Below are positions 1 through 14,302 of a stretch of 14,302 nucleotides of DNA, one piece after another. The number at the start of each line of letters is the position of its first letter. Position 1 is the stretch's first letter. The notes under the pieces are model-generated. The model ran no database searches and had not been told where the DNA came from. It was given only the letters and a program-made list of their open reading frames with translations. The translations under genes and the position numbers were made by a program. Source of the stretch: a virus (lineage: Duplodnaviria > Heunggongvirae > Uroviricota > Caudoviricetes); IMG/VR virus record IMGVR_UViG_2778261167_000006, positions 1-14,302 of that record, one strand, 5' to 3'.

Positions 1-1047
1 TTAACAAATGTTTTTTATTTCAGTTACAGTCTGATTAAATCTCTCTTCTTCCAGTTCCACGCCAATCGCACGGCGTCCCAGTGAAAGTGCCGCTTTTATT
101 GTTGAGCCAGACCCCATAAAAAAATCAGCAACCAAATCACCAGGGCGACTGCTGGCATCAATTATCTGCCGCAACATATCCGCCGGTTTTTCACAGGGAT
201 GTTTGCCCGGATAAAACTGCACGGGTTTATGCGTCCAGACATCCGTATAAGGAACAGCTGCTGATACGGAAAAATAACGCCGCAGGGATTTGTACTCTTC
301 CAGCAGGCTGGCATATTGCCGGTTCAGTTCACTGTATACGCTGACCAGCCGGTGGTGTGGCTTTTCCAGTTCCCCACGCTGATGTTTTTCTGCTGCAACA
401 CGCGCAAACAACGCCTGTAATTTCAGATAATCGCCTTCGTTCGGCAACTGCCACTGGCTGATACCAAACCAGTGCGAAGCCATGTTTTTCTTTCCGGTGG
501 CTTCCGCTATCTGTTTTGACGTTATTCCCAGTGATTCACGCGCATCACGAAAGTAAGAAATCAGCGGGGCCATGACGTGCTGTTTAAGGTCGCGCCCCTT
601 TGCCGCATAGCCGTCATTTTTGGGCTGGTATGGCCCCTGATAATGTTCTGCAAACAGAATGCGTTCTGTTGCCGGGAAATACGCCCGCAGGCTTTCCTTG
701 TTGCATCCGTTCCAGCGTCCGGACGGCTTCGCCCAGATAATGTGGTTCAGCACATTAAAGCGTTCACGCATCATGATTTCGGTGTCAGATGCCAGGCGAT
801 GACCACAGAACAGGTAGAGACTTCCGGCAGGTTTCAGTACCCGCCAGAATTGCGCCAGACACTGATCCAGCCATTTCAGGTAATCATCGTCGCCCTTCCA
901 CTGGTTATCCCAGCCCTCGGGCTTCACTTTAAAGTATGGCGGGTCTGTGACTATCAGATCGACAGAGTTTTCCGGTAAGGTCTGGATAAATTCCAGGCAA
1001 TCAGCGTTGATTAACTCGCAACTGGATATTTTTACAGTATTAGCCAT
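1..1047 (-). CDS. DNA methyltransferase, N6-adenine or N4-cytosine type (motif order suggests beta class)
   Basis: 348-aa ORF with DLIVTDPPYF (catalytic DPPY motif) near the N-terminus and FFMGSGST (FxGxG SAM-binding motif) near the C-terminus. Stop TAA at 1-3, start ATG at 1045-1047. Confidence 0.85.
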   Translation of the reverse strand: MANTVKISSCELINADCLEFIQTLPENSVDLIVTDPPYFKVKPEGWDNQWKGDDDYLKWLDQCLAQFWRVLKPAGSLYLFCGHRLASDTEIMMRERFNVLNHIIWAKPSGRWNGCNKESLRAYFPATERILFAEHYQGPYQPKNDGYAAKGRDLKQHVMAPLISYFRDARESLGITSKQIAEATGKKNMASHWFGISQWQLPNEGDYLKLQALFARVAAEKHQRGELEKPHHRLVSVYSELNRQYASLLEEYKSLRRYFSVSAAVPYTDVWTHKPVQFYPGKHPCEKPADMLRQIIDASSRPGDLVADFFMGSGSTIKAALSLGRRAIGVELEEERFNQTVTEIKNIC

Positions 1048-1182
1048 AGATCAATAAGCACTTCTCTGATAGGCTCATTCCGCTTTTGCGCAAAGCAGAT
1101 GGGCCTGAGGTTTGCTTGTGACCCCAACGCATGAGCAGATGGCTGGCAGGTGCCGCTAACACCCACCAGCCGCCCATTACCA

Positions 1183-1211
1183 CAAATAAAAAAGCCTTCA
1201 CTGAGGAAGGC
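1183..1211 (-). terminator. Rho-independent terminator for minus-strand transcription, overlapping the 3' end of the small wHTH gene
   Basis: Inverted repeat GCCTTC (1194-1199) / GAAGGC (1206-1211) with a 6-nt loop, followed on the minus strand by a U-run (plus-strand aaataaaaaa at 1184-1193). Confidence 0.55.
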
Positions 1212-1395
1212 GTCTGTAACAACCGAACTGATAATCAGCCAGACCCGCCATAACAAGCTGGGTCAGTATTAACTGGCAACGTTCGCGTGAAAGGTAAGTA
1301 TTCTGCGCAATTTCCCCGACGGTCGCCGGTTCGGTGACGCTTAATTCATTAAACACCACTCTGGCGGTTTCGGTCATATCCTGCTGTTTTAGCAT
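1198..1395 (-). CDS. Small (65 aa) putative winged-helix DNA-binding protein, function unknown
   Basis: Internal Met of ORF 1198..1566 preceded by AAGGGA about 8 nt upstream. The longer N-terminal extension would read through a terminator hairpin, so the short start is preferred. Sequence TVGEIAQNTYLSRERCQLILTQL resembles an HTH recognition segment. Confidence 0.5.
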   Translation of the reverse strand: MLKQQDMTETARVVFNELSVTEPATVGEIAQNTYLSRERCQLILTQLVMAGLADYQFGCYRRLPQ

Positions 1396-1517
1396 GTCTT
1401 TTTCCCTTTTCTCGTTAACGTGACATACCAATAACTCTTGTCGAAAAAGCCAGCAAGCTGAAAGCCTCGTATCCGCAACCACCAGCGCGTTTAACGTCCT
1501 GTGCCGCTTTTTGGGCG

Positions 1518-1541
1518 CAAAAAACCCGCTCAGTGGCGGGT
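1518..1541 (-). terminator. Rho-independent terminator (minus strand; possibly bidirectional)
   Basis: Plus strand caaaaaACCCGCtcagtgGCGGGTtt: 6-bp GC-rich stem, 6-nt loop, flanked by an A6 run (a U-run on the minus strand) and a short T-run on the plus side. Confidence 0.5.
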
Positions 1542-1657
1542 TTAAGCTGTGTGGCGAAGTTACCACTCTTCACCAAGTATTCGGTAATAAAATAACTTGT
1601 GGTGTTCTCGTTTTTATGCCGATAAAATAAACGGTCCACTTTCAAATGGAGCGATTC

Positions 1658-2578
1658 ATGATTTTTCTCAGAACTGAAAACGGCATCGAGAAACTTGAAA
1701 ACTGGGAGGAAATTATATCCAGACCAAACTTTGTCACCGCTATAGACAAAGGAGTTCAACAACTTGAGGAGATAATTGGTTACTACAAATTTAAAGAAGA
1801 AATCCACTGTGGTCTAACTGGTTGCAACCAACCACATCAAATGGGTTATATTGTAAAAACATCTAGTGGCATTGAAACCAACATCGGAAATAAATGTGGT
1901 AAAAACGAATTTGGTGTGGAATTTGGTGAAAACGTTCTTAGTTTCAATAAATTTATGCAACTCGAAACCAATCGGGAAATTATTAGTGCCGCAAAAAGTA
2001 AATGTGAAGCGTGGCAAAAAAATATTGAAACGATACGAAATATTAAACCCACAATAGATTATCTATCTTCTACCATCGAAAATAGTAAAAATTCCAATTA
2101 CGCCGGAAGACTTGGTGCTACAGAAATTCGTTTTTTGACCAAGAGCCAGACAGGCCTTGTAACCCTTTCTGAAGTGGAAACTGATAAGAATACCAAAACA
2201 ATTCTGTTCGCAATGAATGAACACATGCGCGAGTCTGGAGAAGCAATAAGTGAATTCTACATAGGAAAAGTATCATTTAGTCATGTTCTTTTACCAGAAA
2301 ACAATCTTCGTGATTTTTTTGTTGCGCTCAAAGAAGATCTAAAAAAAATTCAGTGTATTGATCTACAAACAGCCCCAAGCCCAGAAATTTCTAATGTTGC
2401 CAAAATTGCCAGTTCAATCGAAGAACGAATCAAACGATTAAAAAAACTGAAACATGAAGCCAGTAAATTCCTAACTAAAAAAAATCTGCATCCCATCGCA
2501 AACAAAATAAAATACTCATCGACAGCGGATGAACTTGAATTCCATAATTTCGAACGCTTTTTAAACGGGCTGAAATGA
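1658..2578 (+). CDS. Hypothetical protein (306 aa), AT-rich lone gene on the opposite strand to its neighbours; candidate accessory (moron) gene
   Basis: Long ORF with GGAG 6 nt upstream of ATG 1658 (the ORF track starts at ATG 1646). GC about 35% by hand count of sampled lines, against about 55-60% in the helicase region. Contains HCGLTGC...CGKNEF cysteines but no motif I can assign. Confidence 0.7.
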   Translation: MIFLRTENGIEKLENWEEIISRPNFVTAIDKGVQQLEEIIGYYKFKEEIHCGLTGCNQPHQMGYIVKTSSGIETNIGNKCGKNEFGVEFGENVLSFNKFMQLETNREIISAAKSKCEAWQKNIETIRNIKPTIDYLSSTIENSKNSNYAGRLGATEIRFLTKSQTGLVTLSEVETDKNTKTILFAMNEHMRESGEAISEFYIGKVSFSHVLLPENNLRDFFVALKEDLKKIQCIDLQTAPSPEISNVAKIASSIEERIKRLKKLKHEASKFLTKKNLHPIANKIKYSSTADELEFHNFERFLNGLK

Positions 2579-2581
2579 TAA

Positions 2582-2599
2582 AAGCCCCGAAAGGGGCTT
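2582..2599. terminator. Stem-loop between convergent genes (possible bidirectional terminator)
   Basis: AAGCCCCgaaaGGGGCTT, a 7-bp stem with a 4-nt loop, lying between the stop of the plus-strand gene (2578) and the stop of the minus-strand 276-aa gene (2693). Flanking U-runs are weak on both strands. Confidence 0.35.
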
Positions 2600-2692
2600 C
2601 TATCAAAATCATTTACGCATTATTCCGCATGCTCAAAAGAATACATGACAGATTCGGACAAAATCAAGTGCAATGTCGCAAAAAGCCTAAGT

Positions 2693-3523
2693 TTAGTTCA
2701 CATCATCACCAAAACTTGTCACATTCTGAAAAGCAATATCGGCCTTATGCTCTTCCTGGTGACAAATGTCAACCAGAGAATCAAGAAACGGCTTCCAATT
2801 ACGTGTCCATGTCCTGACATGTAGCTCGGGTATCCGCTTCAGTACAACTTTATATACTGTGGTAGACGGTATCGTGGAAAATCCATTTCCGCTACAACGT
2901 TCGCAGATTTTAAACACTGGCACACCACGCTCGCTTGTGGCTTTGCGGTCCAGTACCTCTCCCTTTCCACCACAACGACACCTGGCACTTATCACTCCCT
3001 TCCCTTTACATACATCGCAAACGACTGGTACAACTTCTGTTACCTCTGTCCATTTCTCCCAGTCTGACGGTCGAACAGCACGGGAGCGACTGGCCCAATA
3101 TGGTGCTTTACCCCATGGGTATGAAACCTTACGAATGACCTGCTTACGGGGTGTTAGTCCGGTACCACTGCAACTATGGCATGTTACGCTGGTGGCCGCC
3201 GATCGGGAATACTCAGCAAAAGCAAACTGCGCCAGTACCAGCATACACCAGCCAAATTCACCACCAGCTGCTTTACGCACATTCTTCGGTGCAATTTCCA
3301 TCGCGTGACGCGCCAGCGCCTGGACTGCCATCTGCTCATCAGTCTTGCTGATACCTGCCTTCCCGAAGAAGGCCACCAGACCAAACCGCTCACGATTGCT
3401 GGTGGTACCAATAGCCGCCATAACATCGGTGCCTGTAAGACGTTCCGGAGAGGTTCCTTTCACATCGTCGCCGATATACATTCCCTGAGGACTGAAGTAT
3501 TTTAGCGATGCCTCAAGCTTCAT
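2693..3523 (-). CDS. Zinc-finger protein with four CxxCxGxG repeats (DnaJ cysteine-rich-domain type); last gene of the replication operon
   Basis: 276-aa ORF with CHSCSGTG, CDVCKGKG, CRCGGKG and CERCSGNG. GGGGAG lies 8 nt upstream of the ATG; the ATG overlaps the upstream gene's stop (TAATG). Confidence 0.75.
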   Translation of the reverse strand: MKLEASLKYFSPQGMYIGDDVKGTSPERLTGTDVMAAIGTTSNRERFGLVAFFGKAGISKTDEQMAVQALARHAMEIAPKNVRKAAGGEFGWCMLVLAQFAFAEYSRSAATSVTCHSCSGTGLTPRKQVIRKVSYPWGKAPYWASRSRAVRPSDWEKWTEVTEVVPVVCDVCKGKGVISARCRCGGKGEVLDRKATSERGVPVFKICERCSGNGFSTIPSTTVYKVVLKRIPELHVRTWTRNWKPFLDSLVDICHQEEHKADIAFQNVTSFGDDVN

Positions 3524-4380
3524 TATTCACACTCCCCAACCAGATTGAGAATGACCGCTGCACCGTCGTCTTCCATGCATTCACCCTTACCACTTGCCAG
3601 AAACCAGCGGCACACCTCCACGGCTTCAGCGCGTGTCACCGGTTTGATAGTTGCCAGCAATTTTTCAAGGTAGCGCTCCCGGTCATATACTGATTCGTGA
3701 TGCTCAGAGTAACCAAACTCATCGCCCTGTTCTTTAGTTGCAGTGTGGCGAACACTGTAGAGCCAGTCCCAGTAAACGAACTCGCGAACAACATCAGACA
3801 GCGTATAAGGCTCAGGCAGCACATCGCGATATCCATCAACAAATGCCCGACGCTGTTCATCAATTTCGTTCATGCGGCTGCCGCCAATGCTTCCGGCTTT
3901 TTTCTCTGCCGCAGTCCAGCCCCAGAGATGATCGTTGATAAATTTCTTGGAAGACCTGATGACCCGCTCTGCTTCCACATCTTCGAGCGCTGCTTCATAG
4001 CTACCAAACGTAGCCCTGACTGATGCCGCTTTTTTGATGTTCTCCCGGGCGTTCCTGATAACCTGCGCAGGGTTATCCATGCCGATGATGCCGAACGCAA
4101 CCTGGAAAGGTTCGTAACCATTCGCCAGCAGATAACGCGAATAGCGTTCCTGAGCCTCTTTTGGGGAAATTTTAATTTTCACCAGCGCAGCCTCAGCAGC
4201 ATCCAGATGTGCGGGTTCGTTCAGACGGATAACCTCCAGCACCCAAAGATAAGCATCAGTCTGCTTATGCCCGGTGATTCTCCGTTGCTCTGGCAGGGGC
4301 TTGATGTTTGTGAGGGCGGAGCTGTACGCTGCCGTCGGGATGGTGAATAGTGCTTTATGTTCGTTATTATCAGTACGCAT
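3523..4380 (-). CDS. Hypothetical phage protein (285 aa), coupled between primase and the zinc-finger protein
   Basis: Long ORF with TAATG start/stop overlaps at both ends (4378-4382 and 3521-3525), placing it in the same operon. No recognisable motif. Confidence 0.65.
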   Translation of the reverse strand: MRTDNNEHKALFTIPTAAYSSALTNIKPLPEQRRITGHKQTDAYLWVLEVIRLNEPAHLDAAEAALVKIKISPKEAQERYSRYLLANGYEPFQVAFGIIGMDNPAQVIRNARENIKKAASVRATFGSYEAALEDVEAERVIRSSKKFINDHLWGWTAAEKKAGSIGGSRMNEIDEQRRAFVDGYRDVLPEPYTLSDVVREFVYWDWLYSVRHTATKEQGDEFGYSEHHESVYDRERYLEKLLATIKPVTRAEAVEVCRWFLASGKGECMEDDGAAVILNLVGECE

Positions 4381-5348
4381 TACGCAACCGCCTTTTTCTT
4401 ATGGAAAACCAGCTCTCGAACCTGATCACCGTTCATGAGCATATTGTTGAAATCATCGTGATCCGGCCAGTACACGCTCACGCGCTGCAGGTCATTCTTT
4501 GCCATCAGATTGGCATGAGCACATTCGCAAGCCGCAGCCAGCCCGGTGGCGCTGTTCTCGTCACGGTCGGCAAAAATAATCAGGTGCAGAACACCAGCTG
4601 GTACGCGGAACTTTTTCATAAAGCCGCTGTTAATGGTTGCCCAGGTGTTCACGTTATAAATCTGGTGCGCTGACAGCGCTGTTTCGATGCCTTCGGCGAT
4701 ACCCAGAGTGCTGGCGACAGGAAACATGCGGATAGCTACAGAACGAGCGTGATCCAAATAGTTATCTTCCTGCAGGGATTTGAGGCGCTTTGCACTGCTA
4801 CCGATATCTGCTTTTTTATCACCATCAAGCAGAGTCTGGTGCAGATAGCACAGCTCCCCTTTATCGTCCGTAGCAAGTGAATAAAGAGACTGGAACACAC
4901 TCCCGTTGTGTCTCTGCCTGGCATTGAACCGGATCGCCTCAGCAGGAAGACTGAATATTCCACGAGAATTAAGATACGCTGCGCCGGATGTACCACGCAG
5001 TGCCTCCAGTTTTGAAAACTTGCTCAATACCCGTTTGCGTAAGCTGGTGGCGCTGCTGGTTACCGGGATTTTAACCCGTTGGTAATCATTACCGATCAGG
5101 CGGTCTATTTCGGTACAAATCTCGTTAAATGGCTTCGCCTGTGTCAGGGTGACAAGTTTCATACCATCGCCACTACCACATACACAGATCCACGTTCCTG
5201 CACCGTCGCGGTCATCAATTCGGAACTTGCCACGTGCACCGCATACCGGGCATTCACCCTTGAAGTGATTTTTTCCGGTTATCGGCGGCAGACCGAAGTG
5301 CTCTAATATTTCAGGCCAGCGGCCTTTCGCTGCATCTGCTGTTTTCAT
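4380..5348 (-). CDS. DNA primase, TOPRIM type with N-terminal zinc-binding motif
   Basis: 322-aa ORF. N-terminal CPVCG...CVCG zinc-ribbon-like motif; IAEGIETALS (conserved TOPRIM Glu) and IIFADRDENSATGLAAA (DxD motif). Start lies 2 nt after the helicase stop. Confidence 0.85.
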   Translation of the reverse strand: MKTADAAKGRWPEILEHFGLPPITGKNHFKGECPVCGARGKFRIDDRDGAGTWICVCGSGDGMKLVTLTQAKPFNEICTEIDRLIGNDYQRVKIPVTSSATSLRKRVLSKFSKLEALRGTSGAAYLNSRGIFSLPAEAIRFNARQRHNGSVFQSLYSLATDDKGELCYLHQTLLDGDKKADIGSSAKRLKSLQEDNYLDHARSVAIRMFPVASTLGIAEGIETALSAHQIYNVNTWATINSGFMKKFRVPAGVLHLIIFADRDENSATGLAAACECAHANLMAKNDLQRVSVYWPDHDDFNNMLMNGDQVRELVFHKKKAVA

Positions 5349-5349
5349 C

Positions 5350-7008
5350 TTACTGACTCAGACTGTTTATATTTTTCTGGAGTTGGTGCTTTGCCTGCAT
5401 GATGCGCCAGGCCTCACTGCCTGCCGGCATCTCACGTCGTTCATCACGTTCCTGAGATAAATCAATCGTTGTTTGTGCGTTTTCAGTGACCTTCTGAACC
5501 CGCTGACGGCCTTTGGCAAACCGAATCAGCTTGTGTTTGATGTAGTTACTTACCTCTGGGCTTATTTCCATCGGGAAACTGCTCAACCCATCAGGCCATT
5601 CACCGAATTTCTCCCTGAAAGTGTGAGCACACCATCCATCACTGACTGGACGCCCCAGCGAAGCACGCTGGCGCTGATAAAATTTGATCTGACTCCACCA
5701 GGACTGTTTCTCTGCCTTCGTCGACTGATGCTGATTTTTACCCAGCTTATTAAGTTTGCGGCTAGTGTCAGTATCAACGTCTTCACCTCGCAGCGGCTTG
5801 TGTCCACATTTCGGGCAAACATAGACGCCAGCTGGCTTCATGTAGTGGCATTGAGGGCATTCATGTGGCAGTTTTTCGGCCCGTTCCTCAACTGCGCGGC
5901 GCGCGCTTTCCTCCATACCGTCAGACTTGCCGGGAAGATCGTCGTACTCGATTGAATCCGGATAACCCAGACGGTGCACGGTGCCGCTATGATCGAAGAT
6001 GAGGCAGGACTCTTTACCCGGTGCGGTGCGCAGCCCACGCCCGAGTGCCTGCAACCAGCGAATTTCGCTTTTTGTTGGCCTGGCGTAGATGATGCAACGA
6101 ACGTCACTATCGAAGCCGGCCACCAGCACGCCCACACTAACGATGATTTTCGTTGCACCAGTTTCAAAGCGGTGAATGATGGTCTGGCGCTCATCTACCG
6201 GAGTGTCTGCGGTCATTACCTCAGCGTTAACACCTGCGAGGTTAAACTGGATTGTCAGGTAATTGGCGTGGGCTACGTTGACGCAGAAAGCGATGGTAGG
6301 TAGATCCCGACCATTCTCCAGCCAGTTCTGTACAATGTCGCCCACCAGCGTAGATCCGCACATGATTTCAGCTAGCTGCGTTTCGTTGTAATCCCGGCCG
6401 TACTCAAGCGAAGATGTGGTTTTAACACCTTTCAGATCCGGCTTAGTTGGCGCGTAAAATTCGTATTTACTCAGATCGCCACGCTGGATTAACTCGCCGA
6501 TTGTGGTCGGCTTAATCAGTCGGTCATAGTATTTGCCCAGGAACGGGGAAAACGGAGTACCCGACAGGCCAATCACCTTTACGCCTTTGCCGCGCAGACG
6601 TTCGATATCCTTCAGGATGCGTTTTTTACGCAGGTGCGCTTCGTCGATAATCAGCAGATCGATATTTTCAGGAAAAACACGACGAATAAGCGTGTCAGCG
6701 CTGGCAATCTGAATTTTCCGGTCCGGATCGTAGTTCGGGTGATCCGCCCAGATATAACCGATTTCATCTCCAGGTAAACCATACTGCACGAACCGATTAG
6801 CCGTCTGACCAATCAGGATGGTGTACGGAACACAGAACAGGACGCGCATACCACGACTGACAAACCCGGCAACGATGAAGGCAGCCAAACCCGTTTTACC
6901 GCTACCGGTTGGCGAATACACCATGAAGGTGTCGTTTGCCTTCCAATCACGGCGCAACATGTTTAGCGCTCGTTCCTGTGCAAAATTCGGCGTGATCGTC
7001 AGCTCCAT
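5350..7008 (-). CDS. Superfamily-2 DEAD/DEAH-box helicase with C-terminal zinc ribbon (replicative helicase)
   Basis: 552-aa ORF. Walker A SPTGSGKT, motif II IDEAH, motif III-like SGTP, C-terminal CPQCH...CPKCG. GGGAG 7 nt upstream of the start. Confidence 0.9.
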   Translation of the reverse strand: MELTITPNFAQERALNMLRRDWKANDTFMVYSPTGSGKTGLAAFIVAGFVSRGMRVLFCVPYTILIGQTANRFVQYGLPGDEIGYIWADHPNYDPDRKIQIASADTLIRRVFPENIDLLIIDEAHLRKKRILKDIERLRGKGVKVIGLSGTPFSPFLGKYYDRLIKPTTIGELIQRGDLSKYEFYAPTKPDLKGVKTTSSLEYGRDYNETQLAEIMCGSTLVGDIVQNWLENGRDLPTIAFCVNVAHANYLTIQFNLAGVNAEVMTADTPVDERQTIIHRFETGATKIIVSVGVLVAGFDSDVRCIIYARPTKSEIRWLQALGRGLRTAPGKESCLIFDHSGTVHRLGYPDSIEYDDLPGKSDGMEESARRAVEERAEKLPHECPQCHYMKPAGVYVCPKCGHKPLRGEDVDTDTSRKLNKLGKNQHQSTKAEKQSWWSQIKFYQRQRASLGRPVSDGWCAHTFREKFGEWPDGLSSFPMEISPEVSNYIKHKLIRFAKGRQRVQKVTENAQTTIDLSQERDERREMPAGSEAWRIMQAKHQLQKNINSLSQ

Positions 7009-7270
7009 TGTGCTGCTCCCGTGCTGATGAGATAATAATTTCGTGATGTGGTTTTCATGGATTCCCCCTCACATGGCTGGTGGCCTCCCCAAAGGCTGCC
7101 AGCCCCCTTTCTGATTCAGCTCCTCTGAAAAATCACTCTTCCAAGAAGAACCCTTTTCGTTTCTCAAGGCCTGGGCGCTTTGTACTACCTTGCTGATACG
7201 AGCGTTTTTTTAAATTGCGCCCTTAAGACAGTGATCTACTTAACCAATGGATCTCTCCTGTTGGAAAAGA

Positions 7271-7324
7271 CCCTATTCCTGCCCCTACACCCAATCCCCC
7301 CCTACCCCCCTTTCCCTCTTCCCC
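7271..7324. repeat. Polypyrimidine, C-run-rich tract (G-run-rich on the minus strand) in a noncoding region
   Basis: Plus strand ccctattcctgcccctacacccaatccccccctacccccctttccctcttcccc; the minus strand carries consecutive G-runs. No ORF covers it. Confidence 0.6.
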
Positions 7325-7350
7325 ATAAAAACGTACTACTTACCTAGTAC
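7325..7350 (-). terminator. Weak terminator-like hairpin downstream of the cII-position gene
   Basis: Plus strand ataaaaac + GTACTA cttacc TAGTAC; on the minus strand this is a 6-bp AT-rich stem followed by GUUUUUAU. Confidence 0.3.
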
Positions 7351-7421
7351 ATATGAGGAATTGGGTCAGTTGGTTGCCAACCTGAACAGGCACCTTTAAG
7401 CCTGCTTCTGTTCGGGTGCCT

Positions 7422-7730
7422 TTAAACCCGAAACAATGAGGAGCGCGATAGCGATCCAGCCAGGGGCGGCTGAGTTGTATACCCCTGTAAAGCCCTGCCC
7501 TGATTTCTCACAAACAAGCGGAGCCTTGTGTTTGCTTCGTGCCTTGCTCTGTTCTCCTTGCGGAATGAAACAGGCTCAGCGTCAAAAGTGATTTCGTATA
7601 CCTCCGCATATTTCAGGGCGACCTTCCGTCTCAGTGACGGAGGCAGCCCCTGTAACTGCTGCTGAATCCACTCTTCGTCTGCCTGGCAGTACCTAGATGG
7701 CATCTCTGTCTGAACGTAATTCTGGGACAT
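7422..7730 (-). CDS. Hypothetical protein (102 aa) at the position lambda gives to cII; no similarity to lambda CII recognised
   Basis: ORF immediately downstream of the Cro-like gene on the same strand, overlapping it by 38 nt. Confidence 0.5.
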   Translation of the reverse strand: MSQNYVQTEMPSRYCQADEEWIQQQLQGLPPSLRRKVALKYAEVYEITFDAEPVSFRKENRARHEANTRLRLFVRNQGRALQGYTTQPPLAGSLSRSSLFRV

Positions 7731-7980
7731 ACAAGCCCTTCACCTCCGCCGTGCGCGCTAAGCTTGGATGTGGAAAAAGCTCTGGTAGGTCTGGACGAAA
7801 TTCATACGCTTGGATCTTTCCGTCGACAGCTGCAACCAATAACGGCACAAATTCTGGTGAAATCTTGTTCTTGCAGTTCAACCAATCGCAGACTGTTGAC
7901 TGGGCCTTTCCGCATCGCTTGGCTAAGGCTTGCTGACTTCCAAGAATCTCAATAGCTTTCTCTATGGCTTTATGTTTCAT
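7693..7980 (-). CDS. Cro-like HTH DNA-binding protein
   Basis: HTH segment GSQQALAKRCGKAQSTVCDWL. Start chosen at the Met preceded by AGGAGA 7 nt upstream (plus-strand tctcct at 7988-7993). Divergent from the CI-like gene. Confidence 0.75.
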   Translation of the reverse strand: MKHKAIEKAIEILGSQQALAKRCGKAQSTVCDWLNCKNKISPEFVPLLVAAVDGKIQAYEFRPDLPELFPHPSLARTAEVKGLYVPELRSDRDAI

Positions 7981-8002
7981 AATCGCATCTCCTATTGAGC
8001 GC

Positions 8003-8031
8003 ATAATAGCAACAGAAAAAGCGATATTCAA
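8003..8031 (-). promoter_or_regulatory. Putative sigma-70 promoter for the Cro-like gene (PR analog)
   Basis: Minus strand TTGAAT, 17-bp spacer, TATTAT (plus-strand attcaa at 8026-8031 and ataata at 8003-8008), about 15 nt upstream of the RBS. Confidence 0.5.
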
Positions 8032-8047
8032 CGTTAAACCTAGATCA

Positions 8048-8067
8048 TTTATCGGAAAGCCGATAAA
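8048..8067. promoter_or_regulatory. Perfect palindrome, candidate repressor/Cro operator
   Basis: TTTATCGG aaag CCGATAAA: perfect 8-bp inverted repeat with a 4-bp spacer, about 35-50 bp upstream of the CI-like start codon. Confidence 0.45.
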
Positions 8068-8099
8068 CTAACCAGGATAGAAAGGGGAGGAAAATCGCA

Positions 8100-8792
8100 A
8101 TGACATTTTCAGAACGACTTGATTTAGCTATGCGCAACGCAAAATTTACGCAAGGTAGGCTGGCCAAAGAAGTGGGTATGGCTCAGTCCAGTGTTAATCA
8201 ACTACTTAATAAAGCCAACGGTTCCAGAAAAACAGTCGAAATAGCAAAAGTTTTGGGCGTTAACCCGGAATGGCTCGCATCGGGTGTTGGCCCAATGGAA
8301 ATCGTGACCTCTGCAGACTCACACCAAATACGTAACATTTCTGAAGATTGGGTTACTGATTCGTATGTCGTGGATGTTTTAGACATCAGATATAGTTGCG
8401 GACCTGGTAGTTATAACTCTGATTTTCCTGACATTGTCAGATCTATAGCGATAGAACCAGGATACGCATCAAGAGTTTTTGGCGGCAGACCAGCATCAGC
8501 AATCAAAGCAATAAACGCCCACGGCGACAGTATGAAAGGCACAATAGACCCTGAAGACTTGGTATTTGTAGATGTATCAGTTCGCACATTTAATGGTGAT
8601 GGTATATACGCCTTTACATACTCTGGAACATCGCACATCAAAAGACTTCAAAAAATCAAAGATACTCTAACGGTGATATCTGACAACCCAGCTTACAAGG
8701 ATTGGGCTATCGAACCGGAAGACTTCGAACAACTTCACATTGACGGAAAAGTAATTGTCAGTTGGCCCATGACACTACACCGTTTTGCATAA
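8100..8792 (+). CDS. CI-like repressor: N-terminal XRE-type HTH plus C-terminal S24 (LexA-like) autopeptidase domain
   Basis: 230-aa ORF. HTH segment QGRLAKEVGMAQSSVNQL; C-terminal GDSM (Ser nucleophile) and downstream HIKRL (Lys). AGGGGAGG RBS before the ATG. Confidence 0.9.
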   Translation: MTFSERLDLAMRNAKFTQGRLAKEVGMAQSSVNQLLNKANGSRKTVEIAKVLGVNPEWLASGVGPMEIVTSADSHQIRNISEDWVTDSYVVDVLDIRYSCGPGSYNSDFPDIVRSIAIEPGYASRVFGGRPASAIKAINAHGDSMKGTIDPEDLVFVDVSVRTFNGDGIYAFTYSGTSHIKRLQKIKDTLTVISDNPAYKDWAIEPEDFEQLHIDGKVIVSWPMTLHRFA

Positions 8793-8810
8793 GCAAAAAT
8801 CATTTAACCC

Positions 8811-8837
8811 GCCCACTCTTAAGTGGGCTTTTTTTTT
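8811..8837 (+). terminator. Rho-independent terminator after the repressor gene
   Basis: GCCCACT ctta AGTGGGC (7-bp stem) followed by T9. Confidence 0.8.
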
Positions 8838-8859
8838 GGAAAAAAAATCGATAAACCGA

Positions 8860-8888
8860 TTGACAGGTAAAATCGGCGAACCTATTAT
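8860..8888 (+). promoter_or_regulatory. Near-consensus sigma-70 promoter (PL-like or lysogenic-conversion promoter)
   Basis: TTGACA (8860-8865), 17-bp spacer, TATTAT (8883-8888). Inverted repeat ACCTAT (8880-8885) / ATAGGT (8895-8900) overlaps the -10 and the predicted start site. Confidence 0.6.
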
Positions 8889-8937
8889 CATGACATAGGT
8901 ATCGAACTCACCAAAGCAATTATAGAGGATGAGAAAA

Positions 8938-9348
8938 ATGTCATCGTATATGGGGTTACCAACAAATCAGCACGATGCTCTTGAGAATATTCAGCTCTTA
9001 GTAGGGGCTGGTGCACTACTGTATAGCAGCAATAACCCTGAGTTAATTGAACTTGCCAGCTCCATCCTGGCTGTAACTCAAAAATATAGCCTCACCGCGT
9101 CACGTTTATGCAAACAAAATTTAGCTATTAATTCCCAGAATCGGATTCGCACCCAACGCGAAGCCTGCGGCTTAACAACCGCCGAACTCGCCAGGCTGCT
9201 CGATCTCGATGAAGAAATCATCATCCAGTGGGAGAGCGGAGAGTATGAACCAACTATCAGTATGCTTATCCCGCTGGCAAATGTTCTTGGTTGCGACCCG
9301 ATGTGGCTGTTAACCAGTAAACCAACAGCTGGGGATACTTGCGCATGA
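8938..9348 (+). CDS. Two-domain protein (136 aa): unknown N-terminal domain plus C-terminal XRE-family HTH
   Basis: AGAGGA 8 nt upstream of ATG 8938 (the ORF track starts at ATG 8929, which has no spacer). C-terminal HTH segment LTTAELARLLDLDEEIIIQWESGEYEPTISMLIPLANVLGCDPMWLL. Confidence 0.7.
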   Translation: MSSYMGLPTNQHDALENIQLLVGAGALLYSSNNPELIELASSILAVTQKYSLTASRLCKQNLAINSQNRIRTQREACGLTTAELARLLDLDEEIIIQWESGEYEPTISMLIPLANVLGCDPMWLLTSKPTAGDTCA

Positions 9349-9710
9349 AAAAGTTCGAAAACATAACTGTTCTCCATGTTGATGAATTTGATTATACAAA
9401 CCAGGAATTTCTCCCGGAGGTTATAAAAGCAATAGAAGTTGCCGATATAGTGTTTAGAGGAAAGAGAATTGTCAAAAACAGGCTCGCATGCACTTCAGGA
9501 GCAATGACAGAAACAACCTCACAACAAGATGATTATGAAGGCATTTGTCTGGAGCCTGATTCATTTGCGGTAAATGTTTATCATTTATTGCATGCAACAC
9601 AGGTATTACATATGTCCAGTAATCACGAGACAAAAACACTTGGCAGCGAAATTCTGAATTTTGCATGTGAATATGCAAAAGCTGCTGCCGAAAAAGAATT
9701 AGCACAATAA
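9345..9710 (+). CDS. Hypothetical protein (121 aa), translationally coupled to the upstream HTH gene
   Basis: ATG 9345-9347 overlaps the upstream stop TGA 9346-9348 (ATGA). AT-rich, about 33% GC in a sampled line. No recognisable motif. Confidence 0.65.
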   Translation: MKKFENITVLHVDEFDYTNQEFLPEVIKAIEVADIVFRGKRIVKNRLACTSGAMTETTSQQDDYEGICLEPDSFAVNVYHLLHATQVLHMSSNHETKTLGSEILNFACEYAKAAAEKELAQ

Positions 9711-9908
9711 CAACAAACATGCCCTGAACGTTTATTACGGTTTTATCGCCGGGGATTGTTACAACCTTTATTCATAGAGGGAAATCAGTTATGACTTTCC
9801 TGAAAAATAAGGCATCGTATAAAACTGCCTGCCTCATTGCACAACATGGAGATTCTTATCTTCATATAGCCAACCTGTATTTGCGCAAAGCATATGGGAG
9901 ATAAGTCA

Positions 9909-10097
9909 ATGGAAGAAAAACAACAAAACATAACACATAAAAAAGTAAGAGTGTTGCTAACCATTGAAAATGGTGAAGTAATTTACTCAAAACATCTGTT
10001 GGATAATGAATTCGTTGGCTGCATGGATACATTTCTGTGGATGGCAAAAAGAGCGGGTTACACGATTATTCCACCAGCAAAGGAGCAAACATTATGA
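9909..10097 (+). CDS. Hypothetical small protein (62 aa), first gene of a coupled pair
   Basis: GGGAG 8 nt upstream of ATG 9909; stop TGA 10095-10097 overlaps the next start ATG 10094-10096. AT-rich, about 27% GC in a sampled line. Confidence 0.5.
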   Translation: MEEKQQNITHKKVRVLLTIENGEVIYSKHLLDNEFVGCMDTFLWMAKRAGYTIIPPAKEQTL

Positions 10098-10675
10098 ATC
10101 ATTCAGAGTTCCGACCAGAAGTTACGCCACATGGCATAAAAATTGGCAATACAACCATTGATTATGTTGAGGCCGTACAGCGGCTTAATGATGGTGAATA
10201 CGATTATCCAAACTCACACGGTTTAAGAATCATGCAATGTATTGCTGAAGCCGATGATGCAGGGTTGCTGGGACGATTCTCAGTCGATATGAAGGTTGCT
10301 CAGTGGCGATGGCTGTATGTGACTACGTTTATAAATGAAGAGAAAGACAAGAACGGTACCGTTGATATCCCTAACGATAACGGAACTACAGATCACGCAG
10401 TTATTTACAAGGGTAAACATGGTTGCCTGAGTATCTACCCCGGACCACTTCGTATTGCCCTGCAAAACCACGTCGAATGGGGATTTATTGAAAAATATGG
10501 CGAAGCTGAAGGTATGGGGCGAGTTCTGTTTCTCTATCAAAAAATGCTCATCGCAGATCCTGATAATGGTTTCATTATTTCTGCTATGGGGCGCGAAGAG
10601 CTTGAACTCCTTCTGGATGAAATGATGAACGATCTGAATACTCATGGTATGCCAGAAGCGCCAGTGACACATTAA
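10094..10675 (+). CDS. Hypothetical protein (193 aa), second gene of a coupled pair
   Basis: AGGAG 8 nt upstream of ATG 10094; ATGA overlap with the upstream small ORF. The track ORF starting at 10037 lacks an RBS. Confidence 0.65.
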   Translation: MNHSEFRPEVTPHGIKIGNTTIDYVEAVQRLNDGEYDYPNSHGLRIMQCIAEADDAGLLGRFSVDMKVAQWRWLYVTTFINEEKDKNGTVDIPNDNGTTDHAVIYKGKHGCLSIYPGPLRIALQNHVEWGFIEKYGEAEGMGRVLFLYQKMLIADPDNGFIISAMGREELELLLDEMMNDLNTHGMPEAPVTH

Positions 10676-10720
10676 ATATTAAGAAGAATATAATTCTTCC
10701 ATCGTTTACTAACCGTTTAT

Positions 10721-10828
10721 ATGAAAAACAACCGTGAATTAAACAGAGTAAAACTGATTTTAATCCTTGCCACAGTACTGACACTAACTGAAATCATTAT
10801 TCTCTTTATTGCGCTGTCAGTCGGTTAA
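10721..10828 (+). CDS. Possible small hydrophobic peptide (35 aa, single predicted transmembrane segment)
   Basis: ATG...TAA ORF translating to MKNNRELNRVKLILILATVLTLTEIIILFIALSVG. No clear Shine-Dalgarno; below the size cut-off of the ORF track. Confidence 0.25.
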   Translation: MKNNRELNRVKLILILATVLTLTEIIILFIALSVG

Positions 10829-10851
10829 AAATATCGGGATACCACAGACCA

Positions 10852-11040
10852 ATGAGACTGTATTTCACAATAGTAATTTTACTGGCAATTATCGCATGCA
10901 TTTACGGATTACTCGTTCCGTTCCTTATATCCATGAAGGATACGATAGCCGTTACTTCTGGCTTTGCACTGGCGTTTCTGACCCCGCCCTGCATTTATGC
11001 CATTTACAAGGGTCTTTCTTTCACTAAGGATAAAAGATGA
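10852..11040 (+). CDS. Small membrane protein (62 aa, two predicted hydrophobic helices)
   Basis: Hydrophobic stretches IVILLAIIACIYGLLVPFLI and GFALAFLTPPCIYAIY. Stop TGA 11038-11040 overlaps the start of the SPFH gene (ATGA). Weak RBS. Confidence 0.5.
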   Translation: MRLYFTIVILLAIIACIYGLLVPFLISMKDTIAVTSGFALAFLTPPCIYAIYKGLSFTKDKR

Positions 11041-11864
11041 AAAAAATTATTTTTGCTTTAGCCATTGTTCTGCCGACTATTGGCCTTGTCGGTTGCGATC
11101 GCGTTGAACCAGGTAATGTTGGCATCAAGGTAAATAAACTGGGCGACGACAAAGGCGTCGGTGAGGTGGTCGGTGTTGGTCGCTACTGGACTGGCTGGAA
11201 TACTGAAGTTTACATCTTCCCCACCTTCAAGCAAATGAAGACCTACGATGAACCGTTCAGTTTCCAGATGAGTGACGGTACAACCATCGGCTATCACATT
11301 GGCGTGGCCTACAAAGTTGATCCATCCAAAGTTACCACGGTGTTTCAGACCTACCGCAAAGGCGTGGATGACATTACAGACACCGACCTGCGCCAGAAGA
11401 TCGCCGACGCACTCAACCGACTGGCCAGCAAAATGACCACCGACAAATTTATCGACGGCGGCAAGTCTGAGCTACTGGATGAAGCTCTTAAAGACATTCA
11501 GGCAGAGATGACACCCATCGGTATTCAGGTAATGAGCCTCTCATATGTGGGTAAGCCGGAGTACCCGCCTACTGTTATCGACAGCATTAATGCCAAAGTC
11601 ACGGCGAACCAGAAAACACTGCAGCGCGAGCAGGAAGTTAAACAGCGCGAAGCGGAAGCCAACATGTTGCGCGCGGAAGCTGCCGGACAGGCTGATGCTA
11701 TTCGCACAAAAGCCCAGGCTGAAGCCGACGCCATTCGTTTACGCGGTGAAGCTCTGCGCCAGAACCCCGGTGTTATGGAGCTGGAAGCCATCAATAAATG
11801 GAACGGCACACTGCCGCAATACATGACCAGCGGTGCTAATACACCATTTATCCAGGTTAAATAA
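11037..11864 (+). CDS. SPFH/band-7 (stomatin/prohibitin/HflKC-like) domain lipoprotein
   Basis: N-terminal lipoprotein signal MKKIIFALAIVLPTIGLVGC (lipobox LVGC). Central region typical of SPFH proteins; C-terminal Ala/Gln/Glu/Arg-rich coiled-coil-like segment. AAGGA 6 nt upstream of the ATG. Confidence 0.75.
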   Translation: MKKIIFALAIVLPTIGLVGCDRVEPGNVGIKVNKLGDDKGVGEVVGVGRYWTGWNTEVYIFPTFKQMKTYDEPFSFQMSDGTTIGYHIGVAYKVDPSKVTTVFQTYRKGVDDITDTDLRQKIADALNRLASKMTTDKFIDGGKSELLDEALKDIQAEMTPIGIQVMSLSYVGKPEYPPTVIDSINAKVTANQKTLQREQEVKQREAEANMLRAEAAGQADAIRTKAQAEADAIRLRGEALRQNPGVMELEAINKWNGTLPQYMTSGANTPFIQVK

Positions 11865-11871
11865 CTTATAT

Positions 11872-11890
11872 GCCCGGCAGGCCGCCGGGC
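11872..11890 (+). other. GC-rich stem-loop immediately after the SPFH gene (no U-tract)
   Basis: GCCCGGC aggcc GCCGGGC, a 7-bp stem, followed by taaggg rather than a T-run. Confidence 0.4.
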
Positions 11891-11904
11891 TAAGGGAAAT
11901 GCAG

Positions 11905-12264
11905 ATGAACACCCAGAATACTCAACCGCAAATAATGAACTATGACCCAAATCTGACGTCATGCGGACGCATGGCAAAACAAACCGTTCGATTAACTTTC
12001 GGACTATGGGAATACCGCGAAACATTCGAAGTCACTGTCGGCGGCAATCTGACCGGACTGGATGTTATCAGTTGCGCTATTGAAAGCCTGTACGCAACGC
12101 TGCCTTATGAAGAAGTCGAGGATGAGCGCGATATCATAGCCACCATTAATATCGGCGGACTGGAATGCAAGGATGAAAACCTGTCCGGAGAGCTCTGGCT
12201 TGCCGGGATGCTTATCTCAGCAGAAATCATCAGCATTGAACCCGCTACAAACATACGACTCTGA
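11905..12264 (+). CDS. Hypothetical protein (119 aa)
   Basis: AAGGGA 7 nt upstream of ATG 11905; the track ORF's earlier Mets lack RBS spacing. No recognisable motif. Confidence 0.55.
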   Translation: MNTQNTQPQIMNYDPNLTSCGRMAKQTVRLTFGLWEYRETFEVTVGGNLTGLDVISCAIESLYATLPYEEVEDERDIIATINIGGLECKDENLSGELWLAGMLISAEIISIEPATNIRL

Positions 12265-12295
12265 AGTTCTCACTATTCAGAGAGCAGGAGAAAAA

Positions 12296-12538
12296 ATGTT
12301 CGCTTTGATTAATCAGGGACAACTGTATACCGACAGTGCCGGTTACCCGGTAAGAATTATTCGCTGCATAAATAACACCGTGTTGTACAGAAGAATGGAT
12401 GGGCGAACACAGTCGGTAAAAATAAACGATTTTAATGAAACGTTTGAACGGCTCGATCATCAGGAATACCTACAAATTCTGGCAGAAACAGAGCAGGAAA
12501 CTCATCTGAAGAAATTACGAGCCATGCAAAGGAAGTAA
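12296..12538 (+). CDS. Hypothetical small protein (80 aa)
   Basis: AGGAG 5 nt upstream of ATG 12296, an internal Met of track ORF 12173..12538. Confidence 0.55.
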   Translation: MFALINQGQLYTDSAGYPVRIIRCINNTVLYRRMDGRTQSVKINDFNETFERLDHQEYLQILAETEQETHLKKLRAMQRK

Positions 12539-12541
12539 AAA

Positions 12542-12688
12542 ATGAATAAAGCGTTTGAGCTATGGGTACGCCAGCGTTACGGCAATCGCTATGACCTGAC
12601 GCGAGATGTTGACGGTTTCTACTGCCGTGAAATTGTAAAACGAATGTTTGAAGTGTGGTGCCACTGCCGTGGGCTGAGTGTTGTGTGA
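12542..12688 (+). CDS. Possible small protein (48 aa)
   Basis: ATG 12542 follows AGGAAG about 8 nt upstream and runs to TGA 12686-12688; translation MNKAFELWVRQRYGNRYDLTRDVDGFYCREIVKRMFEVWCHCRGLSVV. Below the ORF-track size cut-off. Confidence 0.35.
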   Translation: MNKAFELWVRQRYGNRYDLTRDVDGFYCREIVKRMFEVWCHCRGLSVV

Positions 12689-12696
12689 GGTAATGC

Positions 12697-12933
12697 ATGG
12701 GCAATGTGATTCAACTGGCTCCCAATGAATGGGTTTGTGAAAGCGTTCTTATCGCAATTACCGGGCTCAAACCAGGCACAATTCTCCGGGCCCGGAAAGA
12801 ATGCTGGATGGTAGGAAGAGAGTATATTCACGTATCGCCTGACGGTAATCCAAAACCTTCCAGCGAGTGTATGTATAACAGAAAAGCAATCGATGCCTGG
12901 GTCGCTTCAATGAAAAACAAACAACCTGGGTGA
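12697..12933 (+). CDS. xis: Excisionase-like small DNA-binding protein (recombination directionality factor)
   Basis: 78-aa ORF immediately upstream of the integrase on the same strand. WVCESVLIAITGLKPGTILRARKECWMVGREYIHV matches, from memory, the prophage excisionase-like family seen upstream of e14/Rac-type integrases. Confidence 0.7.
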   Translation: MGNVIQLAPNEWVCESVLIAITGLKPGTILRARKECWMVGREYIHVSPDGNPKPSSECMYNRKAIDAWVASMKNKQPG

Positions 12934-12988
12934 TTTAATACCATGAAATATGTAAGCTCGTATCGCTCTTGGGCGTCTGGAGGTATCG

Positions 12989-14302
12989 ATGGATAAAGTC
13001 AAATATCCAACAGGCGTCGAAAACCACGGTGGCACATTACGCATCTGGTTTAATTTTAAAGGTAAACGTGTCAGGGAAAATCTTGGTGTCCCTGACACTG
13101 CCAAGAACAGGAAGATCGCCGGAGAGCTGCGGACATCTGTATGTTTTGCCATTCGTACAGGAAACTTTGATTACGCTGCGCAGTTCCCTGACTCTCCTAA
13201 CCTCAAGGCTTTTGGAGTAAATAAAAAAGAAATTACGGTGAAAGAGCTTGAAGAAAAGTGGCTGGATCTGAAACGCATGGAAATCTCTGCAAATGCATTC
13301 AATCGCTATGAGTCCGTTGCAAGAACAATGATTCCGAAAATTGGAGGTAGCAGACTGGTGTCAACGGTGACCAAAGAGGAATTGCTGTATATCAGGAAAG
13401 ATTTGCTGACCGGATATCATAATTCAACGAAAGACAAAGCACCAGCAAGAGGACGGAGTGTCGTTACTGTAAATTATTATATGACGACAATCGCTGGAAT
13501 GTTTCAGTTTGCTGCAGATCACGGTTACTTAGAAGCAAATCCCTTCGAGGGAATTAAGCCTCTTAAAAGAGCCAGGGCAGAGCCAGATCCGCTAACTCGT
13601 GACGAATTTATTCGCCTGATAGATGCTTGCCGGCATCAGCAGACAAAAAACCTGTGGTCATTGGCTGTGTACACAGGAATGCGTCATGGTGAACTGGTCT
13701 CCCTGGCCTGGGAAGATATCGATCTGAAAGCAGGAACAATTACTATCAGGCGCAATTATACGAAACTCGGTGAGTTCACTCTACCTAAAACTGAAGCAAG
13801 TACAAACAGGGTTGTGCATCTTATCCAGCCCGCTATCAGTGTCCTGAAAAATCAGGCTGAAATGACAAGACTGGGTAAGCAGCACCACATCAAGGTTCAA
13901 CTACGTGAATATGGACGTTCAGTGAATCATGAATGTACTTTCGTATTTAACCCCCAGGTGGTTAGAAAAAGCAAACAGGTAGGTTTTATCTACAAGGTAG
14001 ATTCCATTGGCGACTCATGGGAAACAGCCATTAAGCGTGCAGGCATCAGGCATCGAAAGGCATACCAGTCACGACACACTTATGCGTGCTGGTCATTATC
14101 TGCCGGAGCAAATCCAAGCTTCATTGCCAGCCAGATGGGCCATGCAAGTGCCCAGATGGTGTTCAATGTATACGGAGCCTGGATGACTGACAGCAATGCA
14201 GAACAGATCGCAATGCTGAATCAGAAGCTGGCAGATTATGTCCCAATGATGTCCCATGGTCACCAAAGTGACACAAGAGACTTATTAAAATCAGTAGGTT
14301 AG
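12989..14302 (+). CDS. int: Tyrosine recombinase / phage integrase
   Basis: 437-aa ORF with an N-terminal arm-binding-type region (YPTGVE...GTLRIWFNFKGKRVRE) and a C-terminal catalytic region with conserved Arg (MRHGELV), His/Arg (SRHTYA) and a Tyr near the C-terminus (VYGAWM). GGAGG 5 nt upstream of the ATG. Confidence 0.9.
   Translation: MDKVKYPTGVENHGGTLRIWFNFKGKRVRENLGVPDTAKNRKIAGELRTSVCFAIRTGNFDYAAQFPDSPNLKAFGVNKKEITVKELEEKWLDLKRMEISANAFNRYESVARTMIPKIGGSRLVSTVTKEELLYIRKDLLTGYHNSTKDKAPARGRSVVTVNYYMTTIAGMFQFAADHGYLEANPFEGIKPLKRARAEPDPLTRDEFIRLIDACRHQQTKNLWSLAVYTGMRHGELVSLAWEDIDLKAGTITIRRNYTKLGEFTLPKTEASTNRVVHLIQPAISVLKNQAEMTRLGKQHHIKVQLREYGRSVNHECTFVFNPQVVRKSKQVGFIYKVDSIGDSWETAIKRAGIRHRKAYQSRHTYACWSLSAGANPSFIASQMGHASAQMVFNVYGAWMTDSNAEQIAMLNQKLADYVPMMSHGHQSDTRDLLKSVG

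Follow-up and report, generated by a model that had tools for sequence, protein, structure and literature searches.

An optional, GC-poor gene antisense to the late-operon leader of a lambda-like prophage and its putative anti-phage role

A lone open reading frame (ORF) of 306 aa lies on the plus strand of an otherwise co-directional gene block of a tailed phage (Caudoviricetes; IMG/VR record IMGVR_UViG_2778261167_000006, positions 1 to 14,302; this whole stretch of 14,302 nucleotides is referred to as the window). The locus raises the question whether this ORF is horizontally acquired cargo with its own transcription unit, as had been proposed in a sequence-only reading, and what its product could do for the phage or the lysogen. 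We suggest that the ORF is optional cargo just after the Q/pR'/tR' module, antisense to the late transcript and with a putative anti-phage role, and we give this reading a probability of about 0.5.

The window covers the half of a lambda-like (Stx-phage-type) prophage from int to Q, as genes for a primase, a helicase, a cI-like protein and an integrase accompany the gene of the Q antiterminator. The right neighbour of the ORF had been taken for a replication gene but encodes a lambda-type Q protein, 41.7% identical to lambda Q, and the presumed replication operon is the early-right operon, of which Q is the last gene, followed by the late-operon leader. The ORF is nevertheless the only plus-strand gene from the cI-like gene (8100–8792) to the methylase, as had been stated. 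The features of the region are as follows.

1..1047, minus strand: N6/N4 DNA methyltransferase, a context gene of the late-leader module
1198..1395, minus strand: small phrog_331 protein (annotated 'TrmB family'), encoded by the gene with which the late-leader module downstream begins
1519..1543 (stem 1522–1543), minus strand: second hairpin of terminator type, its U6 run on the minus strand, where the conserved downstream late module starts
1600..1628, plus strand: putative sigma-70 promoter (-35 TGGTGT 1600–1605, 17-nt spacer, -10 TAAAAT 1623–1628) inside a co-inherited upstream block
1648–1651, plus strand: Shine-Dalgarno sequence GGAG, 6 nt before the ATG at 1658, invariant in the upstream alignment, a plausible ribosome binding site
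1658..2578, plus strand: the 306-aa ORF, ATG 1658 to TGA 2576–2578, identical to WP_096925676.1, PHROG 7003
2582..2599, both strands fold: GC-rich hairpin AAGCCCC-GAAA-GGGGCTT, putative tR', after which TTTTATCATTT follows on the minus strand
2616..2667, minus strand: putative late promoter pR' with sigma-dependent pause element, a conserved non-coding block past the divergent 3' ends of Q
2693..3523, minus strand: Q late-gene antiterminator, 276 aa (PF03589, E 6e-52), convergent with the ORF

In relatives, tRNAs, stx or lysis genes are found downstream of the methyltransferase.

The putative pR' is composed of a -35 element TTGATT (2667–2662), an 18-nt spacer and a -10 element TATTCT (2643–2638), and the pause element of a -10-like repeat AATAAT (2624–2619) and GCG (2618–2616) with an AT-rich tract next to it. 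This layout resembles the pR' of phage 82 as given in PMC5001585. We infer that the block 2667–2582 is a pR'/pause/tR' unit. It would share the promoter, the -10-like pause element and the immediate terminator with the units of lambda 6S RNA and of StxS, which comes from pR'-tR' of Stx phages (PMC7547250), and would give an RNA of ~50–60 nt in the lysogen; this likeness concerns the DNA beside the ORF and not the ORF itself, and the RNA and its start are predicted. A consensus promoter scan made no call for pR' or for the promoter of the ORF, and the RNA search of the window with Rfam gave nothing at the gathering thresholds. Weak Rfam matches to isrK, the Trp leader and the Thr leader overlap the two terminators and were taken as terminator-driven noise.

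Both hairpins thought to bracket the ORF are present, and they differ in strength. The right hairpin is strong (folding z -5.7 and -6.1 on the two strands, with none of 200 shuffles as stable), is kept together with Q in all eight aligned loci including a deletion remnant, and is conserved even beside family alleles of 25% identity. The energy of the left hairpin is unexceptional (z -1.6, 14 of 200 shuffles as stable); it is situated within a block that 2202 of 5426 E. coli genomes contain, and the matches to this block stop at window positions ~1529–1584. A simple terminator scan of positions 1200–3000 returned no site where 2.0 were expected, probably because the maximal stems of the scan absorb the U-run. 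The T/U-runs of the two hairpins (AAACCCGCCACTGAGCGGGTTTTTTGCG and AGCCCCTTTCGGGGCTTTTATCATTTC) are on the minus strand, and the ORF is therefore antisense inside the late-operon leader. To judge from these runs, the orientation of the hairpins is that of terminators of minus-strand (late) transcription, and they do not primarily bracket the plus-strand ORF. A role as cassette insulators is ruled out, as the right hairpin tracks the Q/pR' module and the left one the downstream late module. The order of the region thus appears to be Q, pR', tR', antisense cargo, second terminator and late module.

The ORF has some candidate signals of its own. About 60 bp before the ATG, including the TAAAAT motif, are co-inherited with the ORF across unrelated left flanks in the alignment, and this block holds the putative promoter-like element listed above. 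The right hairpin lies 4 nt past the stop codon; it could also end the plus-strand transcript, but it is common to the Q/pR' module, and the simple scan called no terminator for the ORF.

That the ORF is a real gene, as had been assumed, is borne out by a full-length match to PHROG 7003 (E 2.7e-111, residues 1–306 on profile positions 1–309 of 309), a family without annotated function, by its homologous clusters and by a dN/dS of ~0.1 at saturated dS in the family, which shows purifying selection. Homologues begin at the same MIF... start; an alternative in-frame ATG upstream at 1646 would give 310 aa. The GC content of the ORF is 35.4% (GC3 29.3%), which agrees with the earlier estimate of about 35%, but the neighbouring genes have 50–52% and not the 55–60% estimated before. 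The ORF is the lowest-GC stretch of 921 nt in the window, and only 0.5% of the sliding windows are equally low. Low GC is, however, no evidence for recent acquisition, because family members lie 4–19 GC points under their own locus in 18 of 18 loci. In addition, the adjacency of the ORF and Q persists where both proteins have diverged to ~40% identity. Q (PF03589) adjoins a family member in 51 of 80 viral loci, the convergent layout with Q occurs in E. coli, Salmonella and phage records with differing replication modules, and further family loci lie between DUF1133-type antiterminators and holins; a scan of genome contigs with the closer alignment gave 4 loci only. The ORF looks like an old resident of its slot with polymorphism in presence and in alleles.

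The presence of the gene varies strongly between relatives. Among 5426 complete E. coli genomes we found 27 matches with 16 full-length copies, whereas the left flank, i.e. the downstream late module, occurs in 2202 of these genomes. Family members are present in 21 of 80 IMG/VR contigs with a Q protein 73–99% identical to that of the window and absent from the other 59. The copy in phi467 is split, strain 2012EL-2448 carries a deletion remnant, and the cluster contains truncated proteins; these decayed copies indicate that the ORF is dispensable and often lost. Unrelated cargo takes the slot in other elements, namely an IS, a PipA effector, a PD-T4-10-like pair (E 3e-10 and 3.5e-5), a CPBP/Abi-type protease, a GIY-YIG nuclease or uncharacterised genes. 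The earlier reading had named what would speak against cargo, namely presence in all relatives with matching composition or homology to a core phage function; neither was found. The ORF is thus very probably a real accessory gene in a hotspot at the Q-late-leader junction. It shows both the patchy presence at the same junction and the deviating composition of a moron, i.e. an accessory gene of a temperate phage in the sense of Hendrix and colleagues. The proposal of a horizontally acquired cargo gene with its own transcription unit therefore holds as far as the accessory nature and the co-inherited promoter-like block are concerned, but the hairpins do not belong to the ORF and the low GC is no sign of recency.

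The family is large, with 1002 cluster representatives at 50% identity, all of ~300 aa, and is found in Enterobacterales, Pectobacterium, Gilliamella and Methylotenera, in phages of Pseudomonas and Burkholderia and in satellite-like elements. Only Y43, C51, C56, H60, G63, G77, C80, G81 and N276 are invariant. The cysteine cluster mentioned in the earlier reading is part of this set, as C51, C56, H60 and C80 form four conserved candidate metal ligands in a compact module of the zinc-finger type, and this Cys2-His-Cys site probably binds a metal such as zinc. No P-loop was found, in agreement with the reported lack of a Walker A motif, and no catalytic-looking motif is conserved in the family. 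As the invariant residues are confined to these nine positions, a structural metal site is favoured over an enzyme. Confident AlphaFold models (pLDDT 92.6 and 93.3) show a small N-terminal beta domain with C51, C56, H60 and C80 followed by a long alpha-helical bundle. Neither a signal peptide nor a transmembrane segment was detected (max KD19 0.73), and the product is predicted to be a soluble, cytoplasmic-type protein of 35 kDa. Pfam and NCBIfam gave no match for the window protein or 41 diverse relatives, phmmer and profile searches of PDB sequences no useful match, and Foldseek against BFVD nothing useful. Thus, the fold searches returned no match that gives a mechanistic handle, and the searches of Pfam, NCBIfam, PADLOC, PHROG and PDB did not link the product to any core phage function. 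Identity with Tai (tail-assembly interference) was considered as well and rejected, as Tai is encoded upstream of the packaging genes and no family member occurs in phi80.

A hint to the function comes from a homologue, WP_032207072.1, which was classified as 'Predicted novel defense gene' with mean log-odds of 7.87 at a cut-off of 4 (DefensePredictor Table S10, PMC13092281) and belongs to the DefensePredictor cluster WP_001549653.1, labelled 'uncharacterized' (DeWeirdt, Mahoney and Laub 2026, PMC13092281). This protein also has 306 aa, its gene adjoins Q in E. coli 90-3040, and the DNA of the gene is 84% identical to that of the ORF. The score is not independent of our observation, because the predictor itself uses low GC and the neighbouring genes as features. 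About 45% of the tested DefensePredictor predictions were protective (PMC13092281). Table S6 (PMC13092281) lists 118 units that were cloned and tested; the cluster WP_001549653.1 was not found among them, nor is there a family member among the tested units with mappable accessions. The tested, non-protective 'VAME' protein WP_087897390.1 (307 aa) is in a separate DefensePredictor cluster, being set apart by the cluster label only. With PADLOC-DB v2.0.0 no family matched the window protein at E<=1, and four isolated matches among 41 family members (E 0.0015–0.0075) were treated as noise. Taken together, the chances that the ORF product is anti-phage appear to be close to even or slightly lower.

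We suggest the following course of events for cargo with an anti-phage role. In the prophage state a weak sigma-70 promoter of its own would drive the ORF and the lysogen would be shielded from other phages, either by superinfection exclusion or by abortive infection. The protein would probably have no enzymatic activity in this and would bind or sense a phage component or nucleic acid. Upon induction, Q-modified RNA polymerase from pR' would pass tR' and cross the ORF antisense, and this passage would shut the ORF off and thereby spare the late development of the prophage itself. In its most far-reaching form the proposal would describe a new single-protein anti-phage system, with a zinc-binding beta domain not seen before that is joined to a helical bundle, and no enzymatic site, and with self-immunity by antisense position, i.e. 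late Q transcription would silence the ORF and invaders would meet the pre-made protein; this complete version we consider unlikely.

Positions of other family members fit to expression in the lysogen. S24 cI-like repressors adjoin members in temperate phages of Klebsiella and Pseudomonas and in viral contigs, and one member lies within a satellite-like element that also encodes a capsid protein and an AEP primase; such repressor-adjacent or satellite positions are typical of lysogen-expressed genes. The generalization that every family member lies antisense to some lytic promoter was dropped, as pL was not located for the repressor-adjacent copies.

The ORF could instead be a lysogenic-conversion gene without defence function, which would alter the physiology or fitness of the host (stress, colonisation, virulence) as do other morons between Q and lysis. 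For this explanation speaks the PipA/GtgA-type effector found in the same slot in some relatives. The slot holds defence-like cargo, i.e. the PD-T4-10-like pair and the CPBP/Abi-type protease, alongside non-defence cargo such as PipA, and Stx is encoded further downstream (stx in phi467, phiP27 and WGPS2). The negative result with known defence models would be expected as well. On the other hand, the product has neither a secretion or membrane signal nor an effector-like domain, and a homologue has a defensive score from the machine-learning classifier. The spread over plant-associated, insect-gut and environmental bacteria and over Pseudomonas and Burkholderia phages argues against host-specific virulence and fits better to a function between phage and bacterium than to animal virulence. 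We therefore regard a conversion gene of this kind as rather improbable, even if it survives best among the alternatives.

Next comes a regulator that would belong to the phage itself and act on Q and late transcription, such as a zinc-finger protein binding nucleic acid or RNA polymerase that damps leaky pR'/Q activity or lysis timing in the lysogen. The metal-binding small domain with long helices would suit such a role, and so would the convergent linkage to two antiterminator families over deep divergence (family ~40%, Q ~41–45% identical). Moreover, the window and phage 611R1 meet in a mosaic junction inside Q at ~residue 212, which means that the C-terminus of Q, pR'/tR' and the family allele move together. 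Physical linkage would, however, be shown by anything inserted just past tR'. Q works without the ORF, since 59 of the 80 contigs with closely related Q have no member, and alleles only 25–29% identical adjoin Q proteins that are 74–88% identical. In addition, members are found beside cI-like repressors and in the satellite-like element with no Q nearby. A dedicated regulator of late transcription hence seems improbable to us.

A counter-defence (anti-immunity) or host-takeover gene serving the phage's own infection is quite improbable. It is true that accessory, fast-diverging, GC-poor and uncharacterised phage genes are often anti-defence genes and that in a Serratia locus a neighbour of the family member carries an Acb2/Tad1-type domain. 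But the ORF runs against both the early-right and the late transcripts, with a promoter-like element of its own, so that its lytic expression would be poor, and its 306 aa with an architecture conserved over ~1000 clusters do not fit well, as most known anti-defence proteins are smaller. That the ORF is a non-functional chance frame in an AT-rich spacer, where stop-free frames are scarce only by chance and of which certain copies are split or truncated, is already refuted by the conservation data; against it speak the low dN/dS with saturated dS, the full-length PHROG match, the 1002 clusters and the confident fold.

Compared with known systems, the optional anti-phage cargo suggested here resembles the lambdoid morons between Q and lysis (lc of PA-2 or nmpC of DLP12, bor of lambda, stx and GtgA/PipA), which are likewise optional, located in the late region after Q, of odd composition and equipped with their own signals, which for the ORF are putative. 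Of these, nmpC/lc and bor lie antisense to the late transcript, and lysogens express them. There is no relation in sequence or fold, however, and the ORF product is neither a porin or lipoprotein nor a toxin or secreted effector. BstA (Owen et al. 2021, PMC8585504) as well as RexAB of lambda and Sie of P22, both at the immunity region, are lone accessory prophage genes like the ORF, and some family members share with them a position next to the repressor. They are not homologous to the ORF product (PADLOC was negative), and the anti-phage activity of the family is predicted. The self-immunity of BstA depends on a DNA element inside the gene (PMC8585504), whereas for the ORF we propose convergent transcription.

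If the anti-phage reading is true, the family would constitute a widespread and structurally new single-gene anti-phage system of ~1000 clusters, and the slot after Q in lambda-like and Stx-type prophages would be a hotspot of cargo and defence alongside those of P2 and P4. Even if the function should turn out to be ordinary, the corrected anatomy aids the annotation of these prophages. In phi467 the ORF homologue has Q on one side and stxA on the other and is thus within the leader of the Shiga toxin-controlling transcript, and convergent transcription or a second terminator arriving with the cargo could affect the expression of toxin and lysis genes.

The window is the int-to-Q half of a lambda-like prophage and contains the following features.

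12989-14302, plus strand: integrase
11037-11864, plus strand: SPFH/Band 7 protein within the early-left block (E 3e-31)
8100-8792, plus strand: S24/HTH cI-like repressor
minus strand: cro-like gene
5350-7008, minus strand: SF2 helicase
4380-5348, minus strand: primase
minus strand: phrog_6204 protein
2693-3523, minus strand: Q antiterminator (PF03589, E 6e-52)
1198-1395, minus strand: small phrog_331 protein, wHTH-like
1-1047, minus strand: N6/N4 DNA methylase

The antiterminator is homologous to lambda Q, at 41.7% identity. The nearest phage records are of the Stx-type lambdoid kind, and phi467 has the gene under study between Q and stxA.

This gene, the ORF 1658-2578 of 306 aa, is preceded by GGAG 6 nt before its start and is, as the sequence-only reading had stated, the only plus-strand gene in this block. 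Its GC content, estimated beforehand at about 35%, is 35.4% (GC3 29.3%), and according to the GC profile no other 921-nt stretch within the window is more AT-rich. The neighbouring genes have 50–52% GC rather than 55–60%, and the gene adjoining on the right is Q and not, as had been assumed, the replication operon. The low GC content had also been taken as a signature of acquisition. However, genes of this family lie 4–19 GC points under the surrounding locus in each of 18 cases, and thus the low GC content is a standing property of the family and not a sign of recent arrival. The cassette proper spans ∼1590–2580 and includes ∼60 bp 5′ of the ATG which are kept wherever the gene occurs and which contain the sequence TAAAAT (1623–1628).

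The gene is accessory and its position directly downstream of Q is a variable hotspot. In E. coli it is rare, with matches in 27 of 5426 complete genomes (full length in 16), and a 25%-identical paralogue occupies the same slot in 22 genomes. We also compared 80 IMG/VR contigs retrieved by the Q protein (73–99% identical to the window Q): a family member convergent with Q is present in 21 and absent in 59. The junction is therefore polymorphic among relatives and the earlier designation as cargo gene holds. The slot otherwise carries a DDE transposase, a DUF6367 protein, a PipA-family effector, a weak PD-T4-10-like pair and several unknowns; phiP27 has a GIY-YIG nuclease there, Stx2a_WGPS2 has two convergent hypothetical genes and an O157 prophage has a CPBP/Abi-type protease. 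The coordinates of post-Q cargo in three loci are as follows.

L165, 4161-5890: two-gene unit with weak similarity to PD-T4-10, with DUF6575
L118, 3966-4646: PipA/GtgA-type effector gene, oriented like the window gene
L022, 4058-4876: CPBP/Abi-type intramembrane protease

We hold the anatomy and the cargo status to be highly probable. Some copies are decayed: the phi467 copy is split into two CDS (L001 5140-6014), the copy of E. coli M8 is annotated with a shortened start (L004 6268-7005) and in strain 2012EL-2448 a ∼70-nt 3′ remnant and the hairpin are left (L008 ∼4001-4189), which indicates frequent loss.

The ORF had been described as flanked by terminator-like hairpins. The right hairpin (2582-2599) is indeed very stable (z about -6), whereas the left one (1522-1543) is ordinary by energy (z -1.6); a simple terminator scan called neither, and the U-runs trail both hairpins when read on the minus strand. 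An alignment of eight loci, reaching from the Q stop codon through the whole downstream gene, shows strong divergence in this gene and in the 3′ end of Q, but a nearly invariant non-coding block, which contains the following minus-strand elements in window coordinates.

2667-2662: -35 element TTGATT, within CTTGAyTTTG
between -35 and TATnnT: spacer of 18 nt
2643-2638: TATnnT
2624-2619: -10-like repeat AATAAT, then GCG or GCC, within ATGCGGAATAATGC(G/C)
end of the block: AT-rich tract, then hairpin and U-run

The order of these elements is that of a lambdoid late promoter equipped with a sigma-dependent pause element and an early terminator, and we call the promoter a putative pR′. As described for 82 pR′, a -10-like element is accompanied by GCC at +15-17 and by an AT-rich stretch ahead of the pause (PMC5001585). 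As the block is retained beside a 25%-identical allele (phage 611R1), beside a 316-aa allele (strain FAM21845) and beside the deletion remnant in which the final ∼70 nt of the ORF are all that is left (2012EL-2448), we read 2582-2599 as the putative tR′ of the Q module which serves the 3′ end of the ORF incidentally. The conserved putative promoter, pause element and immediate terminator (2575-2667, minus strand) predict a constitutive short RNA of ∼50–60 nt in the lysogen, which would be comparable to lambda 6S RNA or to StxS, an sRNA of Stx phages; the predicted RNA matches no Rfam family.

The left hairpin opens the adjoining module, in which it is followed by the phrog_331 gene and the methylase and these in turn by tRNAs, stx or lysis genes. 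Of 5426 complete E. coli genomes, 2202 contain this module, and the matches stop at window ∼1529-1584. In some further carriers a different hairpin, terminator-like but weaker, takes the corresponding position, and in phage 611R1 there is none. The hairpins, earlier proposed to flank a transcription unit of the gene, thus belong to the modules on either side. At the exact junction of cargo and late module (1519-1585, minus strand) there is a sub-threshold Rfam match to the Gifsy-1 sRNA isrK (17.7 bits vs. a gathering score of 50, E 0.47), which spans the full model length, ends at the left terminator and is probably driven by it. In phiP27 and Stx2a phages the late-leader module of phrog_331 and methylase genes, which is preceded by a terminator, has tRNAs and stx downstream of it.

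The protein is identical to WP_096925676.1 and belongs to PHROG 7003 over its full length. Homologues, all annotated as hypothetical, occur in E. coli, Salmonella, Enterobacter, Citrobacter, Serratia, Yersinia, Providencia, Pectobacterium and Gilliamella, and a profile search yielded 1002 representatives at 50% identity, nearly all of ∼300 aa. Over 41 diverse members Y43, C51, C56, H60, G63, G77, C80, G81 and N276 are invariant. The cysteine cluster noticed previously is hence conserved and gives a putative C-x4-C-x3-H ... C metal site; the invariant residues include no acid/base catalytic signature. The protein is soluble, without transmembrane segment, and the confident AlphaFold model (pLDDT 92.6) has a beta domain (residues 1–85) and a helical bundle with two helices of ∼30–40 residues. 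In agreement with the lack of an assignable motif in the first reading, there was no match in Pfam, NCBIfam, PADLOC or PDB sequences, and no informative structural neighbour for the whole model or the separately modelled N-terminal domain (pLDDT 93.3).

The gene, with its own upstream block, is under purifying selection (dN/dS ∼0.10 in the 306-aa subfamily, dS being saturated) and lies antisense in the late leader right after the putative pR′-tR′. We suggest an anti-phage function, to which we assign a probability of roughly 0.45–0.5. The gene would be transcribed in the lysogen from a putative promoter at TAAAAT, and the protein would act stoichiometrically against superinfecting phages by a zinc-stabilised recognition domain on a helical scaffold. 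Upon induction, Q-modified polymerase would cross the gene antisense and pass the second terminator, and this passage would silence the gene during expression of the late module. A relative, WP_032207072.1, is a "Predicted novel defense gene" of the DefensePredictor study with a mean log-odds of 7.87 (cut-off 4), and neither HHblits nor Foldseek links it to known defence proteins (PMC13092281). Its gene adjoins Q in E. coli 90-3040 and shares 84% DNA identity with the window gene. The features of this predictor include GC content and neighbouring genes, and ∼45% of its cloned predictions were protective (PMC13092281); among the tested units whose accessions could be mapped we found no family member. 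We regard the label as moderate, partly circular support. A conversion factor acting outside defence is the next reading, though an unlikely one.

The association of the family with Q is old. In 51 of 80 viral loci that were collected by searching with the family itself, a PF03589-type Q ends 121–192 bp from the gene, including pairs with both proteins diverged to ∼40% identity. Further members lie between DUF1133/antitermQ-type antiterminators and holins, and a third group adjoins S24 cI-like repressors in a rexAB-like position. A Burkholderia phage copy adjoins a RelE toxin-antitoxin pair. A distant member (∼21% identity) stands at the end of a satellite-like element (L018, a Logan SRR18669188 contig, 250-6853) with AEP-type primase, small terminase and major capsid protein. 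This element resembles a phage satellite that forms capsids, in which the family gene would occupy the accessory region. The window Q and that of phage 611R1 are identical to about residue 212 and then diverge (window 2693-2880 versus L002 6085-6270), and the 99% DNA identity ends at window ∼2880. As the identity ends inside Q, the Q C-terminus, late promoter region and downstream cargo allele seem to be exchanged together, as a single recombination unit. The deep linkage and this mosaic junction would also suit a regulator tied to Q or late transcription; the 59 of 80 related Q loci without the gene and the members far from any Q speak against it, and we consider it slightly less probable still than a conversion factor. 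An anti-defence gene is improbable, and a non-coding ORF can be dismissed.

A moron of the lambdoid Q-to-lysis region is a well-known kind of feature. The family, too, has a catalogue entry (PHROG 7003), and a computational prediction has already named it as a defence candidate. What merits follow-up is the size and structural novelty of the family, the striking constancy with which it lies in reverse orientation directly behind the late antiterminator, and the idea that such placement provides self-immunity.

Elsewhere in the window, the SPFH/Band 7 gene of the early-left operon is followed by DUF5406 and DUF4222 proteins, an unusual cargo for such a position. A second low-GC stretch (7950-10950, 36–44%) surrounds the cI-like gene, continues to its right and includes an HTH protein (8929-9348) and two ORFs without Pfam match (9339-9710 and 10037-10675), possibly further accessory genes of the immunity/early-left region.

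Follow-up and report, generated by a model that had tools for sequence, protein, structure and literature searches.

Two overlapping genes lie between the primase gene and the end of an early operon in a phage genome, and one of them encodes a protein with four zinc knuckles that recall the chaperone DnaJ. Do these genes serve replication, or another step of phage development? The question concerns positions 2693 to 4380 of a 14,302-nt stretch of DNA from a virus of the Caudoviricetes (the whole stretch is hereafter called the window). Both ORFs, encoding proteins of 276 aa (2693–3523) and 285 aa (3523–4380), are located on the minus strand, to which all coordinates refer unless stated otherwise. 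Direct reading found them exactly where the first-pass annotation had placed them, together with two TAATG overlaps, one joining the primase stop to the start of the 285-aa gene (4378–4382) and the other joining the 285-aa stop to the start of the 276-aa gene (3521–3525). According to family matches, the upstream neighbors are a primase with a zinc ribbon, DUF7146 and Toprim_3 (4380–5348) and an SF2 helicase (ResIII/Helicase_C) with a C-terminal zinc ribbon (5350–7008). The gene order on the minus strand is cro-like gene, helicase, primase, 285-aa gene, 276-aa gene, and the integrase is encoded at the opposite end of the window. Very probably, the prophage is lambdoid and its delayed-early rightward operon ends in this interval, with a separate accessory gene followed by the antiterminator gene Q.

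Apart from these two genes, the antisense ORFs 2766–3308, 3176–3505, and 3697–4023 (all plus strand) matched no phage family, and a search of the window against Rfam matched no family. A further plus-strand ORF (2575–2817) was rejected as a gene; it is without a family match and overlaps both a terminator and the 3′ end of Q.

The 276-aa protein as a long-form Q antiterminator

The 276-aa protein is an antiterminator of the Q-lambda family in its long-arm form. The Q-family profile search that the first-pass annotation had proposed matched Pfam PF03589 in two stretches with 174.1 bits, far above the cutoff of 26.7 bits; PF03589 is the Q-lambda family, for which a body, an arm, and a nozzle have been defined (PMC9388147). 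The profile phrog_127 (“anti-termination protein Q-like”) covered residues 1–270 (3.1e-98), and among PDB chains lambda Q (7ubm_Q, E=1.1e-35) aligned with residues 1–123 and 180–268. Using an AlphaFold2 model with a mean pLDDT of only 67 but body helices above 90, the best eight Foldseek matches were all lambda Q, with a probability of 1.0 (7ubn_Q, E=9.5e-10). Proteins 98% identical to it carry the name “antitermination protein”, and the gene is annotated Q in the phages phi467, 611R1, Fels-1, ENT39118, and KPP5665-2, in which stx or lysis genes are found downstream; the window stops short of its own lysis genes. Here, Q closes the early-right operon, directly upstream of a promoter-like element and a terminator (2667–2578). 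The fallback offered by the first-pass annotation, a zinc-finger late regulator or Q, was therefore right on the evidence of PF03589, phrog_127, the lambda Q chains, and Foldseek, and by its sequence the protein would be expected to possess antitermination activity.

The reading preferred at that stage, in which a protein with a DnaJ-type cysteine-rich domain acts as remodeler or loader of the helicase–primase complex and replaces the host DnaK/DnaJ step of lambda replication, had in its favor four Cys-x-Gly-x-Gly knuckles, sub-threshold matches to DnaJ_CXXCXGXG and TIGR02349, and the placement of the gene after helicase and primase genes, but it is now extremely improbable: the matches fall below their cutoffs (PF00684, 25.7 vs 32.7 bits; NCBIfam TIGR02349 DnaJ_bact, 22 vs 377.2 bits) and span only residues 167–215 with one motif reading CxC, whereas lambda Q accounts for the full length of the protein, which is thus confidently assigned as a whole to an unrelated family, an outcome that the first-pass annotation had itself named as refuting this reading. 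As the first-pass annotation had noted for the J-domain motif, no J domain was matched in Pfam at E values up to 0.1, and neither was a G/F region or a DnaJ C-terminal domain. The best DnaJ structure found by Foldseek (7zhs, DnaJA2) reached E=3.5 and a probability of 0.41, and in other phages proteins of this type follow DnaB or nin-type genes. What Q has in common with the DnaJ/Hsp40 cysteine-rich domain (PF00684) are the repeated Cys-x-x-Cys-x-Gly-x-Gly zinc knuckles. Unlike DnaJ, its motifs are separated by 46, 5, and 18 residues, one of them is CxC, and it comes without a J domain, G/F region, substrate-binding domain, or significant structural match.

Lambda Q (PF03589; PDB 4MO1, 7UBJ–7UBN) belongs to the same family and has the same fold and domain order, consisting of a nozzle segment, a helical HTH body, a Cys4 zinc-ribbon arm, and a C-terminal helix. 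The two proteins differ in length, 276 residues here vs 207 in lambda, and the ~68 extra residues (112–178) bring a second knuckle pair and a basic hairpin. Residues 1–44 (3392–3523) align residue for residue with lambda Q 1–44, including GTDVMAA.G39. They are disordered in the AlphaFold2 model (pLDDT < 50), as is this segment in free lambda Q, where it refolds into a nozzle at the RNA exit channel upon NusA binding (PMC9388147). Residues 1–44 correspond to the lambda nozzle segment, and a helical body carries the HTH that reads DNA.

The cysteine motifs read C115HSCSGTG (3158–3181), C169DVCKGKG (2996–3019), C182RCGGKG (2960–2980), and C207ERCSGNG (2882–2905). Of the four CxxCxGxG repeats originally described, three fit this pattern, while the third is CxCxGxG, a form that it takes in all 27 homologs and that sets it apart from lambda Q. 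When the protein was shuffled 100,000 times, only 0.4% of the shuffled versions contained any motif of this kind, and homologs of 68–98% identity retain all eight motif cysteines without exception; therefore, the motifs are not a product of chance.

Residues 112–178 (2990–3190), opposite which the MAFFT alignment shows a gap in lambda Q, span knuckles 1 (C115xxC118) and 2 (C169xxC172) with a long basic beta-hairpin between them. The predicted strands are at residues 123–135 and 158–168, between the two knuckles, and residues 123–179 have a pI of 9.8. Residues 111–178 resemble the lambda-like arm weakly, with a score that was reached by 9–18 of 2000 shuffles, and we read the insertion, from sequence and model, as an extra, more divergent zinc-ribbon-like unit. 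Next come residues 179–216 (2876–2989), which correspond to the lambda arm itself and carry knuckle 3 (C182xC184) and knuckle 4 (C207xxC210). From end to end, this arm (residues 179–216/220) can be aligned with lambda Q ~114–155 (score 79, reached by 0 of 2000 shuffles), and the lambda cysteines C118/C121 and C144/C147 are matched by C182/C184 and C207/C210, which are invariant in 27 homologs, i.e., the Cys4 arm is present. In lambda, the arm touches positions 11–13 of the Q-binding element (QBE) and the zinc-binding domain of the RNA polymerase beta′ subunit (PMC9388147). Secondary structure and internal similarity favor tandem ribbons in a region modeled with a pLDDT of 48–81 (residues 111–220). 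The four knuckles probably bind two zinc ions as such ribbons, pairing 1+2 and 3+4, and not in the interleaved sites 1+4 and 2+3 of DnaJ.

This architecture is common. Of 250 matching phage records, 133 are of the long form, aligning without a break to 80% or more of the query, and among the matches listed the annotated long-form records are all named Q or antitermination protein; on this count, the long form accounts for roughly half of the Q-lambda-type genes known from sequenced phage genomes. The long-form Q proteins of Fels-1, ES18 (gp73), phi467, ENT39118, Klebsiella prophages, and Stx2c-converting phages possess the same architecture and the same eight cysteines at 33–98% identity. In the Stx2f phage phi467, the Q protein is 98% identical to the one described here and is encoded upstream of stx2f. 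The 276-aa Q shows no material difference from these proteins and is one more copy, although it differs from those of Fels-1 and 611R1 in its C-terminal class (see below). Q21 (PF06530) and Q82 (PF06323) perform the same job from the same genome position but are unrelated to Q-lambda in sequence and fold (PMC9388147). The 276-aa gene is an ordinary late-gene switch, in a long form that has already been annotated as Q.

Late promoter-like element, terminator, and candidate Q-binding element

A PR′-like late promoter begins 26 nt past the Q stop codon with the −35 hexamer TTGATT (2662–2667), followed after 18 nt by the −10 hexamer TATTCT (2638–2643). Each of the 12 long-Q loci compared has TTGAYT in this position (lambda PR′ has TTGACT), and T1, A2, and T6 of the −10 hexamer are likewise kept in 12 of 12. 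The promoter corresponds to the consensus at only 8 of 12 positions, which is below the threshold of a simple scanner, and was hence missed. Further downstream, the sequence AAGCCCC-TTTC-GGGGCTT and the adjoining TTAT constitute an intrinsic terminator (2578–2599), analogous to lambda tR′, with a predicted folding energy of −26.3 kcal/mol (z=−4.8; 0 of 200 shuffles fold as well). A GC-rich hairpin with a T-run occupies this position in 12 of 12 loci despite its unrelated sequence, and the entire unit of TTGAYT, 18 nt, TAnnnT, and hairpin with T-run is conserved 3′ of the Q gene in every one of them. Lambda likewise has a promoter and a terminator directly downstream of Q. The terminator here would end a leader transcript of ~50 nt, shorter than the lambda late leader of ~194 nt.

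Within the initially transcribed region, the −10-like sequence AATAAT (2619–2624) has as its aligned counterpart TATAAC or TATAGC in five further loci and TAAAAC in a sixth; by comparison with lambda PR′ (PMC9388147), it may act as a sigma-dependent pause element. Scanning with a 32-nt promoter consensus returned one match in viral_contigs and 37 matches in genome_contigs, the latter in unrelated taxa and taken as chance. These scans are uninformative because the 32-nt pattern is too strict and genome_contigs contains a single genome for each species.

The C-terminal segment of Q (2696–2875) aligns with lambda Q 153–207 and presumably determines specificity. Two classes of this segment exist among the 12 loci, and they co-vary with the DNA beside the −35 hexamer in 12 of 12 cases: TTGTCCGAA accompanies class I (LHVRTWTRNWKPF), to which the Q of this window belongs, in 7/7 loci, and TTGCATAAA accompanies class II in 5/5. 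This perfect co-variation therefore marks TTGTCCGAA (2653–2661), which abuts the −35 hexamer, as the body half-site of a candidate Q-binding element. In lambda, the spacer of the PR′ promoter, where the lambda QBE lies, contains TTGAATAAA instead. The co-variation may in part be due to linkage, as fewer than 250 bp separate the promoter from the C-terminal codons of Q and the two recombine together. A mosaic breakpoint relative to phage 611R1, whose Q is of class II like that of Fels-1, maps to about position 2880 and shows C-terminal codons and promoter moving together. The C-terminal segment and its candidate DNA site appear to be exchanged together as a specificity cassette.

Taken by analogy with lambda, Q would bind the site adjoining the −35 hexamer of the promoter behind its own gene, load onto RNA polymerase paused soon after initiation, and take the polymerase past the terminator at 2599–2578 as well as further terminators before the late region. 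Its zinc-ribbon arm is enlarged by the second ribbon-like unit. In close relatives, the late region contains stx2f, tRNA genes, and lysis genes.

The 285-aa protein upstream of Q

The 285-aa protein is a full-length match to phrog_6204 (1.4e-181, over 1–285 of 286 profile positions), a profile that all 51 aligned distant relatives match as well, and belongs to the family of the “Fels-1 prophage protein” STM0902. It is an acidic protein (pI 5.5) made up entirely of helices, and its disordered N terminus carries a conserved motif, D-N-x-x-H-R-x-L-F-T-L-P. Searches of Pfam, PDB, and folds gave no match, the latter with a poor model (pLDDT 61.5), and no enzyme-like conserved residues were found. 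Most members of the phrog_6204/STM0902 family differ from the subfamily represented here by an N-terminal extension of ~45 residues, which in roughly a third of the relatives matches a helix-turn-helix in Pfam; the domains seen in this extension are Sigma70_r4_2, HTH_23, HTH_28, HTH_38, or Bro-N. The 285-aa ORF is not extendable upstream, and no HTH family was matched in it (Pfam, NCBIfam). As the HTH stretch is absent, the name “helix-turn-helix domain-containing protein” is misleading for this protein. The subfamily has lost the HTH/Bro-N domain that most family members possess ahead of the same core, and it keeps the disordered N-terminal peptide and the acidic helical body. The family also has a short form, phrog_2887. 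In Klebsiella phage KPP5665-2, a 158-aa protein in the same slot is 42% identical to the C-terminal domain of the 285-aa protein (residues 172–285).

Overlaps of one or four bases are likewise annotated in phi467, Fels-1, ENT39118, and KPP5665-2; therefore, the tight junctions are conserved. The Shine-Dalgarno sequence of Q (GGGGAG, 8 nt upstream) is located within the codons for the conserved VGECE C terminus of the 285-aa protein. The first-pass statement that both genes are coupled into the helicase–primase operon holds as a description of the sequence, but this coupling is without functional meaning, since in lambdoid phages the early-right operon always ends with Q. Elsewhere, long-form Q is preceded by quite different genes, such as DnaB and a 103-aa ORF, or YbcO/DUF1367.

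With low confidence, we tentatively regard the 285-aa protein as a protein-binding adaptor or regulator. A role as a replication accessory factor, either as an adaptor whose N-terminal peptide recruits a component of the host replisome to the helicase or primase or as an origin-binding initiator, is unlikely. It could be argued from the position of the gene directly after replication genes in every context examined, including two kinds of elements without an adjoining Q in which it follows a DUF927 primase-helicase (together with SSB in the Klebsiella element), and from the N-terminal HTH of its relatives. In addition, the H-R-x-L-F part of its motif may resemble the Leu-Phe core of beta-clamp-binding peptides. 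However, the preceding genes may be an SF2 helicase and a primase, a DUF927 primase-helicase with or without SSB, or DnaC/DnaB, and three unrelated replication machineries argue against a specific replisome partner. In Pectobacterium and Klebsiella phages, the protein or only its C-terminal domain stands beside complete replication modules. Further points against a replication role are the missing HTH of the subfamily, the acidic nature of the protein, and the lack of iterons and of an AT-rich tract in or near the gene. A lambda O-style origin within the gene was rejected as well, as neither direct repeats nor an AT-rich tract were present. All in all, nothing was found in support of a replication role for this protein.

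It is very doubtful that the protein acts as a dedicated cofactor or modulator of Q, for instance as a timer, chaperone, or anti-Q, which would explain the conserved overlapping junction. Among the 12 kinds of context examined, 10 have its gene as the immediate upstream neighbor of Q, and wherever the two abut they overlap by 1–4 nt, with the Q Shine-Dalgarno sequence embedded in conserved codons; gaps of 84–187 nt occur in L008, L053, and Yersinia. Against this, long-form Q occurs without the 285-aa gene in five loci (L054–L058), and relatives of the 285-aa protein are found without an adjoining Q in Klebsiella and Serratia elements. The gene precedes a Q of either PF03589 or PF06530, the latter being the unrelated family that accompanies its relative in Yersinia, and adjacency is trivial given that Q is the last early gene. 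A search for related loci with two single distant relatives found none. The 285-aa protein is a dedicated partner neither of Q nor of one replication machinery, and its family, of which a search found 136 representative clusters, is a widespread, uncharacterised early phage protein for which, as stated, the role of an adaptor or regulator is tentative.

Implications for long-form Q phages

The proper annotation of the zinc-finger gene is Q, not a chaperone; the 285-aa gene takes its label “helix-turn-helix protein” from relatives, and the label is unsuited to the protein itself. Q controls late transcription, and it is located directly upstream of the toxin genes in phi467, a Stx2f phage with 95% identity; therefore, the candidate binding site, promoter, and terminator at 2667–2578 would bear on how strongly prophages express toxin and lysis genes. 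The doubled zinc-ribbon arm, present in about half of the Q-lambda-type genes, is represented by no solved structure. Two further readings are long shots: that the second ribbon adds a contact of the Q arm to DNA or RNA polymerase, and that the N-terminal peptide of the 285-aa protein captures a host factor such as the sliding clamp. If the first were true, long-form Q, including the proteins encoded upstream of stx2f and stx2c, would load on RNA polymerase with a geometry unlike that of the solved lambda complex; if the second were true, the 285-aa protein would represent a new class of early phage adaptors at the boundary between replication and late genes.

The Q antiterminator and its setting

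Reading of the sequence placed the 276-aa ORF at 2693–3523 and the 285-aa ORF at 3523–4380, both on the minus strand, and bore out the TAATG overlaps (4382–4378 and 3525–3521) reported in the first-pass annotation, so that each gene begins with the final base of the stop codon before it. The GGGGAG Shine-Dalgarno sequence of the 276-aa gene is embedded in the final codons of the 285-aa gene, and equally tight junctions are annotated in the Stx2f phage phi467, Fels-1, ENT39118 and KPP5665-2. Antisense ORFs within the interval matched no phage family.

Several independent lines agree that the 276-aa protein is a Q antiterminator. In Pfam searches it reached 174 bits (cutoff 26.7) with PF03589 (Antiterm), which is the Q-lambda family (Yin et al., PMC9388147), and it matched PHROG 127, “anti-termination protein Q-like”, over its whole length (3e-98). 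The only real matches in a PDB sequence search were lambda Q (7ubm_Q, E=1.1e-35), with residues 1–123 aligned to lambda 1–126 and residues 180–268 to lambda 116–205. The AF2 model (pLDDT 67, body helices >90) retrieved lambda Q as all eight of its best PDB structure matches, each with probability 1.0. Lambda Q consists of a four-helix body with a helix-turn-helix (HTH; residues 61–113 and 153–207), a zinc-ribbon arm (114–152) touching positions 11–13 of the Q-binding element (QBE) and the beta' zinc-binding domain, and an N-terminal segment (1–44) that, with NusA, refolds to form a nozzle on the RNA-exit channel (PMC9388147); each has a counterpart in the 276-aa protein, including the GTDVMAA.G39 stretch.

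The first-pass annotation had preferred a DnaJ-like remodelling or loader factor, citing four CxxCxGxG repeats. Three of these cysteine motifs, or knuckles, are canonical (knuckle 1, C115HSCSGTG; knuckle 2, C169DVCKGKG; knuckle 4, C207ERCSGNG), the third (C182RCGGKG) being CxCxGxG, a form constant in all 27 aligned homologues; at least one such motif occurred in merely 0.4% of shuffles of the protein. The Pfam model DnaJ_CXXCXGXG, spanning residues 169–215 only, stayed at 25.7 bits, under its cutoff of 32.7, the NCBIfam DnaJ model gave 22 bits versus 377, and the best DnaJ structure match had E=3.5. Together with the confident placement in the unrelated Q-lambda family, these values led us to reject the DnaJ-like factor; the fallback reading of a zinc-finger late regulator, or Q, was right. 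The assignment is an ordinary one, since near-identical phages and genomes already have the gene under the name Q. In DNA the interval shares 95% identity with phi467, whose copy of the gene is regarded as the late regulator q (PMC7366253), and 80% with Fels-1, while vB_EcoS-611R1 is 99% identical over 2880–4500. A search of 5,426 complete E. coli genomes matched it in 105, with 80% or more of its length covered in 31 of these, and the PGAP names among the full-length matches listed are “antitermination protein” for one gene and “hypothetical” or “helix-turn-helix domain containing protein” for the other.

The window spans the left half of a lambdoid prophage. The early-left arm, with its small genes, codes on the plus strand for a tyrosine integrase that has an Arm DNA-binding domain (12989–14302) and for SPFH/Band 7, DUF5406 and DUF4222 proteins (11037–11864 and 11833–12538); an S24 cI-type repressor (8100–8792) is also on the plus strand. 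The minus strand reads YdaS/Cro-like gene, 102-aa gene, SF2 helicase, zinc-ribbon/Toprim primase, 285-aa gene and Q, beyond which come an AT-rich ORF convergent with Q and then a DNA methylase. The helicase (5350–7008, minus strand) carries a C-terminal extension of about 200 residues with a CPQC...CPKC zinc ribbon (residues ~380–405; weak DZR/Zn_Ribbon_1 matches). We found no lambda O/P-type initiator in the window and no iterons between 2600 and 8100.

A putative additional unit in the zinc-ribbon arm

In a MAFFT alignment lambda Q shows a single gap across residues 112–178 of the 276-aa protein. Residues 179–220, with knuckles 3 and 4, aligned to the full lambda arm with a score of 79 (reached by 0 of 2000 shuffles). 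For residues 111–178, with knuckles 1 and 2, similarity to the lambda arm and to the second unit is only weak (9–18 of 2000 shuffles), as in VPVVCDVCKGKG versus VPVFKICERCSGNG. The insert is basic (pI 9.8), and a long beta-hairpin (strands 123–135 and 158–168) is predicted by AF2 to separate knuckle 1 from knuckle 2. From alignment and model we infer a tandem, diverged zinc-ribbon duplication that would hold two zinc sites, formed by knuckles 1+2 and 3+4, whereas the DnaJ cysteine-rich domain pairs its motifs in an interleaved manner (1+4 and 2+3).

This long form is not rare: 133 of 250 matching phage records aligned in a single piece over at least 80% of the query, among them ES18, SPN3UB, mEp460 and Stx2c-converting phages, and among the long-form matches listed, those with an annotation are called Q or antitermination protein. 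Two-piece alignments were obtained for lambda, P22, HK106 and phages like them. The common, putatively doubled arm is absent from the solved Q structures that we found.

The 285-aa protein family

The 285-aa protein belongs over its full length to phrog_6204, whose function is listed as unknown. It has no significant match in Pfam, NCBIfam or PADLOC, and an exhaustive search recovered relatives in only 136 representative clusters. In an alignment of 51 of these, P30, T36, G37, D42, P191, E252 and some aromatic or hydrophobic positions are invariant, and no catalytic-type conserved residues were seen. Most relatives have about 45 additional N-terminal residues; about one third of those aligned contain an HTH (Pfam Sigma70_r4_2, HTH_23, HTH_28 or HTH_38), one member has Bro-N and one a ParB-like PHROG match. 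Since this extension is absent from the protein in the window, whose ORF cannot be lengthened upstream, the database name “helix-turn-helix domain-containing protein” does not fit it. The protein is acidic (pI 5.5, C-terminal domain 4.7; family median 5.7). Its AF2 model is poor (pLDDT 61.5), structure and profile searches returned nothing, and neither iterons nor an AT-rich tract were found in or near the gene.

A strongly conserved D-N-x-x-H-R-x-L-F-T-L-P stretch opens the protein (residues 4–15, window 4336–4371; N5 and F12 each in 45/51, P15 in 48/51), is disordered in the AF2 model and is retained as MNNNNLQHNQFFTI in the 158-aa short form that Klebsiella phage KPP5665-2 encodes, which comprises this motif and the C-terminal domain. 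The peptide looks like a short linear binding motif, and its Leu-Phe core may resemble that of sliding-clamp-binding peptides.

In gene order the protein takes the “last early gene” slot, the place of the nin genes of lambda. Family members sit between SF2 helicase plus primase and long Q in the window, phi467, 611R1, Fels-1 and ENT39118, as does the short form in KPP5665-2. Long Q also follows them after a DUF927 primase-helicase and SSB (K. aerogenes), after SSB in a Salmonella locus cut upstream (L053), and after DnaC-like and DnaB genes (Pectobacterium). In Yersinia a DUF927 primase-helicase precedes and a Q21-type Q (PF06530) follows, and in Klebsiella and Serratia elements the member comes after a DUF927 primase-helicase (with SSB in Klebsiella) and has no adjacent Q. 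In the latter (L002–L004 from Klebsiella, L007 from Serratia) the relatives bear an HTH, and the prophage-like elements also encode AlpA and Ash-domain proteins; the relative is the final early-block gene, ahead of tail-type genes. There are also long-Q loci that lack the family; in these Q comes after a 191-aa ORF (locus L054), YbcO/DUF1367, or DnaB and a 103-aa ORF. These mixed neighbourhoods indicate that the protein is not bound to any single replication machinery, nor is it bound to Q. With low confidence, our best guess is that it acts as an adaptor or regulator that binds other proteins and has no enzymatic activity; a replication-accessory role and a Q-modulating role are possible rivals. 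The family is a genuine functional orphan.

A candidate late promoter and an apparent specificity cassette

On the minus strand, a -35 hexamer TTGATT (2667–2662) begins 26 nt past the Q stop codon, followed after 18 nt by the -10 hexamer TATTCT (2643–2638), an AATAAT hexamer (2624–2619) and a terminator hairpin with T-run (2599–2578; -26.3 kcal/mol, z=-4.8). In a comparison of 12 long-Q loci, drawn from E. coli, Salmonella, Klebsiella, Cronobacter, Kluyvera, Phytobacter and Pectobacterium, every locus showed TTGAYT, then TAnnnT after a spacer of 18 nt, and next a GC-rich hairpin with T-run; the hairpin sequences are unrelated to one another.

Between this promoter/terminator and the late region lies a convergent 310-aa ORF (1646–2578, plus strand; full-length phrog_7003, unknown function), through which late transcription would therefore run antisense. 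Q-modified polymerase would then pass two further minus-strand terminator-like hairpins (~1545–1520, read by eye; 1211–1194, found by a scanner) into the methylase (N6_N4_Mtase, 1–1047, minus strand), and in phi467 would continue into stx2f, tRNA genes and lysis genes. The ORF is AT-rich (GC 35.6% versus ~50% in the flanks) and has no match in Pfam or PADLOC; the phi467 annotation divides this sequence into two shorter ORFs. Fels-1, 611R1 and ENT39118 carry a convergent ORF at the equivalent spot, differing in length and annotation in each, a pattern suggestive of a hot spot for cargo genes on the opposite strand. An 80-aa ORF (2575–2817, plus strand), whose start overlaps the last bases of the 310-aa ORF in an ATGA, is probably no gene; it has no family match and crosses the terminator hairpin and the Q 3' end. 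A small minus-strand phrog_331 ORF within 1198–1566 is named TrmB-family regulator in RefSeq for phiP27. Window 1519–2700 matches phi467 at 98%, and window 1–1584 shares 93% identity with the Stx2e phage phiP27 and 86–87% with many Stx2a/c/d phages; the window stops short of any stx or lysis genes.

The nine bases after the -35 hexamer are of two types, which matched the HTH-bearing C-terminal segment of Q without exception across the 12 loci: TTGTCCGAA with class I (...LH[VI]RTWTRNWKPF or LQERTWNRNW; 7/7) and TTGCATAAA with class II (...SSATVHRAI..LHQSSWSRNWKPF; 5/5). In lambda, TTGACT-TA-TTGAATAAA stands at the equivalent place, in the promoter spacer that we take to hold the QBE. Because the DNA type tracks the Q class and lambda has TTGAATAAA in the equivalent spacer, 2661–2653 is a candidate for the body half-site of the QBE. 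A mosaic breakpoint at ~2880, inside Q just past the fourth knuckle, bears on this co-variation: 611R1 is 99% identical from 4500 to ~2880 and unrelated beyond, where the window has a class I C-terminus with TTGTCCGAA and 611R1 class II with TTGCATAAA. The Q C-terminal codons and the promoter thus appear to travel together, a linkage that qualifies the co-variation; against pure linkage, the motif is exact between loci with diverged flanks, such as Pectobacterium and the window. These comparisons therefore suggest that the promoter is swapped along with the DNA-reading end of Q, as one specificity cassette. Besides the putatively doubled arm and the orphan 285-aa family, the points worth keeping are the unit of late promoter, candidate QBE and terminator, and the apparent cassette that joins the Q C-terminus to its DNA site.

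Follow-up and report, generated by a model that had tools for sequence, protein, structure and literature searches.

What keeps a noncoding interval conserved at the head of a phage helicase-primase operon? We analyzed a 14,302-nt stretch of temperate phage DNA (the window) in which such an interval, at 7009-7421, separates two minus-strand genes: (i) a 102-amino-acid gene of family phrog_852 (p852; 7422-7730), which lies upstream, and (ii) an SF2 helicase with ResIII and Helicase_C domains (5350-7008), which is followed by a Zn-ribbon/Toprim primase (4380-5348). An initial annotation had described 7028-7421 as a region without ORFs that carries an unusual C-run tract, and had offered a replication origin, a structured leader or a noncoding RNA (ncRNA) as its function. 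Our analysis indicates that the sequences flanking this tract look like host tryptophan-repressor sites, and like MetJ sites in sister phages, so these phages probably tie their DNA-replication genes to host amino-acid supply.

A conserved noncoding cassette between p852 and the helicase

Long ORFs are absent from 7009-7421, as had been stated for the region. One 19-codon ORF (6999-7058, minus strand; MKTTSRNYYLISTGAAQWS) precedes the helicase, with a strong Shine-Dalgarno sequence and a stop codon that overlaps the helicase ATG. Its frame and N-terminus are conserved in Fostie, YP3, ENT39118 and Fels-1, and it is missing from the Klebsiella type.

Within the interval, we delineate a control cassette of about 170 bp (7182-7350), in which a G-run core is bracketed by two dyads, P2 and P1. 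Identity of the cassette to relatives is 72-96%, compared with 46-61% at the third codon positions of their helicases. Judged by sequence comparison, the region is real, noncoding and under strong purifying selection. Its genetic context is constant: the G-run element lies between p852 and the SF2 helicase and primase in three families of Enterobacterales, the order of the module being p852, cassette, SF2 helicase, primase and (Q). The exact G-run motif was found in 25 species genomes, each time between p852 and the helicase, and the cassette is still linked to p852-helicase-primase at protein identities down to 38% and 64%. Hosts of the cassette family include Escherichia, Salmonella, Klebsiella, Citrobacter, Enterobacter, Cronobacter, Yersinia, Erwinia, Photorhabdus, Morganella and Providencia, and prophages of O121 STEC strains belong to it. 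The annotation had named absence or lack of conservation of the tract in syntenic relatives as the observation that would speak against a function; the tract is present and conserved in those relatives. Its broader interpretation, a functional conserved noncoding control region that contains an unusual tract and heads the helicase-primase operon, agrees with our results, but the specific anatomy that it assigned to the region does not. Sequence motif and keyword queries of the literature returned no earlier description of the cassette.

Where the surveyed loci reach far enough, they carry the p852 gene upstream of the cassette. The p852 family comprises 271 cluster representatives, shares the invariant motif RKENRARHEAN.RLR.FV...GRA.QGYT..PPLAG, and has no match in Pfam, NCBIfam or PDB; its AlphaFold model is a low-confidence arrangement of three helices (pLDDT 59). 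The closest solved relative of the helicase is RadD, with weak matches to UvsW, RecG, PriA and Hef. We found no O-like initiator in the replication module.

The edges of the cassette resemble host repressor operators

The left operator candidate, P1 (7333-7350; GTACTAGGTAAGTAGTAC), is an 18-bp dyad of the form GTACT-N8-AGTAC that resembles a Trp-repressor operator. The right operator candidate, P2 (7182-7199; GTATCAGCAAGGTAGTAC), is a weaker TrpR-like dyad, GTATC-N8-AGTAC, with one perfect AGTAC half-site. Both fit the TrpR half-site pattern of an 18-bp dyad, GNACT...AGTNC, with the spacing seen in trp, trpR and aroH. As a reference, we took all five E. coli K-12 operators from the MG1655 sequence and built a weight matrix from them; the genuine operators, each left out in turn, score 14.3-21.3 bits. 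P1 matches 16 of 18 consensus positions and scores 19.1 bits, more than all but one of the genuine operators. At 12.3 bits, the P2 of the window is weak and borderline (relatives' median, 14.0; maximum, 23.0). A scan of 149 unique related loci (1.2 Mb) for sites that reach 12 bits gave 133 within the P1 zone, 134 within the P2 zone and only 12 outside both. The spacing from P1 to P2 is 146-158 bp.

One of the dyads had been read differently. P1, together with the T-run of the adjacent spacer (7325-7332, minus strand; GTTTTTAT) that separates it from the G-run, accounts for a weak minus-strand terminator proposed at 7325-7350. That terminator does not hold: a terminator scan was silent there, the stem is AT-rich, its arms do not covary, and no more than 87 of 145 unique relatives have the T-run after P1. 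Folded as RNA, P1 and its flanks reach -15.2 kcal/mol with the U-run inside an internal loop, and P2 with its T-run has no stable fold on the plus strand (-9.2 kcal/mol, z = +1.3). Across relatives, positions 1-7 and 14-18 of P1 and P2, which contain the GTACT and AGTAC half-sites, are near-invariant around a variable centre, and deviations in the arms are one-sided rather than compensated (61 to 1 in P1 and 79 to 1 in P2). Because arm changes are uncompensated, the dyads vary like protein sites and not like hairpins, and we rejected RNA hairpins or terminators as their identity. CI/Cro operators were also rejected, since the phage's own immunity operators differ (TATCGG-N4-CCGATA); immunity genes vary among relatives, while P1 and P2 are unchanged.

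A sister lineage carries tandem MetJ met boxes at both of the positions occupied by P1 and P2. We calibrated the met-box threshold on the MG1655 metJ/metB and metF operators. Sister cassettes have two to seven tandem 8-mers near AGACGTCT; one locus (L024) has a perfect AGACGTCT box, and the boxes of another (L224) resemble the metB operator TTTAGATGTCCAGATG. The 163 unique G-run elements divide into 99 with TrpR-like sites on both sides, 41 with met boxes on both sides, and others that include hybrids, against a repressor-site background outside both zones of 11 and 17 in 1.19 Mb. In Erwinia typographi, for example, the left side consists of two TrpR-like sites in tandem and the right side of met boxes. 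By sequence, the two kinds of site are thus swapped as modules. In L024 and L036, the helicases are 94-98% identical to that of the window and the 102-amino-acid gene is near-identical, yet met boxes are present; the binding protein should therefore be neither p852 nor the helicase. We accordingly set aside p852 as a binding or TrpR-like protein, which also lacks Pfam, NCBIfam and PDB matches. In the literature, we found no description of two unrelated host repressors interchanged at one phage locus. In Fels-1 and in the L136 and L024 variants, the right operator precedes the next gene's Shine-Dalgarno sequence and ATG by 11-27 nt, a placement as expected for a promoter-proximal operator.

Proposed gating of the replication genes by TrpR or MetJ

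We lean toward a model in which TrpR with tryptophan (in the sister lineage, MetJ with SAM) gates the entry of RNA polymerase into helicase-primase-Q at both edges of the cassette. When tryptophan is plentiful, tryptophan-bound TrpR would occupy P1 and P2 and impede RNA polymerase on either side of the G-run core. It could do so in one of two ways: (a) by blocking access to weak A-rich promoters adjoining the operators, or (b) by road-blocking read-through from the early-right promoter. Transcription over the G-run into helicase-primase-Q would thus be coupled to amino-acid supply. In the sister lineage, SAM-bound MetJ would play the same role from tandem met boxes at the same two positions.

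Promoter searches bear on how this might work. A sigma-70 search of both strands in 25 representatives returned a single conserved match, a leftward candidate near the helicase start (7008-7036, plus strand; TTGTGC-N17-GATAAT with an extended -10, TGa) that is directed away from the helicase start codon. It has the best regional sigma-70 score (9.4) in all E. coli-type representatives, and Fels-1 retains its hexamers (TTGTCC-N17-TGcGATAAT) despite a diverged spacer. Neither strand has a conserved sigma-70 consensus beside P1 or P2, which counts against the model; sigma-54, sigma-32 and sigma-E consensus sequences, checked by eye, are not conserved either. By eye, all types show an A-rich element (A7, AAAAAT or TATAAA) at 5-16 nt upstream of the right operator; it does not score as a consensus promoter. 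In the window, it is an A-run (7205-7211, minus strand) 5 nt upstream of P2, possibly a weak -10-like element, which could serve a rightward promoter with its start inside P2.

Further considerations temper the model, among them the weak score of P2 in the window. To our knowledge, neither TrpR nor MetJ has an established road-blocking activity. In addition, the usual logic of phages opposes repression of replication genes when nutrients are plentiful, and the sign of the effect could therefore be reversed; the operators could instead gate a leftward, lysogeny-promoting transcript. The model also leaves unexplained the strong conservation of the G-run core and of the CTTTTCCAACAG block next to it. 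In the TrpR-type core, this block belongs to an invariant stretch (7233-7269, minus strand) made of CTTTTCCAACAG (7258-7269) followed by CATTGGTTAAGTAGATC (7233-7249). Its columns are unchanged among 25 representatives, and its motif occurs in at least 119 viral contigs, upstream of the helicase in each representative checked. The stretch contains two GATC sites (7250-7253 and 7233-7236) and has no sigma-70 consensus fit.

The G-run core and the origin question

Read on the opposite strand, the C-run tract is a G-run element (7271-7324; minus strand, GGGGAAGAGGGAAAGGGGGGTAGGGGGGGATTGGGTGTAGGGGCAGGAATAGGG), and that strand is the sense strand of the early-right operon. The tract had been described as a 54-nt polypyrimidine tract. 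It is C-rich (C34 T13 A6 G1) and its complement carries G-runs, but it is not strictly polypyrimidine: 47 of its 54 bases are C or T, with no uninterrupted stretch longer than 20 nt (7305-7324). The suggested G-quadruplex (G4) scoring supports a predicted G4 capacity. A canonical motif lies at 7282-7310 on the minus strand, with at least four runs of at least three G and loops of 1-7 nt. Nowhere else in the window is the G4Hunter score as extreme as its peak here, -2.56. By comparison, 41 of 500 Markov simulations hold any canonical G4 motif. In 1.7 Mb of related loci, 143 of the 155 G4 motifs are the G-run element itself. The G6 runs are retained while loops differ across relatives (TA, TAA, TT, TTT, AAA), G6-TAA-G6 is present in 93 of about 128 unique elements, and the core of L125 reads G4-A-G4-AAA-G4-A-G4. 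The G-tract is only weak in the Fels-1 and L024 variants (GGAGGGGAGGGGGAGGAG; G5-AAA-G5), and the distant relative L211 has no G-run. We rejected a coding role for the G-run, where short ORFs are present with an unconserved frame and start codon. As a separate observation, the second G6 run is the break point of many independent assemblies.

A replication origin was among the functions first suggested. The region does not have the features of a classical origin, which would include iterons, an AT-rich unwinding element or an enrichment of DnaA boxes. Its direct repeats are limited to two hairpins, the P1/P2 pair and an internal repeat of the C-tract; the longest AT stretch is about 14 bp; and DnaA-box matches number 39 against 32 ± 5.7 expected, none with one mismatch or fewer within the P1-P2 cassette. 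A transcription-dependent origin would be of another kind. Rightward transcription would lay a G-rich RNA on the C-rich template, the displaced G-strand would fold into a quadruplex, and the RadD/UvsW-like helicase and the primase would start replication from this structure, which the repressor sites would license or limit. This explanation is compatible with the repressor model and would account for the core. The G-runs are on the non-template strand of the early operon in every locus, and the pattern of conserved runs and varying loops in a canonical G4 motif, as in L125, speaks in its favor. It would also suit a module without an O-like initiator, iterons or AT-rich unwinding element, a helicase from an SF2 clade whose substrates are branched structures or R-loops, the many independent assemblies broken inside the second G6 run, and the persistence of the linkage to p852-helicase-primase at low protein identity. 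The weak G-tracts of Fels-1 and L024 and the loss of the G-run in L211 count against it, and a specific protein-binding site would explain the sequence-level conservation equally well. We regard such an origin as the foremost alternative but, on balance, doubtful.

The same elements can be combined into a fuller and more speculative proposal, which we consider unlikely: a nutrient-licensed, transcription-dependent origin without a described counterpart, in which G6-TAA-G6 would support an R-loop and a displaced-strand quadruplex, the RadD/UvsW-like helicase and primase would build the fork, and TrpR-tryptophan or MetJ-SAM at the edges would decide whether this happens. If so, phage replication, and hence the lysis-lysogeny outcome, would read host amino-acid and methyl-donor status directly.

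RNA hairpins and remaining explanations

Downstream of the 102-amino-acid gene, the stem-loops noted at 7383-7421 proved to be genuine covarying RNA hairpins. H1 (7411-7432) and H2 (7385-7406) together span 7385-7432 on the minus strand and share the conserved loop UUAAAGGY, and the TAA stop codon of the 102-amino-acid gene sits in the loop of H1. Among 58 distinct hairpins of relatives, 88.4% of cells are paired, compared with 71% after shuffling (a level reached by 0 of 500 shuffles); double changes number 96 versus 33, and slid controls give 26-47%. With 35 G.U pairs against 7 A.C mismatches, the structure can be assigned to the minus strand of the window. A further hairpin, H0 (7440-7457, minus strand), overlaps the variable 3' end of the 102-amino-acid gene, and its stems covary between types as judged by eye (CAGGAACG/CGTTCCTG versus CGGATC/GATCCG). 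The only structures that RNAalifold finds in 25 representatives are the UUAAAGGY hairpins and the GTAC ends of P1; the G-run core has no covarying structure. The proposed structured leader can accordingly be retained for the hairpins at 7385-7457 but not for the core. The ncRNA proposal found no backing, as the window has no Rfam match at gathering score and, at E<=10, gives only chance-level eukaryotic matches. Long-range pairing of the G-run with the pyrimidine stretch ahead of P1 was also tried as a candidate helix and is unconserved in relatives.

These hairpins lend some plausibility to a core that acts as RNA. The G-run in the early-right transcript could form an RNA quadruplex or purine tract that affects stability, processing or Rho access; alternatively, its complement could be a C-rich rut site that stops leftward antisense transcripts. 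The hairpins are adjacent RNA structures on the same strand, the plus-strand tract has an ideal rut composition (63% C, 2% G), the leftward promoter candidate lies downstream of the tract, and the first part of the G-run is able to pair with the pyrimidine-rich stretch that precedes P1. Against this stand the lack of a covarying core structure in RNAalifold and of an Rfam match, and the fact that a rut site or purine tract needs no such near-exact sequence conservation across families. An RNA-level element has, in our estimation, little chance of being the main explanation.

We consider it very improbable that the operators are decoys, which would titrate TrpR or MetJ during genome amplification and so de-repress host tryptophan or methionine synthesis for phage protein production. 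Two operators per genome that could each take one to four dimers, interchangeable TrpR and MetJ sites, and no clear local promoter would suit a decoy, but the fixed positions around the G-run and the placement of the right operator immediately ahead of the next gene would not be needed for it.

Scarcely tenable is the idea that two similar 11-bp palindromes flanking the tract, GGCTGCCAGCC (7094-7104) and GGTTGCCAACC (7372-7382), are initiator-binding sites: both exist there and are alike, but such palindromes are common (25 with 5-bp arms in the window versus 15.8 ± 4.1 expected), they are retained in about half of relatives (78 and 77 of 145, none in Klebsiella or MetJ types), and one is a mere arm of a larger hairpin. 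As a functional flanking pair they do not stand. Of 145 relatives of the TrpR type, the 77 that have GGTTGCCAACC all belong to the E. coli subtype; this palindrome is missing from the Klebsiella, Fels-1 and MetJ types, and is judged incidental. GGCTGCCAGCC is the 3' arm of a 30-nt hairpin (7075-7104; minus strand, GGCTGG-CA-GCCT-TTGGGG-AGGC-CA-CCAGCC) of about -23 kcal/mol on the plus strand, where it is followed by CCCUUUCUGAUU; this hairpin is retained in the E. coli and Fels-1 types only.

Discussion

The model that we favor, in which host repressors gate the replication genes, would have several implications. If TrpR and MetJ truly bind the cassette, a widespread temperate phage family has wired host amino-acid repressors into replication and late gene entry. 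This would be a direct modular link from host metabolism to phage development, of which we found no report for lambdoid phages in the searchable literature. The core would add a bacterial G4 motif that occurs naturally, is under strong selection and has a known genetic setting, a rarity among enterobacteria. It would also offer a concrete candidate origin for lambdoid replication modules of the helicase-primase type.

The idea that a mobile element may co-opt a host amino-acid repressor at a non-metabolic site has a precedent in ArgR/PepA at plasmid cer sites. The role of ArgR/PepA at cer is an architectural one in site-specific recombination, however, and no recombination site is evident at the cassette.

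In map position, the interval corresponds to the lambda cII-O interval, with its oop RNA, promoter pO and tR1/nutR, as both run from the cII-position gene to the replication genes. The promoter candidate at 7008-7036 and the hairpin at 7075-7104 would together yield an antisense RNA of about 70 nt, reminiscent of oop, and conserved-loop RNA hairpins after the upstream gene recall boxB. Unlike in lambda, there is no N-like gene or second nut-like site in the pL region; the intervals share no sequence similarity, and the hairpin loop is 8 nt (UUAAAGGY) and is present in one to three copies.

Origins that use R-loops or G-rich primers include ColE1 RNA II, mitochondrial CSB II, and T4 oriF/oriG with UvsW. 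These have non-template G-runs downstream of a promoter, as the cassette may have, and an SF2 helicase and a primase are encoded adjacent to the cassette; the G6-TAA-G6 of the cassette resembles the G-run pair of CSB II. The cassette differs in that its tract is flanked by metabolic-repressor sites and is weak in some variants, and its role as an origin is putative.

The closest comparisons for the edges of the cassette are the host operators themselves. The tandem 8-mers near AGACGTCT in sister cassettes are like those of the MetJ operators of metJ/metB and metF, but they stand at positions that are held by TrpR sites in the lineage of the window. Compared with the E. coli Trp-repressor operators (trpEDCBA, aroH, trpR, mtr and aroL), the cassette sites belong to the replication region of a prophage and not to an amino-acid gene, are paired about 150 bp apart around a G-run core with no overlapping consensus promoter, and are putative as binding sites. 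They nevertheless share with these operators the 18-bp dyad, the GNACT half-sites and the variable centre, and P2 resembles the weak site at aroL.

The G-run core and its conservation

The window is the immunity and replication region of a lambdoid prophage, with the early-right operon on its minus strand. A CI-like repressor gene (8100-8792) lies on the plus strand, and the operon comprises a YdaS/Cro-like gene (7693-8031), p852 (a 102-aa phrog_852 protein; 7422-7730), an SF2 helicase (5350-7008), a Zn-ribbon/Toprim primase (4380-5348), phrog_6204 (3523-4380), and a Q-like antiterminator (2693-3523). As the initial annotation had it, no long ORF covers the region between p852 and the helicase (7009-7421). 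This stretch is 99.8% identical to E. coli KC-Dl-1 and is matched in 75 of 5,426 complete E. coli genomes; it is unannotated in every match shown.

We compared 80 helicase-anchored and at least 119 motif-anchored viral loci. The tract proved to be conserved in syntenic relatives, with a single architecture in approximately 40 sequence clusters, in every case bounded by p852 and the helicase-primase pair. Phages Fostie, YP3, ENT39118, and Fels-1 share the region; in Klebsiella phages, conservation is limited to the G-run core (7271-7324, minus strand). The cassette (7182-7350), delimited by two dyads that we call P1 and P2, is 72-96% identical to the window, compared with 46-61% at helicase third-codon positions in the same relatives, which indicates strong purifying selection on non-coding DNA. 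Among species-representative genomes, 25 (Enterobacteriaceae, Erwiniaceae, and Morganellaceae) contain the exact G-run pattern (GGGGAAGAGGG, 3-16 nt, GGGGGGTAAGGGGGG), and every contig that is long enough has a p852 homologue (38-74% identity) on one side of it and the helicase (64-93%) with its primase on the other. No other sequence of the replication module is conserved as deeply as the core. The p852 family itself (at least 271 clusters; no matches in Pfam, NCBIfam, or PDB) has the invariant motif RKENRARHEAN.RLR.FV and lies directly upstream of the helicase-primase pair in most contexts examined, distant members included, with locus L212 as an exception.

The core had been described as a 54-nt polypyrimidine tract with G-runs on its complement. 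It is C-rich (C34 T13 A6 G1) and the G-runs are real, but it is not strictly polypyrimidine, its longest pure run being 20 nt. G-quadruplex (G4) prediction finds a canonical motif at 7282-7310 on the complement of the C-run tract, and the G4Hunter peak (-2.56) is the maximum of the window; 41 of 500 first-order Markov simulations hold any such motif. This element accounts for 143 of the 155 G4 motifs in 1.7 Mb of related loci. The loops separating the G-runs vary (TA, TAA, TT, TTT, AAA), but the runs themselves persist: G6-TAA-G6 is found in 93 of approximately 128 unique elements, and one core (L125) reads G4-A-G4-AAA-G4-A-G4.

Fels-1-type cores (L003 at ~4575-4600, L117, L136, L024) have a small hairpin, AGUGC-GAA-GCACU, in place of part of the G-run; the L024 version, AGCGC-GAA-GCGCU, shows a compensatory double change. 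G-run length ranges from 5 to 9 among close relatives, and many independent assemblies stop in or just past the second G6 run (L016, L040, L049, L058, L067, L070, L079, L124, L163, L182, L298, and others), which points to sequencing or assembly failure or to heterogeneity in tract length. A conserved block, TAGATCTC(T/G)NT (7233-7253), retains one or two GATC (Dam) sites in cores with either type of flanking site, ~35-45 nt upstream of the right operator.

TrpR-like and MetJ-like sites flank the core

The G-run is flanked by two 18-bp dyads, P1 on the left (7333-7350; GTACTAGGTAAGTAGTAC) and P2 on the right (7182-7199; GTATCAGCAAGGTAGTAC). We built a weight matrix from the five TrpR operators known in E. 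coli K-12, taken from the MG1655 sequence (trp, GAACTAGTTAACTAGTAC; aroH, GTACTAGAGAACTAGTGC; trpR, GTACTCTTTAGCGAGTAC; mtr, GTACTCGTGTACTGGTAC; and aroL, GTACTAGTTTGATGGTAT). P1 scores 19.1 bits and P2 12.3 bits, compared with 14.3-21.3 bits for the genuine operators (leave-one-out). When 149 unique related loci (1.2 Mb) are scanned with a minimum score of 12 bits, the P1 zone yields 133 sites and the P2 zone 134, with 12 elsewhere. The half-sites are near-invariant and the center is free, and deviations from GTACTAG affect one arm rather than both (61 to 1 for P1, 79 to 1 for P2), a pattern of protein-site rather than hairpin evolution. What had been read as a weak terminator is the P1 dyad with its T-run. 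P1 and P2 are probably TrpR operators. In one locus (L136), a third TrpR-like site lies 11 nt ahead of the helicase ATG.

We also considered P1 and P2 as CI/Cro operators and rejected this, as the phage's own operators differ (TATCGG-N4-CCGATA); dyads of that type lie between cI and cro (8050-8067) and upstream of the first pL gene (8840-8890), and a strong intrinsic terminator (AGCCCACTTAAGAGTGGGCTTTTTTTTT-like) lies 3' of cI at ~8805-8838. Immunity genes vary among relatives; P1 and P2 are constant.

A sister lineage (Providencia phage PSTCR3, Morganella, Photorhabdus, Atlantibacter, and the E. coli-like L024 and L036) keeps the G-run core without TrpR-like sites. At the P1 and P2 positions it has tandem 8-mers near the met-box consensus AGACGTCT, which in L024 read AGACGTCT, ATATGTCT, GGATGTGT on the left and AGATGTGC, GGACGCCT, AGACGTCC, AGATGTAA on the right. 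With a met-box threshold calibrated on the MG1655 metJ/metB and metF operators (12 of 16 positions matching), we classified the left/right flanks of 163 unique G-run elements: 99 were TrpR/TrpR, 41 MetJ/MetJ, 16 TrpR/none, two none/TrpR, two none/none, and one each MetJ/TrpR, TrpR/MetJ, and none/MetJ. Beyond both zones, 1.19 Mb held 11 TrpR-like and 17 MetJ-like matches. Erwinia typographi combines two tandem TrpR-like sites on the left with met boxes on the right. Binding by host factors is the parsimonious reading of these sequences because two unrelated host-repressor consensus sequences occupy the same two positions, and especially because neighboring phage proteins are nearly identical across both types (the L024 and L036 helicases are 94-98% identical to that of the window).

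RNA structures and a small ORF around the cassette

The 3' end of p852 is overlapped or immediately followed by one to three RNA hairpins in which the 8-nt loop, UUAAAGGY, is conserved and the stems covary freely. The window has two on the minus strand, H1 (7411-7432), with the p852 TAA stop inside its loop, and H2 (7385-7406). Over 58 distinct hairpins, the paired fraction of cells is 88.4%, compared with 71% in shuffles (none of 500 reaches 88.4%); double changes number 96 versus 33, and slid controls give 26-47%. The excess of G.U pairs over A.C mismatches (35 versus 7) places the structure on the minus strand, i.e., in the early-right transcript. With its invariant Arg-rich motif, p852 is a candidate ligand. 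We found no second UUAAAGGY hairpin in the pL region. Another minus-strand hairpin (7440-7457) overlaps variable C-terminal codons of p852, and by eye its stems differ compensatorily by type (CAGGAACG/CGTTCCTG versus CGGATC/GATCCG), which suggests that RNA structure constrains the coding sequence.

Features of the 3' part (7009-7140) belong to the E. coli and Fels-1 subtypes. A strong candidate for a leftward promoter (7008-7036, plus strand; TTGTGC-N17-(TGa)GATAAT) abuts the helicase start codon; its hexamers are kept in Fels-1 and its spacer has diverged. Together with a stable plus-strand hairpin (7075-7104) followed by CCCUUUCUGAUU (7075-7116 with the U-rich tail), it would yield an oop-like antisense RNA of ~70 nt, opposite a 19-codon ORF, MKTTSRNYYLISTGAAQWS (6999-7058, minus strand), and its ribosome-binding site. 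The E. coli and Fels-1 types conserve this ORF, which the Klebsiella type lacks; its strong Shine-Dalgarno sequence, and a stop that overlaps the helicase ATG, suggest translational coupling or a leader peptide. Two 11-bp palindromes noted in the initial annotation are present at the coordinates given there, but not as a special flanking pair: the window has 25 such palindromes (15.8 ± 4.1 expected), and GGCTGCCAGCC is merely the 3' arm of the 30-nt hairpin at 7075-7104. Of 145 unique relatives, 77 retain one and 78 the other, all with the element's E. coli subtype.

Additional genes insert between the right operator and the helicase (L003 4096-4464; L125, L136, L024); they encode a 122-aa STM0899-like protein or HNH-like proteins of 206-218 aa. 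A conserved TTCTTCYTGGAAGAG motif (7136-7150) may be a remnant of the STM0899-like gene, whose 5' part it resembles.

Discussion

Every functional claim that we make for the cassette is computational. We propose that a repressor bound at the operators would control whether RNA polymerase enters the G-run and the helicase-primase-Q operon, a mechanism that, taken as a whole, we rate slightly above even. We found no conserved sigma-70 consensus promoter beside P1 or P2 on either strand. In all types, as seen by eye, the right operator is preceded at a distance of 5-16 nt by an A-rich, -10-like run (A7, AAAAAT, or TATAAA); the operator is 11-27 nt from the Shine-Dalgarno/ATG of the next gene in Fels-1 (STM0899), L136, and L024. 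Such a layout suits a weak rightward promoter that could be repressed from an operator at about +1; alternatively, read-through from the early-right promoter would be road-blocked. In every type, 2-9 nt separate the end of the left operator from the first G-run, so the target of this operator would involve the core. DNA binding by TrpR and MetJ requires a co-repressor (tryptophan and SAM, respectively), and the logic, bound in plenty and free in starvation, would thus be preserved through the swap.

For the core itself, the most interesting candidate function is a transcription-dependent R-loop/G4 origin. The module lacks an O/P-type initiator, its helicase most resembles RadD, with weak similarity to UvsW, RecG, PriA, and Hef, the G-runs are on the non-template strand of the early operon in all cases, and the depth of conservation peaks at the core. 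Against this, the G-tracts are weak in the Fels-1 and L024 variants, and the distant relative L211 has no G-run. The core may act at the RNA level, for example by forming a quadruplex in RNA or through an antisense-strand rut site, but such a role would not need such exact sequence conservation, and we saw no covariation in the core. Of the features of a classical origin, iterons, an AT-rich unwinding element, and DnaA-box enrichment are all absent.

Motif and keyword searches of the full-text literature returned no paper that describes this G-run, or TrpR or MetJ sites, in the replication regions of lambdoid or other phages. The components are of known kinds; the composite cassette and its modular repressor swap appear to be new.

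Follow-up and report, generated by a model that had tools for sequence, protein, structure and literature searches.

In phage lambda, the early-left (pL) operon carries N, ral, ea10, cIII, kil, gam, bet and exo and leads on to xis and int. What, then, lies between cI and xis-int at positions 8860-12988 of the stretch of Caudoviricetes DNA analysed here (14,302 nt, hereafter the window)? An earlier note, made by reading the sequence, had recognised no N, recombination, kil or cIII genes in this interval, and had described it as three ATGA-coupled two-gene cassettes suggesting an accessory region rather than a conserved early operon. We conclude, with a probability of roughly 0.7, that a lambdoid prophage of the phiP27 type, integrating at yecE, has its leftward early (pL) operon here. 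Its features are collected in Table 1.

Table 1. Features in and around the region, in window coordinates.
Feature	Position	Strand	Evidence or remark
Intrinsic terminator closing cI transcript	8811..8828	+	Terminator scan; 7-bp GC stem then T9
Operator-like site ATCGATAAACCGAT	8847..8860	.	Abuts pL -35
pL-like sigma-70 promoter TTGACA-17-TATTAT	8860..8888	+	Promoter scan, 11/12
Second operator-like site ATCGGCGAACCTAT	8872..8885	.	Overlaps pL -10
Gene A, 139-aa XRE-family HTH regulator, phiP27 L10 homologue	8929..9348	+	Pfam HTH_3 7.6e-12; PHROG 4836 3e-50
Gene B, 121 aa, phiP27 L08	9345..9710	+	PHROG 5451 1.5e-80; PHROG 4587
Gene C, 62-67 aa, phiP27 L07	9894..10097	+	PHROG 340 2.6e-24
Gene D, 193 aa, phiP27 L06, alpha/beta protein	10094..10675	+	ATGA overlap with C
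AT-rich 7-bp hairpin GAAGAAT-ATA-ATTCTTC	10683..10699	+	Just past D stop; contains perfect TATAAT
Unannotated 35-aa hydrophobic ORF, candidate gene	10721..10828	+	Translation
Gene E, 62-aa membrane protein, two hydrophobic segments, F partner	10852..11040	+	PHROG 1130 'membrane protein' 6e-23
Gene F, 275-aa SPFH/Band 7 lipoprotein, phiP27 L05	11037..11864	+	Pfam Band_7 3e-31; PHROG 200 2.7e-114
GC-rich 7-bp hairpin GCCCGGC-AGGCC-GCCGGGC	11872..11890	+	-17.1 kcal/mol, z = -2.3
Gene G, 121 aa, DUF5406, phiP27 L04	11899..12264	+	Pfam 1.2e-22; PHROG 3409
Gene H, 80 aa, DUF4222, phiP27 L03	12296..12538	+	Pfam 3.3e-16; PHROG 285
Gene I, 48 aa	12542..12688	+	PHROG 3871 5.7e-36
Excisionase (xis)	12697..12933	+	PHROG 539 7e-40; 100% aa identity with phiP27 L02
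Tyrosine integrase (int), yecE-targeting type	12989..14302	+	PHROG 1 3e-86; 99% aa identity with phiP27 L01

Results

Kinship with phiP27

The region matches phiP27, an Stx2e phage, across genes L10-L01, at 95.6% nucleotide identity over 92% of its length. The full region was also found in E. coli UMNF18, where it adjoins yecE (96.5% identity), and 62 of 5426 complete E. coli genomes contain at least 80% of it. The integrase adjoins a DUF72/yecE gene in 328 E. coli genomes, and gene H adjoins xis, or lies one gene apart from it, in all yecE prophages examined. Because phiP27 and dozens of E. coli genomes carry the whole block, conserved at approximately 95-96%, we do not regard it as an unusual structure; that phiP27 lacks N, cIII and cII is already in print (PMC3430580).

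Promoter, operators and terminators

Past the cI terminator, which folds at -12.4 kcal/mol (z = -2.2), lies the pL-like promoter, the top match of the promoter scan within 7000-14302. A scan of the whole window for the operator motif ATCGG-N4-CCGAT, allowing at most one mismatch, gave three matches (8051, 8847 and 8872) against 0.30 expected, all of them at OR or pL, and none of 200 shuffled sequences reached three. OR contains a perfect palindrome (8048-8067), which both pL operator-like sites match. Downstream of this single strong promoter, ten co-oriented genes read into xis and int, and the terminator scan detected no plus-strand intrinsic terminator inside the operon before int; the scan recognises the canonical intrinsic type only, and Rho-dependent sites or the two hairpins of Table 1, both of which lack a U-tract, could still halt transcription. 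With one strong promoter, operator-like sites and no internal terminator, the region is, judged from these signals, regulated as a single early operon. In a lysogen, the operon would be silent because cI would sit on the predicted pL operators. Upon induction or infection, transcription would read through to xis-int, and an N-type antiterminator would not be needed since there would be nothing to antiterminate.

Search for the missing lambda functions

The absence of the familiar lambda genes held up in every search run. All ten proteins were scanned with Pfam, PHROGs, NCBIfam and PADLOC, and none was assigned to N, cIII, Kil, Gam, Bet or Exo. When the whole window was searched by tblastn with lambda N, cIII, kil, gam, bet, exo, ea10, ral, sieB and rexAB, only int was matched (E = 4e-5). 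No ORF of at least 25 aa has six or more Arg in 18 residues, boxA-like sites occur at chance level (11 found, 11.4 expected) with no nut site, and Rfam gave no match. Gene D, the only protein of recombinase-compatible size, yielded a confident model without an annealing-protein or exonuclease fold and has no known fold relative; the predicted model of gene C (pLDDT 84) had no PDB match. Neither fold nor sequence is, to our knowledge, conserved among small lambda functions such as Kil and cIII, and non-homologous analogues of them may be present among B, C, G, H and I.

Gene pairs and mosaicism

All three ATGA overlaps described earlier are exact (9345-9348 for A/B, 10094-10097 for C/D and 11037-11040 for E/F), three small ORFs (G, H and I) do follow the third pair ahead of xis-int, and GC content is indeed patchy, ranging from 0.36 (B-C) to 0.54 (F). 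Both of the reported intergenic hairpins are present, the second exactly as placed and the first one base off. Three 4-nt overlaps among ten junctions are not unusual; in the early-left region of lambda, for comparison, two overlaps are likewise of 4 nt and six are of other lengths. They would reflect ordinary translational coupling.

The pairs are not three equivalent cassettes, however: E-F is a conserved portable pair, but A-B is a rare junction and C-D is interrupted in relatives. The A-B overlap occurs in only 17 of 311 genomes, and in phiP27 a 573-bp segment between the two genes is flanked by the same nine bases, CATGAAAAA (microhomology), so that the A-B coupling looks like a deletion product. 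The N-terminal (5') half of A is not the same in prophages whose cI types differ; gene A has 16/12/44 variable sites by codon position. Gene B, whose C-terminal domain is related to the A N-terminus (BLASTP of A vs B, E = 0.003), appears to be a decaying gene under relaxed constraint (54/38/65, with indels in 7 of 36 distinct copies). The C/D ATGA is kept in 55 of 55 loci. Relatives carry C-ParE-D, C-140aa-D or C-ParE-140aa-D arrays, in which one or two further genes separate C from D. The two are therefore not an obligate pair, and their direct coupling is specific to the phiP27-type lineage. Gene C probably starts at 9909, which gives 62 aa and a good Shine-Dalgarno sequence, as in most database copies.

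Alignment of related prophages showed the pattern for which the earlier note proposed to look, namely a constant int/xis and cI with changing cassettes. In E. coli KC-Dl-1, Q-helicase-cro-cI-pL-A is 97-99% identical and H-I-xis-int 95% identical to the window, but B, E, F and G are replaced by other genes. The only counterparts of C and D there are divergent homologues (73-74% and 44% aa identity), separated by a ParE-like gene. In other yecE prophages that have the same int, the place is taken by YfdQ/YfdR, RdgC or Ea22-type genes. Across the 5426 genomes, the modules occur in different numbers (A-B 311, C-D 83, E-F 571, G-H-I 631, int 328, cI 71), and homology breakpoints fall at gene ends. 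One recurrent breakpoint, where homology with 10 relatives ends at 10677-10695, contains the hairpin at 10683-10699, itself weak (-4.9 kcal/mol, z = -2.0). A promoter-like GTGACA-19-TATAAT lies directly ahead of the E-F region, and part of the operon could therefore be expressed in a lysogen. The 35-aa ORF had no family match, its variable sites number 8/4/8 by codon position, and no indels occur among 18 distinct copies. The region is thus a swappable gene mosaic, as proposed, but still one pL-type early operon by its promoter and operator-like sites. Its content would be non-essential accessory material, put together by recombination where genes meet. The junctions may be short start sequences that genes have in common, for example CATGAAAAA, by which whole ORFs would be gained and lost with coupling kept.

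The E-F module

The E/F ATGA is kept in 46 of 46 loci, and in both P88 (P2-like) and RCS47 (P1-like) a homologous small membrane ORF overlaps the SPFH gene. The hairpin at 11872-11890 retains its stem with a changed loop in two loci (L007 and L008), and it disappears along with E-F in relatives, travelling with the module; in P88, a different GC hairpin lies 3' of the SPFH gene. E-F with its 3' hairpin thus appears to be the one truly portable module of the three pairs. Gene F is under strong purifying selection (18/8/151), and its top PDB sequence match is HflK (E = 4e-4). Its lipobox is LVGC with Asp at +2, a residue that under the Lol-avoidance rules signals inner-membrane retention, and the lipoprotein is predicted to remain at the inner membrane, facing the periplasm. 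E-F would most likely form a periplasm-facing SPFH assembly there.

Discussion

Much of what we observed for E-F would also fit lysogen-expressed cargo (morons) benefiting the host, with E-F as a membrane-level superinfection-exclusion or abortive-infection device and C, with or without D, as a toxin-antitoxin-like part. The pair shows presence/absence polymorphism, a GC content unlike its flanks, a 3' hairpin and spread over three phage lineages, in addition to the selection on F and the TATAAT-containing promoter-like site upstream; gene C, for its part, is 74% identical to the KC-Dl-1 protein encoded ahead of the ParE_like toxin gene. We nevertheless consider this reading unlikely, though it deserves more weight than the other alternatives. 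PADLOC was negative for B through I, C and D are separable, and the candidate promoter has a poor 19-nt spacer and in relatives tracks the D flank, not E-F. In P88 the E-like gene overlaps an upstream early gene by 4 nt and so has no room for a promoter of its own, and every gene of the region lies downstream of the operator-bearing pL.

It is improbable that N, Red, Kil or cIII have functional counterparts here that escape recognition through divergence or lack of homology, for example with F modulating FtsH in place of cIII and a Kil-like small ORF. The closest solved relative of F, HflK, is a modulator of FtsH, F is predicted to face the periplasm as HflKC domains do, several ORFs of 48-121 aa are without an assigned function, and a similar proposal was made for another prophage SPFH protein (PMC4936722). 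However, F is an SPFH protein of a generic kind, scoring 16-26 bits against HflK/HflC models, far below their cut-offs of 134-660. The E-F pair is found in P2-like and P1-like phages as well, for which we know of no CII/FtsH switch. Neither an arginine-rich protein nor a nut site was found, D has no recombinase fold, and a cII orthologue has not been identified in phiP27 (PMC3430580). A decayed remnant of a cryptic prophage, with recombination and regulatory genes deleted, would account for the state of B, for the frameshifted int of the UMNF18 copy and for A-B and C-D junctions that resemble deletion products, but we hold it to be very improbable: phiP27, isolated as a phage, has the same gene set at 95.6% identity, substitution patterns are of the coding type in D, E, F, H, I, xis and int, and every ORF in the window is intact.

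Like bacterial SPFH operons (HflK-HflC; QmcA-YbbJ, the latter an SPFH protein with an NfeD membrane partner), the E-F module encodes, beside a small membrane protein, one in which a full Band 7 domain precedes a helical segment rich in Ala, Glu and Gln; in contrast to them, F has a lipid anchor in place of a transmembrane helix, E contains neither NfeD nor any other Pfam domain, and F falls far under the HflK/HflC cut-offs. The E-F-hairpin unit resembles morons, reportedly described by Juhala and colleagues in 2000 as inserted genes carrying their own promoter and terminator: it is an indel when compared with relatives that are otherwise collinear, it differs in GC from its flanks, a stem-loop closes it, and phages of unrelated backbones carry it. 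But it has no convincing promoter of its own, its hairpin lacks a U-tract, and the P88 unit is translationally coupled to the early gene upstream. With the lambda pL operon the region shares position and orientation between cI and xis-int, a promoter just past the cI transcript overlapped by repressor-type operators, and small, often overlapping, non-essential genes that vary as a mosaic among relatives, whereas it differs in having no N or nutL, Red genes, kil, cIII, ral, sieB or rexAB and no internal intrinsic terminators. The closest counterpart is the Stx2e-converting Enterobacteria phage phiP27 (NC_003356 / AJ298298). Gene order is shared from the 3' half of A to int, the 95.6% identity extends across positions 9146-13000, the C, F, I and xis proteins are 100% identical and int 99%, and both integrases are of the yecE type. 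The repressor/cro module, the replication genes and the 5' half of A are different in phiP27, which also has the 573-bp segment between A and B; in that segment, an 80-aa ORF, unannotated, is coupled to L10, and L09 lies on the reverse strand. The finding is one of ordinary lambdoid mosaicism, in an arrangement known from a published phage and common in E. coli genomes.

Early-left functions of lambda are not recognisable in the region

The window covers part of a lambdoid prophage, oriented opposite to the lambda map (see table). An earlier note had proposed that the genes between the repressor and xis include no recognisable N, recombination, kil or cIII gene, and this held in all the tests we ran (profile scans, tblastn, a search for Arg-rich ORFs, boxA and Rfam). 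Scans of all ten proteins with Pfam, PHROGs, NCBIfam and PADLOC assigned an HTH_3 domain to A and Band 7/SPFH to F; the remaining proteins matched DUFs or phage families without function. When every lambda early-left protein was used as a tblastn query, int gave the only match.

Features of the window
Feature	Position	Strand	Remark
DNA methylase		-	
310-aa ORF	1646-2578	+	36% GC
Q-type antiterminator	2693-3523	-	
285-aa protein		-	
Toprim primase		-	
DEAD-box helicase		-	
cII-position gene		-	
YdaS-type cro		-	
S24/LexA-type repressor (cI)	8100-8792	+	
Canonical terminator of cI	8811-8828 plus T9		
T-run/A-run palindrome	8829-8847		T9 tail, directly then GG and A8
Promoter called pL	8860-8888		TTGACA-17-TATTAT
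A	8929-9348	+	
A, N-terminal domain	8929-9100	+	PHROG 4587
B	9345-9710	+	ATGA overlap with A at 9345
B, C-terminal domain	9513-9710	+	PHROG 4587
C	9894-10097	+	
D	10094-10675	+	ATGA overlap with C at 10094
First hairpin	10683-10699		Weak, AT-rich
TATAAT	10689-10694		Loop and 3' arm of first hairpin
35-aa candidate ORF	10721-10828	+	Hydrophobic, unannotated
E	10852-11040	+	
F	11037-11864	+	ATGA overlap with E at 11037
Second hairpin	11872-11890		Stable GC stem
G	11899-12264	+	DUF5406
H	12296-12538	+	DUF4222
I	12542-12688	+	48-aa ORF
Excisionase (xis)	12697-12933	+	
Tyrosine integrase (int)	12989-14302	+	

With regard to N, PHROG and lambda tblastn searches were negative, and no ORF had at least six Arg in 18 aa; the first gene of the pL transcript encodes an XRE HTH protein (A), as opposed to the arginine-rich N of a lambda-type operon. 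A leader of only some 40 nt separates pL from this gene; we found no nutL (boxA plus boxB) there, and boxA-like sites were at chance level (11 found, 11.4 expected). RNA-based antitermination of the put type and other RNA elements were considered as well, and Rfam at E values up to 1 returned only two chance-level hits, one of them the cI terminator. Neither Red genes (exo, bet, gam) nor another annealing-protein/exonuclease pair was found in the region. PHROGs and tblastn gave no sequence match to kil or cIII; such proteins are tiny and fast-evolving, and non-homologous analogues may be present.

On the strand opposite to the flanking methylase and Q genes lies a 310-aa ORF for which PHROG 7003 (unknown function) was the sole match, Pfam and PADLOC being negative. 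It looks like a late-region moron.

Sequence evidence for a probable single, repressor-controlled early operon

The promoter called pL, downstream of the cI terminator, outranks every other sigma-70 match in this half of the window. The OR region contains a perfect palindrome, TTTATCGG-AAAG-CCGATAAA, the core of which is ATCGG-N4-CCGAT. With at most one mismatch allowed, this core has three copies in the whole window, where 0.30 would be expected, and 0 of 200 shuffles reached three. These operator-like copies lie at OR, directly beside the -35 of pL, and across its -10; cI would be expected to bind at the latter two. As in a lambda-type operon, a repressor-type pL stands beside cI, with xis-int (12697-14302) at the distal end.

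The terminator scan called no plus-strand intrinsic terminator between pL and int. Both intergenic hairpins claimed in the earlier note exist, the first of them one base away from the position reported; as terminators they can be set aside, because a U-tract is absent from both and neither was called by the scan. Taken at the level of sequence, the region would be a pL operon under repressor control that does not need N, since there would be nothing to antiterminate. It had been described as an accessory region rather than a conserved early operon, and that opposition did not survive: promoter, operator-like sites and the lack of an internal terminator still point to one repressor-controlled early operon.

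Some smaller features belong here. The T9 tail of the cI terminator forms half of a T-run/A-run palindrome, a potential bidirectional terminator. The first hairpin contains a perfect TATAAT, preceded at 19-nt spacing by GTGACA, and its palindrome may serve as promoter or operator rather than as an RNA structure. Between D and E, the 35-aa candidate ORF is free of indels in 18 distinct copies, with an ambiguous codon-position pattern (8/4/8).

Gene content is mosaic

As a check, it had been proposed to see which cassettes vary among related prophages while int/xis and cI stay fixed. Such variation was clear in KC-Dl-1, an E. coli strain with a prophage that shares the cI and xis-int type. KC-Dl-1 matches the window at 97-99% from Q to cI, across pL and over most of A, and at 95% in H-I-xis-int; it has other genes in place of B, E, F and G, and retains C and D only as divergent homologues (73-74% and 44% aa identity) with a ParE-like gene between them. 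In yecE prophages with the same integrase, the place of the region is taken by Ea22-like and DUF4752 genes (ST131), by YfdQ and YfdR (O104:H4), or by RdgC and a 3'-5' exonuclease (Nissle 1917). The number of genomes with a match, among 5426 complete E. coli genomes, was 311 for A-B (17 full length), 83 for C-D, 571 for the E-F region (241 places on P1-like plasmids), 631 for G-H-I, 328 for xis-int and 71 for cro-cI-pL. In a sample of 53 viral contigs chosen by C, the block was flanked by at least four cI types and at least three int types. The swaps in relatives, the differing module counts and the varied flanks all argue for accessory, mosaic content. GC content is also patchy, as had been noted, ranging from 0.36 to 0.54 across the region. 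The proposed cargo-rich accessory region is thus borne out as to accessory and modular content, but of the three pairs just one qualifies as a genuine cassette.

The A-B and C-D pairs

All three ATGA overlaps lie exactly where the earlier note had placed them, and the pairs are followed, as it said, by three small ORFs (G, H and I, by Pfam and PHROGs). A is an XRE-type regulator whose N-terminal half varies between prophages with different cI types, while B shows relaxed constraint and frequent indels. Their overlap is a minority arrangement; in most relatives the two genes are set apart by 250 or 573 additional bases. In the Stx2e phage phiP27 the 573-bp segment holds an unannotated 80-aa ORF (6200-6442 of that genome), the ATG of which overlaps the stop codon of the early-left gene L10 in an ATGA, and the same 9 bases, CATGAAAAA, are found at both ends of the segment. 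Because the segment is bounded on both sides in this way, the A-B overlap of the window resembles the product of a deletion joining two similar start sites. In base-pair comparisons, homology with relatives breaks at gene ends, and such breaks, together with the 9 bases shared at the start codon, would explain how translational coupling survives recombination. The N-terminal domain of A and the C-terminal domain of B match the same PHROG and also show weak mutual similarity (E = 0.003), a hint that B might mimic A or interact with it. PDB sequence searches with B, D and G returned nothing at E < 1.

C and D are coupled in all 55 loci of the window's lineage. Elsewhere a short spacer separates them (ST131), a ParE-like gene, a 130-140-aa gene or both stand between them (KC-Dl-1 and Citrobacter relatives), or C is present and D absent (E110019). 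Across relatives, C-D is not an obligate adjacent two-gene unit, and the C-terminal tail of C varies with the identity of the next gene in related prophages. A D-profile scan of the genome collection recovered 3 loci only. A type II toxin-antitoxin pair was one reading of C-D, the lead being C homologues followed by an overlapping 72-73-aa ParE_like (PF24732) gene in three of the compared loci (L006 10582-10984, L065 3001-3403, L067 3180-3564). This reading is weakened by the C-ParE-D, C-140aa-D and C-ParE-140aa-D arrays and was rejected; Pfam, NCBIfam and PADLOC detected no toxin or antitoxin family in C or D. The model of C had no PDB match, and D gave weak helical matches only.

E-F is a two-gene module encoding an SPFH lipoprotein

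E-F is a real two-gene module and the sole true cassette among the three pairs. Its ATGA junction is kept in 46 of 46 loci, and the two genes come and go together (breakpoints at 10677-10695 and 11935), being missing from about 12 of 53 otherwise collinear loci. In E110019 and LH50-c it follows different neighbours and is accompanied by different integrases. The P2-like phage P88 has a homologous small membrane ORF overlapping its SPFH lipoprotein gene, and in the P1-like phage RCS47 (2231-2467 of L063) an unannotated 78-aa membrane ORF that resembles E and P88 gp11 overlaps the start of the SPFH gene. In P88, as in every lambdoid context, a GC-rich hairpin lies 3' of the SPFH stop codon.

F scores 109.2 bits on Band 7 (PF01145), where the gathering cut-off is 23.6, with the whole 176-position model matched by residues 22-208, and its variable sites (18, 8 and 151 at codon positions 1, 2 and 3) reveal strong purifying selection. 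The lipobox is LVGC with Asp at +2. By the Lol-avoidance rule, Asp at +2 marks an inner-membrane lipoprotein, and F is predicted to sit on the inner membrane and to face the periplasm. Among solved structures HflK is nearest, though remote (E = 4e-4), and we rejected F as an HflK/HflC equivalent, given scores of 25.9 bits for HflC and 23.1 for HflK against equivalog cut-offs of 134.4 and 159.4.

Modulation of FtsH by a prophage SPFH protein, in the manner of HflKC, is an idea raised for another element (PMC4936722). On an unlikely reading, E-F with its 3' hairpin is a self-contained module that owes its spread through lambdoid, P2-like and P1-like temperate coliphages to an undescribed membrane function it would perform for the phage. 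Possible roles on such an account would be caging or modulating FtsH, in replacement of cIII in the lysis-lysogeny decision, or preventing competing phages from injecting DNA or lysing the cell. We found no functional study of phage SPFH lipoproteins in the literature, and nothing on DUF5406. The strongly conserved SPFH pair, which occurs in roughly one in ten complete E. coli genomes and is also carried by P1-like plasmids, is the one lead with some promise and a reasonable target for a phage-exclusion or lysogeny assay.

Comparison with morons, phiP27 and lambdoid mosaicism

E-F resembles a moron in its indel polymorphism with precise boundaries and in its deviant composition (GC 0.47-0.54 in F against 0.385 upstream). 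A moron would also have its own promoter and factor-independent terminator; the candidates at E-F are a promoter-like site with a 19-nt spacer, a site that stays with the D flank, and a 3' hairpin that lacks a U-tract.

From 9146 on, the region is 95.6% identical in nucleotide sequence to the early-left genes L10-L01 of phiP27. Homologues of L10, L08, L07, L06, L05, L04, L03, L02 and L01 are collinear and in identical order, with protein identities of 89-100% for L08 to L01 (99% for int, L01) and 77% for L10 over the HTH half. The whole region is 96.5% identical to the yecE prophage of E. coli UMNF18, and 62 of the 5426 complete genomes contain 80% or more of it. The int gene adjoins the DUF72/yecE gene in 328 E. 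coli genomes; the window itself stops at the int stop codon. In UMNF18, the closest full-length E. coli relative, the integrase (L002 13190-14502) is annotated as frameshifted, so excision of this copy may fail.

The nearly identical region of phiP27 became public in 2002. In a comparison of Stx phages, neither N nor cIII nor a cII orthologue was found in P27, where many lambdoid regulatory elements were unidentifiable (PMC3430580), and because the absence is reported there for nearly identical sequence, the headline observation is already on record. As such the finding carries minor weight, being a re-description of the early-left region of a sequenced phage; what value it has lies in a base-pair view of whole-gene swapping at start/stop overlaps and in the SPFH module. 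Both the absence and the arrangement are already known, and are in keeping with textbook lambdoid mosaicism.

Follow-up and report, generated by a model that had tools for sequence, protein, structure and literature searches.

A small two-helix membrane protein and a lipoprotein with an SPFH (Band 7) domain, encoded by two overlapping genes, form a conserved module of phages, and this pairing is new here. We found the two genes in the window, by which we mean the whole stretch of 14,302 nucleotides of viral DNA that was analysed. The hairpin is encoded directly upstream of the SPFH lipoprotein both in the window and in nine other lineages among the 13 examined from phages of Gram-negative hosts, and these lineages include lambdoid, P1-like, N4-like, rV5-like, Salmonella jumbo, Agrobacterium, Burkholderia and Pseudomonas phages and a Prevotella megaphage. 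Since the module recurs in phages as different as these, including some that we take to be strictly lytic, it is probably no dedicated lysogeny switch, and it probably builds a cage on the host inner membrane. An earlier note on this DNA had placed two genes at 10852-11040 and 11037-11864, and both open reading frames were found there, on the plus strand; their features are collected in Table 1.

Table 1. Positions in the window of the two genes of the module and of the elements recognised in them.
Feature	Position	Strand	Basis
62-aa two-helix membrane protein gene (PHROG 1130 family)	10852..11040	+	ORF, profile match, AF2
Hairpin turn motif P-F-L-I-S-M-K-D-T (family consensus P-x-L-[VI]-S-A-x-[DS]-T)	10918..10944	+	alignments, AF2 inter-helix loop
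Translational coupling element	11026..11040	+	SD-like AAGGA 11026-11030 and ATGA stop/start overlap 11037-11040, read from the sequence
SPFH/Band-7 lipoprotein gene, 275 aa (PHROG 200)	11037..11864	+	ORF, Pfam, PHROG, AF2
Lipoprotein signal peptide aa 1-19, lipobox L-V-G-C and Asp at +2	11037..11099	+	sequence, lipobox regex
Cys20 codon	11094-11096	+	lipobox
Asp +2 codon, inner-membrane retention signal (predicted)	11097-11099	+	homologue comparison, Lol rule
SPFH (Band 7) domain, aa 22-208	11100..11660	+	Pfam envelope 22-208; AF2 strands/helices 20-175
Single long Ala/Glu/Gln/Arg-rich helix, aa 178-242	11568..11762	+	AF2; aligns with HflK and prohibitin-2 helices
C-terminal motif W-N-G-T-L-P (family consensus W-D-G-x-L-P)	11799..11816	+	alignment of 57 homologues

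The stop codon of the first gene and the start codon of the second share the four nucleotides ATGA, with a Shine-Dalgarno-like AAGGA 5' of them, which agrees with the coupling already claimed for the pair. The same 4-nt overlap was found in all of the 11 independent prophage loci compared (Enterobacteriaceae and P. aeruginosa), and also in Pae_U2, PhiBt-E264.1 and OLIVR5. A hairpin with the same motif stands 5' of the SPFH gene in RCS47, where it is unannotated in the record, and in PHA46, Moo19/N4 gp19-gp20, SSE121, Pae_U2, PhiBt-E264.1, OLIVR5, bajarodcaudo virus 1 and Lak-B7; in this survey the phage lineages were sampled one by one, and the searches for related loci with the single protein and with a 12-sequence alignment gave near-identical E. 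coli prophage loci only. The canonical hairpin is absent from three of the 13 Gram-negative lineages, namely phi63_307, where the SPFH gene has no such neighbour at all, Bruynoghevirus, where the neighbour is a different protein with a C-terminal TM helix, and Ccr32, where it is a 116-aa multi-TM protein. Set aside was a match in OLIVR1, where the annotated genes are on the other strand.

The two proteins also occur as one. In 18 of the best 150 family representatives they are fused in frame, in the order hairpin, linker, lipobox segment and SPFH domain and with the lipobox cysteine kept, and for three of them, among which are proteins of 332 and 360 aa, the fused reading frame was verified at the DNA level, in one case from three separate runs of sequencing; a related-locus search with a fusion protein as the query gave three loci, none of them fused. 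Taken together, the overlap, the adjacency and the fusions suggest that the two proteins are linked physically and functionally, and that they could be in direct contact.

The upstream gene had been described as encoding a hydrophobic 62-aa membrane protein with two helices, and AlphaFold2 indeed places helices at residues 2-26 and 31-61 (pLDDT 78). The predicted topology is a hairpin with both ends inside (N-in/C-in), a basic C-terminal tail (KDKR) and the turn on the periplasmic side. In the two alignments that we made (22 and 26 sequences) Pro23 never varies, and Ser27 is nearly invariant in the smaller and invariant in the larger one. The window protein matches PHROG 1130 ('membrane protein', E=6.4e-23), as do 19 of 22 hairpins (14 of these 22 are the N-terminal pieces of fusion proteins), and a search of a large protein database with the hairpin profile gave 43 small standalone proteins only. 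No Pfam match was obtained for the protein at E<=0.01. Its gene is under purifying selection, with a dN/dS of ~0.17 against ~0.02 for the SPFH gene. Upstream there is also a 35-aa open reading frame, considered as a third subunit, that is open in relatives and has a dN/dS of ~0.64.

The downstream protein had been assigned to the SPFH/band-7 proteins, and it does match Pfam Band_7 (PF01145), with E=3e-31 and 109.2 bits against a cut-off of 23.6 over residues 22-208; among phage families it falls into PHROG 200 ('lipoprotein') with E=2.7e-114. The AlphaFold2 prediction has a mean pLDDT of 90.8 and consists of a beta-rich SPFH domain at residues 20-175 followed by a single helix of 65 residues (178-242, pLDDT >90 for most of its length), which is the segment that had been taken for coiled-coil-like. 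Foldseek returned full-length matches with a probability of 1.00 to HflC/HflK, PHB1/2, erlin1/2, stomatin and flotillin (E ~1e-13 to 1e-8), and a full-length match to QmcA as well. The top PDB matches are HflC (E=8e-14) and HflK (E=2e-13), and HflK is also the best PDB match by sequence (E=4e-4), so that the proposed resemblance to HflK/C holds at the level of the fold. The structurally matched relatives are all cage formers, and by analogy with their behaviour the phage protein would most likely assemble into rings or cages as well. In the prediction, which is of the monomer, its long helix corresponds to CC1, the helix from which the walls of SPFH cages are built.

At its N-terminus the protein has a typical signal peptide that ends in L-V-G-C, with Cys20 as the cysteine of the lipobox that was claimed for it; the segment MKKIIFALAIVLPTIGLVG-C20 fits the pattern [LVI][ASTVI][GAS]C, the lipidation itself being predicted. 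Cys20 does not vary among 57 diverse homologues, a set drawn largely from sequences with a lipobox, nor in a second alignment of 12. In the set of 57, W255 is likewise invariant and G257 and P260 are almost so, in a C-terminal region of low pLDDT. In the Lol sorting of E. coli an Asp at position +2 after the cysteine means retention in the inner membrane, and Lol sorting studies indicate that an Arg at +3, which the window protein has, may weaken this retention. Of the 105 close homologues in which a lipobox can be recognised, 101 have Asp and 4 have Glu at +2, which points to retention of the SPFH lipoprotein in the inner membrane. In more distant members of the family this position is taken by Ser, Thr or one of many other residues, and their location may therefore differ between hosts.

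The pair was said to lie in a region corresponding to the PL operon of lambda, and this describes it well, since the two genes are part of a leftward early operon between a cI-like repressor and xis/int; judging from this gene order, they would be expressed early in lytic growth. The genes adjoining the SPFH gene are the hairpin gene and a DUF5406 gene, and a match to the 'CII-like regulator' family PHROG 4836 is encoded at 8929-9348 in the same operon. A scan for promoters and terminators flanking the pair gave no signal above shuffled controls, for which reason an independent moron cassette was rejected, and the inverted repeat 3' of the SPFH gene is GC-rich and has no T-run. A known anti-phage defence system was rejected as well, since a search of PADLOC-DB v2 with the pair and its four neighbours gave no match to a defence system at E<=0.01.

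The SPFH protein is 100% identical to L05 of phage phiP27, and the pair is present in 574 of 5426 complete E. coli genomes, so the two are not chance reading frames. About one E. coli genome in ten thus has the pair, by way of prophages and plasmids. The SPFH protein was found in 737 of 50,697 phage records (~1.5%), among them Kayvirus, Vequintavirinae, Schitoviridae, phiCbK-like phages, jumbo phages and haloarchaeal viruses. The module is present in N4-like phages, Vequintavirinae, Agrobacterium myophages, a Salmonella jumbo phage and a Prevotella megaphage, and more distant relatives occur in Staphylococcus Kayvirus and in Enterococcus, Caulobacter and haloarchaeal viruses. The SPFH protein shares 92% identity with that of a P1-like phage, 74% with that of a jumbo phage and 64% with that of an N4-like phage, and it turns up in 634 plasmid records as well, all but 26 of the 634 (608) being non-mobilizable; those listed measure 93-438 kb, and by their size the plasmids are probably mostly phage-plasmids. 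The identities across phages and the plasmid records suggest an accessory module that is horizontally mobile. Many of its carriers are phages that we take to be obligately lytic, and it is therefore more reasonable to think of a general job in infected cells than of the control of lysogeny.

Our own reading, which we believe about as much as we doubt it, is that the pair is a periplasm-facing scaffold of the inner membrane, made early in infection, with the two proteins as subunits of one complex. The 275-aa protein would be exported, lipid-modified at Cys20 and kept in the inner membrane by the Asp at +2, and the SPFH domain would therefore lie on the periplasmic face, in the orientation of HflK/C. 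Every structurally characterised SPFH protein that combines the domain with a long helix forms a closed ring or cage, and most likely the phage protein would also oligomerise into one, fencing off a patch of membrane. The hairpin, made in roughly matched amounts by translational coupling, would be the cage's own transmembrane partner and would present its conserved turn, Pro-x-Leu-[Val/Ile]-Ser-Ala-x-Asp-Thr, to that side of the SPFH domain which faces the membrane; the fused single polypeptides keep the lipobox, and signal peptidase II could cut them into the same two parts.

As for what such a structure does, our best guess is that it would condition or insulate the inner membrane, and the candidate roles would be to block the DNA entry of superinfecting phages or to protect the membrane from premature damage. 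Exclusion at the level of the membrane, which the earlier note gave as its alternative, is a plausible candidate, and perhaps the function of the pair is to be sought in either exclusion or membrane protection. A more far-reaching version, which we consider possible though rather unlikely, is that of a self-contained viral membrane-cage system, in which a ring of SPFH lipoprotein together with the hairpin is a general device of phages for walling off part of the inner membrane of the host, and which has spread horizontally among phages from lambdoid prophages to Prevotella megaphages; it would then serve superinfection immunity, or protection from abortive-infection effectors that target the membrane.

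The function that the earlier note put first was a different one, namely that the SPFH protein could modulate FtsH and thereby tune the decision between lysis and lysogeny, a speculation that has been published before (PMC4936722; PMC8540360). In this explanation the phage SPFH cage would capture or compete for the FtsH of the host, as HflK/C does, and stabilise substrates of FtsH, e.g. a CII-like activator, Xis or membrane proteins of the phage, which in temperate phages would shift the balance between lysis and lysogeny. HflK/C, prohibitins and erlins, which are the best-matching SPFH clades, all partner membrane proteolysis systems, HflC/HflK are the closest PDB structures and HflK the closest by sequence, and the SPFH domain is predicted to be periplasmic like theirs; the pair furthermore sits in an early-left operon, where lambda encodes its FtsH inhibitor CIII, together with the match to a CII-like regulator. 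However, the protein falls below all four of the NCBIfam equivalog cut-offs for HflC/HflK (TIGR01932, TIGR01933, NF008181 and NF008259; 25.9 bits against 134.4, 23.1 against 159.4, 19 against 660 and 18.5 against 427), in each case by more than 100 bits, it has only ~17-19% identity to HflK/HflC in structural alignments, and its lipid anchor, its single SPFH gene and its hairpin are foreign to the HflKC-FtsH system. The module is moreover common in phages that we take to be obligately lytic, and it has relatives in haloarchaeal viruses, whose hosts to our knowledge lack FtsH. Because so many carriers are presumably obligately lytic, a role specific to lysis and lysogeny (FtsH/CII) is unlikely as the general function, and as such the claim does not stand; we hold the capture of FtsH to be improbable. 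The argument from obligately lytic carriers had already been raised in the literature (PMC8540360).

Instead of being a structural partner, the hairpin could itself be the active component, holin-like or channel-forming and restrained or timed by the SPFH cage, so that its release depolarises the membrane and sets the time of lysis or leads to abortive exclusion of competing phages. SPFH cages do confine membrane proteins, e.g. FtsH inside HflK/C, and the hairpin is laid out like the class II holins (62 aa, two TM helices, N-in/C-in and a basic C-terminal tail). In Kayvirus the analogous mbpV-mbpS pair is located in the lysis-gene region, between the endolysin gene lysK and the transglycosylase gene tgl, and MbpV has been described as holin-like (PMC7150955). 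MbpV has a single TM helix, however, and its likeness to the hairpin is one of description, while the only Pfam hint of a holin for the 62-aa protein was Holin_SPP1 at E=0.2, which is noise level. The pair is not beside lysis genes in the window or in the other Gram-negative phages examined, and the stoichiometric fusions fit a structural partner equally well. A class II holin or pinholin was rejected as the identity of the 62-aa protein, which has no family match and is not encoded beside an endolysin, and we have little faith in a caged channel either. We have far less in the idea that the lipoprotein is a factor of lysogenic conversion, made from the prophage and reaching the outer membrane or vesicles, from where it would act on the animal host or on the properties of the envelope. 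Such a role would resemble that of PM0222 of Pasteurella multocida, an HflK/C-like protein encoded on a lambda-like prophage island, which is found in outer-membrane vesicles, is a TLR1/2 agonist, and when deleted brings about changes in capsule, adhesion, biofilm and virulence (PMC9872710). PM0222 is the only related protein with experimental phenotypes that we found, and the window protein is a lipoprotein, a typical kind of TLR2 ligand; but the Asp/Glu at +2, the hairpin partner and the fusions point to the inner membrane, and there is no promoter signal above chance for an independent expression in the lysogen. The module is also widespread in lytic phages of environmental bacteria, where virulence makes no sense, and the roles of PM0222 as vesicle cargo, TLR1/2 agonist and virulence factor concern the animal host and not the phage, the two proteins being likened by description only.

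The scaffold in the inner membrane is thus the reading that we prefer. SPFH proteins such as stomatin, prohibitin, flotillin as well as HflK/C are found throughout life, and their functions in bacteria are poorly understood; the phage pair is a minimal, two-gene version of them. If it is a cage with its own transmembrane partner, it would offer a simple and genetically tractable system for the assembly and contents of SPFH cages, and it would represent a new class of phage accessory function at the inner membrane. Should the self-contained membrane-cage system be true, it would be a viral SPFH function not described before and a compact model of SPFH cages. There is also a practical side to this, since genes of this kind are recurrently annotated as 'serine protease', 'HflC' or 'high frequency of lysogenization protein' and at times serve as a marker of temperate phages. 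Their presence in lytic phages makes such a use unsafe, which matters when candidates for phage therapy are screened. The role of the phage gene has been called unclear (PMC13239085; PMC8540360), and our searches of the literature turned up no study of what a phage SPFH lipoprotein does.

Among the systems already known, HflK/HflC of E. coli (PDB 7vhq, 7wi3, 9cz2) share with the phage protein the SPFH domain followed by one long wall-forming helix, and their SPFH domain is on the periplasmic side of the inner membrane, the same placement as is predicted for the phage protein. They are held by an N-terminal TM anchor, whereas the phage protein has a cleavable lipoprotein signal and a lipid anchor, and they are two paralogous SPFH subunits encoded together, whereas the phage has a single SPFH gene and a dedicated 62-aa hairpin that is without a counterpart in the HflKC-FtsH system. 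An SPFH gene with a small membrane partner is also what makes up the SPFH-NfeD operons (E. coli QmcA-YbbJ, PDB 8z5g; Pyrococcus PH1511-PH1510; B. subtilis FloT-YuaF), and QmcA is one of the Foldseek matches of the phage protein; the overlap, the adjacency and the fusions indicate that the small partner of the phage protein is co-transcribed in the same manner. The SPFH-NfeD partner carries an OB-fold domain, however, while the phage partner is a two-helix hairpin with neither an OB-fold nor a Pfam match, and the 62-aa protein was for the lack of this domain rejected as an NfeD-type partner. The SPFH domains of the QmcA type furthermore face the cytoplasm, whereas that of the phage is predicted to be exported.

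Superinfection exclusion is known from small proteins and lipoproteins of the envelope (T4 Imm and Sp, T5 Llp, Cor, Ltp of S. thermophilus phages and HK97 gp15). They are accessory in lytic as well as temperate phages, which makes them possible functional analogues of the pair. They have no SPFH domain, and we found no similarity in sequence or fold between them and the pair. A phage SPFH protein that adjoins a small membrane protein is on the other hand found in MbpV-MbpS of Kayvirus (tblastn ~25% identity, E=3e-7), and with this pair we group those of Bacillus B4, Enterococcus and Halorubrum viruses, in which a single-TM protein accompanies the SPFH protein. The MbpS-type SPFH protein is TM-anchored and no clear lipoprotein, whereas the window protein is predicted to be lipid-anchored, and its partner is a hairpin of two helices, where the MbpV-type partner spans the membrane once and carries a long charged tail.

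The two genes, encoding a 62-aa two-helix membrane protein (the hairpin) and a 275-aa SPFH lipoprotein, form a conserved module, and this is the main new result. Both ORFs lie where the earlier note, made from the sequence alone, had placed them, and the translational coupling that it described was found as well: the TGA of the small ORF overlaps the SPFH ATG at 11037-11040, with an AAGGA six bases upstream. The larger protein carries a Band_7 domain (E=3e-31) and the lipobox that had been claimed, a lipoprotein signal ending LVGC with Cys20. Its AlphaFold2 model (pLDDT 90.8) shows an SPFH domain rich in beta strands, one 65-residue helix (178-242), and then a short helix and a flexible tail. 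Foldseek against the PDB gave full-length matches to HflC (8e-14), HflK (2e-13), prohibitin 1/2, erlin 1/2, stomatin, flotillin and QmcA, and since model and matches both show the SPFH fold, that part of the proposal survives. The hairpin is predicted to have helices at 2-26 and 31-61 with a four-residue turn between them, and it matches PHROG 1130. Among close relatives its gene is under purifying selection (dN/dS 0.17; 0.02 for the SPFH gene). An AT-rich gap just upstream holds a candidate ORF for a 35-aa single-TM protein (MKNNRELNRVKLILILATVLTLTEIIILFIALSVG), which is without annotation in RefSeq relatives and whose frame stays intact in 50 of the 51 related loci (22 variants at nucleotide level; dN/dS ~0.64).

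Features of the window around the hairpin and SPFH genes
Feature	Coordinates	Strand	Remarks
DNA methylase	1-1047	minus	
310-aa ORF	1646-2578	plus	PHROG 7003, function unassigned; no Pfam match
Q antiterminator	2693-3523	minus	
Primase	4380-5348	minus	
SF2 helicase	5350-7008	minus	
YdaS/Cro-like gene	7693-8031	minus	
cI-like S24 repressor	8100-8792	plus	
HTH protein	8929-9348	plus	
Two overlapping ORFs	8929-9710	plus	139 aa (the HTH protein above; HTH_3, PHROG 4836 'CII-like regulator') and 123 aa (PHROG 5451)
Several small genes		plus	no assigned function; between HTH protein gene and pair
35-aa candidate ORF	10721-10828	plus	
Hairpin gene	10852-11040	plus	
SPFH lipoprotein gene	11037-11864	plus	
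GC inverted repeat	11872-11890		perfect 7-bp, GCCCGGC-AGGCC-GCCGGGC
DUF5406, then DUF4222	DUF5406 from 11905	plus	before excisionase
Excisionase	12697-12933	plus	
Integrase	12989 to window end	plus	

A tblastn search with the hairpin gave weak yet specific matches adjoining an SPFH gene in rV5-like myoviruses and others. Phage lineages were then inspected singly, and nine further ones have, immediately upstream of an SPFH lipoprotein, a small protein with two TM helices and the turn motif P-x-L-[VI]-S-A-x-[DS]-T: P1-like RCS47, Salmonella jumbo phage PHA46, N4-like Moo19 (where N4 gp19 and gp20 are given in the annotation as the equivalents of the two genes), Vequintavirinae SSE121 (where an extra small gene separates the two), Pseudomonas Pae_U2, Burkholderia PhiBt-E264.1, Agrobacterium OLIVR5, bajarodcaudo virus 1 and Prevotella megaphage Lak-B7. 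In the Escherichia phage RCS47 a 73-aa hairpin ORF without annotation (~2290-2504; MQNNPNKCRTLWVRLYIY...) finishes where the annotated SPFH lipoprotein gene begins, and the annotation therefore misses the partner gene, as does the original phiP27 record. The extra gene of Salmonella phage SSE121 (2332-2496) encodes a 54-aa soluble charged protein and overlaps both neighbours; NINP13076 has it at the matching position, and it could be a lineage-specific third component. Looking up two hairpin homologues in public assemblies gave 11 prophage loci from Enterobacteriaceae and P. aeruginosa, and in all of them a Band_7 gene comes next after the hairpin gene, overlapping it by 4 nt, within the cI-to-int operon. 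Three of the Gram-negative lineages examined depart from the canonical hairpin: upstream of its SPFH gene Enterobacter phage phi63_307 lacks any TM protein, Bruynogheviruses have instead a protein whose TM helix is C-terminal, and Caulobacter Ccr32 has a 116-aa multi-TM protein. More distant SPFH relatives adjoin a single-TM mini-protein in Staphylococcus Kayvirus (MbpV-MbpS), Bacillus B4, Enterococcus ZJGS2 and Halorubrum HSTV-4. In Agrobacterium phage OLIVR1 the tblastn match to the SPFH protein is on the strand opposite the annotated 'band 7-like protein' genes; the strand given in the record is probably wrong there, since the annotated ORF translates to an implausible sequence.

The two proteins also occur naturally fused. 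Searching 1.84 billion cluster representatives exhaustively with HMMER gave 3019 related clusters (228 at E<=1e-30), and among the top 150 representatives were 18 fusions of 320-390 aa, with the order hairpin module, basic linker, hydrophobic segment ending in Cys, and SPFH domain. Assembled DNA confirms three of the fusion ORFs, one of them in three separate sequencing runs and another on a 68-kb contig that also carries an integrase. In an alignment of eight free-standing hairpins and the N-terminal parts of 14 fusions, Pro23 was invariant and Ser27 nearly so, and 19 of the 22 sequences matched PHROG 1130. The Cys after the third hydrophobic segment is kept in every one of the 18 fusions inspected (P0125, P0129, P0237 and 15 others; loci L196-L200), which suggests cutting by signal peptidase II, so that the fusions may be polyproteins cut internally to regenerate the two-part system. 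Some, e.g. P0125, have an internal Met as a possible separate start. Taken together, gene fusion, conserved adjacency and translational coupling argue strongly, at the genomic level, that hairpin and SPFH protein work as one complex.

Close homologues with a recognisable lipobox have Asp (101 of 105) or Glu (4 of 105) at position +2 after the lipid-modified Cys. In E. coli an Asp at this position is the classical signal for retention in the inner membrane (Lol avoidance), and Arg at +3 may weaken it. This, with the inner-membrane hairpin partner, would have the SPFH domain facing the periplasm at the inner membrane, oriented as in HflK/C. The predicted topology of the fusions holds together: both ends of the hairpin lie inside (N-in/C-in), the linker stays in the cytoplasm, and the third hydrophobic segment, in the role of the split version's signal peptide, takes the SPFH domain to the periplasm.

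The window covers the early part of a lambdoid prophage of E. coli, with every gene from 8100 onward on the plus strand, and judged on gene order the pair's proposed place in a PL-like leftward early operon is reasonable. No promoter or terminator signals above chance flank the pair. The repeat after the SPFH stop codon has no T-run behind it, and no terminator was called there; a hairpin for RNA stability or processing is one possibility. In its right half the window is essentially phiP27, a phage whose L05, labelled 'putative serine protease' in 2001, is 100% identical to the SPFH protein; in E. coli UMNF18 RefSeq labels the equivalent arrangement 'hypothetical protein' then 'SPFH domain-containing protein'. 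Downstream of the repressor, the 123-aa ORF weakly matches the same CII-like family as the 139-aa ORF, and in lambdoid phages a CII-like regulator does not usually lie on the repressor's side of the switch. The 310-aa ORF is oriented against its adjoining genes, and an ompC porin gene occupies its slot in the related UMNF18 prophage; this looks like an exchangeable moron position.

The SPFH protein is found in 737 phage records, including 206 from Staphylococcus, 53 from Enterococcus, 26 from Caulobacter and 25 from Halorubrum viruses, most of which we take to be lytic. Close relatives move between unrelated phage types infecting the same hosts, with identities to the SPFH protein of 92% in a P1-like, 74% in a jumbo and 64% in an N4-like phage. 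Of 634 plasmid records with the protein, 608 are non-mobilizable, and judged on size these carriers are probably mostly phage-plasmids. The pair is a real, widespread phage module, and accessory genes whose action is on the host cell, rather than on the phage's own machinery, typically show this kind of distribution.

No functional study of any hairpin and SPFH-lipoprotein member was found in the literature, and one individual-phage paper calls the reason for the gene unclear (PMC13239085). For Kayvirus, where mbpV-mbpS are among the lysis genes, help with lytic-enzyme secretion was suggested (PMC7150955), and a Pasteurella prophage HflK/C-like protein, a possible family member, has virulence phenotypes (PMC9872710). 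The earlier note had proposed that the pair modulates FtsH and the lysis-lysogeny decision, or acts in exclusion. The HflK/C-lysogeny idea is repeated in PMC4936722 and PMC8540360, the latter pointing out that obligately lytic phages carry the gene. As many carriers are lytic, and the hairpin-plus-lipoprotein version itself occurs in N4-like, rV5-like, jumbo and megaphages, such a function cannot be general; the descriptive part of the note (genes, fold, lipobox, coupling) stands, and lysogeny control as a general role does not. The pair may still capture FtsH, in lytic phages for ends other than lysogeny control. Alternatively, the hairpin may be a caged holin-like effector, as in general layout it resembles a class II holin; it has no holin family match, and it does not lie in a lysis cassette. 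Most likely, the pair assembles on the inner membrane of the infected cell into a cage that faces the periplasm and has a transmembrane subunit of its own, and our best guess is that this cage would protect or insulate the membrane, via superinfection exclusion or by preventing premature damage.

The pair matches no known defence system in PADLOC-DB v2. The phage protein is not HflK or HflC, scoring more than 100 bits below the equivalog cut-offs, and it differs from them in its lipid anchor and in being a single SPFH gene. Nor is this an SPFH-NfeD pair, since the hairpin partner has no OB-fold domain. It is best classed within the known theme of an SPFH scaffold plus a small membrane partner.
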